This document shows positions 1 through 64,000 of a DNA stretch of 64,000 nt, piece after piece. The stretch is taken from assembly GCA_964464905.1 (NCBI GenBank), contig CAYXHC010000001.1, positions 1,097 through 65,096 of the forward strand, read 5' to 3'. Origin of the DNA: an uncultured Lachnospiraceae bacterium (GTDB lineage Bacteria > Bacillota > Clostridia > Oscillospirales > CAG-272). The position numbers were made by a program, and so were the translations under genes. The notes under the pieces are model-generated. The model searched no databases. It saw nothing but the letters and a program-made list of their open reading frames with translations, and was not told where the DNA came from. How positions within the stretch are numbered: position 1 is the first letter of the stretch; every line of letters begins with the position of its first letter.

Positions 1-86
1 GCGGTCTTGCCGAGGGGCTTGCCTGCTGCATCGAGAACGTACCACTTGCGTTCAACCGTCTCTTTTTTTGCCATGTAGGTCGACAT
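1..86 (-). CDS. rplM: 50S ribosomal protein L13, first 28 codons only (gene continues past the left edge)
   Basis: Minus-strand reading from 86 gives ATG TCG ACC TAC ATG GCA AAA AAA GAG ACG GTT GAA CGC AAG TGG TAC GTT CTC GAT GCA GCA GGC AAG = MSTYMAKKETVERKWYVLDAAGKPLGKT. This contains the conserved L13 N-terminal ERKWYV.DA.G..LG pattern. GGAGGA lies 6 nt upstream of the ATG. The fragment is too short for the ORF track. Confidence 0.8.
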   Translation of the reverse strand, partial: MSTYMAKKETVERKWYVLDAAGKPLGKT

Positions 87-174
87 TGTGATTCCTCCGA
101 TGAATATCTGATTTAATAAAAAACTGTTTTGTTGCACGGAAAAGAGAGCGTACCTCTCCGGCCGCGCGAGTGAA

Positions 175-203
175 ATTATAACACGGGGTATCAGGCTTGT
201 CAA
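175..203 (-). promoter_or_regulatory. SigA-type promoter upstream of rplM
   Basis: On the minus strand: TTGACA (203..198), 17 nt spacer, TATAAT (180..175). Both hexamers are consensus. It lies about 90 nt upstream of the rplM start. Confidence 0.7.
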
Positions 204-345
204 TACACTTTTCAAAAAAATATTATAAAATTTTAATTTACACCCGACTTTTCTCGCAAAATCTCTTGATATCTCCGCTTTTTGCCCGTTTTTGGCCTGC
301 TGATTGCATGCAAACAATGCTTGCAGTGCTATGCGACATACATTA

Positions 346-379
346 TAAAAGAAAAAACGGCGGTGTGGTCACCGCCGTT
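346..379 (-). terminator. Rho-independent terminator after solute-binding protein gene 1
   Basis: Stem AACGGCGGTG (356-365) / CACCGCCGTT (370-379) with loop TGGT. On the minus strand it is followed by a T-run (plus-strand A-run 346-357). It lies 17 nt beyond the stop at 396. Confidence 0.75.
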
Positions 380-395
380 TCGTTTTATTAGATCA

Positions 396-1835
396 TCAGC
401 CGAAAATATCGAGCTTTTCCATGCTCTTTTCAATCGCCTTGTTTATAGACTTCTGAAGCTTGGCATAGAGGGTGGCGGGACTCGCATTTACGTCCTGAAG
501 GGTGGTGTATGCGGAACCCCAGTTGAAGAATACGCCAAGGTCGTAGCTTCTCTGCTCAAATATGATATCAAGCATTGCGCCGGATTCCTCGTCACGGGAG
601 TAGCGGGACTTGAGCTGACCCTCGTAGTAGGCGGGAATGAGATAGTCGGATCCCTTTGCAGCCATGGCTTCAACGATGATGCTGGTGGTGTAGGGATCTT
701 CGCAGTTAAGACCAACGGTCATAACGCAGGAGGAAACGGCTATGTAGGAATAGTAACGCTTCTGATCGGAGTTCTGCTTGGGGAAGGGGACGATGCCGAA
801 ATCTTCTTCGTTTTCGCGGAAGCCGCGGGCGTGAGCGATGACCTCGGTCGCAAAGAGGGTTCTTGCTTCCTGGAAAATGAGACGCGCCTGATTGGAGTTA
901 TCGTAGCATTCGGTGTCACCCATTATGAGAACGAGCTTTTCAAAGGCGTTTACGAAAGCCTCGGAACCCCAGGCAATGGCGGGAACGCCGTCTTTGTCGA
1001 TCTCAACTAACTTGAGACCTGCAGACTGCCAGAATGCGGGATAGTTTTCGCTGTGACCTGCAATGCCGAAAATATCGGTGCCGCTGTCGGCAACTCCGTT
1101 TGCGTTAACGTCTTCTTTGACTATGTTGCCCATTTCGTACATCTTATCCCAGGTCCACTCGTTGTTGTTGACGAGGTCGTAGGGACTTTCGAGACCTGCA
1201 TTTTCGATCATAGACTTGGTGAAGTATACGCACCAGATACATTCCTTGTCGGAAAGGGCGATATCGCCGGAAATCATATAGTGTAATCCGCCGAGAGCGA
1301 GCTGATCGGTGCAGTCGCTGTTCCACCAGGCTTTGTCGAGGTTGATATAGTCGAATTCTTCGATGGGATAGCAGTATCCGGAACCTACCGCTGTTGCGGA
1401 GTAGCTCATATTGTTAAAGCAGATGTTGTAGTCCTGAGTGTTTGCATCAACGTCGGTCTTGAAAAGATTGTAAACAGACTCGCCCATTGACGCGGTGGCT
1501 TCGCTGATCTCGATGCCGAGGAGATCTTCAACCGCACGGTTGCGCTCGTAGACTGCCTGTTCGTAAGCATCGTCTGAGGGCTCGTCAAAGTCGCAGAGAG
1601 TGTAATTGTATGTAAGTATGTCGGGGGTGAGTATGGTGAATGCCATACCGTCAAACTTTTCGTTGGGGATCTCAAGAACGTCCTTTTGAGTATCGGCGTT
1701 TTCAGTCTCCGTGCTGCCGGTACCGGTGTCTGCAACGTCGCCCGTGCCCTCGCCGCCGTCAGCGGGATCGGAGCAGGCTGCCAGCGGAACCGTGATCATA
1801 AGAAGCACGAGCAGTAAACTTAATAATTTTCGCAT
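396..1835 (-). CDS. Extracellular solute-binding lipoprotein, LplA/LipO-like (SBP paralog 1)
   Basis: ORF track gives 396..1847. I moved the start to ATG 1835 (MRKLLSLLLVLLMITVPLAAC) because GGAGG sits 5 nt upstream. The lipobox is L-A-A-C, followed by a Gly/Thr/Asp-rich linker. The protein is about 60-65% identical by eye to the next two paralogs, e.g. WWNSDCT.QLALGG.HYM.SGDIALSDKECIW and YYEGQLKSRYSRDEESG.MLDIIF. Confidence 0.85.
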   Translation of the reverse strand: MRKLLSLLLVLLMITVPLAACSDPADGGEGTGDVADTGTGSTETENADTQKDVLEIPNEKFDGMAFTILTPDILTYNYTLCDFDEPSDDAYEQAVYERNRAVEDLLGIEISEATASMGESVYNLFKTDVDANTQDYNICFNNMSYSATAVGSGYCYPIEEFDYINLDKAWWNSDCTDQLALGGLHYMISGDIALSDKECIWCVYFTKSMIENAGLESPYDLVNNNEWTWDKMYEMGNIVKEDVNANGVADSGTDIFGIAGHSENYPAFWQSAGLKLVEIDKDGVPAIAWGSEAFVNAFEKLVLIMGDTECYDNSNQARLIFQEARTLFATEVIAHARGFRENEEDFGIVPFPKQNSDQKRYYSYIAVSSCVMTVGLNCEDPYTTSIIVEAMAAKGSDYLIPAYYEGQLKSRYSRDEESGAMLDIIFEQRSYDLGVFFNWGSAYTTLQDVNASPATLYAKLQKSINKAIEKSMEKLDIFG

Positions 1836-1873
1836 AATTACCTCCAATGTTTTTGTTATAACTGTACAATTTA

Positions 1874-1879
1874 ATGATA
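1874..1879 (-). promoter_or_regulatory. Probable -10 box (TATCAT) of the SBP1 promoter, inside a 15-nt block shared with the SBP2 promoter
   Basis: Plus-strand TTAATGATACAGCAT (1871-1885) is identical to 3575-3589 upstream of SBP2. On the gene strand it reads ATGCTGTATCATTAA. No good -35 hexamer is present. TGTGAA repeats lie just upstream (see findings). Confidence 0.5.
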
Positions 1880-2040
1880 CAGCATCACAGGCGGCAATAT
1901 GTGAACGAAAATAAAACTAATCATCAATATTGTGAAAATAATATTTCAAATATGTGAATAGAATTTCAAAAAGATTGAAAATCAGCGGAAGGAAGCCTTT
2001 GTCGCGTTTTGACGATCGGGAGGGGGATGACTTTTTGGGA

Positions 2041-2069
2041 AAACAAAAACCGGCAGAGAGATCTGCCGG
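2041..2069 (-). terminator. Rho-independent terminator after SBP paralog 2
   Basis: Stem CCGGCAGA (2050-2057) / TCTGCCGG (2062-2069) with loop GAGA. On the minus strand it is followed by TTTTTGTTT (plus-strand A-run 2041-2049). Confidence 0.8.
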
Positions 2070-2081
2070 TTTTATTATGTT

Positions 2082-3560
2082 GATCTTAGAGACCGAGCTT
2101 TTCGAACGCCTTTTCGATCTGCTTGTTGGTCTGCTTTTCTACCTTAGCGTAGAGGGAAGCGGGGTTAACGTCTACGCTCTTGAGGGAGGAGTACGCGGAG
2201 CCCCAGTTGAAGAATACGCCGAGGTCGTAGCAACGGTTAGCAAAGATGATGTCGAGCATTTCGCCGGACTCTTCGTCACGGGAGTAGCGGGACTTGAGCT
2301 GACCTTCGTAGTAAGCGGGCATAAGGATCTCGGAACCCTTGGCAGCCATAGCTTCGAGAATGATGCTGGTCTGGTAGGGGCTTGCGCAGTCCTTACCAAC
2401 GGTCATAACGCAGGAGTTAACTGCGATATAGGAGTAGTAGGTGTCAATGTCAGAGCTGTACTTGGGATAAGGAAGGATACCGAAGTCGTATTCGTTTTCA
2501 CGGTAGTCGCGAACGAAAGCGATAACCTCGGTTCCGAAGAGGCACTTACCTTCCTTAAGGCAGGTGGTGATGTGCGCAACAGCGTCGGAAACGGTGGAGG
2601 TGGTGGTCCAGTTTACGTTTTCGGTGTCGCCCATGAGCTCAACGATATCTTCGAATACGTTAACGAACTGTTCGGAGTTCCAGTTGATCTTGGGTGTGCC
2701 TGCTTCGTCAAGGGAAGCGAGGGTGAGACCTGCGGATTCCCAGCTTGCAGGGAAGTTTTCGCCGTGTGTAACGAAACCGTAGATGTCGCCGGAGTCGAGA
2801 GCGCCGGAGCCGTTTTCGTCAGAGGTAGCGGTCATAGCCATTTCGTGCATCTTGTCCCAGGTCCATTCGTTGTTCTTAACGAGCTGGTAGGGATCTTCGA
2901 GGCCCTTGTACTTTTCAATGAGTTCCTTGATGAAGTAAACAGCCCAGATACATTCCTTGTCGGAAAGGGCGATGTCGCCGGAGAGCATGTAGTGCATGCC
3001 GCCGAGAGCGAGCTGCTCGGTGCAGTCGCTGTTCCACCAGGACTTGTCGAGATCGATGTAATCGAACAGGTCAAGCTCGTAGCAGAGGCCGGCGCCGGTA
3101 GCGGTGCAGGAGTACTCCATCTGGTTGAAGGTTACGCCGTAGTCGCCGGTGTTAGCTTCAACGGCAGTCTTGAAGAGGGTGTAAACTTCGGAGCCGATGC
3201 CGGAGGAAACCTCGGTGATGGTGATGTTGAGGAGGTTCTCGACAGCGTCGTTACGCAGATAAAGAGCGTTTTCGTACATGTCTTCGGAAGGCTCGTCAAA
3301 ATCGGTTGCGGTGTAGTTATACGTAACTACGGTAGGAGTGAGAACTACGAATTCATAGCCGTCGAAGTCCTCTGCGGGGATCTCGAGAACGTCAGAAACG
3401 TCACCCGTGCCGGAAGTTTCAGTGCCGGTACCGGTGTTTGCAGCGTCTCCCGTGCCCTCGCCGTCATCAGCGGGATCGGAGCAGGATGCAAGCGGTACTG
3501 CGAGCATGAGAACTACAAGCAGTAAGCTTAAGAATTTTTTCATAAATACCTCCAAGTATT
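2082..3560. repeat. Direct repeat copy 1 (1479 bp) of a tandem duplication with period 1695 bp
   Basis: 2082..3560 matches 3777..5255. The translated ORFs in several frames on both strands are letter-identical in the ORF track: 485 aa, 75 aa and 80 aa on the minus strand, and 72 aa plus the 317-aa tail on the plus strand. The boundary bases differ (2081 t vs 3776 c; 3561 c vs 5256 t). Confidence 0.9.
2086..3543 (-). CDS. Extracellular solute-binding lipoprotein, LplA/LipO-like (SBP paralog 2, duplicate copy 1)
   Basis: ORF track gives 2086..3720. I placed the start at ATG 3543 (MKKFLSLLLVVLMLAVPLASC) with GGAGG 5 nt upstream. The lipobox is L-A-S-C. The 485-aa product is identical to that of 3781..5238. 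Confidence 0.85.
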   Translation of the reverse strand: MKKFLSLLLVVLMLAVPLASCSDPADDGEGTGDAANTGTGTETSGTGDVSDVLEIPAEDFDGYEFVVLTPTVVTYNYTATDFDEPSEDMYENALYLRNDAVENLLNITITEVSSGIGSEVYTLFKTAVEANTGDYGVTFNQMEYSCTATGAGLCYELDLFDYIDLDKSWWNSDCTEQLALGGMHYMLSGDIALSDKECIWAVYFIKELIEKYKGLEDPYQLVKNNEWTWDKMHEMAMTATSDENGSGALDSGDIYGFVTHGENFPASWESAGLTLASLDEAGTPKINWNSEQFVNVFEDIVELMGDTENVNWTTTSTVSDAVAHITTCLKEGKCLFGTEVIAFVRDYRENEYDFGILPYPKYSSDIDTYYSYIAVNSCVMTVGKDCASPYQTSIILEAMAAKGSEILMPAYYEGQLKSRYSRDEESGEMLDIIFANRCYDLGVFFNWGSAYSSLKSVDVNPASLYAKVEKQTNKQIEKAFEKLGL

Positions 3561-3577
3561 CTATGTTACTACTGTTA

Positions 3578-3583
3578 ATGATA
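3578..3583 (-). promoter_or_regulatory. Probable -10 box (TATCAT) of the SBP2 promoter
   Basis: Same 15-nt block as at 1871-1885. It lies about 35 nt upstream of ATG 3543. Three TGAA-type repeats with an 11-bp period start 23 nt further upstream, at 3606, 3617 and 3628. Confidence 0.5.
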
Positions 3584-3702
3584 CAGCATATTGCGTCTGT
3601 AATGATGAATAATGTGTGAACGTCGTGTGAATTCATGACGAAGGGGGCGGGAGGTAGTCTTTTTTTGCGATGAAGTGCCTGAATGTATTTTCGCAATAGA
3701 AA

Positions 3703-3742
3703 CAAAAAAAGGAAATACACACGCCGATGCGTGTGTATTTCC
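3703..3742 (-). terminator. Rho-independent terminator after SBP paralog 3
   Basis: 14-bp stem GGAAATACACACGC (3711-3724) / GCGTGTGTATTTCC (3729-3742) with loop CGAT. On the minus strand it is followed by TTTTTTTGTTT. Confidence 0.85.
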
Positions 3743-3776
3743 CTTTATCGGAATAAAAATCTAAACCGTTAGAATC

Positions 3777-5255
3777 GATCTTAGAGACCGAGCTTTTCGA
3801 ACGCCTTTTCGATCTGCTTGTTGGTCTGCTTTTCTACCTTAGCGTAGAGGGAAGCGGGGTTAACGTCTACGCTCTTGAGGGAGGAGTACGCGGAGCCCCA
3901 GTTGAAGAATACGCCGAGGTCGTAGCAACGGTTAGCAAAGATGATGTCGAGCATTTCGCCGGACTCTTCGTCACGGGAGTAGCGGGACTTGAGCTGACCT
4001 TCGTAGTAAGCGGGCATAAGGATCTCGGAACCCTTGGCAGCCATAGCTTCGAGAATGATGCTGGTCTGGTAGGGGCTTGCGCAGTCCTTACCAACGGTCA
4101 TAACGCAGGAGTTAACTGCGATATAGGAGTAGTAGGTGTCAATGTCAGAGCTGTACTTGGGATAAGGAAGGATACCGAAGTCGTATTCGTTTTCACGGTA
4201 GTCGCGAACGAAAGCGATAACCTCGGTTCCGAAGAGGCACTTACCTTCCTTAAGGCAGGTGGTGATGTGCGCAACAGCGTCGGAAACGGTGGAGGTGGTG
4301 GTCCAGTTTACGTTTTCGGTGTCGCCCATGAGCTCAACGATATCTTCGAATACGTTAACGAACTGTTCGGAGTTCCAGTTGATCTTGGGTGTGCCTGCTT
4401 CGTCAAGGGAAGCGAGGGTGAGACCTGCGGATTCCCAGCTTGCAGGGAAGTTTTCGCCGTGTGTAACGAAACCGTAGATGTCGCCGGAGTCGAGAGCGCC
4501 GGAGCCGTTTTCGTCAGAGGTAGCGGTCATAGCCATTTCGTGCATCTTGTCCCAGGTCCATTCGTTGTTCTTAACGAGCTGGTAGGGATCTTCGAGGCCC
4601 TTGTACTTTTCAATGAGTTCCTTGATGAAGTAAACAGCCCAGATACATTCCTTGTCGGAAAGGGCGATGTCGCCGGAGAGCATGTAGTGCATGCCGCCGA
4701 GAGCGAGCTGCTCGGTGCAGTCGCTGTTCCACCAGGACTTGTCGAGATCGATGTAATCGAACAGGTCAAGCTCGTAGCAGAGGCCGGCGCCGGTAGCGGT
4801 GCAGGAGTACTCCATCTGGTTGAAGGTTACGCCGTAGTCGCCGGTGTTAGCTTCAACGGCAGTCTTGAAGAGGGTGTAAACTTCGGAGCCGATGCCGGAG
4901 GAAACCTCGGTGATGGTGATGTTGAGGAGGTTCTCGACAGCGTCGTTACGCAGATAAAGAGCGTTTTCGTACATGTCTTCGGAAGGCTCGTCAAAATCGG
5001 TTGCGGTGTAGTTATACGTAACTACGGTAGGAGTGAGAACTACGAATTCATAGCCGTCGAAGTCCTCTGCGGGGATCTCGAGAACGTCAGAAACGTCACC
5101 CGTGCCGGAAGTTTCAGTGCCGGTACCGGTGTTTGCAGCGTCTCCCGTGCCCTCGCCGTCATCAGCGGGATCGGAGCAGGATGCAAGCGGTACTGCGAGC
5201 ATGAGAACTACAAGCAGTAAGCTTAAGAATTTTTTCATAAATACCTCCAAGTATT
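3777..5255. repeat. Direct repeat copy 2 (1479 bp)
   Basis: See copy 1. The repeat covers the stop codon, the whole CDS, the RBS and 17 nt of 5' UTR. It does not include the promoter or the terminator. Confidence 0.9.
3781..5238 (-). CDS. Extracellular solute-binding lipoprotein, LplA/LipO-like (SBP paralog 3, duplicate copy 2)
   Basis: ORF track gives 3781..5274. I placed the start at ATG 5238 with the same GGAGGTATTT-ATG context as copy 1. The protein is identical to 2086..3543. Confidence 0.85.
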   Translation of the reverse strand: MKKFLSLLLVVLMLAVPLASCSDPADDGEGTGDAANTGTGTETSGTGDVSDVLEIPAEDFDGYEFVVLTPTVVTYNYTATDFDEPSEDMYENALYLRNDAVENLLNITITEVSSGIGSEVYTLFKTAVEANTGDYGVTFNQMEYSCTATGAGLCYELDLFDYIDLDKSWWNSDCTEQLALGGMHYMLSGDIALSDKECIWAVYFIKELIEKYKGLEDPYQLVKNNEWTWDKMHEMAMTATSDENGSGALDSGDIYGFVTHGENFPASWESAGLTLASLDEAGTPKINWNSEQFVNVFEDIVELMGDTENVNWTTTSTVSDAVAHITTCLKEGKCLFGTEVIAFVRDYRENEYDFGILPYPKYSSDIDTYYSYIAVNSCVMTVGKDCASPYQTSIILEAMAAKGSEILMPAYYEGQLKSRYSRDEESGEMLDIIFANRCYDLGVFFNWGSAYSSLKSVDVNPASLYAKVEKQTNKQIEKAFEKLGL

Positions 5256-5496
5256 TATCGTGATAGATGTACAAAATAATTTTACAACTAAACCGTTTAC
5301 AAAAGGTTAATAAATTGTGAACGAAAGATTAACATAGTGAGATAATGAATAAAAAAACAAACTAATTGAGAAAAAATCCTCTGCCAATGGTATAACTTGA
5401 CGATTATCTTAAACAAATCTTAAGGTTTTGGGTTATTTTATCTTAATAATGTTTGTGGTACAATTGAAGCGTGAAATGAAAAAGGAGACGATATCT

Positions 5497-6201
5497 ATGT
5501 ACAACATACTCGTTTGCGATGACGAAAAGGATATAGTGTCGGCGCTTGAAATATATCTTTCGGCTGAGGGATACCGCGTTTATAAGGCGTATGACGGCGA
5601 GGAGGCGATAAGCACCGTGAGAACGGAAGAGATACATCTCGTGCTTCTGGACGTTATGATGCCGATGACGGACGGGCTCCGCGCTATGAGGCGCCTGCGT
5701 GAGTTTTCAAACGTGCCCGTTTTGCTGCTGACGGCGAAAAGCGAGGAAACGGACAAAATAGCGGGACTGAACCTGGGCGCCGACGATTACATAACGAAGC
5801 CTTTCAATCCGGTTGAGGTTGCGGCGCGGGTGAAGGCGAATCTGCGTCGTTATATGCAGCTTGGCGGCGGTGACGTGAAGGCTCTTGAAAGCGTTTACAG
5901 CGTTTCCGGCATCGTGATGGACGATAAAGCTCACACCGTTACGAGAGACGGCGAGCCTATATCGCTGACTCCCACCGAATACGATATACTGAAACTGTTT
6001 CTGATGCATCCCGACGAGCTGATGACGCCGAAGCGCATTTACGGCGCGGTCTGGGGCGGCAATTTCATCGGTGGCGAGGGGACCGTTGCCGTTCACATAC
6101 GTCATCTTCGCGAAAAACTTGAATACGATCCGTCCTCACCGAGATATCTTCGCGTTGTGTGGGGGCAGGGGTATAAGCTGTCAAGCATCGTTGGTGTTTG
6201 A
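5497..6201 (+). CDS. OmpR/PhoB-family response regulator (receiver plus winged-helix domain)
   Basis: ORF track gives 5428..6201. I placed the start at ATG 5497 (MYNILVCDDEKDIV) with AAGGAG 9 nt upstream. Receiver motifs are DD, LLDVMMP.DG and LLLTAK. The C-terminal end reads ...HIRHLREKLE...VWGQGYKL, typical of OmpR-type DNA-binding domains. Confidence 0.9.
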   Translation: MYNILVCDDEKDIVSALEIYLSAEGYRVYKAYDGEEAISTVRTEEIHLVLLDVMMPMTDGLRAMRRLREFSNVPVLLLTAKSEETDKIAGLNLGADDYITKPFNPVEVAARVKANLRRYMQLGGGDVKALESVYSVSGIVMDDKAHTVTRDGEPISLTPTEYDILKLFLMHPDELMTPKRIYGAVWGGNFIGGEGTVAVHIRHLREKLEYDPSSPRYLRVVWGQGYKLSSIVGV

Positions 6202-6233
6202 TATAAAAACATAAATATTAAGGAAAGGAACCG

Positions 6234-8156
6234 ATGAAAATGAAAAAACTTCAATGCTACAGATGGGCGCGAGTTGCGGCAGTGCTGCTGGCGGCTGTGA
6301 CGCTTACTGTTTTCTTTGGATCTGTCTTGGGGATCGTCGCTGCAGCAGATCTGGGACTCTATACACAAAGCTATGACAACGCAAAGGAAATGGCAGTGAC
6401 GGACGTGCTCTACGGCAATGCCTACCTTATAGTGAACGCCTACCGTGACAGCTATGTGCTTGGGTATTACTCACATTCACAGGCAAAAGCGCAGATGCAG
6501 GAAGCCGTGTTCCGCAAAAATCTTGATTTTGAGCTTTGGCGCGGGGAAGATATGCTCTATTCGTCTTATTCCGGTGTCGTTCCCGAGTCTGACGCTGTGT
6601 ATGAGCTTGGCGTGGCAGAGTACGGCGAGGGTGAATACAGCGTGCGTTTTTATCTTCTCAAAAACACGAAATGTTACGACGAGATCTATTTTATGGAGCA
6701 TTGGCTCGACAAGCTTTACGAAATGCGGTTCGCGCTCATCGTGATCTGCGTTTTGTCGTTGATCCTGTCGTTTTTGACGTGGCTTTTCGCCGTTTCTGCG
6801 GCGGGCAAGCGCCTCACCCTTGACGGATACGCAAGCGGCGTGCTGACGATGCTTGACCGCGTCCCTCTTGATCTGCTGCTGGCTTTTGCTGCAGCGGCTG
6901 TGTTTGTCGAGGCTCTCATATACGACTTCAACCACGACATAGGAGACATATTTACCGCCGTGCTTCTCGGCGTGTACGTTTTCGTTGATTCCGTATTCGT
7001 CACTCTTTTGTCGATGACCGTGAAGGTGCGTGTCGTAACGAAGACGGCACTTGATAACAATATCACGGCGATGCTTCTCAGACTGGGGTATAAGCTTGTA
7101 GTCCGGATATGGGAATGTATAAAGTCGGGAGCGAGGCTGATGGTGAAAATCGTTCGGTGCGTTCCCATGTTCTGGCGGACGCTGACTGCAACGATCGCCA
7201 TGACGGTGATAAGCTTCGTTATTACGTGTCTGGCTGCCGGAAACAGCGACGCGGCAATATTCCTTTTCGTGCTGTTTTGGCTTGCGGTAACGGTGTGGCT
7301 CTGCTTCTCCGCCTGGAATATGACGATACTCCGTCGGGGCGCCAAGCGTATCGCCGAAGGTGACCTTTCCTATCGCATCGACACGAAATATCTTCTTTTT
7401 GATTTTAAGCGTCACGCCGATGACCTTAACAGTATCAAAAACGGTATGGCAACGGCGGTGGAGGAACGGATGCGCGGCGAGATGTTCAAAACCGAGCTTA
7501 TCACCAACGTGTCCCACGATATAAAGACGCCTCTGACTTCAATAATAAATTACGTGGATCTTTTGAAAAAATGCGGAGTGGAAAATGAAGAAGCAAGAGG
7601 GTATATCGAGGTGCTCGACCGCCAATCCGCGAGACTCAAAAAGCTGACGGAGGATCTTGTAACTGCCTCGAAGGCGTCGTCGGGCGTCGTTAAAGCGGAG
7701 CTTAAGCCCTGCGATCTCGGGATCTTCGTTGAACAGACGGCGGGCGAATATGAAGAAAAGCTTGCGAAGGCGGATCTTAAGCTCGTGGTGTCAACGCCCG
7801 ACTATCCCGTTACCGTGGAGGCTGACGGCAAGCTTCTCTGGCGCATCTTCGATAACCTTATGAACAACGCTTTGAAATATTCGCTTCCGGGGTCGCGGGT
7901 GTACCTGTCTCTTAAAGAAAATGAAAGAGAAGGAACGGTGACGGTGACGAATGTGTCCCGCGAGCCGATAACGCGCGACGGGGGAGAGCTTACGGAAAGG
8001 TTCGTTCGCGGCGACGATTCCCGACATACGGAAGGCTCGGGACTCGGACTCTCTATCGCCAAAAGCTTCACGGAGCTTCAGAGAGGTACTTTTGACGTAA
8101 CGGCGGACTATGATCTGTTCCGCGTGACGGTGAAGTTTCCTTTGCCGGAGGAGTGA
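6234..8156 (+). CDS. Multi-pass membrane sensor histidine kinase (HisKA plus HATPase_c)
   Basis: The H-box is ELITNVSHDIKTPLTSI. The N box is NLMNNALKYS and the G boxes are GSGLGLSIAKS. TM1 is followed by an extracytoplasmic stretch of about 130 aa. Several further hydrophobic helices precede a HAMP-like linker. The gene starts 33 nt downstream of the response regulator stop. Confidence 0.9.
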   Translation: MKMKKLQCYRWARVAAVLLAAVTLTVFFGSVLGIVAAADLGLYTQSYDNAKEMAVTDVLYGNAYLIVNAYRDSYVLGYYSHSQAKAQMQEAVFRKNLDFELWRGEDMLYSSYSGVVPESDAVYELGVAEYGEGEYSVRFYLLKNTKCYDEIYFMEHWLDKLYEMRFALIVICVLSLILSFLTWLFAVSAAGKRLTLDGYASGVLTMLDRVPLDLLLAFAAAAVFVEALIYDFNHDIGDIFTAVLLGVYVFVDSVFVTLLSMTVKVRVVTKTALDNNITAMLLRLGYKLVVRIWECIKSGARLMVKIVRCVPMFWRTLTATIAMTVISFVITCLAAGNSDAAIFLFVLFWLAVTVWLCFSAWNMTILRRGAKRIAEGDLSYRIDTKYLLFDFKRHADDLNSIKNGMATAVEERMRGEMFKTELITNVSHDIKTPLTSIINYVDLLKKCGVENEEARGYIEVLDRQSARLKKLTEDLVTASKASSGVVKAELKPCDLGIFVEQTAGEYEEKLAKADLKLVVSTPDYPVTVEADGKLLWRIFDNLMNNALKYSLPGSRVYLSLKENEREGTVTVTNVSREPITRDGGELTERFVRGDDSRHTEGSGLGLSIAKSFTELQRGTFDVTADYDLFRVTVKFPLPEE

Positions 8157-8231
8157 AACAACGAGAAAGGGGAAATTTGCCGACTAATTCCAAAATCGCG
8201 GTCAAAATGTTACAATATTATTGATTTTTTA

Positions 8232-8261
8232 TTGACACAATGCAATTATATGTGTTATCAT
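8232..8261 (+). promoter_or_regulatory. SigA-type promoter for the first surface-protein gene
   Basis: TTGACA (8232-8237), 18 nt spacer, TATCAT (8256-8261), with TGTG immediately upstream of the -10. The conserved leader element starts about 7 nt after the -10 box. Confidence 0.65.
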
Positions 8262-8267
8262 ATAGAC

Positions 8268-8329
8268 AATAGTAGCCGGAGGGCGCCCTCCGTTATGATA
8301 GGTTCGCAGAACCTATCATAATAAACCTT
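8268..8329 (+). promoter_or_regulatory. Conserved 62-nt two-hairpin leader element, copy A
   Basis: 58 of 62 nt are identical to 12123-12184. It contains a 16-nt perfect palindrome, CGGAGGGCGCCCTCCG (8277-8292). It also contains a 13-bp perfect-stem hairpin, TTATGATAGGTTC-GCA-GAACCTATCATAA (8293-8321). No U-tract follows the hairpin. Confidence 0.8.
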
Positions 8330-8379
8330 TATGGCGGGAAGTTCCGACGGCACGAAAATTTATTTTGGAGGAACTTTTC

Positions 8380-9237
8380 ATGAAAAAGATTCTTGCTCTC
8401 GTAATGGTAGTTGCAATGCTCGCATGCTTCGCTACCGCTACATCCGCTGCAGAAATGAAGTTTGTTGAAGAAGCAAGCTTTGATTTCAGCACCACCGAAG
8501 GCCTCAAGGGCTATACCGCAAGCTGGCCCGGTAACGACCTCATGTGCAACGCTGCTGCTGCAGAGGTTGCTGAAGGCGTTATCGTTGACGGCGCATTCGT
8601 TGCAGGCACCATGGGCTTCGTTGTAGACGAAGTATTTGATGCTACCAACGGTATCAAGATCAAGATGGACATTACCATCGACAAGACCAAGGTTGGCGGT
8701 TCTCCCTGGTTCCAGGGCGTTGCTTCCTTCTTTAATGCAGACGGCAAGTCCGCTGAATTCCTCGCTCTCGCTGGCGAAGAGTTCGAGCACTCCTACGATG
8801 CATACTACCTCAACTACAAGGGTTCCGGTACTCACTTCCAGGCACATACCGGTGACCTCGGCGAAGGCGCTACCGGCAACAATGTTGTTTGGGGCGGCGA
8901 CGTTGCTGAAGACCTCGTTACCGACGATGCTCCCACCTGGAGCGGCACTGTAGAATTCATCGTTGTTCCCGCTGAAACCGGCGCTACCGTTACCATCCTT
9001 GTTGACGGCGTTGACATCGGTCTCCCCAACAACCCCGAATTCGCAAACTTCCTCTCTGACGAAATGCTCGTTACCATCGGTGCTACTCACTACGGCGACT
9101 ATGCACTCGCTTCCACCATTGATAACGTTGTTATCTACACCATGCAGGAAGAAGCTACTCAGACCGGTTTCGCTACTGTTGCTCTCGCAATCGTTGCAAT
9201 CGGTTCCGGCGCTTACATCGTATCCAAGAAGCACTAA
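8380..9237 (+). CDS. Secreted ConA/LamG-like (DUF1080-like) beta-sandwich protein with a C-terminal QTG-TM-KKH anchor
   Basis: ORF track gives 8365..9237. I placed the start at ATG 8380 with GGAGGA 8 nt upstream. The signal peptide is MKKILALVMVVAMLACFATATSA/AE. The C-terminus is EEATQTGFATVALAIVAIGSGAYIVSKKH (motif, hydrophobic helix, basic tail). The fold call is by eye from the beta-rich pattern ending ...STIDNVVIY. Confidence 0.7.
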   Translation: MKKILALVMVVAMLACFATATSAAEMKFVEEASFDFSTTEGLKGYTASWPGNDLMCNAAAAEVAEGVIVDGAFVAGTMGFVVDEVFDATNGIKIKMDITIDKTKVGGSPWFQGVASFFNADGKSAEFLALAGEEFEHSYDAYYLNYKGSGTHFQAHTGDLGEGATGNNVVWGGDVAEDLVTDDAPTWSGTVEFIVVPAETGATVTILVDGVDIGLPNNPEFANFLSDEMLVTIGATHYGDYALASTIDNVVIYTMQEEATQTGFATVALAIVAIGSGAYIVSKKH

Positions 9238-9253
9238 TTATTGGATCAAAAAA

Positions 9254-9278
9254 GGCTCCCTAAAGGGGGCCTTTTTTT
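9254..9278 (+). terminator. Rho-independent terminator
   Basis: Stem GGCTCCC (9254-9260), loop TAAA, stem GGGGGCC (9265-9271), followed by TTTTTTT (9272-9278). It is nearly the same hairpin as at 10190-10213. Confidence 0.85.
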
Positions 9279-9307
9279 AGATGGGCATCAAAATTGTAAA
9301 TAAAGTG

Positions 9308-9336
9308 TTGACAAAGTTTTTATGCGGTGTTATTAT
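9308..9336 (+). promoter_or_regulatory. SigA-type promoter for the second surface-protein gene
   Basis: TTGACA (9308-9313), 17 nt spacer, TATTAT (9331-9336). Confidence 0.7.
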
Positions 9337-9390
9337 GAGATATAAAGTTTTGATGCTTCATCAAAAACAAAAAAACATGGAGGAACTTTT

Positions 9391-10170
9391 ATGAAAAAGA
9401 TTCTTGCTCTCGTAATGGTAGTTGCTATGCTCGCATGCTTCGCTACCGTTGCAAACGCTGCTGCTCCCGAAGGACAGATTGCGTACTACACCTTTGACGC
9501 TGCTGACGAAGCAGGCCTCACCGTAAACGGCGACAACGCTACCTACGCTGACGGCGCTGTTACTCTCGGCGACGCTACTTACCTCACTGCGGACATCGAT
9601 CTTTCCGGTGTTACCGCTATGACCGTTGCTCTCAAGGTTAAGATCACCGATACTGATGCTAACTGGGGCTTTGAGATCACCTCTGAAGAGGCTCACTCCT
9701 GGCCGGCTGAGCATTACATCGGCTGCCTCCTCAACGGCAGTGCTGTGATCGAACGCTACAACAACACCGACGGTCGTCCCAATTCCGCTTCCGCTACTAT
9801 CGCGGTTGACGAATGGGTTGAGCTCGTAGTTGTTCTTCCTGAAGACGGCTCCATCGTTCTTTATGCTGACGGCGCAGAAGTTGCTAACGTTCCTCAGACC
9901 GAAGGCTTCGACCTCGCTATCGCAAACTGCATCGGCGAAACTCCCGTATTCCAGATTGGTAAGGCTAACTGGGGCGAAGGCGAATACGCTGCAGGCACCT
10001 CCATCGACACTTTTGCAGTTTACAACACTGCTCTCTCTGCTGACGAAGTAGCTACCGCTCTCGAAGCTCCCGCAGCAGACGAAGAAGCTGCTCAGACCGG
10101 TTTCGCTACCGTTGCTCTCGCAATCGTTGCAATCGGCTCCGGCGCTTACATCGTGTCTAAGAAGCACTAA
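9391..10170 (+). CDS. Secreted LamG-domain protein with a C-terminal QTG-TM-KKH anchor
   Basis: GGAGGA lies 7 nt upstream of the start. The signal peptide is MKKILALVMVVAMLACFATVANA/AA. The LamG-like hallmark is ...IGKANWGEGEYAAGTSIDTFAVYNTALSADEV, resembling the common ...D.V.IYNRALSA.EI ending. The C-terminus is EEAAQTGFATVALAIVAIGSGAYIVSKKH. Confidence 0.75.
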   Translation: MKKILALVMVVAMLACFATVANAAAPEGQIAYYTFDAADEAGLTVNGDNATYADGAVTLGDATYLTADIDLSGVTAMTVALKVKITDTDANWGFEITSEEAHSWPAEHYIGCLLNGSAVIERYNNTDGRPNSASATIAVDEWVELVVVLPEDGSIVLYADGAEVANVPQTEGFDLAIANCIGETPVFQIGKANWGEGEYAAGTSIDTFAVYNTALSADEVATALEAPAADEEAAQTGFATVALAIVAIGSGAYIVSKKH

Positions 10171-10189
10171 TTCCTGAATGAGCGAAAAA

Positions 10190-10213
10190 GGCTCCCGAAA
10201 GGGAGCCTTTTTT
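10190..10213 (+). terminator. Rho-independent terminator
   Basis: Stem GGCTCCC (10190-10196), loop GAAA, stem GGGAGCC (10201-10207), followed by TTTTTT. Confidence 0.85.
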
Positions 10214-10257
10214 GCGTTAAAATGCTGCGTTTGATTCAGTTAATGTTAATAAACGTA

Positions 10258-10286
10258 TTGCACCGGAGCGGGTTATATGGTATAAT
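10258..10286 (+). promoter_or_regulatory. SigA-type promoter for the lectin-like lipoprotein gene
   Basis: TTGCAC (10258-10263), 17 nt spacer, TATAAT (10281-10286). Confidence 0.7.
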
Positions 10287-10325
10287 AATCTTGCAATATC
10301 CTATATAATATAAGGAGAATTATTC

Positions 10326-11675
10326 ATGAAAAAGATACTTGCTCTTTTACTTGCCGTTATGATGCTGGCAGCTCTCGTTGCCTGCGACGATGGCAGTCTG
10401 CCTCCCGTTGACGGAGAAAGCGATAGCGAAGGCACGGGAACGGGCGAAGGCACCGAAACTGAGGCAGAATCCGAAACCGAAGAAGAAGACGAGGACTATG
10501 TCCCTGACTTTGAAGCGAAATACGGCGGCTGCGTCGGTGTGGGCGTTGAGTCCGGCTCCGCTTACTTCGATAACCTTAAGGTTGTGTCTAAGCAGACCGA
10601 TAAGAAGGAGCTCTACTACGATGAGCTCGAGGGCGAGCTTCCCGTTCTCACTTACGTTACGGGTGCTGAAGCCGATTGGGCTGTTGCTGTTGACCCCACC
10701 GAGGATGAAGATGAGGATGATCCCAACCACGCTCTCGGATACACGGGCTCTTCCGCTTCTATGGTGACCTTCGGTTCCTCCAACTGGAATTACTATCAGT
10801 ATTCCATGAAGGTGTATCCCGTTGACGACACCACAGTTATCGATCTTTATTTCTGCGTTACCGATGCTGATAACTATTTCGTCGTTTCCGTTGGCGGAAA
10901 CGATGGCGATTCCCTTTGCTATCAGGTAGTCGGCGGCGAGAAGACGGCTGTTGCGCCCAGTGTTTACGCTCCCGTTGAGATCGGTGAATGGACCTCCGTC
11001 GGCATTACCGTTGAACGTGAGACCATCGATATCTACATCGGCGGCACCAAGCGCTTCTCTCTCTTTAATGATGAATTCGAATACAGCATGACCATCGCAA
11101 ACAGAGCTACCGTTAACGCTCCTTACTGCGCTTCCTGGGAAACTCCCGGCTCCATTAACGACGGTATGTATCCTGACGCTACCTACGCTTCCGTTTCCAA
11201 CGGTACCGCTTACGGCTCCTGGAGCATGGCAGATATATCCGAGACCATTTCTTACGAATGGGACGAGGCTGTGACTGTTGACGGTATCGGTCTCTTCTTC
11301 TGGCAGGACAAGGAAACCCGTGAATACTGGCTCGAAAACGGCGGTATCCACTCTGCTTCCTACTATACCATCCAGTATCTCGATGAAAACGGCGACTACG
11401 TAGACGTTGAAAATGCTGTTGGTCTTGAGGTTCTCGATGACGTTATGAACCAGACCTTCTTCGATGCTGTTACCACCACGTCAATTCAGGTAACTCTCTA
11501 TAAGTTCACCGAAGAGGAGGATGCTACCTACAGATTCTCCGAATATAAGGAGTATGAAGCAAACGGCGGCGATGTCGATGCTGAAGATGCACCTACGGAT
11601 CCTTCCATCCGCGGACTCGGACTCTTTGAGTTTGAAGTGTACGCAGCAGGCACAGTTGAAAGACCCGAGGAATGA
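10326..11675 (+). CDS. Lipoprotein with an acidic linker, a ConA/LamG-like domain and a C-terminal discoidin/galactose-binding-like domain
   Basis: The signal and lipobox are MKKILALLLAVMMLAALVAC. A Glu/Asp/Thr-rich linker follows. FDNLKV and ...IDIYIGG... strands resemble DUF1080/LamG. The C-terminal half (ASWETPGSINDG...GSWS...ISYEWDEAVTVDGIGLFFWQD...) looks like an F5/8-type-C carbohydrate-binding module. Domain calls are by eye. Confidence 0.6.
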   Translation: MKKILALLLAVMMLAALVACDDGSLPPVDGESDSEGTGTGEGTETEAESETEEEDEDYVPDFEAKYGGCVGVGVESGSAYFDNLKVVSKQTDKKELYYDELEGELPVLTYVTGAEADWAVAVDPTEDEDEDDPNHALGYTGSSASMVTFGSSNWNYYQYSMKVYPVDDTTVIDLYFCVTDADNYFVVSVGGNDGDSLCYQVVGGEKTAVAPSVYAPVEIGEWTSVGITVERETIDIYIGGTKRFSLFNDEFEYSMTIANRATVNAPYCASWETPGSINDGMYPDATYASVSNGTAYGSWSMADISETISYEWDEAVTVDGIGLFFWQDKETREYWLENGGIHSASYYTIQYLDENGDYVDVENAVGLEVLDDVMNQTFFDAVTTTSIQVTLYKFTEEEDATYRFSEYKEYEANGGDVDAEDAPTDPSIRGLGLFEFEVYAAGTVERPEE

Positions 11676-11711
11676 GTTTTTCGGCAATGACGCCTACATA
11701 AAACAATAACG

Positions 11712-11743
11712 GCTGACGCGGTTTTTCCGCGTCAGCTTTTTTT
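11712..11743 (+). terminator. Rho-independent terminator
   Basis: Stem GCTGACGCGG (11712-11721), loop TTTTT, stem CCGCGTCAGC (11727-11736), followed by TTTTTTT. Confidence 0.9.
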
Positions 11744-11768
11744 GTTTGTCGGCGCGAAACTGAGGATG

Positions 11769-11828
11769 TGTGAATAAAACTGTGAATATCGTTGAATATT
11801 TTTTTGAGGGGAAATTTTGTGTTAAAAT
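11769..11828 (+). promoter_or_regulatory. Candidate activator-dependent promoter: three TG(T)GAAT direct repeats plus an extended -10
   Basis: The repeats are TGTGAAT (11769), TGTGAAT (11781) and GTTGAAT (11791), spaced 12 and 10 bp apart. TG-T-TAAAAT follows at 11820-11828, and there is no recognisable -35. A transcript from here would carry a leader of about 450 nt into the importer operon. Confidence 0.4.
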
Positions 11829-12122
11829 ATTGTTCGATAAAATGAACAAAGTATGGCGAAAAAGTCCGACTTGTGTTATGAAATATGGTGAAAAAGATGA
11901 AAAAGTGCTGTGGGGACTTGAAATATTACACCGATGTATGATAAAATAAACAAACATTAAAAATCAAAATGTATAGGTGTTTGTATTTTGTTTTTTATTG
12001 GGAAGCGATTCCTTGACGACGACGGCGTTGCCGCGTCGTTCAATGGCGCATTGTGATGCCCGGTCAGTGTATGCCGGACCGGTGCGCAACTGTCTTTCCT
12101 TGTGTATGCGTTATTATATAAA

Positions 12123-12184
12123 AATAGCAGCCGGAGGGCGCCCTCCGTTATGATAGGTTCTGCGAACCTATCATAATAAACCTT
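12123..12184 (+). promoter_or_regulatory. Conserved 62-nt two-hairpin leader element, copy B
   Basis: It has the same palindrome (12132-12147) and the same 13-bp stem (12148-12160 / 12164-12176) as copy A. The 3-nt loop is TGC here, the reverse complement of GCA in copy A. One further substitution is at 12128. Confidence 0.8.
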
Positions 12185-12222
12185 ATCATTAAGCCGGAAC
12201 GGGGGAAGGGCAGATCATTTCG

Positions 12223-12270
12223 TTAACGGAGAGCTAAGCTCTGTTAAATTATATTTTTTTATATTTTTTT
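12223..12270 (+). terminator. Terminator-like hairpin plus T-rich tract inside the importer leader (possible attenuator)
   Basis: TTAAC-GG-AGAGC (12223-12234), loop TAA, GCTCT-GTTAA (12238-12247), then ATTATATTTTTTTATATTTTTTT. It lies immediately before the RBS GGGAGGA (12271-12277). The stem is short and imperfect. Confidence 0.4.
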
Positions 12271-12285
12271 GGGAGGAACAAAAAA

Positions 12286-14748
12286 ATGACAACTTTCAAG
12301 AGACTTATGAGCGTGCTGCTTGTTCTCTGTATGTTGTCCGTAGCTTTCGTTTCCTGCTCTAACAAGGGCGGCGACGCGAAGGTCGGTAACTATACATATA
12401 ACAGCTACGCAAGCAGTCTCGGAACCAACTGGAACCCCCACACGTGGGAAGTAAGTTCCGATGACGCTATCCTCGGCTACGTAAGCTCCCCCTTCTGCAC
12501 GATGCAGGTTTCCGATTCCGAAAACGGCGTCTACCAGTGGGTGTATGAGATGGCTACCTCTATCGAGGACGTAACCAAGGATCACCAGGACGATCTCACC
12601 AAGTATGCTGTAACACTTCCCGAAGGCCAGTCGGCTTCCGAGACCACCGAAGGTTACGTTTACGAGATCAAGCTCAATGAAGATGCTAAGTGGGAAAACG
12701 GCACTCCTATCAATGCTGACACCTACATCTACTCCATGAAGGCTCTTCTTGACCCCGCTATGAAGAACTACCGCGCTAACCTCTACTATGCAGGCGAATC
12801 TGCAGTAGCAGGCGGTAATGCTTACTACTATAGCGGAGACATTGCATGGGATACCGATCTCATGGGTGCTGAAACCCTCGAAACCATCGTTAAGGGCGAA
12901 GACGGCACTTACACCACCTCTGATGGCAAGCCCATCGCTGTAGCTCTCACCTCCGCGCTTGATTGGCTCAGCGGATACGCTCTTTCCGACTACGTTGACG
13001 CTTACGGCGAAGCATACTTCGGCGTTGCAGATTACGAAACCCTTTCTGCTATGGCAGTTGGCGGCTTTGTACCCGTAACCGACGAAGTTATCGACCTTAT
13101 GGAAGGCGTTATCACCGCTGTTGAAGCTTGGGGCGAAACCAGAGCTGACGTAGCTCAGTACTTCTACTCCGGTACTCAGATGCCTGAGGCTACCTACGAC
13201 GTTGTAGGCTGCTACAAGGTTGACGATTACACCATTCGTTATGTATGCCAGACATACCTCGACAAAAACTACTTCCTCACCTCCTGCACCTCTACCTGGC
13301 TCGTATATGAAGATCTCTACGAAGCAGGAAAGGACACCACCGGTACTCTCGTAACCACTAACTACAACTCTTCTCCTGAAACCACCATGTCCTACGGTCC
13401 TTACAGAATCGAGTCCATGCAGAACGACAAGCAGATCGTTTACGTTCAGAATGAGAACTGGTACGGCTACGAAAAGGAAGGCGACTACCTCGTATCCTAC
13501 ACTCCTTACCTCGTTGACGGTAAGAACGTACAGCGCTACATGACCACCAAGATCGTTATCAACGTTATGGATAACGACGCTGCAAAGCTCGCGTTCCTTA
13601 AGGGTGACCTTGACGACTGGGCTCCCAGTGCAGACGACCTCGTTAACTACGCTATGAGCGAACAGCTCTACAAGGTTGACGAAACCTACACCATGTCCTT
13701 CTTCTTCAACACAGACGTTTCTATGCTCCAGGAGATGGATAACTCCAAGGGTAACATCAACTCCGTTGTTCTTTCAAACTACAACTTCCGTAAGGCATTC
13801 TCCCTTGCAGTTGACCGTACTGAGTTTGTAACCGCTACCGAAGGCTACAAGCCCGCTTACGCACTTATGAACAACCTCTACTTCTACGACGTATACAACG
13901 ATCCTAACTCCTCCTACAGAGGCTCTGATGAGGCTATGCAGGCAGTCTGCGATCTTTACGGCGTAAAGTACGGTGAAGGTACTCCTTATGCAACTCTCAA
14001 GGAAGCATACGACTCCATCACCGGTTACAACCTTACTGAAGCTAAGGCTCTCATGGCAACCGCTTGCCAGGAGCTCGTAGATGCAGGCCTCTACACCGCA
14101 GGTGAAGACATCACCATCCGTATCGGCTGGTCCAAGTCTGCTCTCACTTCTGCTGATAACAATCAGATCGCTCTTATGAACAAGTACATCAACGCTGCTG
14201 TTGAAGGATCCGGCTTCGGCAAGATCACTCTCGAAGGCGTTGGCTCCGTTGAAGACCGTTACGGCGACGTTCCCGCAGGTAACTTCGCAATCGGTTACGG
14301 CGCATGGGGCGGTGCTGCGTTCTATCCTTTCCGTAACTTCCAGGTTTACTGCGACACCGAGCAGTATGCAGGCCAGATCAATGAAATGGCATGCTGGGAT
14401 CCTTCCGTTGAAGAGCTCACTCTCACGGTAGACGGCAAGGAAGTAACTATGACATGGCAGGAATGGTCTCGTTCCATGACCGGTACCGGCCAGTTCGCAA
14501 CTGCAGACTTCTCCGTTAAGCTCGCTATCACGGCTCAGATGGAAAAGCTCTTCCTTGAAAAGTACTACAGAATCCCCTTCTGCGGAACTACTATATGCTC
14601 TATGCTCTCCTACAAGTGCAACTACTACACCGATGAATACAACATCATGTACGGTTTCGGCGGACTTGAGCTTATGACCTACAACTACACCGATGAAGAA
14701 TGGGCAGAATTCTGCGCTGAACAGAATGGCGATATTAAGTACGAATAA
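12286..14748 (+). CDS. ABC transporter substrate-binding lipoprotein, family 5 (Opp/Dpp-type), unusually long at 820 aa
   Basis: The signal and lipobox are MTTFKRLMSVLLVLCMLSVAFVSC. By eye the layout is family-5: ...YVYEIKLNEDAKWENGTPINADTYIYSMKALLDP..., then ...YGPYRIES...VYVQNENWYG... It is followed by Opp-type permeases and ATPases. Confidence 0.8.
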   Translation: MTTFKRLMSVLLVLCMLSVAFVSCSNKGGDAKVGNYTYNSYASSLGTNWNPHTWEVSSDDAILGYVSSPFCTMQVSDSENGVYQWVYEMATSIEDVTKDHQDDLTKYAVTLPEGQSASETTEGYVYEIKLNEDAKWENGTPINADTYIYSMKALLDPAMKNYRANLYYAGESAVAGGNAYYYSGDIAWDTDLMGAETLETIVKGEDGTYTTSDGKPIAVALTSALDWLSGYALSDYVDAYGEAYFGVADYETLSAMAVGGFVPVTDEVIDLMEGVITAVEAWGETRADVAQYFYSGTQMPEATYDVVGCYKVDDYTIRYVCQTYLDKNYFLTSCTSTWLVYEDLYEAGKDTTGTLVTTNYNSSPETTMSYGPYRIESMQNDKQIVYVQNENWYGYEKEGDYLVSYTPYLVDGKNVQRYMTTKIVINVMDNDAAKLAFLKGDLDDWAPSADDLVNYAMSEQLYKVDETYTMSFFFNTDVSMLQEMDNSKGNINSVVLSNYNFRKAFSLAVDRTEFVTATEGYKPAYALMNNLYFYDVYNDPNSSYRGSDEAMQAVCDLYGVKYGEGTPYATLKEAYDSITGYNLTEAKALMATACQELVDAGLYTAGEDITIRIGWSKSALTSADNNQIALMNKYINAAVEGSGFGKITLEGVGSVEDRYGDVPAGNFAIGYGAWGGAAFYPFRNFQVYCDTEQYAGQINEMACWDPSVEELTLTVDGKEVTMTWQEWSRSMTGTGQFATADFSVKLAITAQMEKLFLEKYYRIPFCGTTICSMLSYKCNYYTDEYNIMYGFGGLELMTYNYTDEEWAEFCAEQNGDIKYE

Positions 14749-14794
14749 TTCTGATAACTGAAATAATCATACTGAATACACCATAAAAAAGGCG

Positions 14795-14926
14795 GCAGGG
14801 GGGAATTTGATCCCCCCTGCTAACCTTGATTTTTCGGGTTGATGAAAATTGTTCCTTTTTTCGTTCGAGATCGTTCACTCCGACGTCCCGTTGGACGGGC
14901 ATTCCGAGCGGATCATCTCGAGCGAA
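14795..14926 (+). promoter_or_regulatory. Structured spacer between the SBP and permease genes (two hairpins)
   Basis: Hairpin 1 is GCAGGGGGGA (14795-14804) / TCCCCCCTGC (14811-14820). Hairpin 2 has outer stem TTCGTTCGAGAT (14860-14871) / ATCTCGAGCGAA (14915-14926, one G-U pair) and inner stem CCCGT-TGG-ACGGG. No clean U-tract follows either hairpin. Confidence 0.55.
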
Positions 14927-14984
14927 GAATCAACTATTTTTCACTCTATAATCTACCATCCCTTAAGCTAAGGAGAATAACGTT

Positions 14985-15950
14985 ATGACGAAATACGTTA
15001 TAAAAAGAATCCTTTTGATGTTCTTCACGCTGTTCGTTATTGTTACGATCGCGTTTACGCTTATAAGACTGCTCCCTCAGCAGCCGCCGGACGGACTCGA
15101 CGCGAACCAGCGAAAAGCAGTTCTTGATCGTTGGAGAGCTCTTGGTTATGAAGAGCCCATTCCTACGCAGTTTGCGATCTACCTGAAGAATATCTTCACA
15201 AACGGAGACTTCGGCACGTCCTGGTCTATTGACTACCGTGAGCCTGCCCTTGATCTTCTTTTGTCCAGACTTCTTCCCACCGTTATCGTAAACCTTTATT
15301 CACTGCTGTTCTCCATCCCGATAGGTATCGGCCTCGGCATTTATGCAGCAGTCAAGAAAAATAAATGGCAGGACTCCTTCATAAGCACTATCGTTATGGT
15401 GTTTATTTCCGTGCCCTCCTACGTTTATGCCTTCCTCGTTCAGTATTTCTTCTATTATAAGTGGAACCTTCTGCCTCAGCTCGTTTCGTCTCTTGCGGAT
15501 GCGGGCGGTTCCTGGTTCTCCTGGAAGATGTTCGTAAGTATGATCTCCCCCGTGCTTGCGCTCTCCTTCGGTGAGATCGCAGGTCTTTGCCGTTTCACAA
15601 GAGCAGAGCTTACGGAGACCCTTACCTCCGACTATATGCTGCTCGCACGCACGAAGGGACTTACCCGCGCGCAGGCAACCACCCGTCACGCACTTAAAAA
15701 TGCAATGGTGCCGATCCTCCCCATGATCATTTCCAGCTTCGTTGGCATCCTCGGCGGTTCTATGATCATCGAACAGATCTTCTCCGTTCCCGGCGTTGGT
15801 CAGCTCTATATGCGTTCCATCAATCTGCTTGACTACGACGTATTTATGGTCGATACTGTATTCTACACGTTTATCGGACTTCTTGCCGGCATCGTCGTTG
15901 ATATAAGCTACGGCTTCATCGATCCGAGAATCAGAATGGGAGAAAAATAA
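14985..15950 (+). CDS. ABC transporter permease, OppB/DppB-like
   Basis: 321 aa, six predicted TM segments. The EAA-type loop reads LARTKGLTRAQATTRHALKNAMVPILP. AAGGAG lies 9 nt upstream of the ATG. Confidence 0.9.
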   Translation: MTKYVIKRILLMFFTLFVIVTIAFTLIRLLPQQPPDGLDANQRKAVLDRWRALGYEEPIPTQFAIYLKNIFTNGDFGTSWSIDYREPALDLLLSRLLPTVIVNLYSLLFSIPIGIGLGIYAAVKKNKWQDSFISTIVMVFISVPSYVYAFLVQYFFYYKWNLLPQLVSSLADAGGSWFSWKMFVSMISPVLALSFGEIAGLCRFTRAELTETLTSDYMLLARTKGLTRAQATTRHALKNAMVPILPMIISSFVGILGGSMIIEQIFSVPGVGQLYMRSINLLDYDVFMVDTVFYTFIGLLAGIVVDISYGFIDPRIRMGEK

Positions 15951-15951
15951 T

Positions 15952-17604
15952 ATGGCAGAAAAAACCTTTGATATTAACAGTATCCCGCGTGAGAAATTTG
16001 AATTTGCCCACGAAGGCGAACGCCTTATGGACAAAAAGTTCGATGATAAGCCGATAAGCTATTTCCGCGATGCATGGATCCGCTTCCGCAAGAATAAAGC
16101 GTCCGTTGCCGCGCTTGCTATCATCGTTATTATTGCTCTTTTCTCGTTCCTTTGCCCCGTTATCTCCGGATTCAGATCTACGGAAAAGACGACGTTTGAT
16201 AAAACGTTTATGGACGTTTATTATGCAAAGAAGGGACCGAGAAACGAGTTCCTTGCCAATATCGGCATTGCCGACGGTACCGTTGAGCGCTCTTATTCCG
16301 AGAAATCTCTCGTTTACACCGTTGGTATAGGCGTTGGTGCTGCAGACGGCGATGCTCACGGTGCGACCTTTGAGGAGGGGCTTGCAAGCAAGTATCAGCC
16401 TCTCATAAGAGGCTACAGTGATCCCGTGCTTCAGCAGAATGCAAAGAAGCAGATGGTTGAATATTATTATGCCGATTCCGACGTTTATCTTGAGGTTGGC
16501 TTTATCGAAAAGTCTATCGAGCAGTCCGAATACGCAGCGCTCAAGGCGTGGGAAGAGGAGACCGGTCTTCAGGTCCTCTATCCTCTTGTTGCGAAGAACG
16601 AATTCAATGCAGACCCTGCAAACGCAAACAACTGGTATAAGACTCAGAAGAACAATCCCGTTTCCGTTGATGAAGACGGTAACGTGACAAAGATCAAGCT
16701 TGCCGATCTCCAAAGCGGTAAGGCAGTGCTCGAGGATAATTACGAGCGCGACGCTGAGGGTAATGTTCTTTATTACAAGTACTCCGGAAGCAGCGACTTT
16801 GATACTGCTATGTTCAGAGTCCGTCTCCTTTACTATAACTACTATATGTTCAACAATGGCTTCGCACCCGAATATATTTTCGGTACCGACAGCCAGGGCT
16901 ACGACCTTGCTATACGTATGGCAGATGGTATCAGACTCTCTCTGCTCGTTGCCGTTTTCGTTTCCGTTATCAATTTCGTTCTCGGCGCTATGTACGGTGC
17001 CATTGAAGGATACTACGGCGGAACCATTGATATCATTCTTGAGCGTGTGTCCGATATCCTTGCAGGTATCCCCTTCGTCGTCGTTGCGACATTGTTCCAA
17101 CTCCACCTGAAGGACCCGATGGACCTTTTCTTCAGAAATGAATTCGGTCTTAAGTCTGCAGGTCCTATCGTATGTCTTCTCTTTGCATACGTCGTAACCG
17201 GATGGATCGGCACTGCGTCCAGAGTCAGAACGCAGTTCTACCGCTTCAAGTCTCAGGAATACGTTATGGCAGCAAGAACCCTCGGCGCGAGCGACCGCCG
17301 TATCATTTGGAAGCACATTTTCCCGAACACACTCGGTACTATCATCACATCATCCGCACTCGTTATCCCCGGAGTTATCAACTCAGAAAGTATGCTCAGC
17401 TATTTGGGTATCGTTAAGCTCGGTACAGCGGAAGCAACCTCTCTCGGTACGCTTCTCTCCGATGCAAGCAGCATCTGGACGAACTACCCGCACCTTCTCA
17501 TTTTCCCCGCTCTCATACTCTCTCTCCTTATGATATGCTTCAACCTATTCGGTAACGGTCTGCGCGATGCATTTAACCCGTCCCTTCGCGGTGTGGAGGA
17601 CTAA
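15952..17604 (+). CDS. ABC transporter permease, OppC/DppC-like, with an insertion of about 240 aa between TM1 and the GTD motif
   Basis: 550 aa. TM1 spans about aa 51-72. The canonical FGTDSQGYDLAIRMADGIRLSL motif appears only at aa 310. The EAA loop is ARTLGASDRRIIWKHIFPNTLG. The start lies 1 nt after the previous stop. Confidence 0.9.
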   Translation: MAEKTFDINSIPREKFEFAHEGERLMDKKFDDKPISYFRDAWIRFRKNKASVAALAIIVIIALFSFLCPVISGFRSTEKTTFDKTFMDVYYAKKGPRNEFLANIGIADGTVERSYSEKSLVYTVGIGVGAADGDAHGATFEEGLASKYQPLIRGYSDPVLQQNAKKQMVEYYYADSDVYLEVGFIEKSIEQSEYAALKAWEEETGLQVLYPLVAKNEFNADPANANNWYKTQKNNPVSVDEDGNVTKIKLADLQSGKAVLEDNYERDAEGNVLYYKYSGSSDFDTAMFRVRLLYYNYYMFNNGFAPEYIFGTDSQGYDLAIRMADGIRLSLLVAVFVSVINFVLGAMYGAIEGYYGGTIDIILERVSDILAGIPFVVVATLFQLHLKDPMDLFFRNEFGLKSAGPIVCLLFAYVVTGWIGTASRVRTQFYRFKSQEYVMAARTLGASDRRIIWKHIFPNTLGTIITSSALVIPGVINSESMLSYLGIVKLGTAEATSLGTLLSDASSIWTNYPHLLIFPALILSLLMICFNLFGNGLRDAFNPSLRGVED

Positions 17605-17607
17605 GTC

Positions 17608-19767
17608 ATGGATAAGATTCTTGAAGTTAAAGGACTTAAAATATCGTTCCGTACAAGCAGCGGAACGCTCAAGGCGGTTCGTGATATCTCCTTCGACCTT
17701 GAGCGCGGTAAGACTCTTGCCATAGTCGGTGAATCCGGCTCCGGCAAGTCTGTTACATCAAAAGCAATTCTCGGTATTCTTGCCGGCAACTCTATTATTG
17801 AGGGTGGCGAGATACTTTACGACGGTAAGGATCTTCTTAAGATCACCGAGGATGACATGTATAAGATCCGCGGAGATAAGATCTCTATGATCTTCCAGGA
17901 TCCGCTTTCGTCTCTGAATCCCATCGTTAAGATCGGTAAACAGATCACGGAAGCAATGCTCCTTAAAAATAAGGCAAACCGCAAGGAAGCGAGAGCTGAA
18001 TTTAACAGCATCCTCGCTCTCCTTCGCGAGAATATGATTGCAGCGTCCGGTGCTGAAAATGCGTCGAAGATCGAGGAGATGATCTCAACCTTCGACAAGT
18101 TCTGCATTGAGGCGACCAAGATCGAAACTGAATATAACGAAGCTTCTTCCGTTGCAGAAGAGCTTATCTCCAACATTGAAGACTTCGTCTTTATGATGGA
18201 AAAGAAGCAGAAGCTCGACGTTAAGGCGTCTCTCAAGGAATATGCAGAAAAGCTCGCAAGAGTTAAGAATCAGTTCCTTACAGTTGATCGCGACGAGGAG
18301 CTCACACGTCTCGCGGATGAAATGCTCGCTTTCAGAGCAGAGTATAAGAAGGACGCAAACGCTGAGGGCATGACTGAAAAGGTCATTTCCGTTCTTCGTG
18401 AAGTGCAGGCGGTCCTCCGGCAGGTGCTTGCAACCGAGCGTCCCAACTTCTTCCGCATCGGCTACTATAAGTACTGCGGAAACGACATTTCTCTTAACGG
18501 TAGGACCGTAGAAGAGCTCAACGAGATCACGCTTTCGTATCTCGACGAGAATTATATGAGAGAGTTCATCTCCGTTGAGACTAAGGGCGTTGAACATTCG
18601 TATAATGTTGCCCTCGAAAAGAAGAAGGAGGTTCTCGGAAAGCTTTCTGAAGCAAAGGAATTCTATCGCGGTGATTTCAAACAGAAGGCGGCAGAAGCTC
18701 TCTGCAAGACTCTTTCCGCTGAAGTTGAAGCTTCCATTGACAAGCTGGAGCTGCTCAAGGATAGTACTGCATACACGTTCAGAAGCAGTCTCTCCGGCGC
18801 CGTTGCGCAGTACTTCCGTTTCAAGAAGCAGAATCCTCGCGAGGAAGCACGCTTCGAACGTCAGACTAAAAAGCGCGATGCTCTTATCGCTCGCGGCAAG
18901 ACTGTTGACTGGAAGGTAGTGCCCAAGGTCGTCTACGATCTTGACGAGCTCAAGGCGAACATCGTTTCCATCATTGAGCATCTTGAAGAGCGCTACAATG
19001 CATACATTGCAGGTGCCGATTCTATAGATTTCAAGACACGCAGCTCCGATATCGTAGATCACCTTAAGGAAAAGGCTTCTCAGGTGGTTTACCGTGTAAC
19101 TGCAAGTATGGCAAAGGAACAGGCTATCAAGCTTATGGACGAGGTTGGTATCCACGAGCCCCGTACCCGTTACTATCAGTATCCCTTCGAGTTTTCCGGC
19201 GGTATGCGTCAGAGAATCGTTATCGCTATTGCACTTGCGGCAAACCCCGACATTCTCATCTGCGATGAACCTACCACTGCTCTCGACGTTACCATTCAGG
19301 CACAGATACTTGAGCTTATCAATAAGCTCAAGAGAGAAAGAAACCTTTCCGTTATCTTCATCACACACGACCTTGGTGTCGTTGCGAACATGGCTGACGA
19401 CATCGCAGTTATGTACGCAGGTAAGATCGTTGAATACGGTACGGCTGACGATATTTTCTATGATCCTCGTCATCCTTACACCTGGGCGCTCCTTTCTTCT
19501 ATGCCCGATCTCGATACCAATGAAAAACTCGACGCTATCCCCGGCACACCTCCCAATATGATCTATCCCCCTGTGGGCGATGCTTTTGCAGACCGTAACA
19601 AGTACGCGCTTAAGATAGATTTCGAGGCTCAGCCTCCTATGTTTGAGGTGTCTCCCACTCATAAGGCTGCTACCTGGCTCCTGCATCCCGATGCACCAAA
19701 GGTTGAGGTGCCGAAGATCATTACGAGCCGCATCGAAAGAATGAAAAAGGCAGGAGGTAATAACTGA
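17608..19767 (+). CDS. ABC transporter ATP-binding protein, OppD-like, 719 aa with an insertion of about 360 aa in the helical subdomain
   Basis: Walker A is GESGSGKS (aa 41-48). The Q-loop is MIFQDP (aa 94-99). The signature FSGGMRQR appears only at aa 529-536. Walker B is ILICDEPTTALD. The C-terminal Opp-type extension reads PRHPYTWALLSSMP. Confidence 0.9.
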   Translation: MDKILEVKGLKISFRTSSGTLKAVRDISFDLERGKTLAIVGESGSGKSVTSKAILGILAGNSIIEGGEILYDGKDLLKITEDDMYKIRGDKISMIFQDPLSSLNPIVKIGKQITEAMLLKNKANRKEARAEFNSILALLRENMIAASGAENASKIEEMISTFDKFCIEATKIETEYNEASSVAEELISNIEDFVFMMEKKQKLDVKASLKEYAEKLARVKNQFLTVDRDEELTRLADEMLAFRAEYKKDANAEGMTEKVISVLREVQAVLRQVLATERPNFFRIGYYKYCGNDISLNGRTVEELNEITLSYLDENYMREFISVETKGVEHSYNVALEKKKEVLGKLSEAKEFYRGDFKQKAAEALCKTLSAEVEASIDKLELLKDSTAYTFRSSLSGAVAQYFRFKKQNPREEARFERQTKKRDALIARGKTVDWKVVPKVVYDLDELKANIVSIIEHLEERYNAYIAGADSIDFKTRSSDIVDHLKEKASQVVYRVTASMAKEQAIKLMDEVGIHEPRTRYYQYPFEFSGGMRQRIVIAIALAANPDILICDEPTTALDVTIQAQILELINKLKRERNLSVIFITHDLGVVANMADDIAVMYAGKIVEYGTADDIFYDPRHPYTWALLSSMPDLDTNEKLDAIPGTPPNMIYPPVGDAFADRNKYALKIDFEAQPPMFEVSPTHKAATWLLHPDAPKVEVPKIITSRIERMKKAGGNN

Positions 19768-21023
19768 TGGAAGAAATCAAAAACGGTGAAGTTCTTCTCA
19801 AAGTTGAGAACCTGTGCCAGTATTTCAAAACGAATAAGGCTGTTGACGACGTAAGTTTCGAGATCAAGAAGGGCGAGGTTTTCGGACTCGTTGGAGAATC
19901 CGGTTGCGGTAAAACGACTACCGGCCGTTCCATCATCAAGATCTACGATATCACGTCAGGCAGCATCTATTTTAAGGGGCAGCGCATCTGTGCAGGTGTT
20001 CGTTCATATCTGAACGCTATCTCCGAAGCGAGAAAGTCCACTGCAGAAAAGATCAAGTCTCTTAAGGATGAGATCAAAGCTGATCCCGCAAAGGCAGATA
20101 CGAACAAGGCACTTATCGCTGAAGCGGAAGCAGAACTCAAAAAGATCGTGGCGGAAAACCGCGCCAATATTAAGTCTGCCAATTTCGATCATAGGTATTC
20201 CGACAGAGAATACTCAAAAACGTTGGTTGAAAGGATCAAGACAGAATATAAGGAACAGCTTAAGGCGGCAGAAGGCGATGCTAAGAAGACGGCAGAGCTG
20301 AAGCGCAAATATAAGAACGATCTCCGTGTTGCAAAGAACACGAAGCTCGTTACTAAGATACAGATGATTTTCCAGGATCCCATCGCGTCTCTCAATCCCC
20401 GTATGACGGTACGAGAGATCATCGCGGAAGGTCTCGTTATCAACGGTATCAAGGACAAGGAATATATTGACGAGAAGGTATACGAGATCCTTGAGCTCGT
20501 TGGTCTCGTTCGTGAACACGCAGGTCGTTATCCTCATGAGTTCTCAGGCGGTCAGCGTCAGAGAATCGGTATCGCCCGTTCCGTTATTATGCGTCCCGAT
20601 CTTCTTATCGCAGACGAGCCTATCTCCGCTCTTGACGTTTCCATTCAGGCTCAGATCATCAACCTTTTGAATGATCTTCGTCAGCAGCTCAGTCTTACCA
20701 TTCTCTTCATCGCACACGATCTTTCAGTCGTTAAGTATTTCTCCGATAGGATCGGTGTTATGTACTACGGTAAGATGGTAGAGCTTGCAACCTCCGATGA
20801 GCTTTTCGCGCATCCGTTGCATCCTTATACTCGTTCGCTTCTTTCTGCTATTCCGCTTCCGGATCCCCATTCGGAAAAGAACCGCACGAGGATCGTATAT
20901 AATTCTCTCGCGGAACACGATTACAGTGTTGATAAGCCCTCTATGAGAGAGATCACTCCCGGTCACTTCGTTTACTGTAACGATGCTGAGGAAACACGTT
21001 ACAAGAAGGAGCTTGGTCTGTGA
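19767..21023 (+). CDS. ABC transporter ATP-binding protein, OppF-like, 418 aa with an insertion of about 110 aa between Walker A and the Q-loop
   Basis: Walker A is GESGCGKT (aa 43-50). The Q-loop QMIFQDP appears only at aa 199-205. The signature is FSGGQRQR and Walker B is LLIADEPISALD. The ATG overlaps the upstream TGA by 1 nt. Confidence 0.9.
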   Translation: MEEIKNGEVLLKVENLCQYFKTNKAVDDVSFEIKKGEVFGLVGESGCGKTTTGRSIIKIYDITSGSIYFKGQRICAGVRSYLNAISEARKSTAEKIKSLKDEIKADPAKADTNKALIAEAEAELKKIVAENRANIKSANFDHRYSDREYSKTLVERIKTEYKEQLKAAEGDAKKTAELKRKYKNDLRVAKNTKLVTKIQMIFQDPIASLNPRMTVREIIAEGLVINGIKDKEYIDEKVYEILELVGLVREHAGRYPHEFSGGQRQRIGIARSVIMRPDLLIADEPISALDVSIQAQIINLLNDLRQQLSLTILFIAHDLSVVKYFSDRIGVMYYGKMVELATSDELFAHPLHPYTRSLLSAIPLPDPHSEKNRTRIVYNSLAEHDYSVDKPSMREITPGHFVYCNDAEETRYKKELGL

Positions 21024-21436
21024 AAAAGTATGCTCCGACAATTTTCAAATACGCCGTTACAATCGTGTTTGGCGCTATAATGTCGTGTTTGATATTTGAA
21101 AATTACGAATATGCCTCGGTTACCGATCTTGCTCAGAAGTATAAGATACTTTGCGATGCTTTTTCGGTGCCCGGTATCCTTCTGATAATGCTCGGATGCC
21201 TTGTGTATCTATCGAACGAAGGTGCTCTTGACGGCGTTTCGTTTTTGGTTGGCGGTGTTTTCAAGCGTCTGTTTCCGTTCGGGCAATGGCGCGAGGAAAG
21301 ATACGAGAAATATTCCGAATACGTAGAGCGCAAGCGCTCAAAAAAAGTAAAGGGATATGGCTTCGTTTTCATCGTCGGTGCAGGCTTCTTTGCTGTCTCA
21401 CTCATATTCTATTACCTGTTTTACAGCGTATATTGA
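21020..21436 (+). CDS. Small membrane protein (DUF3899-like), translationally coupled to the importer
   Basis: The GTG start overlaps the upstream stop (GTGA, 21020-21023). It is 138 aa with three or four hydrophobic segments and a central basic loop (ERKRSKKVKG). The DUF3899 assignment is by eye and tentative. Confidence 0.55.
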   Translation: MKKYAPTIFKYAVTIVFGAIMSCLIFENYEYASVTDLAQKYKILCDAFSVPGILLIMLGCLVYLSNEGALDGVSFLVGGVFKRLFPFGQWREERYEKYSEYVERKRSKKVKGYGFVFIVGAGFFAVSLIFYYLFYSVY

Positions 21437-21448
21437 CAAAGAAAAGAT

Positions 21449-21490
21449 CCGATTTCAAGAGTATGTGCCCTTGAAATCGGATTTTTTGTT
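21449..21490 (+). terminator. Rho-independent terminator ending the importer operon
   Basis: 13-bp stem ATCCGATTTCAAG (21449-21461) / CTTGAAATCGGAT (21472-21484), followed by TTTTTT. Confidence 0.85.
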
Positions 21491-21525
21491 CGTTTTGGAT
21501 AATGTTCGGGAATGGAACCGTTATT

Positions 21526-21555
21526 CGTTGACATCCGTAGTGCGGCGGTGATATA
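21526..21555 (+). promoter_or_regulatory. SigA-type promoter for the GH43 gene
   Basis: TTGACA (21526-21531), 18 nt spacer, TATACT (21550-21555). Confidence 0.6.
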
Positions 21556-21591
21556 CTGAAAACAGAGAAAAACTCTGCTGAGGTGTTGGCT

Positions 21592-23013
21592 ATGAAGACG
21601 AAAGAATACATAAAGGGCGCAAATCCATACATGCCCCTCTGGGAACACGTTCCGGACGGTGAGCCCCGTGTGTTTAACAATAACGGTGAGGAGAGACTTT
21701 ACGTTTACGGCTCCCACGATACGCTGAAAACGGAGTACTGCGGCACGGATTATGTTGTGTGGAGCGCGCCTACGGATGACCTTACCGACTGGAAATGTCA
21801 CGGTATATGCTACCGTTCGTCGGATGGCAGTCCGCTTTACGCGCCCGACGTGGTGGAGAAGGACGGAATATACTATCTGTATGCGGCGGAGGGCAGAGGC
21901 TCGCGTATCTTTGTGGCAAAGAGTGAAACACCGTGGGGACCTTTTACGGATCCCGTAAAAACGGAGCTTGGATTTGATCCCGGCGTGTTTGTTGACGATG
22001 ACGGTAGGGTGTATGCATTCTGGGGATTCTGCGCCGCATACGCAGCGGAGCTCTGTGACGATATGGCAACCATAAAGACCGGAACATTCCGCGCACAACC
22101 TATCGGCTGCTGCGACGCGCCCTGGCGAAACGGAAACTTGCCATATGATCCCGTTGATTCGTTTTTTGAAGCGTCCTCTCCTAGAAAGGTGGGGGATAAA
22201 TACATTTACATCTATTCAAAGCGTTATGAGGGGTATTTGCCCGAGTTTGGAATAAACGGTCCCTGCAGCGGATTTCTTTCCTATCAGTACAGCGACTCGC
22301 CCCTGGACGGATACGTGTGGGGCGGCGACATAAGTCTTAACGCAGGCGAGATTCTGGAGAAGAAGGAGGGCAAGGAACACACCTTCCGTTGGGGAAACAA
22401 TCACGGAAGCATCGTTTGCGTGAAGGGAAAGTGGTACGTGTTCTACCATAGACAGACCGGTCGCGACGAATACTCCCGTCAGGCGATGCTGGAGCCTATC
22501 GAGGTGGCGTTTGGCAAGGACGGGAAGCCTTATATAGGCAAGGTGATATACGAAAACGGGGAACCCATAGCTTCCGTGCCTGTTGAAATGACCTCTCAAG
22601 GAGCGCATACGGACGGTATTGATGCGTATAAGATCATATCCGCAGGCTATGCCTGTCATATTTCCAGAGCAAAGGGGGCGTATATCGTTGCCGTTTACGA
22701 CGAGATTGAATCGGTGACGGCTCCGGTGGCTGATATACCGAACGGAGGTGTAGTTGGCTTCAGATATTTGAATTTTGGTGACGTTTCGCCAAAGACGGTG
22801 ACTTTGGAAGCAGAATCCGAGGCGAATCTTACGGTAAACGTACGTATTAACAGCCGCGACGGTGAGATCATTGCAACCGTGGTGATCGAAAAAGGCAAGA
22901 CGGAGGCTGATGCTGACGTAAAAGCAAACGTCACGGGCAACAAGGCGGTGTATTTTGAGTTTGTCACCGACGGCAGCCTTGCGAGATTCGACAGATTCAC
23001 CTTCGACCGATAA
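21592..23013 (+). CDS. Glycoside hydrolase family 43 (beta-xylosidase / alpha-L-arabinofuranosidase-like) with a C-terminal beta-sandwich
   Basis: ORF track gives 21583..23013. I placed the start at ATG 21592 with GAGGTG 6 nt upstream. The N-terminus, NPYMPLWEHVPDGEPRVF...LYVYGSHD, is typical of cytoplasmic GH43 enzymes. No signal peptide is present. Confidence 0.8.
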   Translation: MKTKEYIKGANPYMPLWEHVPDGEPRVFNNNGEERLYVYGSHDTLKTEYCGTDYVVWSAPTDDLTDWKCHGICYRSSDGSPLYAPDVVEKDGIYYLYAAEGRGSRIFVAKSETPWGPFTDPVKTELGFDPGVFVDDDGRVYAFWGFCAAYAAELCDDMATIKTGTFRAQPIGCCDAPWRNGNLPYDPVDSFFEASSPRKVGDKYIYIYSKRYEGYLPEFGINGPCSGFLSYQYSDSPLDGYVWGGDISLNAGEILEKKEGKEHTFRWGNNHGSIVCVKGKWYVFYHRQTGRDEYSRQAMLEPIEVAFGKDGKPYIGKVIYENGEPIASVPVEMTSQGAHTDGIDAYKIISAGYACHISRAKGAYIVAVYDEIESVTAPVADIPNGGVVGFRYLNFGDVSPKTVTLEAESEANLTVNVRINSRDGEIIATVVIEKGKTEADADVKANVTGNKAVYFEFVTDGSLARFDRFTFDR

Positions 23014-23090
23014 GAGAGTTTAATGAAAGTAAAAATGATGCCATTGGCGGATGCTTATTAAACATTTTCTGAACATATAGAGGTGAAAAG

Positions 23091-23678
23091 ATGAAAGACT
23101 TTATATTTATTACCGGAGCAAGCGGTATAGGAAAAACAACCTTGAGTAACGGTTTACTCGCACACTATAAAACAACGTGTGTAGAGCAGCATATGATACC
23201 TGAGTTCATCTCACGAGACGGCGCCGAGGCGATGACGGGAGAACTTGAAGAGCTTACTTGTTGGGAAAATCAAGTGGCAATGCTTATGTGTTTTCATGGG
23301 TTAGGTTATAAAAATATAATTGCTTCTGATATTGACGATTTAAGAACGGCAGATATTCCTATTGTTTTCAAGGGCACTGATTTCATCACAATAAAACTTA
23401 TATGCAGCGATTTAGATCAGATTCAGGAGCAGATGAAAAATCGACCTAACAACGGACTTATAGATTACGAGTTGCAAAAAAAGATGAATGAGAAAAATAT
23501 TAAGCGAAAGCCTCTTGTCAATGAAGTGGAAATTGATGTTGCTGGTAAATCAATTGAAGAGGTGCTTGAACAAGCCATAAATATTATTGACACCACGACC
23601 TCTCTGTTTGACTATGAATACACAAAACCACCAAAAGAGATGTTTTATTCATGGGTTTTTGCGAATGGATTAAGATAA
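23091..23678 (+). CDS. P-loop NTPase / small kinase-like protein, compositionally foreign
   Basis: Walker A is ITGASGIGKTTLS at aa 7-19. GAGGTG lies upstream of the start. The first 100 nt contain 39 G+C, against 50 of 100 for the start of the neighbouring GH43 gene (hand counts). The gene uses TTA five times, TCA three times and many ATA codons, which neighbouring genes avoid. Confidence 0.65.
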   Translation: MKDFIFITGASGIGKTTLSNGLLAHYKTTCVEQHMIPEFISRDGAEAMTGELEELTCWENQVAMLMCFHGLGYKNIIASDIDDLRTADIPIVFKGTDFITIKLICSDLDQIQEQMKNRPNNGLIDYELQKKMNEKNIKRKPLVNEVEIDVAGKSIEEVLEQAINIIDTTTSLFDYEYTKPPKEMFYSWVFANGLR

Positions 23679-23900
23679 AACTTGAATTTGTCCGCTCTTG
23701 AAAAAACTTTGGGAACTAAAGGGCGAATTTCTATACACTCCGGTTAGGCGTATCGTGCATCCGCGGAGCTTCGTTCGCCATCAGCAGAAGAAAATTCATA
23801 GCCAAGAACGTTACGTTGCTATTTTCCGTCAAGGTGAGCCCGCTTTTTTTGCGCTGCAAAAGCGGCTATCCACTGCGGACGGTAAGTTTGATGAATATCC

Positions 23901-23938
23901 GAAAAGGTCCTCCGTATGATCTCAGTCATACGGAGGAC
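23901..23938 (-). terminator. Hairpin downstream of the PNPOx-like gene (probable terminator, weak U-tract)
   Basis: 13-bp stem GTCCTCCGTATGA (23907-23919) / TCATACGGAGGAC (23926-23938). On the minus strand it is followed by CTTTTC. Confidence 0.55.
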
Positions 23939-23979
23939 TAACTGTTTTATGAGCGTCCGCCATTGGCGCGGTTTATTAT

Positions 23980-24405
23980 CTAAAATTCGATCTCATATCG
24001 TGTTCCGTGCGAAAAAAGAATGCCACGGGTAAGCTTTATCTCAAGAATCACGATGTTCGGATCTGATTCATCCGTATGTCCGTTATTATACCATTCCGCG
24101 AAAACAGCGCGAAGCTTCGAGGCAATCTCCGCGTTTTTATCGGCGAGTATGTGTCCTCTGCTTTCACCGACGCCGTGGGCGGTGAACCAGTCACCACAGA
24201 TCGAGACATGCGGATTTTCTTCTATTTGAAGCATTTTGTTTGACTTTGCGTGGGTGATAACGTAAAAGCTGCCGTTTTCATAGTAAGCGTTCACAGCGCG
24301 CACATAAGGCGTGTTTTTACTGATCGTTGCAAGTGCGATAAGGTTATCGTGACCGAATCTCTCGTTCATAATCGTCAGCGCTTCGTTTTCATTGCATTTT
24401 GTCAT
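23980..24405 (-). CDS. Pyridoxamine 5'-phosphate oxidase-family (FMN-binding split-barrel) protein
   Basis: 141 aa. By eye the pattern ...LIALATISKNTPYVRAVNAYYENGSFYVITHAKSNKMLQIEENPHVSICG... matches the general-stress-protein-26 / PNPOx-like fold. Confidence 0.65.
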   Translation of the reverse strand: MTKCNENEALTIMNERFGHDNLIALATISKNTPYVRAVNAYYENGSFYVITHAKSNKMLQIEENPHVSICGDWFTAHGVGESRGHILADKNAEIASKLRAVFAEWYNNGHTDESDPNIVILEIKLTRGILFSHGTRYEIEF

Positions 24406-24421
24406 ATCAACACCTCTGTTT

Positions 24422-25612
24422 TTATTTTCCTTTCATTCCTATGCGTTCGTCGGTGAGCCGGTCGAAATATATCGCCCACTTTACGGTGTGGCGCGGGTCG
24501 GGGCGGAGTGAGAAATTGTAAATCCGCTTTTCGTGATAAACGTCGAAGCGGTCTGCAACCGTGATGGGCACAGCGGGGATGTTTTCTGTGGGTACGTTGA
24601 AGGAAAGTGGCTTTCCGAAAAGCTCGCCATCAAAGGAGAAGCTGTCACGGTCAAGACGGCACCTGCCATAGCCTGCGCCCTTTACCATTATACCGTCATT
24701 GTCTGTGGAGGAAAGGGAGGCTTCACTTTCAAGGGGAATGCTCGTATCAAGCTCGCTGTATTGCCACTCATACCACTCGTTGACGGTGGATAAAGGCGCT
24801 CCCGTGAAAACGCAATCGTCGTGGAGAGTGGCGTTAAGACCGCAGGTACAGCGGATGCTTGATTTCTCGGCGGTAAGAGTCCATTCTTTTTTGCAGGAAG
24901 GGCATTTATAGAGTATACCGTCGAGTCCTTCCGCTGTGGCGCAGGTTTTGAATCTTATGCCACGGCATGCGGTCTCGTCGTCGTGACGGAAGGCATCTGC
25001 CATGCGGGAAAAGATCTCTTCCTTTGTGAGCTCAGGTATTTCATCTGCAGAGAAAAGAAGACTACCCGTGATGGTGATCTTTCCGCGGCGAGGCTTTTTC
25101 GCCCACTTGGGGAAAGTGAGTGCGGCACCGTTTGGGATAAGGTGATATACGTTCACCTTAAGCTTTTGTATAAGTGAGACGGTACCCTCTGTGATACGCA
25201 TAGAGTGAGCATACCAGGTGAGTCTGCCCTCGGGAAAAAGAACGATAACATTCCCCGATCTTGCGGCACGCATAATATTCAACACAGCACCCGTATCTGC
25301 GTCAAACATACGCTTTGTGATTGCGTTCATAAGCTTCAGAACGGGGCGAAGAAAGCGATTCATCATAAAGTGTGCGGAAAGCACATATGTGGGACGGTTT
25401 GGCGCGAGAGCAAGGGCTGTAAGAAAATGGTCCTTGTCGGAAAGATGGTTTGACAAAACGAGTGCGGGCCCCTTTATTTTGGGCATATTCTTGTCGATCC
25501 TTACGTTGTAGCGGAGCTTATAATAGATAGATACGATAAAGAGCGCCGGATAAAAAAGCCACGCCGCGGGGCGCTTGAACTTTTTCGCGGCGCGGGCTTT
25601 ATTCTTTTTCAC
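24422..25612 (-). CDS. Lysophospholipid (1-acyl-sn-glycerol-3-phosphate) acyltransferase-family protein with a C-terminal Cys-rich extension
   Basis: The H(X)4D motif is NHLSDKD and the FPEGR motif is LFPEGRLT. The C-terminal part contains CPSCKKEW...CTCG. The GTG start at 25612 lies 1 nt after the cysS stop. Confidence 0.75.
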   Translation of the reverse strand: MKKNKARAAKKFKRPAAWLFYPALFIVSIYYKLRYNVRIDKNMPKIKGPALVLSNHLSDKDHFLTALALAPNRPTYVLSAHFMMNRFLRPVLKLMNAITKRMFDADTGAVLNIMRAARSGNVIVLFPEGRLTWYAHSMRITEGTVSLIQKLKVNVYHLIPNGAALTFPKWAKKPRRGKITITGSLLFSADEIPELTKEEIFSRMADAFRHDDETACRGIRFKTCATAEGLDGILYKCPSCKKEWTLTAEKSSIRCTCGLNATLHDDCVFTGAPLSTVNEWYEWQYSELDTSIPLESEASLSSTDNDGIMVKGAGYGRCRLDRDSFSFDGELFGKPLSFNVPTENIPAVPITVADRFDVYHEKRIYNFSLRPDPRHTVKWAIYFDRLTDERIGMKGK

Positions 25613-25613
25613 G

Positions 25614-27035
25614 TCAGTTGATCTTGTAGGTGGTGCCGTTGGGGGTGTCGATCAGGGTGATACCGCGTTCTGCAAGCTCGGCGCGGATCCTGTCGGCTTC
25701 GGCATAATCCTTGTTTGCTTTCGCCTTTGCTCTTGCGGCGATGGCGTCGAGGATCTCGGGATCGCCGTTTTCAGCCTGACGCGCAGCCTCGTCGCGCTGG
25801 CGCTGTGCTTCTGCGTTTTCAAGAAGATCGAGAGAAAGCACGCGATCGAAATCTGCAAGGAGGGAAAGCTTCGTTGCGTCGGAGATGGGTGCCTTCAGCA
25901 CGTCGTAAAGGGCGGTGACTGCAAGGGAGGTGTTGATGTCGTTGTCGAGCGCTTCGATGAAACGAGCCTTGTATTCATCGAATGCGGCGTTGTCAACGTC
26001 GCCGCCCTCCTTGAGGGATGCGATTTTTGCGATAAGCTTGTTATAAGCTCCGGCAGCGTTGTCAAGGCCTTCCCAGGAGAACACGAGGGACTTGCGGTAA
26101 TGAGATTGCAGGCAGAAGAAGCGGTATGCGACAGGGGCGTATCCCTTTTCCTCAAGGAGCGAAACTGTGAGGAATTCGCCAGTGGATTTGCTCATCTTTC
26201 CGCCGGAGGTGTTCAGGTGAAGCACGTGGACCCAATAGTTGCACCATTTGTGTCCGAGGTAGGCTTCGGACTGCGCGATCTCGTTTGTGTGGTGAGGAAA
26301 TGCGTTATCGATACCGCCGCAGTGGATGTCCAGATGCTCACCGAGATGCTTGATGCTGATGGCGGAGCATTCGATGTGCCAGCCGGGGTAGCCTAGTCCC
26401 CATGGACTGTTCCATTTAAGCTCCTGATCTTCGAATTTGCTTTTCGTGAACCAGAGAACGAAGTCGCACTTGTTGCGTTTTGCTTTGTCCTCCTCAACGC
26501 CCTCGCGAACGCCAACGGCAAGGTCTTCCTCATTCTGCTTGTTGAAAACGTAATATTCAGGGAGCTTAGAGGTGTCAAAATAAACGTTACCGTCGGAGAT
26601 GTAGGCGTATTCCTTTTCGATGAGCTTTCTGATCATCTTGATATAGTCTCCGATGCAGCGTGTTGCAGGCTCGGTGATGTCAGGCCAACGGATATTGAGT
26701 TTTTTTGCATCTGCGCGGAAAGCATCGGTATAGAATTTGGCGATCTCAAGCACCGTCTTGTTTTCGCGGCGAGCACCTTTAAGCATCTTGTCCTCGCCTT
26801 CGTCGGCATCGCTGGAAAGATGTCCGACATCGGTGATGTTCATAACGCGCTTAACGTCGTAACCGGAATAGCGGAGGTACTTATCAAGCACATCCTCCAT
26901 TATATAGGTGCGGAGATTTCCGATATGCGCGAAGTGATAGACGGTGGGGCCACAGGTGTACATGCTGACCTTTCCGGGGGTGTAAGGTGTGAAAAGCTCT
27001 TTTTCGTGAGTTGCGGAATTGTAAAGATAAAGCAT
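25614..27035 (-). CDS. cysS: Cysteine--tRNA ligase
   Basis: The HIGH motif lies in [17 protein letters not shown] and the KMSKS motif in [11 protein letters not shown]. The 473-aa length and overall pattern are typical of CysRS. Confidence 0.95.
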
Positions 27036-27041
27036 AGCGGG

Positions 27042-28226
27042 TTAGATTCCTTTTTCTGATTCTTTTGTTTTGTCCTTTGCGCCATCCTTGATGATAATGA
27101 ATGCGCACGCCGCAAATACTAAAAGCGACACAGCAACGACGGCGAGTACCTCGCCGTTCGTTGAGTTTTCGTTCAGTATAGGCAGGTAGTTGGTGGCGTT
27201 GAATGCCGCGTGGAAGAGTATCGGAACGGTAACGGAGTCGTACTTTTCATAAAGATAAGCAAGGGCGAGGCCAAGGATGAAGGCATAGGAAATGGCGATG
27301 ATGTGCCCGTGAGCTATGCCGAAAATGAAGGAGGAGAAGATGGCGGCGGGTACGGCGGACATTCCTCTTTTAAGGCGCGACTGGATACAGCCGCGGAATA
27401 TAAGCTCCTCCACCAAAGGTGCACCGATGACGACGGAGATTATCTCGATCAAAAATGGACTTTCACCGATGAAGGAATAAAGCTCCTCGTAACCCTTGAG
27501 CGTTTCCTCGGAAAATGGGATGATGTTGAGGATGAATATAACGATAAACTGGAGCGCGATCGCCGCAGGGATAACGGCGTATACGGCAGGTCTTGACAGA
27601 GGCTTCAGCCTGAAGCCTGTGTGCTCGGCAAATGTGCGGTGCTTTAGCTTTGCGATAATCATAAGCACGATAACGGTGACGGCAGATGCAATGGCGCTTA
27701 GAAGGTTATAGTCGATATCCTCGATAGACTCCATCATTATGACGTTCAGCTCTTCCGTAAGCTTATTCATCATCGCCTCGTATTCTTCATCCGTAAGGTC
27801 GTCAACGTCAATGCTTTCTTTGAGGTAATAATCCGTTAAATAATCGGCGGTCGTGTCTACTGCCAAAACTGTTGCGAATACGGTGGCAACGGCGTTCTGC
27901 ACCAAAAGGAAGAGTGTGAAATAGAGCAGTGCATGCCAGATGCCGTGGATGAGCTTTTTTGCAGGAGATGCTTCGGCGGCAGGGGGTGGAACTTCTCGTG
28001 GCGGAATGAATGGGGGAGGCATCGTGGGGTTTTTCATCAGGTCCTCAAGAGGCATACCTTTCACGATATCGTCGGTTATAACGACGTCTTCTTTTTCATT
28101 TTTGTCGCTGTCTTTGGCTTCGTCGGACTTCACCTCGATCTCGCTGTCGTCGGTGAAGGATTTTCCGCAATAGGGGCAATATGTCTCACCATCGTCGGAT
28201 AAACGGAAGCATCGCTTGCAGATCAT
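27042..28226 (-). CDS. Zinc-ribbon plus CPBP-family (CAAX/Abi) intramembrane glutamic endopeptidase
   Basis: The N-terminal zinc ribbon is CKRCFRL...CPYCGK. The CPBP motifs are EELIFRG, FGIAHG and HAAFN, within a multi-TM C-terminal half. Confidence 0.8.
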   Translation of the reverse strand: MICKRCFRLSDDGETYCPYCGKSFTDDSEIEVKSDEAKDSDKNEKEDVVITDDIVKGMPLEDLMKNPTMPPPFIPPREVPPPAAEASPAKKLIHGIWHALLYFTLFLLVQNAVATVFATVLAVDTTADYLTDYYLKESIDVDDLTDEEYEAMMNKLTEELNVIMMESIEDIDYNLLSAIASAVTVIVLMIIAKLKHRTFAEHTGFRLKPLSRPAVYAVIPAAIALQFIVIFILNIIPFSEETLKGYEELYSFIGESPFLIEIISVVIGAPLVEELIFRGCIQSRLKRGMSAVPAAIFSSFIFGIAHGHIIAISYAFILGLALAYLYEKYDSVTVPILFHAAFNATNYLPILNENSTNGEVLAVVAVSLLVFAACAFIIIKDGAKDKTKESEKGI

Positions 28227-28249
28227 TCTTATAATAGTCCTTTCTTTGC

Positions 28250-28966
28250 TTATTCGTTGCTGTTTTTATTATTTTCAAGCGCTTCAAGCCTGATGTTGAT
28301 GCGGCACAGCTCCTGAGCCACGGGGTCTGGAATGTGTACCTGATCGAGATTGTCTATACGGGTGCCGTTCTTCTTTACGATGCGGGCAGGAATGCCAACG
28401 GCGGTGCTGTTTTCCGGAACGGGACCGAGCACGACGGCGTTTGCGGCGATCTTGGTGTTGTCGCCGATGGAAAATCCGCCCAGAACCTTGGCGCCTGCGC
28501 CTATCATAACACCGTTGCCGAGGGTGGGGTGTCGCTTGCCCGTTTCTTTGCCGGTACCGCCCAGAGTTACCCCCTGATAGATGGTGCAGTTGTCTCCGAT
28601 CTCGGCGGTCTCTCCGATCACGACGGCTGAGCCGTGGTCGATGAAAAGACCGTGACCGATTGTGGCGCCGGGATGTATCTCAATGCCCGTTATCAACTTT
28701 GCCGCCTGACTGATCGCGCGCGCTGACGTGAAGCGGTTTTTTTTATATAACGCGTGGGAGATGCGGTGCGCCCAGATGGCGTGTATGCCGGGGTAGAGAA
28801 GCGCCACTTCAAGGTCGCTCTTTGCGGCCGGGTCGCGTTCACGAACCGATTTGATATCGTTTGACATTTCATTTTTTATATTAGTTAATGTGTCGGTGGC
28901 TTTGATGACAGCTCTGCCTGCGTCATGGGCAAGGCAAGCAGCGATTGATATTTGTATCTTACTCAT
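28250..28966 (-). CDS. cysE: Serine O-acetyltransferase
   Basis: It carries RDPAAKSDLEVALLYPGIHAIWAHRISHALYK and hexapeptide repeats (GIEIHPGATIG..., GDNCTIYQGVTLGG...). The start at 28966 is the first ATG after the T-box terminator. An internal ATG at 28867 (MSNDIKSVRERDPAA) is an alternative start. Confidence 0.9.
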   Translation of the reverse strand: MSKIQISIAACLAHDAGRAVIKATDTLTNIKNEMSNDIKSVRERDPAAKSDLEVALLYPGIHAIWAHRISHALYKKNRFTSARAISQAAKLITGIEIHPGATIGHGLFIDHGSAVVIGETAEIGDNCTIYQGVTLGGTGKETGKRHPTLGNGVMIGAGAKVLGGFSIGDNTKIAANAVVLGPVPENSTAVGIPARIVKKNGTRIDNLDQVHIPDPVAQELCRINIRLEALENNKNSNE

Positions 28967-28981
28967 TGATTTGATGACCTT

Positions 28982-29222
28982 TCAAAAAAATAAGCCTCCC
29001 GTGAAATTTTTCACGGGAGGCGGTATGACCGCGGTTCCACTCCGGTTTGTCGCTTTACTCCGCGTAACGTGCGGGGACGTGAGCGCTACTGAAATTTCAC
29101 GCGCAAGACTCACGGACGCACATACGGCACCTCTTTCCGTCCGTTTCAGCCATAGGGACGGTCTCTGAAAAAGCGGCGGGATCCGTTTTCTTTCCGATCA
29201 CAGTCGTAATATTATTTATCTT
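28982..29222 (-). promoter_or_regulatory. T-box leader (tRNA-sensing riboswitch), probably Cys-specific
   Basis: The minus strand carries the T-box sequence AAACCGGAGUGGAACCGCGG (plus 29029-29048). A 13-bp terminator stem follows directly, GCCUCCCGUGAAA / UUUCACGGGAGGC (28993-29020), then UUAUUUUUUU. An AGAGA motif lies in the stem I region. UGC triplets occur in the stem I 3' side (GAGG-UGC-C and UAUG-UGC-G). The exact specifier position is not resolved. Confidence 0.85.
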
Positions 29223-29228
29223 CAATAT

Positions 29229-29257
29229 ATTATATACAAATGAGGCGGATTTGTAAA
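29229..29257 (-). promoter_or_regulatory. SigA-type promoter driving the T-box/cysE operon
   Basis: On the minus strand: TTTACA (29257..29252), 17 nt spacer, TATAAT (29234..29229). Confidence 0.7.
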
Positions 29258-29329
29258 CCCCGAAAAGTTAAATTTAACAGATCCGTTACGAGATAATACT
29301 CTGCTAAATGTAAATACTTATATTTTGTG

Positions 29330-29358
29330 TTGAAGTGTTCGGTATCAGGTGATAAAAT
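29330..29358 (+). promoter_or_regulatory. SigA-type promoter for the 29391 operon
   Basis: TTGAAG (29330-29335), 17 nt spacer, TAAAAT (29353-29358). Confidence 0.6.
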
Positions 29359-29390
29359 ATATCATATAAGAACAGAAAGGATGTTTGCTT

Positions 29391-30434
29391 ATGAACGGGA
29401 AAATACGGTATATCATCACCGCCGTGGCCTGCGATCTGCTTGCTCTTGCGGTGCTGCTGTTTTCGTTTGTGTGGCATCATCACGTCAAGCGCCTTTCCGA
29501 CTCATCCGGTAAAAGTGACGATGCCATCGGTATTATCGGCAGGGATGAGGTCAAAGAGGAAACTGACGGGGAGGACGATGCGGAGGCTGATACAGATCAC
29601 GAAAGCACTGTCGATAAGGGCGATTTCGGAGACACACTCCCAGATGTTTTCGCAGAGAAGGGGGTTGTTGACGAAGGAGACGGCTACTACCGCAGTCACG
29701 ATATATATATGACAGTTACGGAGGTGACAGTCCCCGTTGACGATTATGCGGCGAAATATATCGTTTACGACGTTTATGTTCGTAACATTGAAAACTTGTT
29801 CACAGTGGCAAGTGATTCTCGGCACCCGTTTACGGAGCTGGTCGATGCAGCTGATCCGATCGGAGCCATAAGCGGCGACTTTTGGGGCAACAGCGCTGCC
29901 GTTGCAATAAGAAACGGTACGGTGCTTACGATAAGCGATAACATAGAAAACGACATTTGCGTGCTGTACCGTGACGGAACTATGGAGATCGTGTCTCCCA
30001 ATGAATATTCCGAGGATTATTTCGACGGCAAGGACGTTTATCAGGTGTGGGATTTTGGGCCGTCGCTTCTTAATGTGAAAGGAGAGGCTTACGCTTCCTT
30101 TAGCGACTACAGTGACATAACGTCACGCAATCCGCGTTCTTCTATTGGCTACTACGAGCCGGGACATTACGTTTTCATCGTCGTAGAGGGAAGATTAGAT
30201 CTTATGTATGAGGGCGAACTGACGTATTTCAAGGGAATGAGACTTCCCGACCTTGCGCAGGTATACGAGGAGCTTGGTGTGACCCTTGCGTATAATCTTG
30301 ACGGAGGCGACTCCGCTTTCGCGTACTACGACGGCGAGGTTATACGTCAGGATTATGAAAGAGCAACAGAGTCTGACAAGGAGCCGCGTGAAATATACGA
30401 CATAATTGCCGTTGGCGAGGTGGCGTATGAATAA
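29391..30434 (+). CDS. Membrane-anchored phosphodiester glycosidase-family (DUF2233/NAGPA-like) protein
   Basis: ORF track gives 29385..30434; I used ATG 29391. An N-terminal TM helix is followed by an acidic linker. ...SGDFWGN... and ...LAYNLDGGDSAFAYYDGEVI... resemble the phosphodiester glycosidase family. Confidence 0.65.
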   Translation: MNGKIRYIITAVACDLLALAVLLFSFVWHHHVKRLSDSSGKSDDAIGIIGRDEVKEETDGEDDAEADTDHESTVDKGDFGDTLPDVFAEKGVVDEGDGYYRSHDIYMTVTEVTVPVDDYAAKYIVYDVYVRNIENLFTVASDSRHPFTELVDAADPIGAISGDFWGNSAAVAIRNGTVLTISDNIENDICVLYRDGTMEIVSPNEYSEDYFDGKDVYQVWDFGPSLLNVKGEAYASFSDYSDITSRNPRSSIGYYEPGHYVFIVVEGRLDLMYEGELTYFKGMRLPDLAQVYEELGVTLAYNLDGGDSAFAYYDGEVIRQDYERATESDKEPREIYDIIAVGEVAYE

Positions 30435-30849
30435 GACAAAACGCATTTTTTATAATATTGTCGCACACGGCGCGTTGATCTTATCGGTGGTGGTGATGCT
30501 TTTGCTTTTTGCTGATGCGGCGTATCCTGCCCGTCTTTACGTTAATTCGACGGATACGGGGACGATACTGATCGTGTATTGCGTTTTCGCTTTTGCGGCG
30601 GCGATACTGCGTATACTTTATTCATTTCGCGGCGCGAGAGGCGGGATATTGTCCGTCATCATACCGCACGGTGTAATAGTGATGACTCTCATGACGTTGA
30701 CTCTTGCGATCACGAATATATTTAACCGGTCGATGGGATTTGTAACAAGTGACATTTCTAAGCTCATTTTCGGTTGTCTTGCGGTTTTTGGACTGTTATT
30801 GTCTCTGGGACTCATTGAATGCATTATGAAAGAGGTTGGCAAAGAATGA
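30427..30849 (+). CDS. Hypothetical four-TM membrane protein
   Basis: The internal ATG at 30427 (MNKTKRIFYNIVAHGALILSVVVMLLL) overlaps the upstream stop by 8 nt. Four hydrophobic segments are present. No family was recognised. Confidence 0.55.
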   Translation: MNKTKRIFYNIVAHGALILSVVVMLLLFADAAYPARLYVNSTDTGTILIVYCVFAFAAAILRILYSFRGARGGILSVIIPHGVIVMTLMTLTLAITNIFNRSMGFVTSDISKLIFGCLAVFGLLLSLGLIECIMKEVGKE

Positions 30850-31496
30850 AGGCAGTAATATTTGATATGGACGGTCTAATGCTGGATACGGAGTATCTTT
30901 CCGTTCTTGCATTTGACTATGCCGGAGAAAAGATCGGTATCGGGCCCGCCGGCTATATGAACGACCGAATGATAGGACTCACTTGGGCGGCAACTCAGCC
31001 GATCTGGGTGGCACAGTTCGGTGACAGATACAAAGCCGATGAATTCAAGCAGTATAGAAACGAATTCTTCGCCCGTTATTTTGAAGAAAAAGGCGTTCCG
31101 GTGAAGCCGGGACTTCGTGAGCTTCTGGACTATCTGAAGGAGAGTGGATATAAGCTTGCTGTTGCATCTTCTTCGAGCACGAAAAGCGTAACGTCGCAGC
31201 TTGCCGCTATCGACGTTTTGAAGTATTTCGACGCCGTTATCACGGGGGATATGGTGGAAAGGTCGAAGCCTGCCCCCGATATTTACAGACTTGCCTGCGC
31301 GTCAATAGGCGAGGATCCTATAGACTGCATTGCCCTTGAGGACGGTAAAAACGGAATTTTGTCTGCCCACGGAGCCGGCTGCGGAGTTATTATGGTGCCT
31401 GATATGTGGCAGCCCGACGAGGAAGTGAAGGGAATCGTTCTTTCGATAGAAGAAAGCCTTTTCGGCGTGATGGAACATATAAAAGAACATATATAA
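30846..31496 (+). CDS. HAD-superfamily hydrolase, subfamily IA (beta-phosphoglucomutase-like)
   Basis: The start at 30846 (MKAVIFDMDGLMLDTE) overlaps the upstream stop (ATGA). Motif I is DMDG, motif II is VASSS and motif IV is EDG.NG. The layout is typical of HAD-IA. Confidence 0.8.
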   Translation: MKAVIFDMDGLMLDTEYLSVLAFDYAGEKIGIGPAGYMNDRMIGLTWAATQPIWVAQFGDRYKADEFKQYRNEFFARYFEEKGVPVKPGLRELLDYLKESGYKLAVASSSSTKSVTSQLAAIDVLKYFDAVITGDMVERSKPAPDIYRLACASIGEDPIDCIALEDGKNGILSAHGAGCGVIMVPDMWQPDEEVKGIVLSIEESLFGVMEHIKEHI

Positions 31497-31500
31497 AAGA

Positions 31501-31530
31501 AAAGCTCCCGACGGCAACGTCGGGAGCTTT
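31501..31530. terminator. Bidirectional terminator between convergent genes
   Basis: 13-bp stem AAAGCTCCCGACG (31501-31513) / CGTCGGGAGCTTT (31518-31530) with loop GCAA. It is flanked by A-rich sequence on the left and T-rich sequence on the right. Confidence 0.8.
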
Positions 31531-31537
31531 GATATTT

Positions 31538-32623
31538 TTATATTTTACGTCCTGTGACCTCGGTTGCCTGAAGCTGTGCGCGGACACAAAGTTCTGCCGC
31601 CAGAAGCGCGTGCTCCTGAGTCATTGCGCTTTCGGTGCGGTTGATGCAGTCAAGTATAAGCCTTCCAAAATAGGGGAAGCCGACGGTTCCGTGGGCGTTA
31701 ATGTAATGCTCACCTTTTTTATCGACAAAATAAAGGTTGCTTCCGCCGCCGGATCTTGCAACATCGATATATTTGCGAAGCTCAATATAGCCGTCGGTGC
31801 CGAGAATGAAGGTTCTTCCGTCGCCCCAGGTGCCGAGACCGTCGGGGGTGAACCAGTCAACGCGGAAATATCCCGTGGCACCGCCGTCGCCGATGAGGGT
31901 GGCGTCACCGAAGTCGTCGAGCTCAGGGTACTCGGGGTGGTTATAGTTGCCGATTTTTGCGTTTACGATAGTGGCAGACTTTGAGCCGGTGTAGAAAAGA
32001 AACTGCTCTATCTGATGGCTTCCGATGTCGCAAAGGATGCCGCCGTATTTTTCCTTGATGAAGAACCAGTCGGGGCGGGAGGGGGCGTTGAGTCTGTGGG
32101 GACCCATACCGAGAACCTGCACCACCTTGCCGATGGCGCCGGCTTCTATGAGATTGCCTGCGTATATGGCGGCTTCGTTCTGAAGACGCTCGCTATAGCA
32201 AACGGCGTATTTGCGTCCCGTTTCGATAACGGTGCGGCGCACCTCTTCAAGCTGTGAAAGAGTCGTCAGGGGGGCTTTATCAACGAAGTAGTCCTTGCCT
32301 GCGCGCATCACGCGGATGCCGAGTGCAGCGCGCTCCGACGTGACGCAGGCGGCGGCTACGAGCTTCACTTCATCGTCTGAAAGAATCTCATCCTCTGAAC
32401 GGGCAGCTTTCGCCTGAGGGTAGCGGTGAAGGAAAGCTTCTAACTTTTTGGGATCCGGATCGTATGCCCATTTAATGGTGGCGCCTGCGTCAAGTAGACT
32501 GCCGACCATTCCGTATATGTGTCCGTGGTCCATGCCGATAGCAGCGATGATGAATTCACCCGGCTTTACGACAGGCTGAGGGAAGCCTTCGGGTACATAG
32601 TTCATTCCGTCCATGTGTGCCAT
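31538..32623 (-). CDS. Gfo/Idh/MocA-family NAD(P)-dependent oxidoreductase
   Basis: 361 aa. A Rossmann-type N-terminus (FIIAAIGMDHGHIYGMV) is followed by the alpha/beta C-terminal domain typical of this family. Confidence 0.75.
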   Translation of the reverse strand: MAHMDGMNYVPEGFPQPVVKPGEFIIAAIGMDHGHIYGMVGSLLDAGATIKWAYDPDPKKLEAFLHRYPQAKAARSEDEILSDDEVKLVAAACVTSERAALGIRVMRAGKDYFVDKAPLTTLSQLEEVRRTVIETGRKYAVCYSERLQNEAAIYAGNLIEAGAIGKVVQVLGMGPHRLNAPSRPDWFFIKEKYGGILCDIGSHQIEQFLFYTGSKSATIVNAKIGNYNHPEYPELDDFGDATLIGDGGATGYFRVDWFTPDGLGTWGDGRTFILGTDGYIELRKYIDVARSGGGSNLYFVDKKGEHYINAHGTVGFPYFGRLILDCINRTESAMTQEHALLAAELCVRAQLQATEVTGRKI

Positions 32624-32636
32624 AATGAGTCCTGCC

Positions 32637-33797
32637 TTATTTTTTATAGTTTCCGAGGGTTATATCTCCGTTTGTGAAGTTTTCAACGGAGGCGGATTTT
32701 TCGTAGAAGTGAGGGGCGTTTGCAAGAAGTCCTTCGAAGCGGTAGAATTCATCGTCCTTTTCGATGGGGAGCATCACCGTCCGCTTCAGGGAGCCGGACT
32801 TGTATATGGCGGTGATAAGTTCAACGGTGCGTCTGCCATCCACGCCCGTGATCATGGGGCGGGTGCCCTTTTCAAGTGCCGTCATAAAGTTGTCGATCTC
32901 GCCTGTGTGACCTTCGTAGGGCAGGTGCGGTATCGCGTCGTAATCGGCGCGAAGCTGTGCCTCCAGCTCATCGTCGCGGCGGGGGAATCCGTTTGAAAGG
33001 GACGCGGACGCGTATACGTCCCAGGGGGTCTCAAGCTTGGCGCGCTCGCACTGGAAAACGAGTCCCTGCTCCTCGCCGTGATGAACGACGGAGGCGGTGA
33101 TATCTGCCATAAAGCCGTCACGGTAGCGAAGGACGGAGAAGGAAAGGTCCTCTATCTCGGCGTTGTCGTGAGCTACGTTTGAGAGAACGGAGGTGACCTC
33201 AAGGGGAAGCTCTCCGCGGAACCAATTTATCATATCGATATGGTGAACGGCGTGATTGAGAGTGCATCCGCCGCCTTCCTTTTCCCAAAGGCCGCGCCAC
33301 CAGAGATCGTAGTAGCAATGGCCGCGCCACCAAAGAGAATTAACGTGAGCCATAAGGGGCTTGCCCGCCTTGCCGCTGTCGATCACGGTCTTCAGCTTGC
33401 TTATGGGATCGCGGAAGCGGTTTTGTGCGATGCAGCACATGGTGACGGAGTTTTCCGCTTCGGCTGCAAGCATCAGGTCGCATTCTTCAAGGCAGGTAGC
33501 CATAGGCTTTTCGACTACGACGTTTTTCTTCGCCTTCATAGAATTGATGGCGATCTCGGCGTGAGTGTAGGGCGGCGTGCAAACGTGCACCACGTCTATT
33601 TTTACGTCGGAAGCGAGCATTTTTTCGTGATCGTCGAAAACGAGACAATCAAGCCCGAAGCGTTCCTTCATTGCGTAAGCTTTTTCGGGATATATGTCGC
33701 AAAGAGCGACGATCTTGCATCTTTCGGGAAACGTGAGAAGCGCACCGATATGAGCAGGCGCTATATTACCCGTACCTACAACGGCAACGTTAAGCAT
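32637..33797 (-). CDS. Gfo/Idh/MocA-family NAD(P)-dependent oxidoreductase
   Basis: ORF track gives 32637..33815. I placed the start at ATG 33797 (MLNVAVVGTGNIAPAH) with AAGGAGG 6 nt upstream. It has a GxGxxA Rossmann motif and a ...VVEKPMA... active-site region. Confidence 0.8.
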   Translation of the reverse strand: MLNVAVVGTGNIAPAHIGALLTFPERCKIVALCDIYPEKAYAMKERFGLDCLVFDDHEKMLASDVKIDVVHVCTPPYTHAEIAINSMKAKKNVVVEKPMATCLEECDLMLAAEAENSVTMCCIAQNRFRDPISKLKTVIDSGKAGKPLMAHVNSLWWRGHCYYDLWWRGLWEKEGGGCTLNHAVHHIDMINWFRGELPLEVTSVLSNVAHDNAEIEDLSFSVLRYRDGFMADITASVVHHGEEQGLVFQCERAKLETPWDVYASASLSNGFPRRDDELEAQLRADYDAIPHLPYEGHTGEIDNFMTALEKGTRPMITGVDGRRTVELITAIYKSGSLKRTVMLPIEKDDEFYRFEGLLANAPHFYEKSASVENFTNGDITLGNYKK

Positions 33798-33880
33798 GTG
33801 AAGCCTCCTTGGCACTTTTTATAAGTCAATTATATATCAACGGTATCGGAACAGTAAAGACGGTTATACGATTTTTTAAT

Positions 33881-33912
33881 AAAAATATCCCGTCCGCTTT
33901 CGAGGACGGGAT
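33881..33912 (-). terminator. Rho-independent terminator after SBP paralog 4
   Basis: Stem ATCCCGTCC (33887-33895) / GGACGGGAT (33904-33912). On the minus strand it is followed by ATTTTTATTAAAAAA. Confidence 0.75.
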
Positions 33913-33924
33913 ACAAAGCGTCGG

Positions 33925-35427
33925 TTATTCAACGGCGGTCAGGTTCGTGTAGAGCTTTTCAAGAGCCTTGTTGATCTGCTTTTCGTATGCCTTGAGAGCC
34001 GTGGTGAAGGATGAGGGGCCATTTGTGAGAACATTCTGGTATGCGGTGCGGAGGTTACTTGCCCAGGAAAGGTCGCCTGCCCAGTCGTATACCTTGGAGT
34101 CAAGAATATACGTGAGCATCTCCTTTGATTCCTCGTCTCTGATATATTTGGACTCAAGGAGCTGATCGTAAAGCGCGGGCGTTACGAGGTCCTTTGATGC
34201 GGCGGACATACATTCAAGAATGGCGCCGATCTCGGAAGCCTCGGTGTAATCAAAATAACGGGGGATAGCGATAACGGTAGTCCAGCCGTTTGAAACGTAT
34301 GCGCGGTATTTCTCCATAGAAGCGTCACCCTTGGGCATGGGGAGGATGCCGAAGTCGGTCTCCATATCACGGAAGCTGGGGATAGCACCGAGCATTTCGC
34401 CGTAGAAGAGACATTTATCCTGCATAAAGTGGGATGCGGTCACAGAGGTGGACACAACGGTGGTGTCGCTGAACATGGTGTAGATCTTATCGAGGACGGC
34501 GGTGTTGGTGTCGTTGGGCATAACTACCTTAGGAACGCCGTGCTCGTTGTTCTCGCTCATTTTCAGATCGTAGCAGAAGATGTAGTGAGGAACTGCGTCG
34601 TAGTTGTCGGCGATGCCGCAAACGTCAACGCCGGGGTCGAGGGTGTCGTTGCCGTTTTCATCGTATGCAGCCTTCTTTGCCATCTCATACATAAGATCGA
34701 TGGTCCATCCACCGTCTCTTACCTTCTGATAGGGATTATCGTAGCCGATGTTTTCGCAGATGTCCTTGTTGAAGAACATGACCTGAACGGCGTAGTCGTC
34801 GAAATAGTTCAGGTCGCCGGAGAGGGTGTAGAGAGTGTCACCGTCAATGGTGAAGGTGTTGATGATCTCTTTATCCCACCAGCCGTTTTCAAGATTCATG
34901 GTGTCGATATCGTAGAAGTTAAGGAGCATTCCGTTGGTGGCGAAGTTGATCGCGTAGTCAAGACGGGTGAGAATAACGTCGTAGTATTCCTTGTCGCCTG
35001 CGGAATCGTTCAGGGTGACGATCGTGTTGATGTCACCCGTGTCTCCAACGAATATCGGTTCGATCTCAACGCCAATGGCATCGGCGAGCCTGAGATTACG
35101 GTTATATACCGCGTTGGGGAGAGCCTCGGACGAGGGCTCATCATAGAAGATCTCGTTTTCGGTGGCAGAGCTCCAGTTGTAGAAGTGCTTGCCTGGGCTG
35201 GGGGAGAGGATCTTGAGCGTTTCCTTCTCAAAATCTACGCCTGAGCAGTTTTCAAGAGCGATCTCAAGATTCGTCTTTCCGGCGTTAAGGCCCATCGTTT
35301 CGGTTCCCGTTCCGGAATCAACCGGTCCCTTAGTTCCATCGTCGTTGTCGTCGCCGGAAGTGCCGCAGGCGATCATCGAAAGCAAAAGAATTAAAACGAG
35401 TAGAAGCGCGATGAGTTTGTTTTTCAT
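33925..35427 (-). CDS. Extracellular solute-binding lipoprotein, LplA/LipO-like (SBP paralog 4, more divergent)
   Basis: The signal and lipobox are MKNKLIALLLVLILLLSMIAC. It shares family blocks with paralogs 1-3: FGILPMPKGD, YDQLLESKYIRDEESKEMLTYIL and WW-type motifs. It is monocistronic, with no adjacent permease. Confidence 0.8.
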   Translation of the reverse strand: MKNKLIALLLVLILLLSMIACGTSGDDNDDGTKGPVDSGTGTETMGLNAGKTNLEIALENCSGVDFEKETLKILSPSPGKHFYNWSSATENEIFYDEPSSEALPNAVYNRNLRLADAIGVEIEPIFVGDTGDINTIVTLNDSAGDKEYYDVILTRLDYAINFATNGMLLNFYDIDTMNLENGWWDKEIINTFTIDGDTLYTLSGDLNYFDDYAVQVMFFNKDICENIGYDNPYQKVRDGGWTIDLMYEMAKKAAYDENGNDTLDPGVDVCGIADNYDAVPHYIFCYDLKMSENNEHGVPKVVMPNDTNTAVLDKIYTMFSDTTVVSTSVTASHFMQDKCLFYGEMLGAIPSFRDMETDFGILPMPKGDASMEKYRAYVSNGWTTVIAIPRYFDYTEASEIGAILECMSAASKDLVTPALYDQLLESKYIRDEESKEMLTYILDSKVYDWAGDLSWASNLRTAYQNVLTNGPSSFTTALKAYEKQINKALEKLYTNLTAVE

Positions 35428-35511
35428 GATGTTTCTCCTTATAAAAATATTTATTGGGTAAATATTGATTCTCTGATTTCACTGGTGTACAATGTTATCG
35501 AGGTGATGTAA

Positions 35512-36366
35512 ATGCCAAGAAGAAGCAGCGGCGTTGAGCTTGTGAAAACGCCCACGAAAAACGACAGATCCAATGCCTACGTTACCGTTGAAAATGCCGG
35601 CTTCGGTAATTTTTACAATAGTAATATCCATTACCACAGCTTTTGCGAGCTTGAGTTTATTATCGATGGCAAGGGCCTATACGAGATAAATAACGTTTCG
35701 CACAAGGCTTGCCGCGGCACGCTCTTTCTCACGACGCCTGCTGACTATCACACCTATTCCTTGAAGGAAGACGAGTATCTTGATTTTTATAACGCTCAGT
35801 TCTTTCTCTCGTACATAAACGATGAGGTGGCGTCGCTTCTGTATTCTTATTCGGTGCCTATTGCGATCCAATATACCGATGAGGACTGCGACGATATGAT
35901 ACGGAAATTCGAGGAGCTGCGCCTTGCCTTTGAAAAGAAGGGAGCGATGTATGAGATCGAGGTGAGAAACCGTCTTGAAAATCTTTGCATTTCCATTATC
36001 CGTGACATGGAAAAGATAAGCCTTCCTGCGGTGGATCACCCTATGATCAAATCTGCCATCATATACGTTAAGGAGCATTATCGCGAGGATATAAGCCTTG
36101 ATGAGATGGCGAAGCATGTGGGACTTTCAAGCGCGTATTTTTCACACAAATTCACCGAGGTGGTAGGCATGGGATTCTCCGCTTATCTTCGCCAGATGAG
36201 GCTTTCGGCAGCGGCAAATCTTATGAAATCAACGGAGCTTTCAGTGAAGGAGATCTGCTATCAAACGGGATTTTCCGATCCTAATTATTTTTCAAATGCT
36301 TTTCGCGCTCAGTTTGGCTCGTCCCCCCGTAAGTATCGCGAGGAATATAAGCCAAAACACGGATGA
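35512..36366 (+). CDS. AraC/XylS-family transcriptional regulator (cupin sensor plus two HTH motifs)
   Basis: The C-terminal region, ISLDEMAKHVGLSSAYFSHKFTEVVGMGFSAYLRQMRL...ICYQTGFSDPNYFSNAFRAQFGSSPRKYR, is a canonical AraC HTH domain. The gene is divergent from SBP paralog 4. Confidence 0.9.
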   Translation: MPRRSSGVELVKTPTKNDRSNAYVTVENAGFGNFYNSNIHYHSFCELEFIIDGKGLYEINNVSHKACRGTLFLTTPADYHTYSLKEDEYLDFYNAQFFLSYINDEVASLLYSYSVPIAIQYTDEDCDDMIRKFEELRLAFEKKGAMYEIEVRNRLENLCISIIRDMEKISLPAVDHPMIKSAIIYVKEHYREDISLDEMAKHVGLSSAYFSHKFTEVVGMGFSAYLRQMRLSAAANLMKSTELSVKEICYQTGFSDPNYFSNAFRAQFGSSPRKYREEYKPKHG

Positions 36367-36475
36367 CATTATCCTACACTTATTATAACCTTGGGGGGAA
36401 AGTGCTTTCAACAGCCATAGGTTTTCATATATTTTGAATACCTTTGTTATTTTTAGATTGTACGTTTGTGCCTAT

Positions 36476-36510
36476 AAAAAATCACGCGGGGGTGACACCG
36501 CGTGATTTTT
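36476..36510. terminator. Bidirectional terminator between araC-like and GH29 genes
   Basis: Stem ATCACGCGG (36481-36489) / CCGCGTGAT (36498-36506). An A-run lies on the left and a T-run on the right. Confidence 0.8.
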
Positions 36511-36511
36511 T

Positions 36512-37993
36512 TTATTCTGTTTCGATCTTGAAAACGACGGGAGCATTGCTCTTGACATTTGCCGTTTTGATGCGGAGAGCATCTCCGTCGCGGCTCCAGA
36601 CGGGGCGTTCATCAAACCCCAAAACGGTCACGTTTTTGATGATGCCGTGGAAGTGAGGCTTGGAGGATGCGTCGCGGTCCGCAAGGGACTTGAGCGCCAC
36701 TCCGCCCGATTCGGGATAATTCAGCACGAAGGCGTAGATGGAGTTGCCGCGGCAGGTGTAGCGGATATCCTCGGAGGTGAAGTTTTTGTTTCTTCCGTCA
36801 GTGAACTGACCTTCTGGGATCTCGGTGGGGCCTTCGGCGGAAACGCGCCATGGAAGGGAGCCATATACTGCCTCACCGTTTGCCTTCAGCCAACGGCCGA
36901 TGGTGAGAAGTATGTTCTTATCCTCGTCTGTGATCGTTCCGTCTGCACGGGGACCTACGTTAAGGAGAAGTCCGCCGTTTTTGCTGATGATGTCAACGAA
37001 ATCACGGATGATGGAGATGGGATCCTTGAAATGATTGTTTTCGGTGTAGCACCAGGAGTTGTGAGCGCAGGCTGTGTCGGTCTGCCAGTAATAGGGCTTG
37101 CAGTCTGCAAACTGACCGCGTTCGATATCAACGGTTGCAGTGCCAAACGCGAAGGCGTCGTGCTTATAGTTGATAACGGGCTTATATCCCATTTCCTCGG
37201 CGCGGTTATAGTAGTAGGCGGCGAATTTCTGCAGATAGGGCCTTGCGGCGCTGTGCTGTATCCACCAGTCAAAGTACACGAGCTTTGGGGCGTAGCGATC
37301 GACGATCTCGCAGCACCGGAGGAGCCAGTCTTCAAGATATTCTTGGCTTGGTGTGGGCTCGGAGAAAAGATCCTGATGGTGTGGTTCGGGCATGGCGGGC
37401 CAATAAAAGTCACCGCATTTGAGTGGTTCTTTTATATCAGAATCGAATTCCTTGCCGTGCCCCATAAAGAACCAATGCTCGATTCTGTGGGTGGAGGCGC
37501 AGATGTTGAGTCCTCTTTCTTCAACGGCAGTTTTCAGCTCGCCGAGAACGTCGCGACAGGGACCTTTTTCCGCAGCATTCCATTCGGAAAGATCGCTCTT
37601 GTACATCTGGAAGCCGTCGTGGTGCTCTGCCACGGGAACGACGTATTTTGCGCCTGCATCGGCAAATAACTGTGCCCACTCGTCTGCGTTGTATTTCTCT
37701 GCCTTGAACATGGGGATGAAGTCCTTGTAGCCGAAATCCTTCTGCGGGCCGTAGGTCTTCACGTGATGCTCGAATTCACGTGTGCCCTGTATGTACATGC
37801 TTCTCGAATACCATTCGGAACCGAATGCGGGTACGCTGTATACGCCCCAATGAATGAAGATGCCGAACTTCGCATCTCTGTACCACTTGGGCGTTTCGTA
37901 TTGAGCGAGGGATTCCCAATTATCCTTGAAGCGACCGTTTTTTATGGTGTTTTCGATCTTTTCAAGATACGCTTTGCGATCCATTATGTTCAT
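36512..37993 (-). CDS. Alpha-L-fucosidase, glycoside hydrolase family 29
   Basis: It carries FGIFIHWGVYSVPAFGSEWY, followed by ...AKYVVPVAEHHDGFQMY.... This is the typical GH29 catalytic domain. A C-terminal beta-sandwich follows. No signal peptide is present. Confidence 0.85.
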   Translation of the reverse strand: MNIMDRKAYLEKIENTIKNGRFKDNWESLAQYETPKWYRDAKFGIFIHWGVYSVPAFGSEWYSRSMYIQGTREFEHHVKTYGPQKDFGYKDFIPMFKAEKYNADEWAQLFADAGAKYVVPVAEHHDGFQMYKSDLSEWNAAEKGPCRDVLGELKTAVEERGLNICASTHRIEHWFFMGHGKEFDSDIKEPLKCGDFYWPAMPEPHHQDLFSEPTPSQEYLEDWLLRCCEIVDRYAPKLVYFDWWIQHSAARPYLQKFAAYYYNRAEEMGYKPVINYKHDAFAFGTATVDIERGQFADCKPYYWQTDTACAHNSWCYTENNHFKDPISIIRDFVDIISKNGGLLLNVGPRADGTITDEDKNILLTIGRWLKANGEAVYGSLPWRVSAEGPTEIPEGQFTDGRNKNFTSEDIRYTCRGNSIYAFVLNYPESGGVALKSLADRDASSKPHFHGIIKNVTVLGFDERPVWSRDGDALRIKTANVKSNAPVVFKIETE

Positions 37994-38214
37994 AAAAACT
38001 TTCCTTTCCGAATAAAAGTGGGCGGCTCTGCCCCGTGTAAGTTTATTATATCATTATCGGTGCTTCTGTGCTCTAATATTTATATCGATTTTTTTAGAAT
38101 ATCACAGTTATTTTTTATTGACGCGGCGCCACTTGGAAAAACGGCTGAAAATACGTCGCGAACACGTTAGGTGCGTCACACCTTATTCTTATGCGGAATC
38201 CCTCTTGTAAAAGC

Positions 38215-38243
38215 AACGTTTTTGTGATACAATTTACAGTAGA
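38215..38243 (+). promoter_or_regulatory. SigA-type promoter for rimM-trmD
   Basis: TTGTAA (38215-38220), 17 nt spacer, TACAAT (38238-38243), with TGTGA immediately upstream of the -10. Confidence 0.6.
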
Positions 38244-38276
38244 TAAGTATATGTTCAAAAGGAAATCATACGCTTG

Positions 38277-38786
38277 ATGAAAAAGTCTTTATACCTCCCC
38301 TGCGGAGAAATAATAAATACACACGGTGTGCGCGGTGTCGTCAAGGCGAGATCCGACTGCGACAGCCCCGAAATACTTGCCTCCCTCCCTACGGTCTATG
38401 GGGATCCCGAGGGAAAGCGCGCCTTTGATATCAAGGCGGCATCCCTTCAGAAGGGCTTCGTTCTGCTCACTCTTGAAGGCGTTGACACCGTTGAAGCCGC
38501 TATCGCGCTGAAGGGCACACCTCTTTATGCGGCACGTGAGGAGCTCCAAAAATTCCTTATGGAGGGTGACAGATTTATCGCCGACCTGCTCGGTCTGCCC
38601 ATAATACACGCTGATTCCAAGGAAAATATCGGCACCCTCAAAAACGTTATTAACTGCGGCGCTTCCGATATATACGTTATCGACACTGCCGACGGCGAGC
38701 GTATGATGCCCGCTGTGCCTGAGTTCGTTATCGAAATGACGGAGGACGCCATATACGTTCGTCCCATCCCGGGAATGTTTGACTGA
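38277..38786 (+). CDS. rimM: Ribosome maturation factor RimM
   Basis: GEIINTHGVRGVVKA (RimM N-terminal beta-barrel) plus a PRC-barrel C-terminus. The gene sits immediately upstream of trmD. The start is ATG 38277; TTG 38274 is also possible. Confidence 0.85.
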   Translation: MKKSLYLPCGEIINTHGVRGVVKARSDCDSPEILASLPTVYGDPEGKRAFDIKAASLQKGFVLLTLEGVDTVEAAIALKGTPLYAAREELQKFLMEGDRFIADLLGLPIIHADSKENIGTLKNVINCGASDIYVIDTADGERMMPAVPEFVIEMTEDAIYVRPIPGMFD

Positions 38787-38787
38787 T

Positions 38788-39480
38788 ATGAGATTTGATA
38801 TAATGACCCTGTTCCCCGAAATGGTCCGTTCGGTGCTTGACGCCAGCATAACGGGCAGAGCGCAGACGGCGGGACACATTGAGGTGAACACGTATAATAT
38901 AAGGGATTACACGGCCGACAAGCATCGCCGCGTTGACGATACTCCCTACGGCGGCGGCAAGGGAATGCTTATGATGCCCCAGCCGGTCTGTGACTGCCAC
39001 GAGGCAGTGCTAAGTACCTTGCCTGAAGGCGCGAAGGTGCGTACTCTTTATATGTCGCCAAAGGGTACGGTGTTTACGCAGGAAAAGGCACGCGAGCTTC
39101 TCGGATACGATGCCGTAGTGATCCTGTGCGGTCACTACGAAGGCATCGATCAGCGCGCGCTTGACCTTGTCGTTGACGAGTACGTTTCCGTAGGCGACTA
39201 CGTTCTCACGGGAGGTGAAATACCTGCCTGCATCGTTGTGGATGCCGTTTCAAGGCTTGTGGACGGTGTGCTTGCGGCACCCGAATGCTATGAATCGGAA
39301 AGCCTTGAAAACGGACTTTTGGAATATCCTCAGTATACACGTCCGCCCGTTTACAAGGGCGTCGCCGTGCCGGAGGTCCTTCTTTCGGGTCATCACGGCA
39401 ACATTGATAAATGGCGAAGGGAGAGAGCTTTTGCCGAAACGGAGAAGCGTCGCCCCGATCTGCTTATCAACAACAAATGA
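38788..39480 (+). CDS. trmD: tRNA (guanine37-N1)-methyltransferase
   Basis: MRFDIMTLFPEM..., then ...DDTPYGGGKGMLM... and GHYEGIDQR are the canonical TrmD motifs. ATG 38788 lies 1 nt after the rimM stop. Confidence 0.95.
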   Translation: MRFDIMTLFPEMVRSVLDASITGRAQTAGHIEVNTYNIRDYTADKHRRVDDTPYGGGKGMLMMPQPVCDCHEAVLSTLPEGAKVRTLYMSPKGTVFTQEKARELLGYDAVVILCGHYEGIDQRALDLVVDEYVSVGDYVLTGGEIPACIVVDAVSRLVDGVLAAPECYESESLENGLLEYPQYTRPPVYKGVAVPEVLLSGHHGNIDKWRRERAFAETEKRRPDLLINNK

Positions 39481-39507
39481 TCATATTTTGCGTAAGGAGG
39501 TGGGATA

Positions 39508-41409
39508 ATGAACGGATCTTTGAAAGGGAGCGCATCGAAACATGATGCGGTGCAAAAAACGGGAATCTTTGAATATATTTTCACTTCCTACGAGGCACTT
39601 TCGCGCAATTGGGAAAAGAGCGGCGTGGCTGCCATCTTTTCGCGCGTGCAATATTCTAAAGCTGTTGCTTTCGTAAGACGTACCGTTTCACGTTCCGCCG
39701 AACGCAGCGTTCTTCTTCGTCTTCTTAACAGATTCGTAAGCGCTTTGCCGGGAGTGACCCTTAAAGCGTACGGCACCTTTCTTTTCTCTCTGGGATTTTA
39801 TTCAGTGCTCGCTTTTGTTATCAAGGCGGTATCATCTACCCTTGTTGCAGATATAGACGCGCTTATCACGGCGGTAGTTATCATGCTCGTTGCCTTCCCG
39901 CTTCTGCTGTCTAAAAAGACACTTGCAGAAGGCGTGCTGGAAAGTTGGGTGGGGTCGTTTATCGCATTTGACGTTTTAGGATTCAGACGAGAGGCAGCTG
40001 CGTTGAAGCGCGCCGTTTATCGCAAAAGCGAAGCGGCGATGCTTTCGGGAATGATATTAGGGTTATTATCCTTTTACGTTGATATAAGGCATATCGTAGC
40101 AGCGGTGGTTTGTATCATTTCGGGATACCTTCTGATGACGAGAACGGAGGGCGGAGTTATCGTGCTTTTCGTGCTTGCCCCATTTATGTCATACGATGCT
40201 ATGACGGTGTATATAGCGTTTCTGGCGCTGGGATACATATTTAAGCTCGTAACGGGACGCAGAACCTTCAAACTTGATGTCGTCGATACCGTTATGCTCA
40301 TTTATGCATTTGTCGTTATTTTCGGTGGGATCGTTCATTATGGGAACGGATCGGGTATCGGTGACGCCGTCTCTGTTCATTACATCCTCGTTTATTTCGT
40401 TATAACCAACGTTATCAAGAACGACGATTGGCGGGAAAAGTGCCGTCGTTCTGTCACCGTGGGCGGTGGTTTTCTAGCGTTCGTATTCCTGATCTCTCGC
40501 TTGTTTGATATGGAAGTGATGCTTTCATGCGATTTTGCATCTTCTGCACTTCAGCGCATGGCGGATCGCGCCATCACGCTTTTTGCAGAGTCTGCCGATA
40601 TGACTCCTTTTCTCGTTATGCTTTTGCCTATGATGATCACACGTGCCGTCGTCAGAAAAGAAGGCGGTGTGTCTGTATCGGCGGTCTTCGCCGTGGTTAT
40701 CACCGTTGCAGCCGTCGTATACACCGAGTCGCGGAGCCTGTGGCTTGGTGCTTTGGCGGGCATTATCATTATTTTGGCGACACGAAACATTAATTTTCTT
40801 TGGCTTCCTATGGCTGCGGCGGTCGCGGCGCCCTTCGTTTTATACGTGGCGCCTCCCACACTTGAACGTTTTATTATGCGCATACTCGATCTTTCGGGAG
40901 CCGATACGGTCGCGCGTGTCCGTGTGAGAGCCAATTCGGCGCGTATATTCCTTGATAATGTGATTGGCGGTATAGGCGCATCCGACGACGTATTTTCGTC
41001 TCTTTACGCATCCTACGACCGATTCGGCGAGCTTGCCTCCAACAGTCAGTGTCTCCCTCTCGGCATTGCGGTGCGCTATGGAGTCACGGGTGTTCTTATA
41101 TTTATGCTTTGGATCATTCTTCTTATCATAAAAGCCGTTACTGCATCAAAAAACAGCGGATCTCGTGAAAGCTCGGCGGTAGCAGCGTCGTCCGTTATCG
41201 GAATGATTGCGCTTTTGATAAGTTCCTTTACGATGGATGTATTATCTGATCAAAGGCTCTTCATCTTGTTTTTTATGTTTGCTGCATTTGTTTCGGCGTA
41301 TACGTCACCGAAGCCGAGGGAGAGTTGCACGAGCGACGACCGCGTGAGTGGCGGTAACATCGCTTTGAGCGACGCAAAAACGGCTGCCGTTGACGTTGAT
41401 TACAGATAA
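39508..41409 (+). CDS. O-antigen ligase/polymerase-family (Wzy_C-like) polytopic membrane protein
   Basis: 633 aa with at least 12 hydrophobic segments. The loop ...VYTESRSLWLGALAGIIII... resembles the Wzy_C/O-antigen ligase signature. AAGGAGG lies 7 nt upstream of the ATG. The family call is by eye. Confidence 0.6.
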   Translation: MNGSLKGSASKHDAVQKTGIFEYIFTSYEALSRNWEKSGVAAIFSRVQYSKAVAFVRRTVSRSAERSVLLRLLNRFVSALPGVTLKAYGTFLFSLGFYSVLAFVIKAVSSTLVADIDALITAVVIMLVAFPLLLSKKTLAEGVLESWVGSFIAFDVLGFRREAAALKRAVYRKSEAAMLSGMILGLLSFYVDIRHIVAAVVCIISGYLLMTRTEGGVIVLFVLAPFMSYDAMTVYIAFLALGYIFKLVTGRRTFKLDVVDTVMLIYAFVVIFGGIVHYGNGSGIGDAVSVHYILVYFVITNVIKNDDWREKCRRSVTVGGGFLAFVFLISRLFDMEVMLSCDFASSALQRMADRAITLFAESADMTPFLVMLLPMMITRAVVRKEGGVSVSAVFAVVITVAAVVYTESRSLWLGALAGIIIILATRNINFLWLPMAAAVAAPFVLYVAPPTLERFIMRILDLSGADTVARVRVRANSARIFLDNVIGGIGASDDVFSSLYASYDRFGELASNSQCLPLGIAVRYGVTGVLIFMLWIILLIIKAVTASKNSGSRESSAVAASSVIGMIALLISSFTMDVLSDQRLFILFFMFAAFVSAYTSPKPRESCTSDDRVSGGNIALSDAKTAAVDVDYR

Positions 41410-41428
41410 TTTGCCGGCGGAGGTATAT

Positions 41429-41890
41429 ATGAATAACGGAATCAAAGAGAGCGGTTCCGGAAAAAAGCGTATCGGAATCACGCTTTTCGACGTGCTGCTT
41501 GCGATCATAATAATTGCCGTTGGCGTACTTGTTTACGAGTTTGTGCTGACGGATTCCACGCTTGACGACACCTATTCCGTCAGCTATGTTATCAGAGCTG
41601 CCGAGGTGAGAGACGAGCTCACCGACCGTGTGACCGTGGGAGACGAGGTCTTCGCCACGGACGGTACGTTTATGGGAAATGTCAAAGCTTACGAGGTTAC
41701 CGCGTCACGCTCTGCTCTCACGGGACAGCTCATACCGGGACGATACGATCTATATATAACGATCTCGGCAGAATCATCGTCTCCCGATGAAGTTATCGTA
41801 TCGGGATACGAGGTGCTTGTTGAAAGTAAGTATTCCCTGCGGACGGATAATTTTTCATTCAGCGGCGTTTGCATCAGCGTGGGCAAATAA
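41429..41890 (+). CDS. Small N-terminally anchored protein (DUF4330-like), paralog 1
   Basis: ORF track gives 41390..41890. I placed the start at ATG 41429 with GGAGGT 6 nt upstream. A single TM helix (ITLFDVLLAIIIIAVGVLVY) is followed by a beta-rich domain of about 110 aa. The DUF4330 label is tentative. Confidence 0.55.
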   Translation: MNNGIKESGSGKKRIGITLFDVLLAIIIIAVGVLVYEFVLTDSTLDDTYSVSYVIRAAEVRDELTDRVTVGDEVFATDGTFMGNVKAYEVTASRSALTGQLIPGRYDLYITISAESSSPDEVIVSGYEVLVESKYSLRTDNFSFSGVCISVGK

Positions 41891-41916
41891 ACGCCCGATC
41901 TATGTAGGAGGACGAT

Positions 41917-42411
41917 ATGCAAAACAGAAAGATAACCTTCGGTGTGCTTGATCTGTTTTTACTCGTACTGATACTCGTTATGGTAACGGGTGTAGCGGCG
42001 AGATATATTCTCACTGAAAAAAACGGCATCCTTGCGGTGACCCCCGAATTTACGGGTGCAGCGGTGTCTGTTCTTATCACTGATATCGAAGGAACGTCGT
42101 CGGTGCATTTTGTTGAGGGGGAAAGCTTCACCCTGAACGACACAGCGACGGGTGCTGTGTTATCTGACTTTACCGTAACGCCTGCCCAGTATTACACGGA
42201 GAATGAGGACGGAGAGCTTGTGATCGCTTATCACGACGAGGAAAGCGGCAGGATAGATTGCCGCGGAGCCTTCTCCGTTTCGGGTTATTATTCCGAGGGG
42301 GTATACCTTCTTAACGGAGTGCTGCCGATAACGGCGGGTATGGAGATCGATCTCTTTAATGGAGAGATAAAGGTCACAGCGTTGGTTATTGACGTTTCAC
42401 CGCTGTCCTGA
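41917..42411 (+). CDS. Small N-terminally anchored protein (DUF4330-like), paralog 2
   Basis: AGGAGG lies 5 nt upstream of the start. It has the same architecture as paralog 1: KITFGVLDLFLLVLILVMVTGV, then a beta-rich domain. The endings ...VTALVIDVS here and ...FSGVCISVG in paralog 1 are similar. Confidence 0.55.
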   Translation: MQNRKITFGVLDLFLLVLILVMVTGVAARYILTEKNGILAVTPEFTGAAVSVLITDIEGTSSVHFVEGESFTLNDTATGAVLSDFTVTPAQYYTENEDGELVIAYHDEESGRIDCRGAFSVSGYYSEGVYLLNGVLPITAGMEIDLFNGEIKVTALVIDVSPLS

Positions 42412-42591
42412 ACGGCGACGTTGTTGAGGCAATAGTAAAAATGCCATAAAAGAATGTGCGTCAAACTGATAAAATATATTATTATGTACATTGATTTTGA
42501 CGTCGGCATTTGTTATAATTATTCAAATCAAGATGATATAACTGAGAAGAGTCGTTTGCACTCGAGTGTATTCGATTTTTTTGGAGGAAAT

Positions 42592-42855
42592 ATGATATCC
42601 AAAAGCGTCACGATAAAGAATAATGTGGGACTTCACGCGAGACCTGCTACATATTTTATACAGAAAACGAACAGCTACGCAAGCTCCATTTGGATCGAAT
42701 GTGAAGGCGGTAAGGTCAACGCAAAGAGCCTCCTCGGAGTTCTTTCGCTTGGTGTTAATCAGGGAGCAGTCATCAGTCTGATCGCTGACGGAGAAGACGA
42801 GAACGAAGCTATCGCAGGACTTACTGCGCTTATCGAAACCGGTTTTTCCGAATAA
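42592..42855 (+). CDS. ptsH: Phosphocarrier protein HPr
   Basis: The internal ATG at 42592 has GGAGGA 6 nt upstream. His15 lies in the context NNVGLHARPA. The Ser46 region is KVNAKSLLGVLSLG. The product is 87 aa. Confidence 0.9.
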   Translation: MISKSVTIKNNVGLHARPATYFIQKTNSYASSIWIECEGGKVNAKSLLGVLSLGVNQGAVISLIADGEDENEAIAGLTALIETGFSE

Positions 42856-42879
42856 AACTAATGGATTCTATTAAGAAAA

Positions 42880-42904
42880 GCGGACGTGACCACGTCCGCT
42901 TTTT
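42880..42904 (+). terminator. Rho-independent terminator after ptsH
   Basis: Stem GCGGACGTG (42880-42888) / CACGTCCGC (42891-42899), followed by TTTTT. Confidence 0.8.
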
Positions 42905-42964
42905 CATGTTCCTGCGACAAATCACCCTTGCATTGAGGACATCTTTTGTTTATAATAAAAAGCG

Positions 42965-44851
42965 ATGAAAAGAATTGATATCAGCAAAGAAAAAAGCGAT
43001 AAACTGAATAGCCTTTACCGCGAAGCTATGGAGCTGCCGTCTACGTTCGGTGTTTATATAATGCGTGATAAAAACGACAGCATTATATATGTGGGAAAAT
43101 CCAAGGCGTTGAGAAGCCGTGTTTCTCAGTATTTTGCAGATACCGCACACGCCGTCAAAACTGAGCGTATGGTATCGTCGGTGGACCGTTTTGAAACTAT
43201 CGTCTGCGAAACCGAGATGGAGGCGCTGACTCTTGAGGCGTCGCTGATAAAGAGGCATGAGCCGAGATACAATATAAAGCTTAAGGATGCGAAGGCGTAT
43301 CCGTATATAAAGGTGGATATGAGGGTGGATTTTCCGCGGCTGACTATGACGAGAAAGCGCGGCGCTGAAAGATCCACGGAGGCGCTATATTTTGGCCCGT
43401 ATTCGTCTGCGGCGGCTGTGAGAGATATACTGACTTCGATGGAGCGTATATTCTCGCTTCCTACCTGCAAGTATGAGTTTCCCCGCGATATCGGTAAGGT
43501 GGGTTCATGCGTTTACGATCAGATGGGACGATGCTCCGGTGTTTGCCGCGGCAGGATATCGTCCCGTGAATATAAGGAACACCTCAAGGAAGCGATTTCC
43601 GTGCTGCGCGGAGATATACGCGGAGCTGCCACCGCTCTTCATGAGCGTATGATGGAATATGCTGAAGCGGAAAATTACGAAGCGGCGGCAAGATGCCGTG
43701 ACAGTATCGCCTCTCTTGAACGGCTGAAGGAAAGGCAGAACGTGGTGGCATCTCCCGAAACGGAAAGGGACGTTATCGCGTACCACGAGGACGAGGACGG
43801 CATTTGTTCATCTGCGGCGCTTCTCGTTATACGCGGCGGCGCCGTCGCCGACAAGCAAAGCTTCGACTTCGGTGCGGACAGGCTTTTGGGAGCCGACTCG
43901 ATATCGGAGGAGGACGGCATGGTGGAATTCCTTACGGTGCTTTATTCGTCGAGAGAGTATATTCCAAACGAGGTGCTTGTGTCGTTCGATCTGAGCAATG
44001 AAAACAGAGCTCTCATCGGTGAATATCTCACCGAAAGATCAGGCCATAAAGTGACGGTGCGCACTCCCGAAAGAGGAGAGGGCCGCAGACTCGTTCATCT
44101 TGCTCTTGAAAATGCGCGTCATTCTGCGGAGCTTTATAAGTCCCGTGCAAAAAGTGATCTCGATGTTCTCGTTAAGCTTGCGACGATGCTTTGTCTTGAA
44201 ACTGTGCCGGAGCGTATCGAATGCTACGATATATCGAATCTTGGGGCCGAGCATATAACGGCAGGTATGATCGTTGTTGAAAATGGCAAATTCAAAAAAA
44301 AGGCGTACAGGCTTTTCTCGATAGAGGGTAAAAATGCGCCTGACGATTACGCAGCGATGTCGGAGGCATTGCGCCGCAGGGCGGCACACACCGAATGGGG
44401 GGATATGCCCGATCTGATTCTTCTTGACGGCGGTAAGGGGCATGTGGGCGTTGCAAGAGCGCTTTTCCGTGAGCTTGGCATTGATATACCCGTGTTCGGT
44501 ATGGTCAAGGATGAGCATCATAAGAGCCGCGCCATTGCGGGAGATCGCGAGGAGATAAGTATCGCCCGTGAGCAGGCGGTATTTCAGTTTATATATAGAT
44601 TGAGTGAAGAGGTACACAGATTTACAGTGTCGAGCATGAAGCGCGCAAAAGCAAAGACTCTCTCCCGTTCATCGCTGACGGCGGTGGAGGGAATAGGCCC
44701 TGCGAAAGCAAAGGCGCTCCTGTCGCATTTCGGCACTGTGACGGCGCTCCGCGCCGCGTCTCTGAACGAGATCGGAACGGTGGGTGGTATCAGCGAAAAG
44801 AACGCTGCCGCCGTTTACGAATTCCTCCACAAAAACGATGAAAGGAAGTAA
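42965..44851 (+). CDS. uvrC: Excinuclease ABC subunit C
   Basis: It has a GIY-YIG N-terminus (GVYIMRDKNDSIIYVGKSKALRSRVSQY), a UVR domain, an endonuclease V-like domain and a C-terminal (HhH)2 region. The product is 628 aa. Confidence 0.95.
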   Translation: MKRIDISKEKSDKLNSLYREAMELPSTFGVYIMRDKNDSIIYVGKSKALRSRVSQYFADTAHAVKTERMVSSVDRFETIVCETEMEALTLEASLIKRHEPRYNIKLKDAKAYPYIKVDMRVDFPRLTMTRKRGAERSTEALYFGPYSSAAAVRDILTSMERIFSLPTCKYEFPRDIGKVGSCVYDQMGRCSGVCRGRISSREYKEHLKEAISVLRGDIRGAATALHERMMEYAEAENYEAAARCRDSIASLERLKERQNVVASPETERDVIAYHEDEDGICSSAALLVIRGGAVADKQSFDFGADRLLGADSISEEDGMVEFLTVLYSSREYIPNEVLVSFDLSNENRALIGEYLTERSGHKVTVRTPERGEGRRLVHLALENARHSAELYKSRAKSDLDVLVKLATMLCLETVPERIECYDISNLGAEHITAGMIVVENGKFKKKAYRLFSIEGKNAPDDYAAMSEALRRRAAHTEWGDMPDLILLDGGKGHVGVARALFRELGIDIPVFGMVKDEHHKSRAIAGDREEISIAREQAVFQFIYRLSEEVHRFTVSSMKRAKAKTLSRSSLTAVEGIGPAKAKALLSHFGTVTALRAASLNEIGTVGGISEKNAAAVYEFLHKNDERK

Positions 44852-44856
44852 CTAAA

Positions 44857-45423
44857 GTGAGGATCATAACAGGAGAAGCAAGAGGCAAGAAACTTATCAC
44901 TCTGGAGGGCGAGGCGACCCGTCCCACCGGTGAAAGAGTGAAGGAAGCGCTGTTTTCAATGATACAGTTTGACCTTGAGGGCAGGAAGGTTCTCGATCTT
45001 TTCGGCGGCTCGGGTCAGCTTGGCCTTGAGGCGATATCGAGAGGTGCCGCGTCAGCAGTGATACTTGACGCATCGTTGGATGCGGTGAACGTTATCAAGA
45101 CGAATGCGAAAACAACGGGACTTTTTGACAGATGTAGAATATCTGTGATGGAGTATGAAGCGTTTTTGAAGCGCGCTGCGGGCAAGGAGAGTTTTGATAT
45201 AATTTTCCTTGATCCGCCATATAAAAGTGACTACATGAAGCGATCCCTTGAACTTATCGTTAGAGGTTCGATAGCGAATAAAAATGCCATTATCGTTTGC
45301 GAGAGCGAGAATGGGGATGTCTTTGACGGTGATGGCGTGCTGGAGGAAAAATACAAAGTTATGCGTTCGTCTAACTATGGCAAGGCTTGGATCACGTTGC
45401 TCACGCCTTCGGCGGACGAGTGA
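44857..45423 (+). CDS. rsmD: 16S rRNA (guanine966-N2)-methyltransferase RsmD
   Basis: GTG start. It carries MRIITGEARGKKL..., ...LDLFGGSGQLGLEA... and the DPPY motif (IIFLDPPY). Confidence 0.85.
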   Translation: MRIITGEARGKKLITLEGEATRPTGERVKEALFSMIQFDLEGRKVLDLFGGSGQLGLEAISRGAASAVILDASLDAVNVIKTNAKTTGLFDRCRISVMEYEAFLKRAAGKESFDIIFLDPPYKSDYMKRSLELIVRGSIANKNAIIVCESENGDVFDGDGVLEEKYKVMRSSNYGKAWITLLTPSADE

Positions 45424-45450
45424 GATCTGATGTTGGAAAGAGGATGAGAT

Positions 45451-45933
45451 ATGAAAAAAGCGGTTTTTTCGGGAAGCTTTGACCCGATAACGAAAGGACA
45501 TCTTGACGTTATAACACGTGCGGCAAAGATATTTGACGAGCTCTACGTTGCGGTGTGCTACAACACGCAAAAGGGGGGCGGAATGTTCACTCCCGAAGAA
45601 AGGCTCACGCTTATAAACGCCGCTCTCGGAGAGCTTGAATTTGAAGGCACCGTCAAGGCGGAGATATGTGAGGGCCTTCTTGCAGAGTACGCAGCGGCGC
45701 GCGGCATCGATACCATCGTGCGCGGCGTTCGCTCAGCATCGGAATATGAATGGGAGACTGCTATGGCTGAGATGAACCGTGACCTTGGTTCTCTTGAAAC
45801 GGTGGTGTTCCCCACACGTCCCGAGCTTGCTCATCACAGCTCCACCTACTGCCGTGATATGATCATTTACGGACGCGAGGATATGGTGCTTCCGTCTGCG
45901 GTGGCAGAGGCGCTGAAGACGCTGAAAAAATAA
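45451..45933 (+). CDS. coaD: Phosphopantetheine adenylyltransferase
   Basis: AVFSGSFDPITKGHLDVI carries the (T/H)xGH motif. The 160-aa length and the position after rsmD match the usual Firmicutes arrangement. Confidence 0.95.
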   Translation: MKKAVFSGSFDPITKGHLDVITRAAKIFDELYVAVCYNTQKGGGMFTPEERLTLINAALGELEFEGTVKAEICEGLLAEYAAARGIDTIVRGVRSASEYEWETAMAEMNRDLGSLETVVFPTRPELAHHSSTYCRDMIIYGREDMVLPSAVAEALKTLKK

Positions 45934-45950
45934 AATGAACGCGAGTTTTG

Positions 45951-45987
45951 CAGGGTGTGCCCGAGTGTTGGAGCACCCTGTTTTTTT
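45951..45987 (+). terminator. Rho-independent terminator after coaD
   Basis: Stem CAGGGTG (45951-45957) / CACCCTG (45974-45980), followed by TTTTTTT. Confidence 0.7.
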
Positions 45988-46191
45988 ATGCTTTTGTGGG
46001 GGATTTATCCGTGAATAATCATACACCTGTCAGGCTCGTATATGCTGCGTAAAACTATGATTTTGACGCTTTTTGACGAACGGTGTATAAGCCTGCGGCG
46101 ATATAAATCGAAAACCTGAAAAAAGTGACGGGAAGGCTGATGCTTTGGACTAAAAAATCGGAAAATAGTTCTTATTTTTTTGTTTATTATA

Positions 46192-46220
46192 TTGACTTGT
46201 CAACGTAATCGCCGTATAAT
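46192..46220 (+). promoter_or_regulatory. SigA-type promoter of the dcw cluster (P-mraZ)
   Basis: TTGACT (46192-46197), 17 nt spacer, TATAAT (46215-46220). Confidence 0.8.
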
Positions 46221-46225
46221 AACAC

Positions 46226-46251
46226 TGTGGTGGCGTGAAATGGAGTGAAAA
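46226..46251 (+). promoter_or_regulatory. Candidate MraZ operator: GTG-rich direct repeats just downstream of the -10
   Basis: GTGAAA occurs at 46235 and 46245, an exact 10-bp period (GTGAAATGGA GTGAAAATCA). It is preceded by TGTGGTGG (46226-46233). Confidence 0.45.
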
Positions 46252-46298
46252 TCAACGATTTCACACCGAGAAAACAGCCTGAAAGGAGGAAAGATACC

Positions 46299-46724
46299 GT
46301 GAATCGATTCGTTGGCGAATACGCTCAGGGCATAGACAGCAAAAACAGAGTGTTCATTCCCGCAAAGTTTCGCGAGATGCTTGGTGAAAAAATATTCATC
46401 ACCCGTAATTTTGAGGGTTGTCTTTCCGTTTATTCCGAGGCAGGCTGGGACGAATATGCAGACAAGCTTCTGTCTTTGCCGACGACGGAAGGCAGCGGTC
46501 TTATGAGATTCATATTCTCCTCCACCATAGACGTTAAGCTTGATTCTCAGGGGCGTGTCGTTCTTTCTTCTTCCCTTAAGGAATATGCAGGTCTCAACAA
46601 GGACATATATATCATCGGCATGGGCGACCATCTGGAGATCTGGGACAAGGATAGATTCGAGGGCGAAAACACCGTTGAAAAGATCTCGGGATATATAGAC
46701 GTGCTCAAGAAGAACAGCTTTTGA
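46299..46724 (+). CDS. mraZ: Transcriptional regulator MraZ
   Basis: ORF track gives 46245..46724. I placed the start at GTG 46299 with AGGAGG 9 nt upstream. There are two SpoVT/AbrB-like repeats with DxxxR-type motifs (GIDSKNRVFIPAKFR and KLDSQGRVVLSSSLK). Confidence 0.9.
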   Translation: MNRFVGEYAQGIDSKNRVFIPAKFREMLGEKIFITRNFEGCLSVYSEAGWDEYADKLLSLPTTEGSGLMRFIFSSTIDVKLDSQGRVVLSSSLKEYAGLNKDIYIIGMGDHLEIWDKDRFEGENTVEKISGYIDVLKKNSF

Positions 46725-46732
46725 CGCAAAAG

Positions 46733-47752
46733 ATGAAGAGCAAGAAACATAATAAGCATAAGGCTCCCGAGAGTGTGAAAGCAGCTCCCGTCCGCGGCGG
46801 CGGAGAGGCGTCCGGAACTTTCTCCCACGTGTCGGTTATGCTGTGGGAATGCATCGAGGGACTAGATATAAAACCCGATGGCGTGTACGTTGACGGTACG
46901 GCGGGCGGAGGCGGTCACTCCTTTGAGATTGCGTCTCGGCTTGATGGCGGCAGATTGATCTCGATCGACCGTGATTCCGATGCCATCGCCGCGTGCGGCA
47001 AACGGCTTTCTGCTTTCGGTGACAGCGTTACGCTTGTACACGATAATTACAGAAATCTCGAGGCTGTTCTTCAAGGTCTCGGTATAGATAAGATTGACGG
47101 TATGCTTCTGGATCTGGGTGTCAGCTCGCATCAGATAGACACCGTTGAAAGAGGGTTTTCATATAGCGCATCCGAGTCGGCGCCTCTCGATATGAGGATG
47201 TCGCGCGACGACAAACTGACGGCGTACGAGGTCGTTAATGAGTATAGCGAGGCTGAGCTTCGTAGGATCCTTTTTGATTACGGTGAGGAAAAATTCGCCG
47301 CCCGTATAGCACAGAGGATCGTGGAGGCGAGAGAGGTCTCGCCGATAGAAACGACGAAGGAGCTTTCCGATCTCGTTAAGTCTGCGGTGCCCGCCGCATC
47401 CGTTGAGCGTGGCTCGCACCCTGCAAAGCGAACCTTTCAGGCTGTAAGGATCGAGGTGAACGGTGAACTTGACGGAATAGAGCCTGCACTCAAGGCGGCT
47501 ATAGCGGCACTGAAACCCGGCGGCCGTCTTGCCGTGATAACGTTCCACTCCCTTGAAGACAGAATAGTGAAGCGTGTCTTTGCCGAGGCGGCAAAGGGAT
47601 GCGACTGTCCCCCGGATTTTCCCGTTTGTGTGTGCGGTAAAAAGCCGATACTCAGGCAGGTGAACAAAAAGCCTATCACGGCAAATGCCGATGAGCTTTC
47701 CGGAAACACAAGATCAAAAAGCGCGAAGCTGAGAGTGGCGGAACGCTTATAA
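46733..47752 (+). CDS. rsmH: 16S rRNA (cytosine1402-N4)-methyltransferase RsmH
   Basis: It carries HVSVMLWECIEGL..., YVDGTAGGGGHS, ...ITFHSLEDRIVK... and a Cys-rich CDCPPDFPVCVCG segment. The start is ATG 46733, or TTG 46721 overlapping the mraZ stop. The N-terminus has an unusual basic extension of about 30 aa. Confidence 0.9.
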   Translation: MKSKKHNKHKAPESVKAAPVRGGGEASGTFSHVSVMLWECIEGLDIKPDGVYVDGTAGGGGHSFEIASRLDGGRLISIDRDSDAIAACGKRLSAFGDSVTLVHDNYRNLEAVLQGLGIDKIDGMLLDLGVSSHQIDTVERGFSYSASESAPLDMRMSRDDKLTAYEVVNEYSEAELRRILFDYGEEKFAARIAQRIVEAREVSPIETTKELSDLVKSAVPAASVERGSHPAKRTFQAVRIEVNGELDGIEPALKAAIAALKPGGRLAVITFHSLEDRIVKRVFAEAAKGCDCPPDFPVCVCGKKPILRQVNKKPITANADELSGNTRSKSAKLRVAERL

Positions 47753-47780
47753 CATAAAAATTACGAAAGGAAAAGATACC

Positions 47781-48752
47781 GTGACAGAGCGTATGATCGG
47801 CGGCTACGACCCCGCAACGACAGGATACAGAAAACCGAATACGAAATCTGCGGCACCTGCCAGAGTGCGCGTGTACCCCGATGCTGATTATGCTTCATCT
47901 CAGCTCGTTACAAAGCTCCGCGCAAGAAAGCCTGTCTCGGGTGAAAATCTTAATCGTGCAAGATCCGAGGATCTGATGCAGAACGCATATAAGACTATGC
48001 CGACGAAGAATGCTGCACGCCGTGCGCAGGCAGCCAATGTCAGTGAGGTCGCTCCTCGTTTCAATAATAACTATAGTGCATATTCCAGCGTGAACAAAGC
48101 TGCGGCTGAGGAGGCAAGAAAACGCGAGGCAGAAGCGAGAGCAAGGTCTGCTCACGCGGCTCATCCCGTTGCATCTGCAGGATCTGCAGCGGCAAATACA
48201 AGACCTGCACAGTCTGCGGTAAGTAAGGCTCCCGTGGCTGCACGTCCTATGGCGAAGCCGGCTCCCGTGAAAAAGGCTCCGGTTGCCGCTTCCGCTATGG
48301 TAAAGGAAGTGAAATTCCGTAATTCCGGCGTATCCGAGCAGCTTGCAGAATCCGGCCCCCGCGAGGTTTTATATAAGCGCGTACCGTTCCCCAGATTCGC
48401 CGTAATGATCCTTCTTATCGCTGTGATTTTCTTCCTTATGGTTCAGAGTATAATGAAGAATTTCGAGTATAAGCAGGAGATATCACGTCTTGAAAGTCAG
48501 CTTTCCGATCTTAATGACCGCGCCGAGGAATTAAGACTCGAACTCGAGGAACGTGACGATCTTGCAGAACTTGAGCGTCTTGCTGAGGAGATCGGTATGA
48601 TCAAGGATGCAAGTGTTGACGAAAAATACATAAGCCTTGAAAACAGTGACGTTATCGAAAACTTCACTAAAGACAAGGAGGATCTTGGTCCCGTCACGAC
48701 GATGCTCAGCGCCGTTAACCGTCAGTTGTCCCGTTTTCTCGGCGGCGAATGA
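47781..48752 (+). CDS. ftsL: Cell division protein FtsL-like (single TM plus coiled coil) with an N-terminal low-complexity extension of about 205 aa
   Basis: The GTG start has GAAAGGAAAAG upstream. The TM segment FAVMILLIAVIFFLMVQSIM lies at about aa 206-224. The coiled coil EISRLESQLSDLNDRAEELRLELEE follows. The position between rsmH and the PBP gene is the usual FtsL slot. Confidence 0.75.
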   Translation: MTERMIGGYDPATTGYRKPNTKSAAPARVRVYPDADYASSQLVTKLRARKPVSGENLNRARSEDLMQNAYKTMPTKNAARRAQAANVSEVAPRFNNNYSAYSSVNKAAAEEARKREAEARARSAHAAHPVASAGSAAANTRPAQSAVSKAPVAARPMAKPAPVKKAPVAASAMVKEVKFRNSGVSEQLAESGPREVLYKRVPFPRFAVMILLIAVIFFLMVQSIMKNFEYKQEISRLESQLSDLNDRAEELRLELEERDDLAELERLAEEIGMIKDASVDEKYISLENSDVIENFTKDKEDLGPVTTMLSAVNRQLSRFLGGE

Positions 48753-48892
48753 ATCCCGTCATAAAAAGGGAACGCTCTAAATACAAATATAAAGAACACA
48801 AAAGAGTAAGGAGACTTAAGTTATTAAAGCTCGTTACTCTTTTTAAGTAATGGAAAAAGATGCGGTATGCTGCATCGGAAAGGAGGTCTTAC

Positions 48893-51277
48893 GTGAAAAT
48901 CAACGAACGAATAACGAAAAGGGGCATAGTGGTGCTTGTGGCATTCATACTCTTGTGGCTGCTTATGTGCGGAGTGCTTTTCGATATACAGATACTGTCC
49001 TACGACTATTATCAGAAAAAGGTGATAAATCAGATAACGAAGGAGACCTCCGTTACTGCTGAGCGAGGCGATATCTACGACGCTAACATGAATCTTCTCG
49101 CCGGAAATAAAACGGTATGGCTCGTGTTTATCTCACCTCAGGATATAATCAACGCTATGGGGAATGAGTTTTCTATATACGCTCTTGCTACCGAAGATGA
49201 TAAGGTGAGGGTAGGTACTCTCGGTAAGCTGGGTGACCTTCACGAAGCGTCGGAGCTTTATATCTACACTGATGCCGAGGGGAATTCATCGTCGTACACG
49301 ATGGATAAACTCGTGGCCAAGGGACTTTCCGAGATACTTGGCGTTGATTATAACAATGTTCTTGAGCTTACGAAGAAAAAGAACCGCTATTACGAGGTTA
49401 TAAAGAAAAACGTTGAAAAATCGGAGGCGGATATCCTTAGGGAATTTATCGATGAATACGGTCTTGAGGAACAGATACATCTGACTGCATCCACGAAACG
49501 TTATTATCCCAACAATACCCTTGCCTGCCACGTGATCGGTTTCGTTAATTCCGATGGCGACGGTGTTTACGGTATTGAATCCTACTACAACGACATACTT
49601 AAGGGTACGTCGGGAAGCTACATCACGTCGCAGGGCGGGTGGGGCAATGATATGCCCGATTCTTATGAAAATTATCTTTCCGATGAGGACGGACTCAGCG
49701 TTATCACCACGATAGATTCCTATATACAGTATGAGCTTGAATCTGTGCTTGAGGAGACACTTGCGGTGAATAAAGCGGGCAACCGCGCCTCGGGCATCGT
49801 TATGGACGTTAACACCGGCGGCATACTTGCTATGGCAACGGTGGGCGGATATGACCTTAACGAACCCTATACGTTAACGGAGTATTATCAGACAGCACTC
49901 GATGCCGCCGGCCTGACTGAGGGAACGACTGAATATAAGACGGAATTCTACAACCAGCTTTATACTATGTGGAATAACAAGGCGGTAACGGAGCTTTACG
50001 AGCCCGGCTCCACCTTCAAGATAATCACAAGTGCCATGGCGCTGGAGCTTGGCGTTGTGACTACGTCCGATAATTTTACCTGCTCGGGAAGCATAAGTAT
50101 TGAGGGATATTCGAGTCCCATCTCCTGCCACAAGCGCACGGGACACGGAAAGCTTAATTTTGCGAGCGCTCTCCAACAGTCGTGCAATCCCGCTTTCGTT
50201 AATATGGGATTCCGTATAGGACGTGATAATTTTTATAACTATTTCAAAATGTTTGGTTATGGATCAAGGTCGGGGATCGACCTTCCCGGCGAAGCTTTGA
50301 CCATCTATCACAGCTATCAGGATTTCAGCAACGTTTCTCTTGCGGTGTGTTCGTTCGGACAGACGTTTAAGGTAACACCCATACAGCACCTTTCCGCTAT
50401 CGCTGCCGTTGCAAACGGTGGGTATCTTGTAACGCCTCACGTTATGAAGAGCGTTGTTGACGATGACGGAAACATTATCGACACTTATACGAATGAAACA
50501 AAGCGTCAGGTCCTCAGCCAAGAAACTTGCAGCATCCTCGCGTCCGTGCTTGAAGAGGGTGTTTCCGGAAACGGTGGTGCCAAGAACGCTTACGTTGCCG
50601 GTTACGCTGTTGCTGCAAAAACGGGGACGTCCCAGAAGCGCGACAAGCTTGATGAAAACGGAGAGGACACACTCCGAGTCGGATCCTGCGTCGCTTTCGC
50701 GCCTGCAGACGATCCTCAGGTGGCGGTCCTTATCCTCGTTGACGAACCCTCCGGCGACAGTGTATACGGTTCCGTTGTTGCGGCGCCCTACGTCTCCAAG
50801 CTTCTTTCCTTCGTGCTACCGTATCTGGGATTCGAACCTCAGTATTCAGAGGAAGAAATTGCAGCAAAGGAATCCGTCGTGAGCAAATACGAGGGACTTA
50901 CCGTTACTACGGCGGTGTCGCTTCTTGAAAAGAACGGATTTGAATATCGCATCGTTGGCGATGGTGACACTGTTACGGCTCAGTCTCCTGCTTCGGGAAC
51001 GATTGTTTCTGAAATAACCAAAACTATCGTTATCTACACGGATGGTGAAGAGCCGAAGAACACCGTTGAAGTCCCCGCCGTTGTGGGTAAAACTGCAGAG
51101 GCTGCAAACAGACTTATCATAAACGCGGATCTCAATATCCGCATAAACGGTGCCGCAAACTTTACAAGCGGCTCCGGTGCTACCGTTATCTCTCAGTATC
51201 CCGAAGCAGGCACGAAGGTGCCGGAGGGAACCGTTATTACGCTTGAATTTATGCATTTGTCGGATATAACCGACTAA
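48893..51277 (+). CDS. Class B penicillin-binding protein (FtsI/PBP2B-type transpeptidase) with two C-terminal PASTA domains
   Basis: ORF track gives 48860..51277. I placed the start at GTG 48893 with AAGGAGG 6 nt upstream. Catalytic motifs are STFK, SCN and KTGT. Two PASTA repeats occupy the last 130 aa or so. Confidence 0.9.
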   Translation: MKINERITKRGIVVLVAFILLWLLMCGVLFDIQILSYDYYQKKVINQITKETSVTAERGDIYDANMNLLAGNKTVWLVFISPQDIINAMGNEFSIYALATEDDKVRVGTLGKLGDLHEASELYIYTDAEGNSSSYTMDKLVAKGLSEILGVDYNNVLELTKKKNRYYEVIKKNVEKSEADILREFIDEYGLEEQIHLTASTKRYYPNNTLACHVIGFVNSDGDGVYGIESYYNDILKGTSGSYITSQGGWGNDMPDSYENYLSDEDGLSVITTIDSYIQYELESVLEETLAVNKAGNRASGIVMDVNTGGILAMATVGGYDLNEPYTLTEYYQTALDAAGLTEGTTEYKTEFYNQLYTMWNNKAVTELYEPGSTFKIITSAMALELGVVTTSDNFTCSGSISIEGYSSPISCHKRTGHGKLNFASALQQSCNPAFVNMGFRIGRDNFYNYFKMFGYGSRSGIDLPGEALTIYHSYQDFSNVSLAVCSFGQTFKVTPIQHLSAIAAVANGGYLVTPHVMKSVVDDDGNIIDTYTNETKRQVLSQETCSILASVLEEGVSGNGGAKNAYVAGYAVAAKTGTSQKRDKLDENGEDTLRVGSCVAFAPADDPQVAVLILVDEPSGDSVYGSVVAAPYVSKLLSFVLPYLGFEPQYSEEEIAAKESVVSKYEGLTVTTAVSLLEKNGFEYRIVGDGDTVTAQSPASGTIVSEITKTIVIYTDGEEPKNTVEVPAVVGKTAEAANRLIINADLNIRINGAANFTSGSGATVISQYPEAGTKVPEGTVITLEFMHLSDITD

Positions 51278-51313
51278 AAGAAAGGAAAGAAAGGCATCAA
51301 ACTTCACAAGCTT

Positions 51314-52780
51314 TTGAGGGTGCTTGACTGCGAGTATCCCTCGGAGGACGTTGAAATCACGGACGTGACCGCTGACAGCAGAAAGGCGGGCAAGGGGACT
51401 CTTTTCGTTTCAATACGGGGGCAAACCTCAAACGGGAGTGATTTTATTGAGGATGCCGTAAGGCGGGGCGCCGCTGCCGTTTTGACTGACAGCGTGCCCC
51501 AAAGAGACGTGGCGGTGCCGTACATACTAGCAGACGATACGAGACGCGCTCTTTCGCTTTTGTGCGCCAGGTTCTATGGGATCGAAAGGGCAGACGGGAA
51601 AACTGGCATCGTTGCCGTTACCGGAACCAATGGCAAAACTACGACCGCACACATGATAGCACACCTTCTTTCGTCGTCGGGATATAAGGTCGGTATTATC
51701 GGTACTGTGGGAAGTGGGTTTTATTCGGGTTATCGTCGAGCGCCCAACGGAATGACGACGCCTGAACCAGAAGACCTTTACCGCGAAATAGGAAATTTGA
51801 AAAGAGACGGTGCAGATTATATCGTCATTGAGGCAAGTTCGCACGGTATCCATCAAAAGCGGCTGGCGGGTCTATATCTTACGGAATGCGAGCTGTCCGC
51901 GGCGGTGTTTACGAATCTTTCGCCGGAACATATGGATCTTCATCCCACGATGGAGGATTATTATCTGACGAAAATGAAGCTATTTACCGATTACGGTTTT
52001 GCACGCAGAATAATAAACGCAGACGACGAATACGGTCAGCGGTTGTGCTATACCTACGGTGGCATAAGCGTTGGTGAGGGCGATGACGCTCTTTGCCGCG
52101 CAAAGAACATAACGTTTCTCGGTGAGGACGGTGTTTGCTACGTTTATTCGTCGCCAATGGCAACGCTGAACGTTAAGTGCCCTATGCCGGGGACATATAC
52201 AGTATCAAATTCGATGCTTGCTGTGACGACAGCGCTATCTCTTGGCGCCGATGCTATGACGGTGGCTGAGGCCATGCAGAGCTTTTCCGGTGTGAAGGGG
52301 AGGATGGAGCGCATTGAGGTTGATGAAGACTGCTTCGTTCCGCCTGTGTTCATTGATTTTGCCCATACACCGGCGGCGCTTGAAGCGTTGATACGCTCCG
52401 TTAAAACGGTGTTCCCCGAAAAGAGGATCGTTGTCCTTTTCGGCTGCGGCGGCGACAGAGACAGAACGAAACGCGCCGTTATGGGGCGCATCGCCACCAG
52501 AGACGCCGATCTTACCGTGATCACCTCGGACAACAGCCGAACCGAACGAAGCGACGATATAATCAGTGATATAATGATGGGAGTGCTGCCGTCGTCGGCA
52601 TATTCCGTCATAAAGGACAGGAAAAAAGCGATAGAATATGTTATAATGAACGCGGACGACGACGACGTTATCGTTCTTGCGGGCAAAGGTCACGAGGACT
52701 TCGAGGACGTAAACGGCGAAAAACGCTTTTTTGACGAGCGAAGGATAGTGCTCGATGCTATTAAAAAAAGAAACGGATAG
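51314..52780 (+). CDS. murE: UDP-N-acetylmuramoyl-L-alanyl-D-glutamate--2,6-diaminopimelate ligase
   Basis: It has the Mur ligase P-loop VTGTNGKTTT, the DNPR-like motif DNSRTE (meso-DAP type) and GKGHE. The start is uncertain: TTG 51314, or in-frame ATC 51296 giving IKLHKLLRVLD (see finding). Confidence 0.9.
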   Translation: MRVLDCEYPSEDVEITDVTADSRKAGKGTLFVSIRGQTSNGSDFIEDAVRRGAAAVLTDSVPQRDVAVPYILADDTRRALSLLCARFYGIERADGKTGIVAVTGTNGKTTTAHMIAHLLSSSGYKVGIIGTVGSGFYSGYRRAPNGMTTPEPEDLYREIGNLKRDGADYIVIEASSHGIHQKRLAGLYLTECELSAAVFTNLSPEHMDLHPTMEDYYLTKMKLFTDYGFARRIINADDEYGQRLCYTYGGISVGEGDDALCRAKNITFLGEDGVCYVYSSPMATLNVKCPMPGTYTVSNSMLAVTTALSLGADAMTVAEAMQSFSGVKGRMERIEVDEDCFVPPVFIDFAHTPAALEALIRSVKTVFPEKRIVVLFGCGGDRDRTKRAVMGRIATRDADLTVITSDNSRTERSDDIISDIMMGVLPSSAYSVIKDRKKAIEYVIMNADDDDVIVLAGKGHEDFEDVNGEKRFFDERRIVLDAIKKRNG

Positions 52781-52807
52781 ATATATATCAGCGAAAGGAC
52801 GGCGGCT

Positions 52808-54274
52808 TTGCCGCATACGGAAATGACAGAGAACTCGGTTAAACTGACCCTGATGCCTATGGATGCGGAAATGATAAGCAGAGTGACGGCGGGTAAGCTC
52901 GTCACCCTGAACGGAGGATATGGCGGTAGAATAGAATACGTTACGACGGATTCCCGTATTCCCTTGGAATCGGGTATGTTTGCCGCTATTTCCGGTGAAA
53001 GATTCGACGGACACAACTATATTGCCGACGCTATCGGCAAGGGGGAGCGTCTTATTCTTTGCGAGCGAGTTCCTGAGATCGGTGAAGATATTCCCGGATG
53101 TGATCTTGTTTTGGTTGAGAATACGGTTATGGCGCTTGGAAAGCTTGCGGCTCACTACATTTACGAGAGTCGTGTGAGGACTGTTGCCGTTACGGGTTCC
53201 GTTGGAAAGACCACGACGAAGGAACTTGTTTCGTCGGTGCTTTCGCGTAAATACTGTACTCATAAGACGGAAGGAAACAAGAATAACGAGATCGGCTTGC
53301 CGCTGACGGCATTCGCCATCGCGCCTGATACGGAATACGCCGTTTTTGAGTGCGGTATGTGCGGCCTCGGTGAGATAGAGTATCTTTCCGATATCGTTCA
53401 TCCGGATATTGCCGTTATAACGAATGTCGGATCCTCGCATCTTGAAAAGCTCGGCACGAGAGAGAATATTGCGAAAGCGAAGCTTGAGATCGTTCACGGT
53501 ATGGATAAAAGCGGAGTTCTTATAATTAACGGCGACGAGCCTCTTCTCACCTGTTCGGATGCCGTGAAATCGAGAGAGCGCGTGATAACGGCGGCTCTTC
53601 ATAACAGAAACGCTGATTACAGAGCGCTCAATATACGCAGCATGGGCGATAAAACGCTTTTCGATCTTATATATAATAATAAAGTTGCCGCAAACGTGGA
53701 GATCCCGCTTCTCGGTACGCATAATGTTTACGACGCTCTTTATGCATTTGCCGTGGGAATTGAAGCGGGGATGACGGAGGAGGCTATAAGGATAGGACTT
53801 TCTATGTATCGCGGCGTAGCTATGAGACAGCGGGTATACGATATCGGAGGATTTACCGTTATTGAGGACTGTTACAACGCAAGTCCTGAGTCTATGCGTG
53901 CCGGTATAGACGTTCTTATGATGATGGCAAATGCAAAGGGCAGGCGGCCGGCGGCGCTTCTCGGTGATATGAAGGAGCTTGGTGACGGTACACATCTTCT
54001 GCACGATCAGATTGGCGTGTACGCTGCAAAAGCAGGCGTTAAGCTTCTTTATACATACGGGCCGTTGGCGGAGGGAATAGCAAAAGCGGCTATATCAAAC
54101 GGTATACGAGCAGAAAACGTGTACGTAAACGTGGATAGCGGAGATCCTGCGTCAACGGGGGATATGATACTTTCCTCCATTGAAAAGGGTGACATCCTTC
54201 TCGTTAAGGCGAGCCGTTCCATCGCCGCCGAGCGCGTTATCGAATATGTAAAAAATAAGGAATTGAAAGGATAA
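52808..54274 (+). CDS. murF: UDP-N-acetylmuramoyl-tripeptide--D-alanyl-D-alanine ligase
   Basis: It has the P-loop VTGSVGKTTTKE and a C-terminal domain with ...LGDMKELG.... Its position after murE fits. The start is TTG 52808 (GAAAGGA 7 nt upstream) or ATG 52823. Confidence 0.9.
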   Translation: MPHTEMTENSVKLTLMPMDAEMISRVTAGKLVTLNGGYGGRIEYVTTDSRIPLESGMFAAISGERFDGHNYIADAIGKGERLILCERVPEIGEDIPGCDLVLVENTVMALGKLAAHYIYESRVRTVAVTGSVGKTTTKELVSSVLSRKYCTHKTEGNKNNEIGLPLTAFAIAPDTEYAVFECGMCGLGEIEYLSDIVHPDIAVITNVGSSHLEKLGTRENIAKAKLEIVHGMDKSGVLIINGDEPLLTCSDAVKSRERVITAALHNRNADYRALNIRSMGDKTLFDLIYNNKVAANVEIPLLGTHNVYDALYAFAVGIEAGMTEEAIRIGLSMYRGVAMRQRVYDIGGFTVIEDCYNASPESMRAGIDVLMMMANAKGRRPAALLGDMKELGDGTHLLHDQIGVYAAKAGVKLLYTYGPLAEGIAKAAISNGIRAENVYVNVDSGDPASTGDMILSSIEKGDILLVKASRSIAAERVIEYVKNKELKG

Positions 54275-54291
54275 ACGGAAGCTTTATCATT

Positions 54292-55326
54292 ATGGAAAAT
54301 ATGACCTATATACTGACGGCGGTATCCGCTGTTGCCGCGTTTATACTGACCGTGATCTTCTCCCGTATTATCATTCCCATTCTGAAAAGCCGTAAGATGG
54401 GACAAAAGATACTTGAGATAGGCCCTCGCTGGCACAAGTCCAAGGAGGGAACCCCCACTATGGGCGGCATCACCTTTATTTTTGCTATGACGGCAGTGAT
54501 GATAGCGGCAATAATCGTTATGGCGCTACGCACGGGTACCGTTCCGGTTGCAATGACGGCAACCTTCGTTTATGCGCTTTTCTGCGGATTTATCGGCTGT
54601 ATCGACGACTCTGCGAAACTGCGTAAAAAACAGAACGAGGGTCTTACGGCTCTCCAGAAACTTATACTTCAGATAGTGGCGGCGGGAACGTATACGGCGG
54701 CTCTCGTGTATTTTGGCTGTATCGGAGATTCACTTTATATTCCGTACTTTGATATATGGATAAACGATCTCGGTATCGTTTATTATCTCTTCATCGTCTT
54801 TATGCTCGTTGGTATCGATAACGCCGTGAACCTCACGGATGGTATTGACGGTCTTGCGTCGTCTCAGGTGCTGGCGGTGGCTGCTTTCTTCGTCGTCATA
54901 GCGTTCACGAAGCTTGGCGCGGGCAGCATGGAGGGCGCAGAGCTTGCCGTTCTCGGCGCTTCTATGGCAGGCGGAGCTTTAGGATTTTTGATGTATAATT
55001 TCCACCCCGCCCGCGTATTTATGGGCGACACGGGCTCTCTATTCTTCGGCGCTCTCGTTATGGGCGGCGCTGTGATGCTGGATAACCCGCTGATCGTTTT
55101 GGTGTTTGGTCTTATGTTCATCATTGAAACCGCATCGGTTATGATACAGGTGCTTTATTTCAAGGTGACTCACGGAAAAAGGTTTTTCCGTATGGCTCCC
55201 ATCCACCACCACTTTGAAAAGTGCGGCTGGGGCGAGATAAAGATAGTCGCCGTATTCACGGCAATAACCGTTCTTATGTGTCTGCTTGCTTATTTTGGAA
55301 TTGCTGAAGCAAGCAGTCTTACCTAA
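54292..55326 (+). CDS. mraY: Phospho-N-acetylmuramoyl-pentapeptide-transferase
   Basis: It carries KEGTPTMGG, NAVNLTDGIDGLA and the HHHFE motif (APIHHHFEKCGW). Ten TM segments are predicted. Confidence 0.95.
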   Translation: MENMTYILTAVSAVAAFILTVIFSRIIIPILKSRKMGQKILEIGPRWHKSKEGTPTMGGITFIFAMTAVMIAAIIVMALRTGTVPVAMTATFVYALFCGFIGCIDDSAKLRKKQNEGLTALQKLILQIVAAGTYTAALVYFGCIGDSLYIPYFDIWINDLGIVYYLFIVFMLVGIDNAVNLTDGIDGLASSQVLAVAAFFVVIAFTKLGAGSMEGAELAVLGASMAGGALGFLMYNFHPARVFMGDTGSLFFGALVMGGAVMLDNPLIVLVFGLMFIIETASVMIQVLYFKVTHGKRFFRMAPIHHHFEKCGWGEIKIVAVFTAITVLMCLLAYFGIAEASSLT

Positions 55327-55375
55327 GCTTTTATTAACACATATAACGTAAAGTTTGCGAAAGGAGGGCGAAGAT

Positions 55376-56644
55376 TTGAAGAGACAGCAGTCCAGATCGA
55401 AAGGCGCAGATCATATCAACGAAGCGACACCTAAAACTGATGTCACCGTGCGCGAAGCGGAGCTTCCGGCCCTTCCCGTTGAACCTCGCGGCAGACGGAA
55501 GGAGCCTGAATATATACGCATAAAAACGTCGCCCGACCGTATTCTTATGGTGCTTATGCTCGTGCTTATATGCATCGGCTCCATAATGGTGTTCAGCGCA
55601 AGCTATCCTTACGCCATAAGTCAGGGACTTGACAGCTACTATTACGTTAAGCGTCAGATATTCTTCGTTGCAGTGGGACTTTTCGGAATGACCATTGCAA
55701 TGCGTGTGCCGTATCATTATTACAGAAAGCTTGCCCCCTGGATATTCGCATTCGCTTGCTTTCTTTTGGTGCTGGTGCTTTTTATCGGCGTCAGCGAAGG
55801 AGAGGCTCAGCGGTGGATATATATACCCGGAATAGGAATATCCGTGCAGCCGTCGGAGATAATGAAGGTGGCGCTTATTATCATTTTGGCAAGCTATGTT
55901 GGTAAGTATTCGGAACGTATGTCGGTGGGGGCGCCGCTGAAGCTTCGCTTTCTTTACGGCGTTTTCTATCCGTCAGGTATACTCATTACCGCTTGCGGTC
56001 TCGTGCTTCTTGAAAAGCATCTTTCGGGCACCGTTATAATCTTTGCTATCGGTTGTATCGTTTTGTATATAGGCGGCGCAAGTGTCGGACTTATGGCGGC
56101 TACGTATCTGCCGCTGGGAATTGTCGGCGGGGCTGTCTATCTTATGAAAAATCCTTACGCGCTTCAGCGCATCACGACGTTTTTTGACGAAAACGCAGAT
56201 GCTCTTGCAGAGGACTGGCAAACGACTCAGGGACTACTCGCCATCGGTTCGGGCGGTCTTTTCGGTGTCGGTCTCGGAGAGAGCAGACAAAAATACGGTT
56301 ACGTTTCACAGCCACAGAATGACTTTATTTTCACTATCCTTTGCGAAGAACTTGGATATATAGGCGCGGTTGCCGTTATTCTTCTGTTCGTTGCTCTTTT
56401 ATGGCGCGGCTTTACGGTGGCAAGGCGTGCTCCTGACGTTTTTTCATCTCTTGTTGCTTACGGTATAATGAGCCACATCTCGCTTCAGGCGATATTGAAT
56501 ATAATGGTCGTTACCGATTCCATCTTCAACACGGGCGTTTCGCTTCCGTTTTTCTCATACGGCGGCTCGTCGCTTATCGTGCTTATGGCGGAGATGGGAG
56601 TAATACTGTCGATCTCAAGACATTCAAGACAGAGAAAGATATGA
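55376..56644 (+). CDS. ftsW: SEDS-family peptidoglycan glycosyltransferase FtsW/SpoVE
   Basis: ORF track gives 55355..56644. I placed the start at TTG 55376 with AGGAGGG 7 nt upstream. SEDS blocks are present: ...QPSEIMKVALII..., ...DFIFTILCEELGYIG... and ...LPFFSYGGSS.... Confidence 0.9.
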   Translation: MKRQQSRSKGADHINEATPKTDVTVREAELPALPVEPRGRRKEPEYIRIKTSPDRILMVLMLVLICIGSIMVFSASYPYAISQGLDSYYYVKRQIFFVAVGLFGMTIAMRVPYHYYRKLAPWIFAFACFLLVLVLFIGVSEGEAQRWIYIPGIGISVQPSEIMKVALIIILASYVGKYSERMSVGAPLKLRFLYGVFYPSGILITACGLVLLEKHLSGTVIIFAIGCIVLYIGGASVGLMAATYLPLGIVGGAVYLMKNPYALQRITTFFDENADALAEDWQTTQGLLAIGSGGLFGVGLGESRQKYGYVSQPQNDFIFTILCEELGYIGAVAVILLFVALLWRGFTVARRAPDVFSSLVAYGIMSHISLQAILNIMVVTDSIFNTGVSLPFFSYGGSSLIVLMAEMGVILSISRHSRQRKI

Positions 56645-56677
56645 TTTTGGTCCAACCTATCCTATGAGGAGGAATTT

Positions 56678-57796
56678 ATGCGAGTATTAATGACGGGAGG
56701 TGGCACAAGCGGTCACGTTAATCCCGCAATTGCTATTGCTGAATCTATAAAAAAGAATTTTCCCGGCTCGGAGATCGCCTTTGTCGGTACTCCCAGAGGA
56801 ATCGAAAACAAGCTGGTGCCTGCTGCAGGATATAAGCTTTATCACGTTGATGTGAGAGGGATCAGACGATCATTGTCGCCTGCCAATCTCCGCGCAGCAT
56901 ATCTTGCTCTGACGTCGCCCTACAAGGCTAAAAAACTCATAAAGGAGTTCAAGCCCGACATCGTTATCGGAACCGGAGGGTATGTTTCCTGGCCCGTTAT
57001 CAAGGCAGCGTCAATGATGGGAGTGCCTTCGATGCTTCACGAGTCCAACGCATATCCCGGCGTTGCAGTAAAGATGCTGTCGGGTGTCGTTGACAAGATA
57101 CTTCTAAATTTTGATAAAACGGCCGAATACCTTAAGTGTCCGAAGGAGAAGCTCGTTACCGTCGGTAATCCTTTGCGTTCAGGTTTTGTTCCTGCTTCCG
57201 ACAAGAAGACTGCCAAGGTTGCTGTGGGGGCAGATAAATATGAAAAAATGATACTCTCCTATGGCGGAAGCATGGGTGCTCAGTACGTGAACGAGGCTGT
57301 GCTTGCTATGATGAGAGATTACACGAAGCATCATCCCGAGATACTGCACGTTCACGCCGTTGGCTCCATTGAGCTTGCTGATGCAACGAAAATGTATTCG
57401 GATTACGGTCTCGACGGCACACCGAACATAAAAATGCTTGAATACATATACGATATGCCGGCGCAGATGGCGGCAGCAGACCTTCTTATTTGCCGTGCGG
57501 GTGCGATGACGATATCCGAGGTGGCCATGATGCGCAAGCCGACTGTGTTTATTCCGTCGCCCAACGTAACGGAAAATCATCAATATAAAAACGCCCGTAT
57601 GCTCGAAGAGGCGGGCGCAGCTGTAATAATCGAAGAGAAGGATCTTGATGGCGGTAAACGTCTTGTGGCGGAGGTTGAGGCTATCCTCAAAGATGACGAC
57701 AGACGCATTGCTATGGGCGAATGTGCGGGAGATTTTGCCGTTGCCGATGCAAACCGTTTGATCATAGAGGAAATCAGAAAACTGTTAGGAAAATAA
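56678..57796 (+). CDS. murG: Undecaprenyldiphospho-muramoylpentapeptide beta-N-acetylglucosaminyltransferase
   Basis: The MRVLMTGGGTSGHVNPAIAIAE N-terminus and the ...LICRAGAMTISE... C-terminal domain are present. Confidence 0.95.
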   Translation: MRVLMTGGGTSGHVNPAIAIAESIKKNFPGSEIAFVGTPRGIENKLVPAAGYKLYHVDVRGIRRSLSPANLRAAYLALTSPYKAKKLIKEFKPDIVIGTGGYVSWPVIKAASMMGVPSMLHESNAYPGVAVKMLSGVVDKILLNFDKTAEYLKCPKEKLVTVGNPLRSGFVPASDKKTAKVAVGADKYEKMILSYGGSMGAQYVNEAVLAMMRDYTKHHPEILHVHAVGSIELADATKMYSDYGLDGTPNIKMLEYIYDMPAQMAAADLLICRAGAMTISEVAMMRKPTVFIPSPNVTENHQYKNARMLEEAGAAVIIEEKDLDGGKRLVAEVEAILKDDDRRIAMGECAGDFAVADANRLIIEEIRKLLGK

Positions 57797-57798
57797 AT

Positions 57799-58782
57799 AT
57801 GGACGGTGAAAACCGAAATAGGTCGCAAGGGAAACTGCTCACCCGCTCCGAGCGTTTGGCGCTTAAGCGTATGCAGCGTGAGCTTGGTTATCATAAAAAG
57901 AAAGCGGAAAAACAAAAAAAGCTTATGCCAAAGCTCGTGCAGATGGCGAAAGCGGGGAACGAAAGGATTGAGAGCGAGCGCGCTTTTGAACATAATCTTG
58001 CCGTTGCCTCAAAGCACGAGAGACGTGTAAACGTCAAGCGGCGCTGGCGGATATATACCTTCGCGGTGACGGCGGCATTCGTGTTGCTTTTGGTTGGATA
58101 CGTGCTGTATTCGTATATATTCGTGATCAACTCCGTTACGGTCTCGGGAAGTGCCAGATATACGCAGGAGGAGATCCTTGCCGTTGCAAAGGTTGCGGTG
58201 GGCGATAAGCTTTTTTCTGCCAATATAGATGAAGAAGATGTCAATGCGGCGGTGGTGAAGTATTTTCCGTATATCAAAAGCGTGAAGCTTTATAGAACGG
58301 TGCCCGATAAGCTCACTCTTGAACTTATCGAGGAGGATCCGGTGTTTCTGTCGGAGATATACGGTCAATACGCGCTTTTATCGGAGGAGCTTCGCGTGCT
58401 TGAACTTCGCGACACGGAGCCTCTCGGCGATTATATAATCCTCCGCTTGCCGGAGGTGAAAAGTGCCGTTGCCGGACAGGTGCTCGTGTTCAGAGACGAC
58501 GTTTTGAGTGTGGCTCTGCGTGCGGCAGAAGCAGTGGCGTCTCCCGCCATGCGTGAGGGCACGTCGCTGCTCGATGTCTCTGACAGATTCAGCATATATG
58601 TGTCCTACAGTGGAAAATACAAGCTTATGATAGGCGATATAAACGACATCGATCTGAAGCTTGCGATAGCTTTTGAGATAATGAAGGATGAAGTGTTTGC
58701 AGCGGGAAACAAGGGGACGATTTATCTTGAAAACATTAACAGTCCCAGTGTGATCATAGATAACGAGATAGATCTCGACTGA
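57799..58782 (+). CDS. ftsQ: Cell division protein FtsQ/DivIB (POTRA domain)
   Basis: ORF track gives 57721..58782. I used ATG 57799, 2 nt after the murG stop. A basic cytoplasmic N-terminus is followed by a TM segment (IYTFAVTAAFVLLLVGYVLY). A POTRA-like region follows (INSVTVSGSARYTQEEILAVAKV). Confidence 0.8.
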   Translation: MDGENRNRSQGKLLTRSERLALKRMQRELGYHKKKAEKQKKLMPKLVQMAKAGNERIESERAFEHNLAVASKHERRVNVKRRWRIYTFAVTAAFVLLLVGYVLYSYIFVINSVTVSGSARYTQEEILAVAKVAVGDKLFSANIDEEDVNAAVVKYFPYIKSVKLYRTVPDKLTLELIEEDPVFLSEIYGQYALLSEELRVLELRDTEPLGDYIILRLPEVKSAVAGQVLVFRDDVLSVALRAAEAVASPAMREGTSLLDVSDRFSIYVSYSGKYKLMIGDINDIDLKLAIAFEIMKDEVFAAGNKGTIYLENINSPSVIIDNEIDLD

Positions 58783-58863
58783 TGCCTAAAATGGAAAAAC
58801 AGCGATAATGGGCGAAAAAACGAAAAAATCCTTGAATTATCTTATAAAAATACAAAAAAAGTA

Positions 58864-58892
58864 TTGCAAAACAAGAGAAAATCCTATATTAT
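58864..58892 (+). promoter_or_regulatory. SigA-type promoter upstream of ftsZ
   Basis: TTGCAA (58864-58869), 17 nt spacer, TATTAT (58887-58892). Confidence 0.65.
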
Positions 58893-59001
58893 ATAAGTAA
58901 TAATGCAAGACAATGATAGGCGTGTGCCTTTATTAGACAAGCGCAAATAATCAGCTTTGAGTGCCTCTGCGAAGTGTTGCCGAGGCGGAAAGGAATAAAA
59001 A

Positions 59002-60264
59002 ATGGCATTTGAACTCGACGATAACTTCGAAAGTGGCGTAAATATTAAAGTTGTAGGTGTAGGCGGCGGCGGCGGAAACGCTGTGAACAGAATGATCTCC
59101 TCCATCAGAGGAGTTGAATTTATCTGTGTTAACACGGACAAGCAGGCGCTTCTTCATTCCAGCGCAACGAATAAGATCCCGATAGGTGAAAAGATCACAA
59201 AGGGTCACGGCGCAGGTGCTAATCCCGAGATTGGCGCACGTGCGGCAGAAGAAAGCCTTGAAGAGATCAAGAACGCTATCAACGGCGCAGATATGGTGTT
59301 CATCACCGCCGGTATGGGCGGCGGTACCGGTACCGGTGCGGCTCCCGTAGTTGCTCGTGCAGCTAAGGAAATGGGTATCCTCACGGTCGGCGTTGTAAGT
59401 AAACCCTTCGCGTTTGAAGGCAGACGCAGAATGACTCAGGCTGAAGGTGGTATCGAAAACCTCAGCACTTACGTTGATTCTCTCGTAGTTATCCCCAACG
59501 AGAGACTTGCTCAGGTATCTGATGCAAGGATCACTCTTATCAACGCATTTGAGATCGCAGACGATATGCTCCGTCACGGCGTGCAGAGCATCTACGAGCT
59601 TATAAACGTACCCGGACTTATCAATCTCGACTTTGCTGACGTTTCCTCCATTATGATGGATGCAGGTCTCGCTCACATGGGAGTTGGTGAAGGTACAGGC
59701 AAGGACAGAGCAGAGATCGCAGCAAAGGCGGCTATTTCCTCTCCGCTGCTTGAGACCTCCATCTCCGGCGCTACCGGTATTCTCGTTTCCATCTCCGGCT
59801 CTCCCGATATGGGACTTGACGAAGTCATTCAGGCATCCACGATGGTATCCGCAGAGGCTCATCCCGATGCAAATATCATTTGGGGTGCAAACATCGATCC
59901 TAATCTTGAAGATAAGATGAAGGTCACCATCATTGCTACCGGATTTGCAAAGAAGGATGCAGACCCCCGCGTACAGCGTCACGTTGCTCCCGCTCCTGCG
60001 ATCACGGTTAAGCCTGCAATAAAGGTGGAACCCAAGCCCCAGCCCGTACAGAAGCCTGCGGCTGAGGAAGAAGACATCTTCGCAGCAGATGATATTTATA
60101 ACGAGCAGACTTCCTGGAAGCCTATCGCAAATGAAGAGCCTGCTGTGGAAGAGCAGAACTATGAAGTTGGCGAAGCTGACGATACCCTCTCCGATGACGA
60201 TTTCGACGATCTTATGAGCATTCTCAAGAAGACGAGAAACAACAATAACGGCAGACGCTTCTGA
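59002..60264 (+). CDS. ftsZ: Cell division GTPase FtsZ
   Basis: The tubulin signature [10 protein letters not shown] and the [17 protein letters not shown] motif are present. A disordered linker precedes the conserved C-terminal peptide [12 protein letters not shown]. Confidence 0.97.
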
Positions 60265-60276
60265 TCAATTATAAAT

Positions 60277-60310
60277 CGAGCCGCCGCAGGTGTTCCTGCG
60301 GCGGCTCTTT
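60277..60310. terminator. Rho-independent terminator after ftsZ, shared with the convergent GNAT gene
   Basis: 13-bp stem GAGCCGCCGCAGG (60277-60289) / CCTGCGGCGGCTC (60294-60306), followed by TTTT. Confidence 0.85.
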
Positions 60311-60316
60311 TGCGCT

Positions 60317-60871
60317 TTATTTCCCCCACTCGTTTTTCAGTATCGAATAAAAGGCAATGTCGAAAAATTCGCCCGTCTTTGATCTGAAAAAGCCGCGCTT
60401 AGTACCCTCGTATGAAAGGCCGCATTTCTGAGCGACTTTTCCCGAGGCAGGGTTCGAGGTTACGTGGGAGATCTCGATGCGGTTTACACCGACTTTATCG
60501 AAAAGATATCCGATAACGGCCTTTGCGGCTTCCGTGGTGAGTCCGAGTCCCCACCAGGGCTTCCCGATACAGTAACCGATACAGGCGTATTCGTGTTTAT
60601 CGCTGACGAGGACGGCGGAGATGTTACCGATGGGGGTGCCGTCATACTCAATGAGCCAGTTATATTTGTTTGGCTGTTCATATTCGGCACACCAAAGGGT
60701 GAGAAGCTGTTTCGTCACCTCGACGGTGGCGTGAGGCTGCCAGGTGAGATAGCGGCAAACGTCCTCGTCGTTTGCCCAATTATGAAACATTGCCTCAGCA
60801 TCGTCGGGAGTGAATGGGCGGAGCGTGAGACGGAGAGTTTTGATCGTTTGTGTTCCGATGTGATCGAGCAT
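60317..60871 (-). CDS. GNAT-family N-acetyltransferase (RimJ/RimL-like)
   Basis: ORF track gives 60317..60979. I placed the start at ATG 60871 (MLDHIGTQTIKTLRLTLRPFTPDDAEAMF) with GAAAGGA 7 nt upstream. It shows the typical Acetyltransf_3 pattern (...WGLGLTTEAAKAVI...). Confidence 0.8.
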   Translation of the reverse strand: MLDHIGTQTIKTLRLTLRPFTPDDAEAMFHNWANDEDVCRYLTWQPHATVEVTKQLLTLWCAEYEQPNKYNWLIEYDGTPIGNISAVLVSDKHEYACIGYCIGKPWWGLGLTTEAAKAVIGYLFDKVGVNRIEISHVTSNPASGKVAQKCGLSYEGTKRGFFRSKTGEFFDIAFYSILKNEWGK

Positions 60872-60875
60872 GGGA

Positions 60876-61667
60876 TTAGTCCTTTCTGAATATATCCAAC
60901 ATATGGTGTGTGGCGCCGACCATGTCGGGGCGCTCGCAAATGAAGAAGTGATAGCGAATGTAGGCTTCAAAAAGCTCATCGCTCATTGCATCCACGATGT
61001 CGGGCATAAAGTGCGTTGCCATATCTGTGCCAACATAGTGAAGCCGCGATGTGGGAAAGGCGGACATAAGTGCGTCCACGTCTTCCTTGCGGTAGAGCTG
61101 GAACAGCTCTCTGGGGGTTGAGGATGCCTTGAAGGTCTCGTGGTCGATCATTTTCTGATAGTGTTCTTCCAGAAGCTTGCCTTTGCCGAAGCAGAATTCT
61201 ATCATCGTTGCATCGTTATTGCAGTATGCGGCGAATATAACGCCGCCCTTTTTTGTGACGCGGATCGCCTCGGAAAGCGCCTTTAGCTGATCCTCCACAG
61301 TGTACAAATGGTACATAGGGCCAAGAAGAAGTGTGAGGTCATAGGTTTCATCGGAGAAATCTGCGAGGTCAAGGGCGTTGCCTTTGGTTATGGACACAGG
61401 TTCATCGGGTGTGATGTGACTTTTGAAGATCTCGATATTGTGGTCTAAAAGCTCAACCGCATCGACCCGGCATCCGCGGTGAGCGAGCGCGTGGCTATAT
61501 CGACCCGTTCCGGCTCCGATCTCAATGATATATGCGCCCGAGGTGAGATATTTTTCGATATAACGCATAGTGGTGAGGTACTCAACGGAGCCGTGACGGG
61601 AAGTGAGGCGTGCGTCTTCGTCACATTTGTTTTCATAAAATTCGATGAGATAGTCAAGGGTGTGCAT
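60876..61667 (-). CDS. Class I SAM-dependent methyltransferase
   Basis: ORF track gives 60876..61736. I placed the start at ATG 61667 with GGAGGA 6 nt upstream. Motif I is IIEIGAGTGRYS and the post-I motif is VDAVEL. Confidence 0.8.
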   Translation of the reverse strand: MHTLDYLIEFYENKCDEDARLTSRHGSVEYLTTMRYIEKYLTSGAYIIEIGAGTGRYSHALAHRGCRVDAVELLDHNIEIFKSHITPDEPVSITKGNALDLADFSDETYDLTLLLGPMYHLYTVEDQLKALSEAIRVTKKGGVIFAAYCNNDATMIEFCFGKGKLLEEHYQKMIDHETFKASSTPRELFQLYRKEDVDALMSAFPTSRLHYVGTDMATHFMPDIVDAMSDELFEAYIRYHFFICERPDMVGATHHMLDIFRKD

Positions 61668-61690
61668 AAGATTCCTCCAAAATAACGATA

Positions 61691-61740
61691 AAATAAAAAG
61701 ACAGTGCAGGCAAAACGGATACGTTTTGGCTTGCACTGTC
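61691..61740 (-). terminator. Rho-independent terminator downstream of the MFS gene region
   Basis: Long imperfect stem GACAGTGCAGGCAAAACG (61700-61717) / CGTTTTGGCTTGCACTGTC (61722-61740). On the minus strand it is followed by TTTTTATTT. Confidence 0.75.
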
Positions 61741-61905
61741 GTTTTTGTGAATATAAATATCTCTAATCAATTTATATTTGGGTATGACAATGTAAGCCCG
61801 TTGCTATAAGGCATAGCGAAGACGGACCAGACGACGTTATTATAACGTGCGGTGAGGTTAAACATTGTCATTTTCCTTTTGATCGGTTAGTTTTTATTGA
61901 TTATA

Positions 61906-63123
61906 CTACGTTTTGTTTGCAGTGTCAAGGGCATCTTTGGCGTTCTTTTTTCGGGCGGAGGTCTCAATGAAAAGACAGACGAGGAGAGTGACGGGGAAGA
62001 TGACGGCGGCAAGTATGCCCAGTTTCAGGTCGTCGCCGAAGGCGTCGGACACGGTTCCCACGAGAGTTGGACCCAATGAACATCCAAGGTCGCCTGCAAG
62101 GGCGAGAAACGCAAACATTGCGGTGCCGCCGAGTCTCATTGCTGCGGAGGCTTTGGAAAAGCATCCCGGCCACATTATGCCGACAGAAAGACCGCAGAGG
62201 GCACATCCTATGAGAGACATGACCGGAGAACGGGAAAGGGAAGCAAGAAGATATGCAAAGACCGAAAGGGCGGTGCTTGCCTTCATAAACCGATCAAGGT
62301 CGATCCTTTCGCCGAATTTGCCGTAGAATACACGGGAAAGTCCCATAAGCGTTGCGAATGTGAGCGGGCCTGCAAGGTCACCGGCTGTTTTCGTTATGCC
62401 GAGCCCCAGCTCGGCAAATGCGGACGCCCATTGGGAAACTGCCTGTTCGCTTGAGCCTGCGGCAAACATCATCACCGTGAAAAGCCAGAAGAGAGGCTTT
62501 TTGAAAAGCTCCGAAACCGACATCCCTTTTTCGTCGTCTTGTATGAGGTGTGCGATGGGGGTCACGGAAAAGAGAAAAACGTTGAACAGCGGAACGAGTG
62601 CCCACACGTATGCGAGCATTTTCCAGTTTTCAATGCCGACAGTGGCAAAGAATAGAGTGGAGATGAGCACAACGCCAACGTGTCCCCAGCAGTAAAAGGA
62701 GTGGAGCAGACTCATCGCCTTTTCCTTGTTATCGGTGGGGCAGCTTTCGACGATAGGACTGACGAGGACCTCGAGAAGTCCTCCGCCAACGGCGTAGACG
62801 GCAACGGAGATAAGTATACCCGAAAAGGGGGTGGGCGTCACGTTTGGCAGAACCGTCAGGGAGAAGATGCCCGCCGCGGCGAAGACGTGAGCGATGATGG
62901 CGGAGGCTCTGTATCCGATCTTGTCGATGAAAGCGATGGAGAGAAGATCGACTCCAAGCTGGATCAGAAAATTTATGGTGACGAGCATGGAGATCTGTGA
63001 CAGTGGAATGCCGTACGACGTGTGGAAGGTGATGAAAAGAAGCGGGATAAAATTGTTTATGATCGCTTGGACGATGTAGGCGATAAAGCAAGCGTAAACG
63101 GTGGTTTTGTATGTGAATCTCAT
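61906..63123 (-). CDS. MFS transporter (12 TM)
   Basis: 405 aa with twelve hydrophobic segments in a 6+6 arrangement around a central basic loop. The substrate cannot be inferred. Confidence 0.8.
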   Translation of the reverse strand: MRFTYKTTVYACFIAYIVQAIINNFIPLLFITFHTSYGIPLSQISMLVTINFLIQLGVDLLSIAFIDKIGYRASAIIAHVFAAAGIFSLTVLPNVTPTPFSGILISVAVYAVGGGLLEVLVSPIVESCPTDNKEKAMSLLHSFYCWGHVGVVLISTLFFATVGIENWKMLAYVWALVPLFNVFLFSVTPIAHLIQDDEKGMSVSELFKKPLFWLFTVMMFAAGSSEQAVSQWASAFAELGLGITKTAGDLAGPLTFATLMGLSRVFYGKFGERIDLDRFMKASTALSVFAYLLASLSRSPVMSLIGCALCGLSVGIMWPGCFSKASAAMRLGGTAMFAFLALAGDLGCSLGPTLVGTVSDAFGDDLKLGILAAVIFPVTLLVCLFIETSARKKNAKDALDTANKT

Positions 63124-63164
63124 TTTGGCTGCCGGAGTATCTTCCTTTTATACTATATGGTGAT

Positions 63165-64000
63165 TCAGAGAGGTAAAACGGTGCCGAAGGCGATGCCGTT
63201 TTTAACAGCATCGAAGCGGACGCGGCGGATCTCACCGGAGGATATGCCTGCGGGCGGAACTCTTACTTCAATGAAGTTTGCGGTGTGGCCTGCGTGGAGT
63301 CCTGCAACGTCGGATTCGAAAAGCACATCTGCTTCGGGGTTGCGTGCGATATAATCGGTTACAACGTCGTTTGCGATCTTTTCGCCGAGGGCAATGAGAC
63401 GCGCTGAGCGTTCGTGCTTTATCATCTCGGGGATCTGATCCTTCATTTCTGATGCCGGTGTGCCGCGGCGTTTTGAATACTGGAAAACGTGCATTGAAAG
63501 AAAACGTGCTTTTTTTACAAATTCAAGCGTTTCTTCAAAGTCTTCATCGGTCTCGCCGGGGAAACCCACGATAATATCAGTGGTGAACATAACGTCGGGG
63601 ATCGCGGCACGGAGGGCATCGAGCTTTTCCATTGCTGTTTTCGCGTTGTATTTGCGCCGCATGGCGGCAAGCGTGCGTGAGCATCCGCTCTGGAGGGAAA
63701 GGTGGAAATGGGGTACCACGTGGGGGATTGAGGAAACTGCCTCAATAAAGGCGGGACGCATAACGGTAGGCTCAAGAGAACCCATTCTGATGCGCTCCAG
63801 TCCTTCCGTTTTCGACAGGGCGCGGAGAAGCACCTCAAGCGGTTCCTTTGTGTCGTGACCGTATGAGGCGGTCTCGATTCCCGTGAGCACTACCTCGGCG
63901 CATCCGCTCTTAACGAGGGCGGAAACCTCGTCGCATATTTCGGATATAGGACGGGAGCGCACGGCGCCTCTTACGGAGGGGATGATGCAGTATGAGCATT
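63165..64000 (-). CDS. Radical-SAM methylthiotransferase of the MiaB/MtaB family, C-terminal part (gene continues past the right edge)
   Basis: The reading frame stays open to the window edge, where it reads ...CSYCIIPSVRGAVRSRPISEI, the end of the CxxxCxxC radical-SAM motif. A C-terminal TRAM-like domain follows (GHTANFIEVRV...). It resembles MtaB more than MiaB by eye. Confidence 0.75.
   Translation of the reverse strand, partial: CSYCIIPSVRGAVRSRPISEICDEVSALVKSGCAEVVLTGIETASYGHDTKEPLEVLLRALSKTEGLERIRMGSLEPTVMRPAFIEAVSSIPHVVPHFHLSLQSGCSRTLAAMRRKYNAKTAMEKLDALRAAIPDVMFTTDIIVGFPGETDEDFEETLEFVKKARFLSMHVFQYSKRRGTPASEMKDQIPEMIKHERSARLIALGEKIANDVVTDYIARNPEADVLFESDVAGLHAGHTANFIEVRVPPAGISSGEIRRVRFDAVKNGIAFGTVLPL

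Follow-up and report, generated by a model that had tools for sequence, protein, structure and literature searches.

The window, a 64-kb stretch of DNA, carries an array of three minus-strand genes, S1 (396-1835), S2 (2086-3543) and S3 (3781-5238), which encode lipoproteins of 479, 485 and 485 aa, respectively, with a predicted solute-binding protein (SBP) fold. Each gene is preceded by a strong GGAGG ribosome-binding site and, as the initial annotation stated, is followed by its own terminator-like element, a G+C-rich hairpin with a T-run on the minus strand (381-354 after S1, 2073-2046 after S2 and 3746-3707 after S3). Terminators alone carry little information, because terminator-trailed binding-protein genes are also seen within normal clostridial ABC operons (PMC9045158). 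All three proteins have the signal peptide and lipobox cysteine of Gram-positive lipoproteins (PLAAC-S in S1, PLASC-S in S2 and S3). The borders reported for the array are confirmed: on one side lies the 5' end of rplM (ribosomal protein L13, recognised by translation; 1-86, minus strand, running off the window) with its own promoter (203-175, minus strand; consensus TTGACA-17-TATAAT), and on the other a response regulator/histidine kinase gene pair. Ribosomal_L13 and S9 also come after the S array in the closest relative (L001).

S3 is an exact copy of S2. Positions 2082-3560 and 3777-5255 form a direct repeat of 1479 nt with 100% DNA identity, which reaches only 17 nt beyond the ATG on the upstream side and 4 nt beyond the stop codon. 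Each gene therefore has a promoter and a terminator different from those of the other. The earlier count of three solute-binding lipoproteins thus holds for the genes, all with lipoprotein signals, but the array encodes only two distinct proteins, S1 being 62% identical to S2/S3. The perfect identity over 1479 nt, together with the source of the window, a 67.8-kb contig of a public assembly that is probably a metagenome-assembled genome, could suggest that the pair is an assembly artefact and that only two S genes exist. We consider this very improbable: the upstream and downstream flanks differ between the copies, the 216-nt spacer separating them is unique, and a contig of a 98%-identical strain (L097), an independent assembly, is colinear with the same order of S3, spacer and start of S2. 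That contig breaks off 38 nt into the second copy, which is the behaviour expected of short-read assembly at a real repeat and argues against an artefact.

Past the kinase gene, three plus-strand genes encode secreted Laminin_G_3/ConA-like (LamG) proteins; the first two (8380-9237 and 9391-10170) end in QTGFATVALAIVAIGSGAYIVSKKH, and the third (10326-11675) is a lipoprotein. A complete, self-contained Opp/Dpp-type ABC importer of five plus-strand genes (12286-21023) begins 4.1 kb past the kinase gene and comprises an 820-aa SBP_bac_5 binding protein (12286-14748), two permeases (14985-15950 and 15952-17604) and two ATPases (17608-19767 and 19767-21023); a GH43+CBM6 gene comes after it. The previous statement that no ABC permease or ATPase is nearby therefore has to be narrowed to the CUT1 type, of which no permease was found anywhere in the 64-kb window. 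Further along, the distant paralog S4 (33925-35427, minus strand; 29% identity) encodes a 500-aa lipoprotein (lipobox MIAC-G) and has its own terminator (33885-33914). Two genes for cytoplasmic GFO/IDH/MocA oxidoreductases (31538-33815) flank it on one side, and on the other lie a divergent AraC regulator gene (35512-36366) and a GH29 fucosidase gene (36512-37993); no permease was found near it, in agreement with its earlier description as a fourth orphan.

Fold and family assignment of the S proteins

The AlphaFold model of S2 (pLDDT 91.2, pTM 0.86) shows the two-lobed type-II periplasmic-binding-protein fold. Comparison of the model with the PDB by Foldseek gave 983 matches at E ≤ 1e-3; the best of these, Lmo0181, MalE, TMBP, UspC, GacH, CbpB and YcjN (E 1e-14 to 1e-11), are all CUT1 sugar-binding proteins. 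At the sequence level, by contrast, the S proteins found no match in the PDB and share 11-15% identity with solved CUT1 binding proteins. They remain under the curated cut-offs for CUT1 binding proteins (SBP_bac_1 and SBP_bac_8): S1 reaches 22.9 bits on SBP_bac_8 (PF13416; cut-off 27), S2, S3 and S4 have no Pfam match, and no NCBIfam family is matched by the S proteins. In relatives about 33% identical, PF01547 or PF13416 is present. The family models do not support the LplA/LipO-like label given previously; Bacillus subtilis LplA and LipO carry a C-terminal DUF3502 domain, and neither this nor any other specific family matched the S proteins at E ≤ 0.01. As judged from the predicted structure, S1-S3 are lipid-anchored cell-surface proteins with a CUT1-type carbohydrate-binding fold and belong to a divergent family in uncultured gut Clostridia. 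Six tryptophans and several acidic residues are invariant among 41 S1-type sequences, a pattern that is only suggestive of sugar binding. Residues 17-48 of S2 are modelled as disordered (pLDDT <50) and form a Gly/Thr/Asp-rich linker some 30 residues long.

Absence of partner permease genes beside S-family genes

The S family comprises 2,223 clusters at 50% identity (E ≤ 1e-30), and our census covered 153 S-family ORFs at 93 loci, 1.44 Mb in total. A strict lipobox pattern is present in 124 of the 140 full-length ORFs, and inspection of the others showed an N-terminal Cys signal in most. Neither in the window nor at the 93 family loci are S genes encoded with two BPD_transp_1 permease genes of their own, and no CUT1 permease pair without a binding protein of its own lies beside S genes in the 1.44 Mb. 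Of the BPD_transp_1 permeases near S-family genes, one set belongs to a canonical CUT1 system that includes a 428-aa binding protein (L056) and another to a potABCD operon (L016); all others are from Opp-type systems. Permease detection was checked with the Escherichia coli seeds MalFG, UgpAE and YcjOP, and the canonical system in L056 was recovered. No other recurring multi-pass membrane protein family was found beside S-family genes at these loci. The orphan state is a trait of the whole S family, which is large, uncharacterised and almost never encoded beside a transporter; this is the main new result of our analysis. Canonical CUT1 importers (MalEFGK, UgpBAEC, YcjNOP and B. subtilis LplABC) have binding proteins with the same type-II fold, lipoprotein anchor and length (~480-500 aa), but they differ in having two adjacent permease genes and in sequence, S proteins scoring below the model cut-offs for such binding proteins. 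Firmicute CUT1 systems normally have their ATPase encoded at another locus (PMC7658222).

Tandem S-gene arrays are common, with up to six paralogs (L082). Among the 21 non-redundant groups of S1-type loci (at least 41% identical to S2; 82 groups overall), LamG genes are the most widely conserved neighbour; they lie at most 10 kb away in 9 of the 21, at 41-98% identity and whichever regulator is present. Lgt (lipoprotein diacylglyceryl transferase) and a CPBP/Rce1-like protease occur in some S/LamG clusters. The S gene stays while the type of regulator changes across lineages: cytoplasmic cupin-AraC regulators without TM helices are divergent from S1-type genes at three loci (L028, L029 and L031), and at a fourth (L006) the S1-type gene lies directly downstream of such a regulator on the same strand. 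S4-type genes adjoin cytoplasmic GFO/IDH/MocA oxidoreductases and GH29 fucosidases in distant genomes as they do here. Cytoplasmic AraC-type regulators sense intracellular effectors, and their presence and that of cytoplasmic oxidoreductases beside family members imply uptake of the ligand into the cell.

In the closest relative (L001), the gene directly following that for an ECF-type sigma factor (TIGR02937) encodes a fusion of an S-family domain with a single-pass membrane anchor. The short N-terminal segment of this fusion matched no anti-sigma model, and the window itself has no such ECF-linked fusion. The arrangement resembles the SigI/RsgI polysaccharide sensors of cellulolytic clostridia (PMC4711584, PMC10328401), in which an alternative sigma factor gene is likewise followed by a single-pass membrane protein with an extracellular carbohydrate-binding part; however, the sigma factor is of the ECF type rather than SigI, and an S-family domain replaces the CBM, GH or PA14 domain. 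The fusion favours a capacity for signalling in the family, in that an S-family domain appears usable for this purpose.

The two-component system and its repeat site

The response regulator (5497-6201, plus strand) is OmpR/VanR-like, with a receiver domain and Trans_reg_C, and the kinase (6234-8156, plus strand) has HisKA and HATPase_c domains. Their best NCBIfam models are VanR and VanS, respectively, both below cut-off (248.8 bits for the regulator on VanR-ABDEGLN; cut-off 350). The kinase is multi-pass with an ectodomain, as initially described: TM1 (residues 17-35) is followed by the ectodomain (36-168) and five more TM helices up to residue 358, which gives six predicted helices ahead of HisKA and HATPase_c. 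The ectodomain is modelled as helices followed by a four-stranded sheet (pLDDT ~66-89), with no significant match in the PDB. It is the least conserved part among kinase homologs; the TM bundle and the juxtamembrane region are more conserved, which points to membrane-level sensing by the kinase.

The regulator and kinase genes are divergent from the S genes and separately transcribed. The two-component system adjoins S genes in 6 of the 21 S1-type groups and 6 of the 82 groups overall, all in one clade whose six genomes share LamG, kinase, regulator, S genes and rplM and keep the divergent layout throughout. These syntenic relatives amount to a single evolutionary observation. Near 15 of the 21 S1-type groups and 60 of the 61 other groups, there is no orthologous kinase.

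Three TTAAGAT direct repeats (5407-5446, minus strand), the last two 11 bp apart, lie in the divergent S3/regulator intergenic region. They form a conserved block in the six-genome alignment and are a candidate site for an OmpR-family regulator, adjoining the extended -10 (TGnTACAAT) of the regulator gene. The repeats are present at 7/7 loci with the two-component system (one of which, L012, duplicates L001) and at 0/170 other loci, and the site is the sole one without mismatch in the window. From its position at the regulator's own promoter, we infer autoregulation. The window scan found no regulator-type repeat ahead of S1, S2, any LamG gene or the Opp operon, so that control of S1 and S2 by the two-component system is presumptive. 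The first LamG gene and the Opp operon have a different leader element in common.

Possible roles of the S proteins

Two roles had been suggested for the orphan lipoproteins, signalling to the adjacent kinase or service to a distant transporter. In the former case, a form of three-component sensing, ligand-loaded S lipoproteins would bind to the kinase ectodomain and so turn on the regulator, which would then activate S3, the LamG genes, the Opp-type importer and GH43. The permease-less S genes do lie directly beside a kinase with a 130-residue extracytoplasmic domain in a divergent layout that the whole clade retains, a kinase homolog of 25% identity has an S-family gene 2 kb off (L095), and the S-domain fusion of the closest relative has the architecture of an anti-sigma sensor. 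The combination of binding protein, two-component system, ABC importer and glycoside hydrolase also resembles known clostridial three-component loci (PMC10384115; reviewed in PMC8050422). In CuaD-CuaSR of Ruminiclostridium cellulolyticum (PMC10384115), to which XylFII-LytS/YesN of Clostridium beijerinckii and HptA-HptSR of Staphylococcus aureus are related (cited in PMC8050422), the gene for a permease-less SBP-fold lipoprotein adjoins those for a membrane kinase and a regulator, and the surroundings include an ABC importer and a carbohydrate-active enzyme. The likeness is one of gene content, and there are several differences: cuaD occurs once, in an operon shared with cuaS and cuaR, whereas the window has three separate, divergent genes; CuaS has 2 TM helices and a ~265-aa ectodomain, in contrast to the six helices, 130-aa ectodomain and VanS-like core of the window kinase; CuaR is of the YesN/AraC type and the window regulator of the OmpR/VanR type; and the window importer, of the Opp type, has a binding protein of its own and lacks the regulator-type repeat. 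The pair departs from the YesM/LytS-type kinase and AraC-type regulator of known Firmicute sugar systems (PMC10384115). Furthermore, the adjacency is confined to one clade, the orthologous kinase is missing near most S genes, the ectodomain is poorly conserved, and the S family is so abundant that the proximity in L095 is plausibly due to chance (L096 has no S-family gene). Known co-sensor binding proteins are single-copy, and multiple S genes, each with a promoter, fit a regulated output better. Adjacency of sbp and kinase genes does not always mean a functional link (PMC11113362). Nothing in the data shows signalling to the kinase, which we consider unlikely; the kinase/regulator pair is more likely a local regulator than a signalling partner, and a distant transporter matches the family-wide pattern better.

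The S lipoproteins might instead act independently of transport, as glycan tethers or receptors at the Gram-positive surface that work with the LamG-like proteins and resemble the SusD/E/F-type lipoproteins of Bacteroidetes. The family-wide absence of permeases, the arrays of paralogs, the LamG, Lgt and protease neighbours, scores under the curated SBP cut-offs and a predicted linker that would space the domain from the membrane are consistent with this. The complete two-lobed binding-protein fold and the signs of ligand entry described above argue against it, and to our knowledge, no purely tethering SBP-fold lipoprotein is established in Firmicutes; we regard such a role as doubtful. Improbable to a similar degree is a broader version, in which the family consists of SBP-fold surface lipoproteins that now work without a dedicated ABC permease as modular extracellular glycan receptors: free in arrays beside LamG-like proteins, coupled to a multi-pass kinase here, and fused as an ECF anti-sigma-like sensor in the nearest relative. 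Service as extra substrate receptors of the neighbouring Opp/Dpp-type importer is disfavoured by the census, and we give it hardly any credence. The importer does lie 7 kb from the array both in the window and in L001, and S-family genes are found directly upstream of the same cassette type on the same strand (two genes, L035) or 0.8 kb upstream of it (one gene, L099). However, the five-gene cassette always has its own family-5 binding protein of 800-880 aa, and among 80 metagenome loci with the cassette (all five genes where the contig is long enough), an S-family gene stands alongside in only one or two, L099 being the one clear case and the other a weak match. We know of no precedent for a family-1-type binding protein paired with Opp-type permeases.

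We tentatively propose, at somewhat less than an even chance, that S1-S3 are high-dosage surface glycan-capture proteins which supply a transporter from another locus, with local regulation by the two-component system. High dosage would follow from three genes, two of them kept identical, each with promoter, strong ribosome-binding site and terminator. The S proteins would capture an oligosaccharide set free at the cell surface, its probable source being a plant or host glycan that contains arabinose or fucose, and deliver it to a CUT1-type permease pair with a shared ATPase elsewhere in the genome. The VanRS-like system would be the neighbourhood's transcriptional regulator, controlling a presumptive set of nearby genes and itself through the TTAAGAT repeats; in other lineages, a cytoplasmic AraC-type regulator would take its position. 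Sugar ABC importers that share ATPases encoded elsewhere are established (PMC7658222; for CuaABC, PMC10384115). Counting against CUT1 delivery is the single CUT1 permease pair in 1.44 Mb of family neighbourhoods; reliance on such permeases would mean that few pairs serve very many binding proteins. We know of no CUT1 system in which permeases are shared so widely. Elsewhere, AmiA, AliA and AliB share AmiCDEF in Streptococcus pneumoniae, and Borrelia has multiple OppA proteins. Hundreds of orphan TTT-family binding proteins occur in Rhodoplanes and Bordetella (PMC5994714). These sets resemble the S family in their many scattered or arrayed paralogs, lack of membrane components and lineage-specific expansion. 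They are, however, peptide-binding (family 5) or TTT-family proteins, mostly of Proteobacteria or streptococci, whereas the S family, whose shared permease is putative, is a divergent CUT1-like sugar-binding family of uncultured gut Clostridia.

The S family and its genomic neighbourhoods

Three tandem lipoprotein genes, S1, S2 and S3, lie at the left end of the window, and a distant paralog, S4, at 33925–35427 on the minus strand; these genes and their relatives in other genomes are referred to here as the S family. The label "LplA/LipO-like" in the initial annotation found no support from family models: S1 scored 22.9 bits on SBP_bac_8 (cut-off 27), S2, S3 and S4 had no Pfam match, none of the S proteins had an NCBIfam match, and a sequence search of the PDB with S2 returned nothing relevant. 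The structural model of S2 (91 homologs in the alignment; pLDDT 91.2, pTM 0.86) has as its top matches among solved structures exclusively sugar-binding proteins of the CUT1 type of sugar ABC uptake system, with E values of 1e-14 to 1e-11 at 11–15% identity; Lmo0181, MalE, the trehalose/maltose-binding protein, UspC, GacH, CbpB and YcjN are among the matches. Relatives approximately 33% identical carry PF01547 or PF13416, and 41 S1-type sequences (at least 41% identical to S2) share six invariant tryptophans and several invariant acidic residues. Taken together, these fold matches, the domains of the relatives and the invariant residues indicate that the S family, so far uncharacterised, is a divergent branch of the sugar-binding-protein fold. 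It comprises 2,223 clusters at 50% identity with E ≤ 1e-30, and its named sources are all uncultured Clostridia, Eubacteriales or Oscillospiraceae genomes from animal gut or anaerobic digesters.

The search for permeases covered 80 S-family loci from species-representative genomes, found with the 41-sequence S1-type alignment, and further loci obtained by exact protein look-up; all ORFs were compared with E. coli MalFG, UgpAE and YcjOP seeds and with the BPD_transp_1 profile. The resulting census holds 153 S-family genes in 93 loci (1.44 Mb). A canonical CUT1 system lies 7 kb from an S gene in locus L056, and its permease pair was rejected as a partner-less candidate because it has its own 428-aa binding protein; the permeases of L016 were likewise rejected, as they belong to a potABCD operon. 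Opp-type systems are located near S-family genes in the window and in L035, and weak BPD_transp_1 matches were obtained twice, in L045 and L075. Beyond these, no permeases were found near S genes in the 93 loci, and no multi-pass membrane partner recurs, the multi-pass proteins beside S genes belonging to unrelated families (YitT, Lgt, PHO4, MatE, Rnf, QueT, ECF-S and ICMT-like). When near-identical loci are merged, 32 of 82 groups contain at least two S-family genes, and L082 has six in a row. This census shows that a missing local permease is the rule for the S family rather than a peculiarity of the window locus. The S family is a very large and systematically permease-less branch of the fold, and this family pattern is of greater interest than the window locus.

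The most widely kept neighbours are genes for secreted Laminin-G-like (Laminin_G_3; LamG) proteins, located within 10 kb in 9 of 21 S1-type groups. S1-type loci outside the clade that carries the kinase described below (41–57% identity) have other neighbours. A gene for a cytoplasmic cupin-AraC regulator diverges from the S gene in L028, L029 and L031; in L006 it immediately precedes the S gene in the same orientation. No TM segments were found in these four regulators. S4 (29% identity) is accompanied by a divergent cupin-AraC regulator, two cytoplasmic GFO/IDH/MocA oxidoreductases (31538–35427 including S4) and a GH29 fucosidase; with no permease among these neighbours, S4 is likewise an orphan, as had been stated initially. 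An S-family gene with a GFO/IDH/MocA oxidoreductase, often also with a GH29 fucosidase and again without a permease, recurs in L010, L011, L030, L072, L079 and L088, so that S genes beside one or the other enzyme are also seen in distant genomes. The E. coli ycjN binding-protein operon also encodes Gfo/Idh/MocA-type glycoside 3-dehydrogenases, and the pairing of S genes with oxidoreductases hints at an oxidative glycoside pathway. The presence of cytoplasmic one-component regulators and catabolic enzymes beside S genes implies that the ligand enters the cell.

The S1–S3 array and the adjoining two-component system

S1 (396–1835, 479 aa), S2 (2086–3543, 485 aa) and S3 (3781–5238, 485 aa) are all encoded on the minus strand, each with a GGAGG ribosome-binding site and a G+C-rich hairpin followed by a T-run (381–354, 2073–2046 and 3746–3707, respectively). 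Their N-termini consist of a lipoprotein signal, ..PLAAC|S or ..PLASC|S, and a Gly/Thr/Asp-rich linker of approximately 30 residues. Downstream of S1, rplM starts at 86 behind a consensus promoter, and upstream of S3, divergent from it, lie the genes for a response regulator (5497–6201) with a VanR-like core and a histidine kinase (6234–8156) with a VanS-like core, both below the model cut-offs. The anatomy described in the initial annotation, three lipoprotein genes with their own terminators between rplM and the regulator/kinase pair, is essentially right, and the count of three genes stands; as proteins, however, S2 and S3 are one sequence. Positions 2082–3560 and 3777–5255 are an exact tandem duplicate (1479 nt, 0 mismatches), which begins 17 nt before the ATG, takes in the ribosome-binding site and the coding sequence and extends 4 nt beyond the stop codon; the flanks are unrelated, with differing promoters and terminators and a 216-nt spacer. 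A 98%-identical strain, assembled independently (L097, GCA_964543685.1), keeps the order of the window from 10812 to 3506 without rearrangement, its contig ending 38 nt into the second copy. Since the flanks differ and the colinearity reaches into the second copy, the duplicate is considered real and common to both strains, and an assembly artefact is highly improbable. The lack of divergence between the copies, compared with 2% between the strains, suggests that gene conversion limited to the coding region, or selection for dosage, may be at work. An 8-mer, CGTTCACA, is common to the upstream regions of all three genes and was rejected as independent evidence because they are tandem paralogs.

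The kinase has six predicted membrane helices, with a 130-residue extracytoplasmic segment between the first two. Its sensor half is rare, with nine homologs in a word-indexed, sensitivity-limited search of 5.8 billion clusters, among which conservation is higher in the membrane helices and juxtamembrane motifs than in the ectodomain. The ectodomain is modelled as helices followed by a four-stranded sheet, and no solved structure matched the sensor region significantly (best E 0.13). Orthologous kinase and regulator genes adjoin S genes only in the window, the 98%-identical strain and five related genomes (L001 and L013–L016), where the S proteins are 66–80% identical to S2. The order LamG, kinase, regulator, S genes, rplM is common to the kinase-bearing genomes, and the adjacency of the kinase thus counts as one evolutionary observation. 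A six-genome alignment of the intergenic region contains three TTAAGAT direct repeats (5407–5446, minus strand), the last two 11 bp apart, beside the extended -10 element of the regulator gene. All seven kinase-bearing loci (L012 being a duplicate fetch of L001) have the core repeat, compared with 0 of 170 other loci. The site occurs once in the window, further matches being at chance level, with two mismatches and inside coding regions; none was seen upstream of S1, S2, the LamG genes or the Opp operon, and S3 shares the repeat-bearing intergenic region. Judged by sequence, the repeats are the signature of an autoregulated OmpR-family regulator and a candidate binding site for it.

In the closest relative, L001 (GCA_045588245.1), an insert at 11676–13927 between two S genes occupies the place where the window has the second S2 copy. 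It encodes an ECF sigma factor (TIGR02937, 54.5 bits, cut-off 42.9) and, directly after it, a 557-aa protein (P0146) that begins with a short cytoplasmic segment, crosses the membrane once and ends in an S-family domain (E 1e-102 vs S2). This putative anti-sigma sensor layout is reminiscent of RsgI, by which cellulolytic clostridia sense polysaccharides (PMC4711584, PMC10328401), and it hints at a signalling function. P0146 is the only fusion of this type in the loci and in the 150 best representatives of the family; one of these representatives, P0250, is TM-anchored and has a copper-amine-oxidase-N-like stalk.

Possible roles of the S-family lipoproteins

Carbohydrate uptake in gut Firmicutes is usually annotated by the rule that one binding protein is encoded beside two permeases. 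Thousands of S-family lipoproteins break this rule, and transport capacity and substrate range consequently become unreadable from operons in these Clostridia. Either a small number of permeases handles a great many receptors, or the fold has taken on a new use, in binding at the surface or in sensing, and either outcome would alter the definition of polysaccharide-utilisation loci in Gram-positive gut bacteria. We tentatively favour a role in transport, in which the S lipoproteins would capture surface glycan and pass it to a CUT1 permease pair encoded elsewhere, with the two-component system as a local regulator. Four points favour this role: the sugar-binding fold is intact, family members have cytoplasmic regulators and enzymes as neighbours, the array is laid out for high dosage with several promoters, and S genes persist where the type of regulator differs. 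The weakness of this proposal is that the partner permease is only postulated and that the neighbourhoods sampled contain strikingly few CUT1 permeases. Surface binding together with the LamG proteins, independent of transport, fits the absence of permeases throughout the family; such a role has no known precedent in Firmicutes, and we consider it unlikely.

We are similarly doubtful that the S proteins dock on the adjoining kinase and signal through it, as the initial annotation had envisaged. The S genes do adjoin a kinase with an ectodomain, and the L001 fusion is in line with sensing; however, the distribution of the arrangement is narrow and syntenic, the ectodomain is poorly conserved, the pair is VanRS-like and not YesMN-like, and sbp and kinase genes that lie side by side need not interact (PMC11113362). 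The practical message of the window locus is more modest than that of the family: kinase adjacency is weak evidence for co-sensing. Three known kinds of system come closest: the three-component systems of clostridia, for example CuaD-CuaSR (PMC10384115); orphan binding proteins, either sharing a transporter or present in massive excess (PMC5994714); and ordinary CUT1 importers. From each of these the window locus differs in a tested feature.

The Opp/Dpp-type importer and the LamG genes

The statement that no ABC permease or ATPase lies near the array holds for a CUT1 partner pair but not for ABC transporters in general, as a complete Opp/Dpp-type importer is encoded at 12286–21023, behind three genes for Laminin_G_3-type secreted proteins (8380–11675). 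It consists of a family-5 binding protein, a pair of permeases and a pair of ATPases, followed by a GH43+CBM6 gene, which suggests an oligosaccharide rather than a peptide as substrate. Its parts are unusually large, the binding protein having 820 aa, the second permease 550 aa and the first ATPase 719 aa, with an ABC domain split by an insertion. The binding-protein gene was found at 34–72% identity in 80 gut-metagenome loci (L098–L177), and the five-gene order is kept wherever the contig reaches. A link between the S family and this cassette was rejected, as the 80 loci contain one clear S-family neighbour (L099) and one weak match. The cassette is self-contained and its closeness to S genes in the window is lineage-specific; it is very improbable that the S proteins feed it.

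LamG1 and the Opp binding-protein gene have an element of approximately 60 nt in common in their 5' leaders (8275–8335 and 12130–12190, plus strand), where it follows strong promoters. Two perfect palindromes lie within it, CGGAGGGC|GCCCTCCG and TATGATAGGTTC-N3-GAACCTATCATA, and its 31-nt core has exactly two occurrences, with 0 expected. As RNA, the two copies fold with z-scores of -3.0 and -3.7; the element has no Rfam match, and Rfam models gave nothing above noise on window positions 1–24000. It was found only in the window and the 98%-identical strain; a dimeric repressor may use it as operator, or else it is a leader RNA. The common element implies that LamG1 and the Opp operon are co-regulated, separately from the S genes.

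In relatives (L002–L004, L007–L008 and L022), a cluster beside S genes comprises Lgt (prolipoprotein diacylglyceryl transferase), a CPBP/Rce1-like intramembrane protease and, directly after these, a pair of LamG genes. Lgt lies directly beside S-family genes in several unrelated genomes (L066 at 8835–9782, L002, L007 and L022) and may be an enzyme devoted to lipidating this expanded family of lipoproteins. The LamG proteins encoded at 8380–9237 and 9391–10170 of the window end in ..EEA[TA]QTG-FATVALAIVAIGSGAYIV-SKKH. This C-terminal motif weakly resembles the sortase-B QVPTGV signal, with E values of 0.02–0.05 that fall below the cut-off. Some members of the CPBP/Rce1-like class are dedicated to C-terminal sorting (MrtJ and MrtS models), and the motif and the protease may represent an undescribed pair of sorting signal and protease.

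Follow-up and report, generated by a model that had tools for sequence, protein, structure and literature searches.

Phased TTHACA hexamers upstream of orphan solute-binding lipoprotein genes are candidate activator operators, probably distinct from the operator of the neighbouring two-component regulator

Direct hexamer repeats with an 11-bp period are a familiar form of regulatory site in Firmicutes, examples being the WalR (YycF) box, TGTWAH-N5-TGTWAH, and the CssR repeats, TTTTCACA. In Escherichia coli, the pho box lies about 10 nt from the −10 element. The description of the PHO box of Bacillus subtilis PhoP reportedly goes back to Eder et al. 1999. As set out in the portion of PMC11870197 that deals with it, the B. 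subtilis PHO box is composed of TT(A/T/C)ACA-like hexamers on the coding strand, with an 11-bp periodicity and between about −20 and −60, usually in four copies. Class II activation by OmpR/PhoB-family regulators is characterised, in the relevant sections of PMC6222199 and PMC11870197, by head-to-tail repeats at helical-turn spacing that replace the −35 element.

We analysed a window of 64 kb (the whole stretch of DNA under study) in which a two-component operon is divergent from genes for orphan solute-binding lipoproteins (SBPs). Three such genes, which are paralogues, lie in the first 21 kb of the window, and the principal genes of the locus are as follows.

396–1835, − strand: SBP1, orphan lipoprotein solute-binding protein, with a weak SBP_bac_8 match
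2086–3543, − strand: SBP2, orphan lipoprotein solute-binding protein, 64% identical to SBP1
3781–5238, − strand: SBP3, orphan lipoprotein solute-binding protein; coding sequence and ribosome-binding site 100% identical to those of SBP2, promoter different
5497–6201, + strand: response regulator, OmpR-family and VanR-like; first gene of the divergent two-component operon
6234–8156, + strand: cognate histidine kinase, with a multi-pass membrane N-terminus, HisKA and HATPase_c
8371–9237, 9391–10170 and 10326–11675: three LamG-like surface-protein genes
12286–14748: family-5 binding protein gene of an Opp-like importer, followed by permeases and ATPases

The gene content of the window, which includes the LamG-like surface proteins, a GH43 protein with CBM6 and the Opp-like importer, points to plant-glycan use. 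SBP2 and SBP3 form a perfect 1,479-bp tandem duplication (2082–3560 is identical to 3777–5255), and this identity points to a recent duplication or to gene conversion, with an assembly effect as a further possibility. Because it ends 17 nt 5′ of the start codon, the two promoters differ and are not copies of one another. A metagenome scan with the SBP alignment recovered zero relatives. The regulator is VanR-like in sequence, yet its score falls under the VanR cut-off, and a search against PDB sequences gave only generic OmpR-family matches, which did not reveal its specificity.

The original prediction held that TGTGAA-type direct repeats in the promoter regions of this locus are sites of an OmpR-family regulator encoded at 5497. 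That regulator is indeed present, and every repeat coordinate agrees with the sequence: TGTGAA occurs on the + strand at 1900, 1931, 1953, 3615, 3626, 5316, 11769 and 11781, with degenerate + strand copies at 3604 (GATGAA) and 11791 (GTTGAA). Two more phased copies, one on either side of 5316, had been overlooked: GGTTAA (5305) and GATTAA (5327). Read on the SBP coding strand, the three SBP promoters contain the following boxes and predicted −10 elements.

1874–1879, − strand: SBP1 predicted −10, TATCAT; no −35 lies at 17 nt, and none of the promoters found in a canonical-promoter scan uses this −10
1900–1905, − strand: SBP1 proximal box, TTCACA, 20 nt 5′ of the −10
1931–1936, − strand: SBP1 second box, TTCACA, 31 bp 5′ of the proximal box
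1953–1958, − strand: SBP1 third box, TTCACA, 22 bp from the second box
3578–3583, − strand: SBP2 predicted −10, TATCAT
3604–3609, − strand: SBP2 proximal box, TTCATC, degenerate, 20 nt 5′ of the −10
3615–3620, − strand: SBP2 middle box, TTCACA
3626–3631, − strand: SBP2 distal box, TTCACA
5279–5284, − strand: SBP3 predicted −10, TAAAAT
5305–5310, − strand: SBP3 proximal box, TTAACC, 20 nt 5′ of the −10
5316–5321, − strand: SBP3 middle box, TTCACA
5327–5332, − strand: SBP3 distal box, TTAATC, degenerate; 11-bp period; the matching place in locus L001 reads TTAATC/TTCATA/TTCACC

The SBP2 hexamers follow an exact 11-bp period (11 + 11 bp), and at SBP1, where the spacing is 31 + 22 bp, both upstream boxes are 2 bp off the 11-bp register relative to the proximal box. 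The distance from TATCAT to the repeats at SBP2 had been given as 23 nt, which is correct when counted to the TGAA core; counted to the nearest hexamer it is 20 nt.

Over the whole 64-kb window TGTGAA is found 32 times against 30.4 expected, which is chance level. The four intergenic regions flanking the two-component system (1,355 nt) contain eight copies where dinucleotide shuffles predict 1.33 (nominal p = 7.7e-5), with a strand split of 8:0, and the remaining 4,116 nt of intergenic DNA in the window contain one (Fisher p = 1e-4 against the 1,355 nt). The hexamer is thus not generally frequent in AT-rich intergenic DNA of the window, which was the circumstance that the original prediction had named as counting against it. 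When the freedom to pick any hexamer is taken into account, 14% of shuffles contain one that is equally extreme, so that the enrichment within the window is only suggestive.

Homologues of SBP1 led us to the syntenic loci L081, L082/83, L084/85, L086/87 and L088 and to the short locus L001. In all of these an SBP gene is divergent from an orthologous regulator-kinase pair with LamG-like genes after it, and this divergent synteny is kept in at least five lineages. On the SBP coding strand, the promoter modules read as follows.

Window SBP1: TTCACA-N20-TATCAT, with two further TTCACA upstream
Window SBP2: TTCACA-N5-TTCACA-N5-TTCATC-N20-TATCAT
Window SBP3: TTAATC-N5-TTCACA-N5-TTAACC-N20-TAAAAT
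L001: TTAATC-N5-TTCATA-N5-TTCACC-N20-TAGAAT
L081, first SBP: TTCACA-N5-TTCACA-N5-TCAACC-N20-TAAAAT
L081, second SBP: TTAACA-N5-TTCAAC-N20-TATCAT
L082, L086 and L088: TTTACA-N5-TTAACA-N20-TATTAT
L084: TTTACA-N5-TTAACA, and 22 bp further downstream another TTAACA, 20 nt from TATTAT

In the coding-strand orientation of the SBP genes the hexamer is TT[C/A/T]ACA (TTHACA), in two to four direct copies, corresponding to TGTGAA, TGTTAA or TGTAAA on the + strand of the window. The boxes have an 11-bp period at SBP2, SBP3, L001, L081, L082, L084, L086 and L088. SBP1 departs from it, with 22 + 31 bp, a spread comparable to that of the orthologous promoter at L081:9791-10000, where four boxes extend over about 70 bp. 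In about ten SBP promoters the proximal box lies exactly 20 nt 5′ of the predicted −10. The flanks of the orthologous promoters have diverged to the point of being unalignable, and the boxes and their register are conserved; within the window, the box-to-−10 spacers of SBP1 and SBP2 are identical by eye at 8 of 20 positions, with box and −10 kept. A promoter scan found the SBP genes to be without a canonical −35, and the LamG-like and importer genes to have canonical promoters.

We also scanned 2.9 million positions for a composite pattern comprising a pair of TTHACA-like hexamers with an 11-bp period and no more than two mismatches across the pair, N20 and TAnnnT. The pattern was matched 33 times, and 12 of these matches sit 74–107 nt 5′ of SBP genes, compared with 0.025 expected. 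These 12 represent at least five independent promoters, and only about five, because of the close kinship of L082, L084, L086 and L088. Every SBP promoter that is linked to the two-component system has clear boxes. Among unlinked homologues, L089 and L090 have plausible phased hexamers, and two distant SBP homologues that are not adjacent to a two-component system have weak boxes (L095) or none (L096). The module is convincing because its architecture recurs at related loci, whereas the window alone would be suggestive, and we conclude that the TGTGAA repeats are real, conserved candidate activator operators upstream of the three SBP genes.

The layout that had been proposed for these repeats, that of an OmpR/PhoB-family operator, is well borne out at the SBP promoters: at least two head-to-tail half-sites are present at helical-turn spacing, with an 11-bp period and a fixed place at a poor −35, abutting a −10 element, and the arrangement is conserved in the orthologues. 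As in the E. coli PhoB pho box and the OmpR F and C sites, the repeats take the place of the −35, which would imply a winged-helix dimer that recruits RNA polymerase. The E. coli PhoB sites themselves are different, with a CTGTCAT half-site in place of the hexamers seen here and with a spacing to the −10 other than the 20 nt of the SBP proximal box. The B. subtilis PHO box described in PMC11870197 corresponds well: the SBP boxes fit its consensus (TTCACA, TTAACA and TTTACA are seen here, TTGACA never), and they are likewise direct repeats with an 11-bp period, on the coding strand, in a −35 region that lacks a −35. Most SBP promoters have two to three boxes, as opposed to the usual four in that account, although the range of two to four boxes found here satisfies the sequence description of a B. 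subtilis-type PHO box. The downstream genes are also unlike the PhoP regulon, being orphan sugar-type SBP genes and not recognisable phosphate-starvation genes.

Other site classes were also considered. WalR requires A or T where the window's dominant hexamer, TGTGAA, found in eight copies in the four intergenic regions, has G at position 4, and the TGTTAA and TGTAAA of the L082 group would fit. The orientation of the SBP boxes to the gene is opposite to that at typical WalR-activated promoters. The CssR sequence TTTTCACA occurs literally at 1929–1936. Neither cell-wall nor secretion-stress genes lie downstream of the SBP boxes. AraC-type and LytTR-type sites were ruled out, since the half-sites are identical and recur at an 11-bp period. 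A catabolite-control (cre) site was rejected by eye, as the context of the hexamers misfits the TGNAANCG core. An alternative sigma promoter of the ECF or sporulation type was likewise set aside, there being no AAC...CGT and no CATA-type −10, and the multiple phased copies favour a transcription factor over an alternative sigma factor.

Taken as an operator, the boxes would belong to a promoter module common to orphan SBP genes, in which two to four head-to-tail TT[C/A/T]ACA hexamers are placed one helical turn apart. The proximal box would cover about −38 to −33 relative to the predicted transcription start, exactly 20 nt 5′ of a predicted −10 (TATCAT, TATTAT or TAAAAT) and with no usable −35. 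A phosphorylated winged-helix regulator of the OmpR/PhoB family, with a specificity of the PhoP/ResD/CssR type (TTHACA), would bind the boxes as head-to-tail dimers or oligomers and recruit RNA polymerase, substituting for the −35 contact. This regulator is most likely not the neighbour 5497–6201, whose autoregulation appears to use a different repeat. We lean somewhat towards an activator encoded at an unlinked position, which would bind the phased boxes and replace the −35 contact at the SBP promoters.

The different repeat lies in the same divergent region, upstream of the regulator gene.

5407–5446, + strand: TCTTAA operator, formed by boxes at 5407, 5418 and 5441, the last of them 12 nt 5′ of the regulator-gene −10
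5459–5464, + strand: predicted regulator-gene −10, TACAAT, preceded by TGg

With the kinase as query we retrieved 80 loci, whose regulators are 53–86% identical to that of the window. A triple TCTTAA repeat is found 5′ of the regulator gene in 71 of 77 orthologous loci, where the region is otherwise unalignable, and these 71 span Oscillospiraceae, Lachnospiraceae and Erysipelotrichaceae (Clostridia and Erysipelotrichia). The consensus of the regulator promoters is aTCTTAAtcAAATCTTAA-N~16-TtCTTAA followed, after 12–13 nt, by TAnAAT. In the 1.19 Mb of kinase-family loci, 21 of 28 perfect TCTTAA-N5-TCTTAA pairs fall within 200 nt 5′ of a regulator gene, as against none of six TTHACA pairs close to any regulator gene. 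Those six TTHACA pairs, all perfect, fall within coding sequence or ahead of unrelated genes, for instance that for xylose isomerase, and appear to be chance occurrences. In L019 the same three-box TCTTAA architecture also precedes the upstream GT2 glycosyltransferase gene, which suggests that TCTTAA boxes are in use at target genes too. Both the PmrA box (CTTAAG/T-N5-xTTAAT) and the Clostridioides difficile RR_1586 sites (DRTTAAG direct repeats) resemble the TCTTAA-N5-TCTTAA at 5407–5423, and not TGTGAA: they share with it a CTTAA core, a 5-bp spacer and direct repetition. The TCTTAA family differs from them in adding a third box about 22 bp downstream, which ends 12–13 nt from the −10. The triple repeat at 5407–5446 is probably the neighbouring regulator's own autoregulatory site. 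The common divergent region would then contain two distinct OmpR-type operators, and the neighbouring regulator is probably not the protein that binds the TGTGAA boxes.

It remains to weigh which protein would act at the SBP boxes, and whether any does. In the original prediction, the regulator 5497–6201, phosphorylated by the kinase 6234–8156, binds TGTGAA/TTHACA and activates the SBP genes and possibly the importer, which would require it to use two box types, TTHACA at the SBP genes and TCTTAA at its own promoter. The conserved synteny of SBP and regulator-kinase genes, which are divergently adjacent in the window and in L001, L081, L082/83, L084/85, L086/87 and L088, would ordinarily point to this regulator and keeps that possibility alive. 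It is also the sole response regulator within the window, the boxes have an OmpR-type layout, and the clearest of them belong to SBP genes linked to the two-component system, in spite of the plausible hexamers in L089 and L090. TCTTAA and TGTNAA are moreover co-oriented on the same strand and have T1, T3, A5 and A6 in common, and one regulator promoter, that of L007, has TGTTAA as a variant of the distal box. The assignment nevertheless does not hold up well against the specificity indicated by the TCTTAA operators, because the neighbouring regulator's own promoter carries a different repeat. TGTGAA has G at positions 2 and 4, which are two of the best-conserved positions of TCTTAA; in the unanchored distal operator box, 3 of 71 loci have G at position 2 and none has it at position 4, and in an alternative register, where the SBP boxes have C at position 7, C is absent from 142 regulator boxes. 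By our own tally of hexamers, C is missing from position 2 of every SBP box, and TCTTAA is not among the sequences of these boxes. All 78 regulators, whether SBP-linked or not and including those with TCTTAA at a target gene, share an invariant recognition helix, (T)[V/I]AVHIRHLREK[L/I]E. The promoters of the regulator, of 71 of its 77 orthologues and of the L019 target gene have TCTTAA boxes, and the SBP promoters contain no TCTTAA pair with up to two mismatches, the nearby ones at 3528 and 5223 overlapping the start codons of SBP2 and SBP3. We therefore regard control of the SBP genes by the neighbour as unlikely.

A more specific version of the explanation that we prefer is that the boxes are true PHO boxes, through which the organism's PhoP/PhoR would activate the SBP genes under phosphate limitation. 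TT(A/T/C)ACA-like hexamers on the coding strand, with an 11-bp period and at about −33 to −60, agree with the B. subtilis description in the part of PMC11870197 that covers it, and no box reads TTGACA. A perfect TTCACA pair in L094 also precedes a gene for a HAD-family hydrolase, a possible phosphatase. However, the gene content indicates plant-glycan use and not phosphate, neither a pst operon nor a pho gene was found in the compared contigs (the best PstB-like match is 37% identical), and four boxes are usual where most promoters here have two or three. Several further OmpR-family regulators, among them ResD, CssR and WalR, also use similar hexamers, and we consider the phosphate version quite improbable. 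The remaining alternative is that the repeats have no regulatory role and reflect chance, the base composition of AT-rich promoters, or remnants of duplicated promoters of the SBP paralogues. The whole-window count at expectation, the 14% of shuffles with an equally enriched hexamer, the paralogy of SBP1–SBP3 with the perfect SBP2/SBP3 duplication, and an unconserved further cluster at 11769–11797 are all compatible with this. Such an origin would not account for the recurrence of boxes at an exact 20-nt distance from the −10 where flanks are unalignable (12 matches against 0.025 expected), nor for the 8:0 strand split, nor for phased boxes in both the SBP2 and SBP3 promoters, neither of which is a copy of the other. 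At the SBP promoters this reading is disfavoured, and we hold it to be very improbable.

An unlinked activator thus stays our preferred reading, in which the TTHACA-binding regulator would be encoded elsewhere in the genome and the SBP genes would therefore respond to a second signal. A search of loci totalling about 1.45 Mb for a further response regulator preceded by TTHACA boxes of its own detected no other response-regulator gene; outside these loci, L096 does encode an unrelated OmpR-type pair. The proposed second regulator is accordingly hypothetical. A more far-reaching reading, to which we give a rather low probability, is that the SBP genes depend on such a second, unlinked OmpR-type regulator and that the neighbour controls only itself. 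If the SBPs serve as extracellular co-sensors of the neighbouring kinase, the sensitivity of one signalling system would then be set by the other. In an alternative form of this reading, the neighbour would recognise both TCTTAA and TTHACA, in opposite orientations at divergent promoters.

The fourth cluster of the original prediction lies upstream of the importer.

11769–11797, + strand: TGTGAAT/TGTGAAT/GTTGAAT cluster, spacing 12 + 10 bp, orientation opposite to that of the SBP boxes
11918–11947, + strand: importer promoter, canonical TTGAAA-18-TAAAAT with an upstream TG, conserved in L092

The original prediction had itself cautioned that the repeats read TGTGAA on the importer coding strand and TTCACA on the SBP coding strand, and the caution was justified. 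The cluster begins right after a terminator at 11711–11737 and lies 121 bp 5′ of the −35 of a canonical promoter, and so lacks the fixed position seen at the SBP genes. In L092, which is on the same contig as L081, encodes an importer binding protein 84% identical to that of the window and is the closest relative with the importer region, the promoter and nearby sequence are conserved and the cluster is absent. Its equivalence with the SBP boxes could not be upheld; we place it outside the SBP module, and a function for it is doubtful.

The TTHACA boxes 20 nt from the −10 constitute a testable cis-regulatory module for orphan solute-binding lipoproteins of uncultured gut and rumen Clostridia, proteins for which no Pfam family scores above threshold and no regulation is known. 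In addition, the three TCTTAA boxes provide a probable operator for a widespread VanR-like two-component family, which would allow regulon prediction in hundreds of metagenome-assembled genomes. The locus also cautions that a direct repeat beside a regulator gene need not be the site of that regulator. The SBP module is useful for regulon reconstruction in uncultured Clostridia; its mechanism is ordinary and textbook, a common kind of bacterial switch that would not surprise a specialist.

Several further features of these loci were observed. In L094, positions 4572–4614 read TTCACA-N5-TTCACA-N20-TATACT, a perfect match 5′ of the HAD-family hydrolase gene (4648–5358), which sits just 5′ of a homologue of the Opp-like importer; the box regulon may accordingly extend beyond SBP genes. 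The LamG-like proteins encoded at 8371–9237 and 9391–10170, and at 3257–3391 in L001, share a signal peptide of almost identical sequence, MKKILALVMVVAMLACFAT..., as well as a membrane anchor at the C terminus, TGFATVALAIVAIGSGAYIVSKKH, and the two window genes have canonical TTGACA promoters with an extended −10 at 8232–8261 and 9308–9336. The first LamG-like gene and the importer gene share a 5′ leader (about 8262–8335 and about 12118–12190 in the window; about 6940–7010, − strand, in L082), in which an invariant hairpin, CGGAGGGCGCCCTCCG, is adjoined on its 3′ side by another hairpin, after which comes CATAATAA. In the L082 leader the second stem differs in sequence and its pairing is retained. 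An Rfam search of window positions 1–16000 found no known RNA family and left the leader unmatched; it may serve as a 5′ structure that stabilises the mRNA, or be recognised by an RNA-binding regulator.

Three loci that otherwise differ have a gene for an ECF-type sigma factor at most a few kb from an SBP homologue (L081, 7539–9790; L090, 12515–14351; L095, 11372–12185). The one in L095 adjoins a zf-HC2 anti-sigma gene, and the neighbour in L081 and L090 has no Pfam match, so that an anti-sigma role for it is only a guess. In L081 the sigma gene is located between the two SBP genes. SBP promoters in general do not look ECF-type. Lastly, the final SBP gene of L081, L084, L088 and L095 lies directly 5′ of rplM-rpsI (ribosomal proteins L13 and S9), a position that provides a chromosomal landmark for the locus.

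Follow-up and report, generated by a model that had tools for sequence, protein, structure and literature searches.

Two adjacent and identical lipoprotein genes in a three-paralog array, probably kept alike by homologous recombination

Organization of the locus

In the window (the whole 64-kb stretch of DNA that was analysed), three paralogous lipoprotein genes, C, B and A, form a tandem array in which each is transcribed on its own; a divergent two-component system flanks the array on one side and rplM on the other. Genes C and B are both on the minus strand, each within one copy of a 1479-nt repeat (R). Repeat copy 2 (3777–5255) carries gene C (CDS 3781–5238, 485 aa; lipoprotein signal MKKFLSLLLVVLMLAVPLASC) and adjoins the divergent response regulator, and repeat copy 1 (2082–3560) carries gene B (CDS 2086–3543), whose 485-aa product is identical to that of C. 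A unique spacer of 216 nt (Y; 3561–3776), with the terminator of C and the promoter of B on the minus strand, separates the two copies, and a second spacer (X; 1836–2081, minus strand) holds the terminator of B and the promoter of paralog A. This older paralog (396–1835, minus strand; 479 aa; terminator at 354–381) shares 64% amino acid identity with the B/C protein and 75–85% nucleotide identity, the latter in patches. On the other side of the array, the divergent intergenic region Z (5256–5496) contains the promoter of C and a TTAAGA-N5-TTAAGA element, and is followed on the plus strand by genes for an OmpR/PhoB-type response regulator (5497–6201; receiver and Trans_reg_C domains) and a multi-pass membrane histidine kinase (6234–8156; HisKA and HATPase_c). 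Lectin-like proteins and an Opp transporter are also encoded near the array; no known RNA element scored above threshold between 1 and 13 kb of the window.

The locus holds one, two or three paralogs in related species, and the position of C is orthologous to that of the regulator-adjacent type-1 gene in these relatives. Other tandem pairs of the lipoprotein family in relatives are 41–82% identical at the protein level, which makes the 100% identity of B and C exceptional. One related species has an ECF sigma factor in the middle position of the array and, after it, a protein whose C-terminal domain is of the lipoprotein family. Patchy conversion between A and the B/C pair was also considered: codon identity at conserved residues ranged from 0.37 to 0.85 with exact runs of at most 32 nt, and no clear tract was apparent, hence no such conversion is claimed.

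Extent and edges of the repeat

Exact string comparison of 2082–3560 with 3777–5255 returned 1479 identical nucleotides out of 1479, with no scattered substitutions, which bears out the first-pass annotation in its claim of 100% identical copies. The match could not be extended by even one base at either end, and the next 20–200 nt of flanking DNA fall to 15–35% identity, the random level. The edges proposed earlier, 17 nt before the start codon and 4 nt after the stop, also hold once the minus-strand orientation is taken into account: the start codons (ATG) lie at 3543 (B) and 5238 (C), each preceded by a 17-nt leader with GGAGG inside the repeat, and the TAA stops (2086–2088 and 3781–3783) are followed by four further repeated nucleotides (GATC). 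A perfect repeat of this length cannot arise by chance, and a repeat search over the 64 kb recovered the B/C pair and the older third paralog and no further long repeat.

Two copies exist, but their identity is perfect as assembled. When a de Bruijn assembler pops bubbles and walks an R-Y-R loop, the same edge is written twice, so that copies a few percent apart could look perfect. Two real copies, roughly 97–99.9% alike, might have been merged by a short-read graph assembler in this manner, given that the order Z-R-Y-R-X forms a simple loop that can be walked in only one way when R is collapsed into a single edge. The sequence itself bears no sign of collapse, the window is free of N and the 64-kb contig runs cleanly through the repeat; moreover, even near-identity would need homogenization, because the strains compared below are 1.5% apart. 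We consider identity made by the assembler unlikely, though credible enough to be kept in view.

The B–C period is 1695 nt and the repeat 1479 nt long, the difference being spacer Y. After a one-step tandem duplication, repeat and period should be equally long and the downstream flank should be joined to the upstream one, and neither was found; the longer period together with the unique 216-nt spacer excludes such an event. A short-word BLAST search for the source of Y against the whole window and 43 loci returned only Y itself, the sister strain and a 15-mer discussed below, and comparison of Y with the start of X and the end of Z found no similarity beyond short motifs. Aligned globally, the three upstream regions scored barely above shuffles (z = 1.7–2.0), and descent of Y from Z and X by divergence was thus not demonstrable. 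With a proper terminator and a promoter of the family's box and -10 geometry, Y has the look of a real intergenic region between such genes.

The encoded lipoprotein

The AlphaFold2 model of the B/C protein (mean pLDDT 89.4, pTM 0.85) supports a bilobal family-1 (SBP_bac_1/SBP_bac_8) solute-binding fold of the sugar-binding type. In a Foldseek search against the PDB, the top matches to this model were all family-1 binding proteins (probability 1.00, TM-score 0.5–0.69), examples of this family being the ABC substrate-binding proteins Lmo0181 (5f7v), GacH (3k01), TMBP (1eu8), CbpB (7x0i) and AbnE (6rjy). Sequence identity to the matched solved structures is only 11–16%; a sequence-based search of the PDB returned no match for the B/C protein, and no Pfam family matched it above the gathering threshold. 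Paralog A scored 22.9 bits against PF13416, for which the cut-off is 27, and distant homologues (31–35% identity, E ~1e-70) carry PF01547 or PF13416. The earlier designation of the product as a solute-binding protein is therefore upheld by the predicted fold and by distant homologues, although not by any Pfam match above threshold.

The protein resembles family-1 sugar and oligosaccharide binding proteins in its predicted bilobal fold, and Gram-positive binding proteins in its lipoprotein signal peptide and its linker rich in Gly, Thr and Asp. It differs from family-1 binding proteins in the missing above-threshold Pfam match and in its genomic setting, as no cognate permease genes of the MalF/G type were present among the genes scanned up to ~45 kb of the window. 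The only ABC system nearby is of the Opp type (12286–21023) and comes with its own family-5 binding protein.

Promoters, terminators and regulator boxes

The two copies were described in the first-pass annotation as lying under different upstream DNA, and this is correct for the sequence but not for the type of promoter. The putative promoter of B, in Y on the minus strand, comprises TTCACA (3626–3631), TTCACA (3615–3620) and TTCATC (3604–3609) with a -10 element TATCAT (3578–3583), and that of C, in Z, comprises TTCACA (5316–5321) and TTAACC (5305–5310) with a -10 element TAAAAT (5279–5284). In both, TTCACA-like hexamers spaced by 11 nt lie 37 and 26 nt before the -10, so that the geometry is alike. 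Boxes of this geometry also precede A, in X and again on the minus strand, where TTCACA occurs at 1900–1905, 1931–1936 and 1953–1958, with TATCAT as the -10 (1874–1879). The -10 elements of A and B are each embedded in the 15-mer TTAATGATACAGCAT, which occurs exactly twice in the window, at 1871–1885 upstream of A and at 3575–3589 upstream of B (two matches in 0 of 100 shuffles); the promoter block that had been proposed as common to copy 1 and paralog A is thus present before both genes and nowhere else in the window. The other contrasts drawn between the two settings also stand: copy 2 faces the divergent OmpR-type regulator gene, and the terminator hairpins are different ones (3707–3746 for C, 2046–2073 for B).

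Promoters activated by OmpR/PhoB-type regulators carry pho-box-like direct repeats with 11-bp spacing near the -35 position. The predicted boxes of B (TTCACA/TTCACA/TTCATC) and C (TTCACA/TTAACC), 11 nt apart, resemble this arrangement, as does the presence of an OmpR-family regulator gene next door. Four of the seven window matches to TTCACA-N5-TTCACA (at most 2 mismatches) lie upstream of B, C or A, and alignment indicated that a GTTnACA core is kept in orthologous promoters. Since both promoters have such direct-repeat boxes, the neighbouring regulator probably controls both of them, and the two copies would be wired to one common regulator rather than to different ones. The locus departs from the usual OmpR/PhoB pattern in a second repeat near the regulator start, the perfect TTAAGA-N5-TTAAGA at 5407–5423 in Z, 74 nt from the regulator ATG. 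In all relatives, the distance between this element and the start codon of the regulator is fixed at 72–74 nt. The element is better conserved than the TTCACA boxes and could be the true site of the regulator. As an alternative -10 of C, TATCAC, 4 nt from the repeat edge, would have put the start of the repeat at the transcription start; it was rejected on the alignment of orthologous promoters, which places the -10 at TAAAAT.

Comparison with the sister strain

Only one other assembly of the lineage is available, a short-read scaffold with a 10-N gap. A search of the genome collection for closer strains returned relatives at species level only, the metagenome collection gave none above 53% amino acid identity, and the protein search returned a single relative above 90%. 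In the sister assembly, GCA_964543685.1, contig L001 is colinear with the window from 10812 to 3506 (98.07% nucleotide identity); it spans C and the spacer and stops exactly 55 nt into B. Its final 55 nt are the same as those that open C on this contig, with a difference at the 56th nucleotide, which puts the 5' boundary of the repeat where it is in the window. A second contig (L043) takes in the final 25 nt of B and, beyond them, X, A and rplM (98.6% identity). The sister contigs thus break at both edges of copy B, indicating that the repeat is not resolvable from short reads, and this is also a point in favour of an identity produced by assembly. Short reads resolve repeats poorly in general (PMC12046097). 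An assembler with k = 55 would fit the end of L001 (55 nt) but not the start of L043 (25-nt overlap), and is taken as support only. No separate body of B for the sister assembly was present among the homologues or cluster members, which suggests that B there is collapsed onto C.

The gene-spacer-gene layout is accordingly common to the window and the sister strain (~98% nucleotide identity), and the same layout with the same junctions implies that the B/C arrangement is older than the split of the strains. Spacer Y is 97.7% identical in the sister strain, and spacer X has an orthologous counterpart in locus L004 of another species, SGB_2163, as well as in L043. The possibility that only a single copy exists, the duplication being a mis-assembly or a mixture of strain variants, had been raised in the earlier note, and metagenome bins can be chimeric. 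It is highly improbable here, as both the R-to-Y and the Y-to-R junctions are present in two independent assemblies from different samples, and Y has a proper terminator and a promoter of the family type.

Substitutions between the window and the sister strain number 22 of 1479 in R, 5 of 216 in Y and 5 of 241 in Z. B and C of the window differ at 0 of 1479 sites and the C genes of the two strains at 22 of 1479, a comparison of paralogs with orthologs that is one-sided, as it draws on two genomes and on the window pair only, one copy body being assembled in the sister. If the two copies had accumulated changes independently of each other from before the split onwards, some 22 differences or more should separate them, and the Poisson probability of observing none is ~3e-10. 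The contrast of 22 differences between strains with none between copies speaks for concerted evolution, whether through gene conversion or through unequal crossing-over.

Origin and maintenance of the identity

The first-pass annotation had offered either a very recent duplication or gene conversion, and the sister strain separates the two. A duplication too young to have gathered substitutions, with no gene conversion, would match the absence of differences over 1479 nt and the variable copy number of the locus among related species. It is nonetheless very unlikely, because the layout and the 5' boundary are already present in a strain that is 1.5–3% different over this region, the strains have different nucleotides at 5 of the 216 spacer sites, and repeat length and period disagree, with a spacer unlike the expected junction of downstream and upstream flanks. 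With recent duplication disfavoured, homogenization is the supported option. We think it probable that B and C are a two-copy pair older than the strain split, kept identical or nearly so by homologous recombination.

RecA-type exchange between B and C, through gene conversion or rounds of unequal crossing-over, would produce a homogenized tract that ends at the limit of alignable sequence. On the 5' side, this limit would be the conserved ribosome-binding block AATACTTGGAGGTATTT, and on the 3' side a point just beyond the stop codon. The 17-nt leader block is kept in orthologues from four other species, which would explain why homology, and with it the tract, ends there. Confinement of the tract to alignable sequence would leave promoters and terminators different while the proteins stay the same, and two promoters driving one protein may provide higher dosage and possibly separate tuning. 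This recombination mechanism is inferred, as are the regulator that binds the boxes and the benefit in dosage. Repeat edges that hug the gene so closely, with a 17-nt leader on one side and 4 nt past the stop on the other, might also suggest a gene-sized cassette inserted non-homologously by a mobile element or through an RNA intermediate. Such an insertion is hardly conceivable: 0 inverted repeats and no target duplications were found, plasmid and phage searches gave no match, no mobility gene lies nearby, and the repeat lacks the terminator to be expected of a copied transcript; homology-limited exchange suffices where the 5' edge is a leader block conserved in orthologues.

Concerted evolution of duplicated bacterial genes has been documented for tuf, amo and hao (surveyed in PMC6053082). 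As with tufA/tufB and with amoA/amoB/hao of the Nitrosomonadales, the copies B and C are (nearly) identical in one genome although orthologues from different genomes have drifted apart, and the identity covers the gene while flanks and context differ. Those copies are dispersed, whereas B and C are adjacent with a period of 1695 nt, which makes unequal crossing-over as good a route as gene conversion. The B/C pair differs further in its shallow time depth, at strain level (~1.5%) and in two genomes, and in being an accessory lipoprotein gene as opposed to a core and highly conserved one.

Direct repeats are well known to undergo RecA-dependent tandem amplification and collapse, as described for Salmonella and E. 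coli in the Roth and Andersson literature. Two direct repeats of 1.5 kb would likewise be a substrate for expansion to at least 3 copies or collapse to 1, and copy-number variation driven by recombination between B and C, as predicted in the first-pass annotation, is plausible. Classical amplification units are joined head to tail, with length equal to period and a novel junction, whereas B and C are separated by 216 nt of unique sequence with a terminator and a promoter, and variants in copy number were not observed.

Implications

A more speculative and rather doubtful reading is that the identical pair is a selected design, in which two promoters of a single two-component regulon, each tuned differently, express one binding protein, conversion enforces the identity, and the proteins act as extracellular co-sensors for the neighbouring kinase rather than as feeders of a transporter. 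The lack of a nearby partner permease and the relative with an ECF sigma factor and a same-family domain at the middle slot point in this direction. If the co-sensor reading were true, the array would be a copy-number-tunable sensing module.

In practical terms, short-read assemblies and metagenome bins are easily misled by a locus of this kind. One copy is missing from the sister genome, and bins of gut Clostridia consequently are likely to understate the number of such genes. Both concerted evolution and exchange between direct repeats are textbook material, and the homogenization that most likely acts on B and C is a well-known and fairly ordinary process that opens no new question. The locus shows how comparison with a sister strain can tell recent duplication from homogenization, and the pair offers a clean, small case of promoters and terminators diverging around an identical coding sequence and ribosome-binding site.

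Repeat structure and comparison with a sister strain

Direct string comparison of window positions 2082-3560 (gene B, copy 1) and 3777-5255 (gene C, copy 2) gave a match at 1479 of 1479 positions, in agreement with the 100% identity read by eye in the first-pass annotation. The match cannot be extended by one base at either end, and the adjoining flanks (20-200 nt) share 15-35% identity, the random level. The edges of this repeat, R, also fall where they had been placed, 17 nt before the ATG (GGAGG included) and 4 nt after the TAA. Besides this pair, a repeat search of the 64 kb window turned up one older copy, the third, at 398-1847 with 75-85% identity in patches, and no further long repeats. 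The coding sequences, all on the minus strand, lie at 3781-5238 (C), 2086-3543 (B) and 396-1835 (the older lipoprotein paralog, A). The 5′ edge of R falls at the leader block AATACTTGGAGGTATTT. Orthologues from four other species keep this block in their upstream sequence, as does even the A-type gene at L004, a locus of a species-level relative; given this conservation, homology-dependent exchange would naturally stop there.

In the sister strain GCA_964543685.1, contig L001 (7301 nt, including a 10-N scaffold gap) aligns colinearly, at 98.07% identity, with window 10812-3506. It spans the regulator, the intergenic region between the regulator and C (Z, 5256-5496), gene C and the 216-nt spacer between C and B (Y, 3561-3776), and stops after exactly the first 55 nt of gene B. 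All of these match the beginning of C in the same strain, with a difference at base 56, which indicates the same 5′ boundary of R in the sister strain. A second contig of this assembly, L043 (2382 nt), picks up with the last 25 nt of B and continues through the spacer between B and A (X, 1836-2081), A and rplM at 98.6%. The two contigs are interrupted at either edge of copy B, and no separate B sequence from the sister assembly was present among the homologues and cluster members. Contigs that break at both repeat edges without a separate copy are the usual mark of a collapsed repeat in short-read assembly. Since the same junctions flank B in both strains, the sequences indicate that the copy-spacer-copy layout is older than the strain split.

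Between the window and the sister strain, substitutions numbered 22 in the 1479 nt of R (1.49%), 5 in the 216 nt of Y (2.31%), 5 in the 241 nt of Z (2.07%) and 59 in the 1923 nt of the histidine kinase gene at 6234-8156 (3.07%), the highest divergence in the region; the downstream 2.7 kb differed from L001 by 0.94%. Half of the R substitutions alter the protein (11 amino acid differences from 22), and the N-terminal linker accounts for 5 of the 22. If B and C had been independent since before the split, at least ~22 differences between them would be expected, with a Poisson chance of none of ~3e-10. Recent duplication or gene conversion had been proposed at first pass; with 0 differences against ~22 expected, in a layout that predates the split, recent duplication is disfavoured, and the comparison supports homogenisation by recombination as the process keeping B and C alike.

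After one-step tandem duplication, repeat and period have the same length, and downstream flank meets upstream flank at the junction. A one-step amplification unit was rejected, the period being 1695 and the repeat 1479, and Y shows no resemblance to the start of X or the end of Z beyond short motifs. A mobile cassette was likewise rejected, with no inverted repeats and no plasmid or phage match. Y has a terminator and then a promoter, and thus resembles real intergenic DNA separating two members of the lipoprotein family; it may have originated as flanking sequence of an older paralog that lost its coding region to overwriting.

The perfect identity may itself have been written by the assembler, and the real copies could differ: in an assembly graph Z-R-Y-R-X forms a simple loop, from which an assembler would write R twice if it merged small bubbles and traversed the loop. 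Even 99% identity between B and C would still imply homogenisation. At least two copies are secure, because both Y junctions appear in two independent assemblies, and the number in the genome could be higher.

Promoters and terminators

Genes C, B and A each end in their own strong hairpin with a T tract, at 3707-3746 (folding z-score -8.1), 2046-2073 (-6.7) and 354-381, respectively; the first-pass observation that the two copies have different terminators therefore holds. Directly 3′ of the terminator of A, ahead of rplM, is a perfect TTGACA-17-TATAAT promoter with an upstream TG (175-203, minus strand), where no ribosomal-leader RNA family was detected.

The 15-mer TTAATGATACAGCAT, previously noted as shared, occurs exactly twice in the window, upstream of B and of A; it is the -10 block, with a diverged counterpart upstream of C. 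The predicted B promoter comprises TTCACA, TTCACA and TTCATC at 11-nt spacing (5′ ends 3631, 3620 and 3609) and a -10 hexamer TATCAT at 3578-3583, and that of C comprises TTCACA and TTAACC (5′ ends 5321 and 5310) and TAAAAT at 5279-5284. In both promoters, hexamers precede the -10 by 37 and 26 nt. TTCACA-N5-TTCACA (≤2 mismatches) matches the window at seven places, four of them within the three lipoprotein upstream regions. The copies do lie under different upstream sequence, as first described, but the common architecture of the C, B and A upstream regions makes different regulation doubtful, and B and C probably share a common type of control. The candidate controller, by inference, is the adjacent OmpR-type response regulator (5497-6201), which, like the multi-pass histidine kinase (6234-8156), is divergent from C. 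A perfect TTAAGA-N5-TTAAGA at 5407-5423 (minus strand) occurs once per locus in every relative (L001, L003, L023-L028) at a fixed 72-74 nt from the regulator start codon; the 32 nt given by the L025/L026 annotation is probably due to a start codon called too early. This motif may be the regulator's real site, and is a likely operator for the regulator operon.

The duplicated protein and its relatives

B and C encode a 485-aa lipoprotein whose signal peptide ends in LASC and which carries a linker rich in Gly, Thr and Asp. Pfam gave no match for it, and a below-threshold SBP_bac_8 match for paralog A; a PDB sequence search with the duplicated lipoprotein returned nothing. Homologues at 31-35% identity (E ~1e-70), named as extracellular solute-binding proteins, bear PF01547 or PF13416. 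A confident AlphaFold2 model (46 homologues; pLDDT 89.4, pTM 0.85) had as its best PDB matches exclusively family-1 sugar/oligosaccharide binding proteins (probability 1.00, TM-score 0.5-0.69), and these structural matches support a predicted solute-binding-protein fold. Among genes scanned up to ~45 kb of the window, no MalF/G-type permease was found near B and C; the sole ABC system there is Opp-type (12286-21023), with its own family-5 binding protein.

The order of regulator and kinase, divergent lipoprotein gene(s) and then rplM, which lies downstream of A, is kept in related uncultured Clostridia with differing paralog numbers: one at L025, two at L023 and L027, and two at L003 with other genes in between. 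The latter (L003 11676-13927) encode an ECF-type sigma factor and then a 557-aa protein with no Pfam match, whose C-terminal ~430 residues are 42% identical to the duplicated lipoprotein; this 557-aa protein resembles an anti-sigma-like protein whose sensor domain is of the binding-protein type. In the tree, B and C fall alongside the "type-1" gene that all relatives carry next to the regulator, and A alongside the rplM-proximal "type-2" gene. Adjoining paralogs in other genomes share only 41-82% protein identity, which makes the 100% identical pair exceptional. The L004 contig (SGB_2163, MEGAHIT k141; 1-805) begins mid type-1 gene, at 91% nucleotide identity to R, followed by orthologous X and A. 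This break might reflect a partial repeat in that genome, though a second contig was not found.

Other repeats in the region

Three tandem paralogous genes on the plus strand (8376-9237, 9391-10170 and 10326-11675, together 8376-11675) encode lectin-like Laminin_G_3 proteins that are alike only at their ends (91-92% nucleotide identity), with diverged middles. The 5′ 75 nt code for the signal peptide, and the last 99 nt, common to the first two genes only, for a hydrophobic C-terminal anchor (...GFATVALAIVAIGSGAYIVSKKH). They could represent another instance, within this locus, of patchy homogenisation or shared modules. A 62-nt element at 8268-8329 and 12123-12184 (plus strand; 94% identity between copies), also present in the sister strain and without an Rfam match, folds as two adjacent hairpins (z = -3.8 and -4.1) just upstream of plus-strand genes, namely the first lectin-like gene and that of the 820-aa family-5 binding protein.

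Comparison with concerted evolution

Concerted evolution is documented for duplicated genes in bacteria, among them tuf and amo/hao (PMC6053082). The B/C pair behaves similarly, and also fits the general instability of direct repeats. It is a fresh instance of an already known process, useful mainly as a warning that paralogs are collapsed in metagenome bins.
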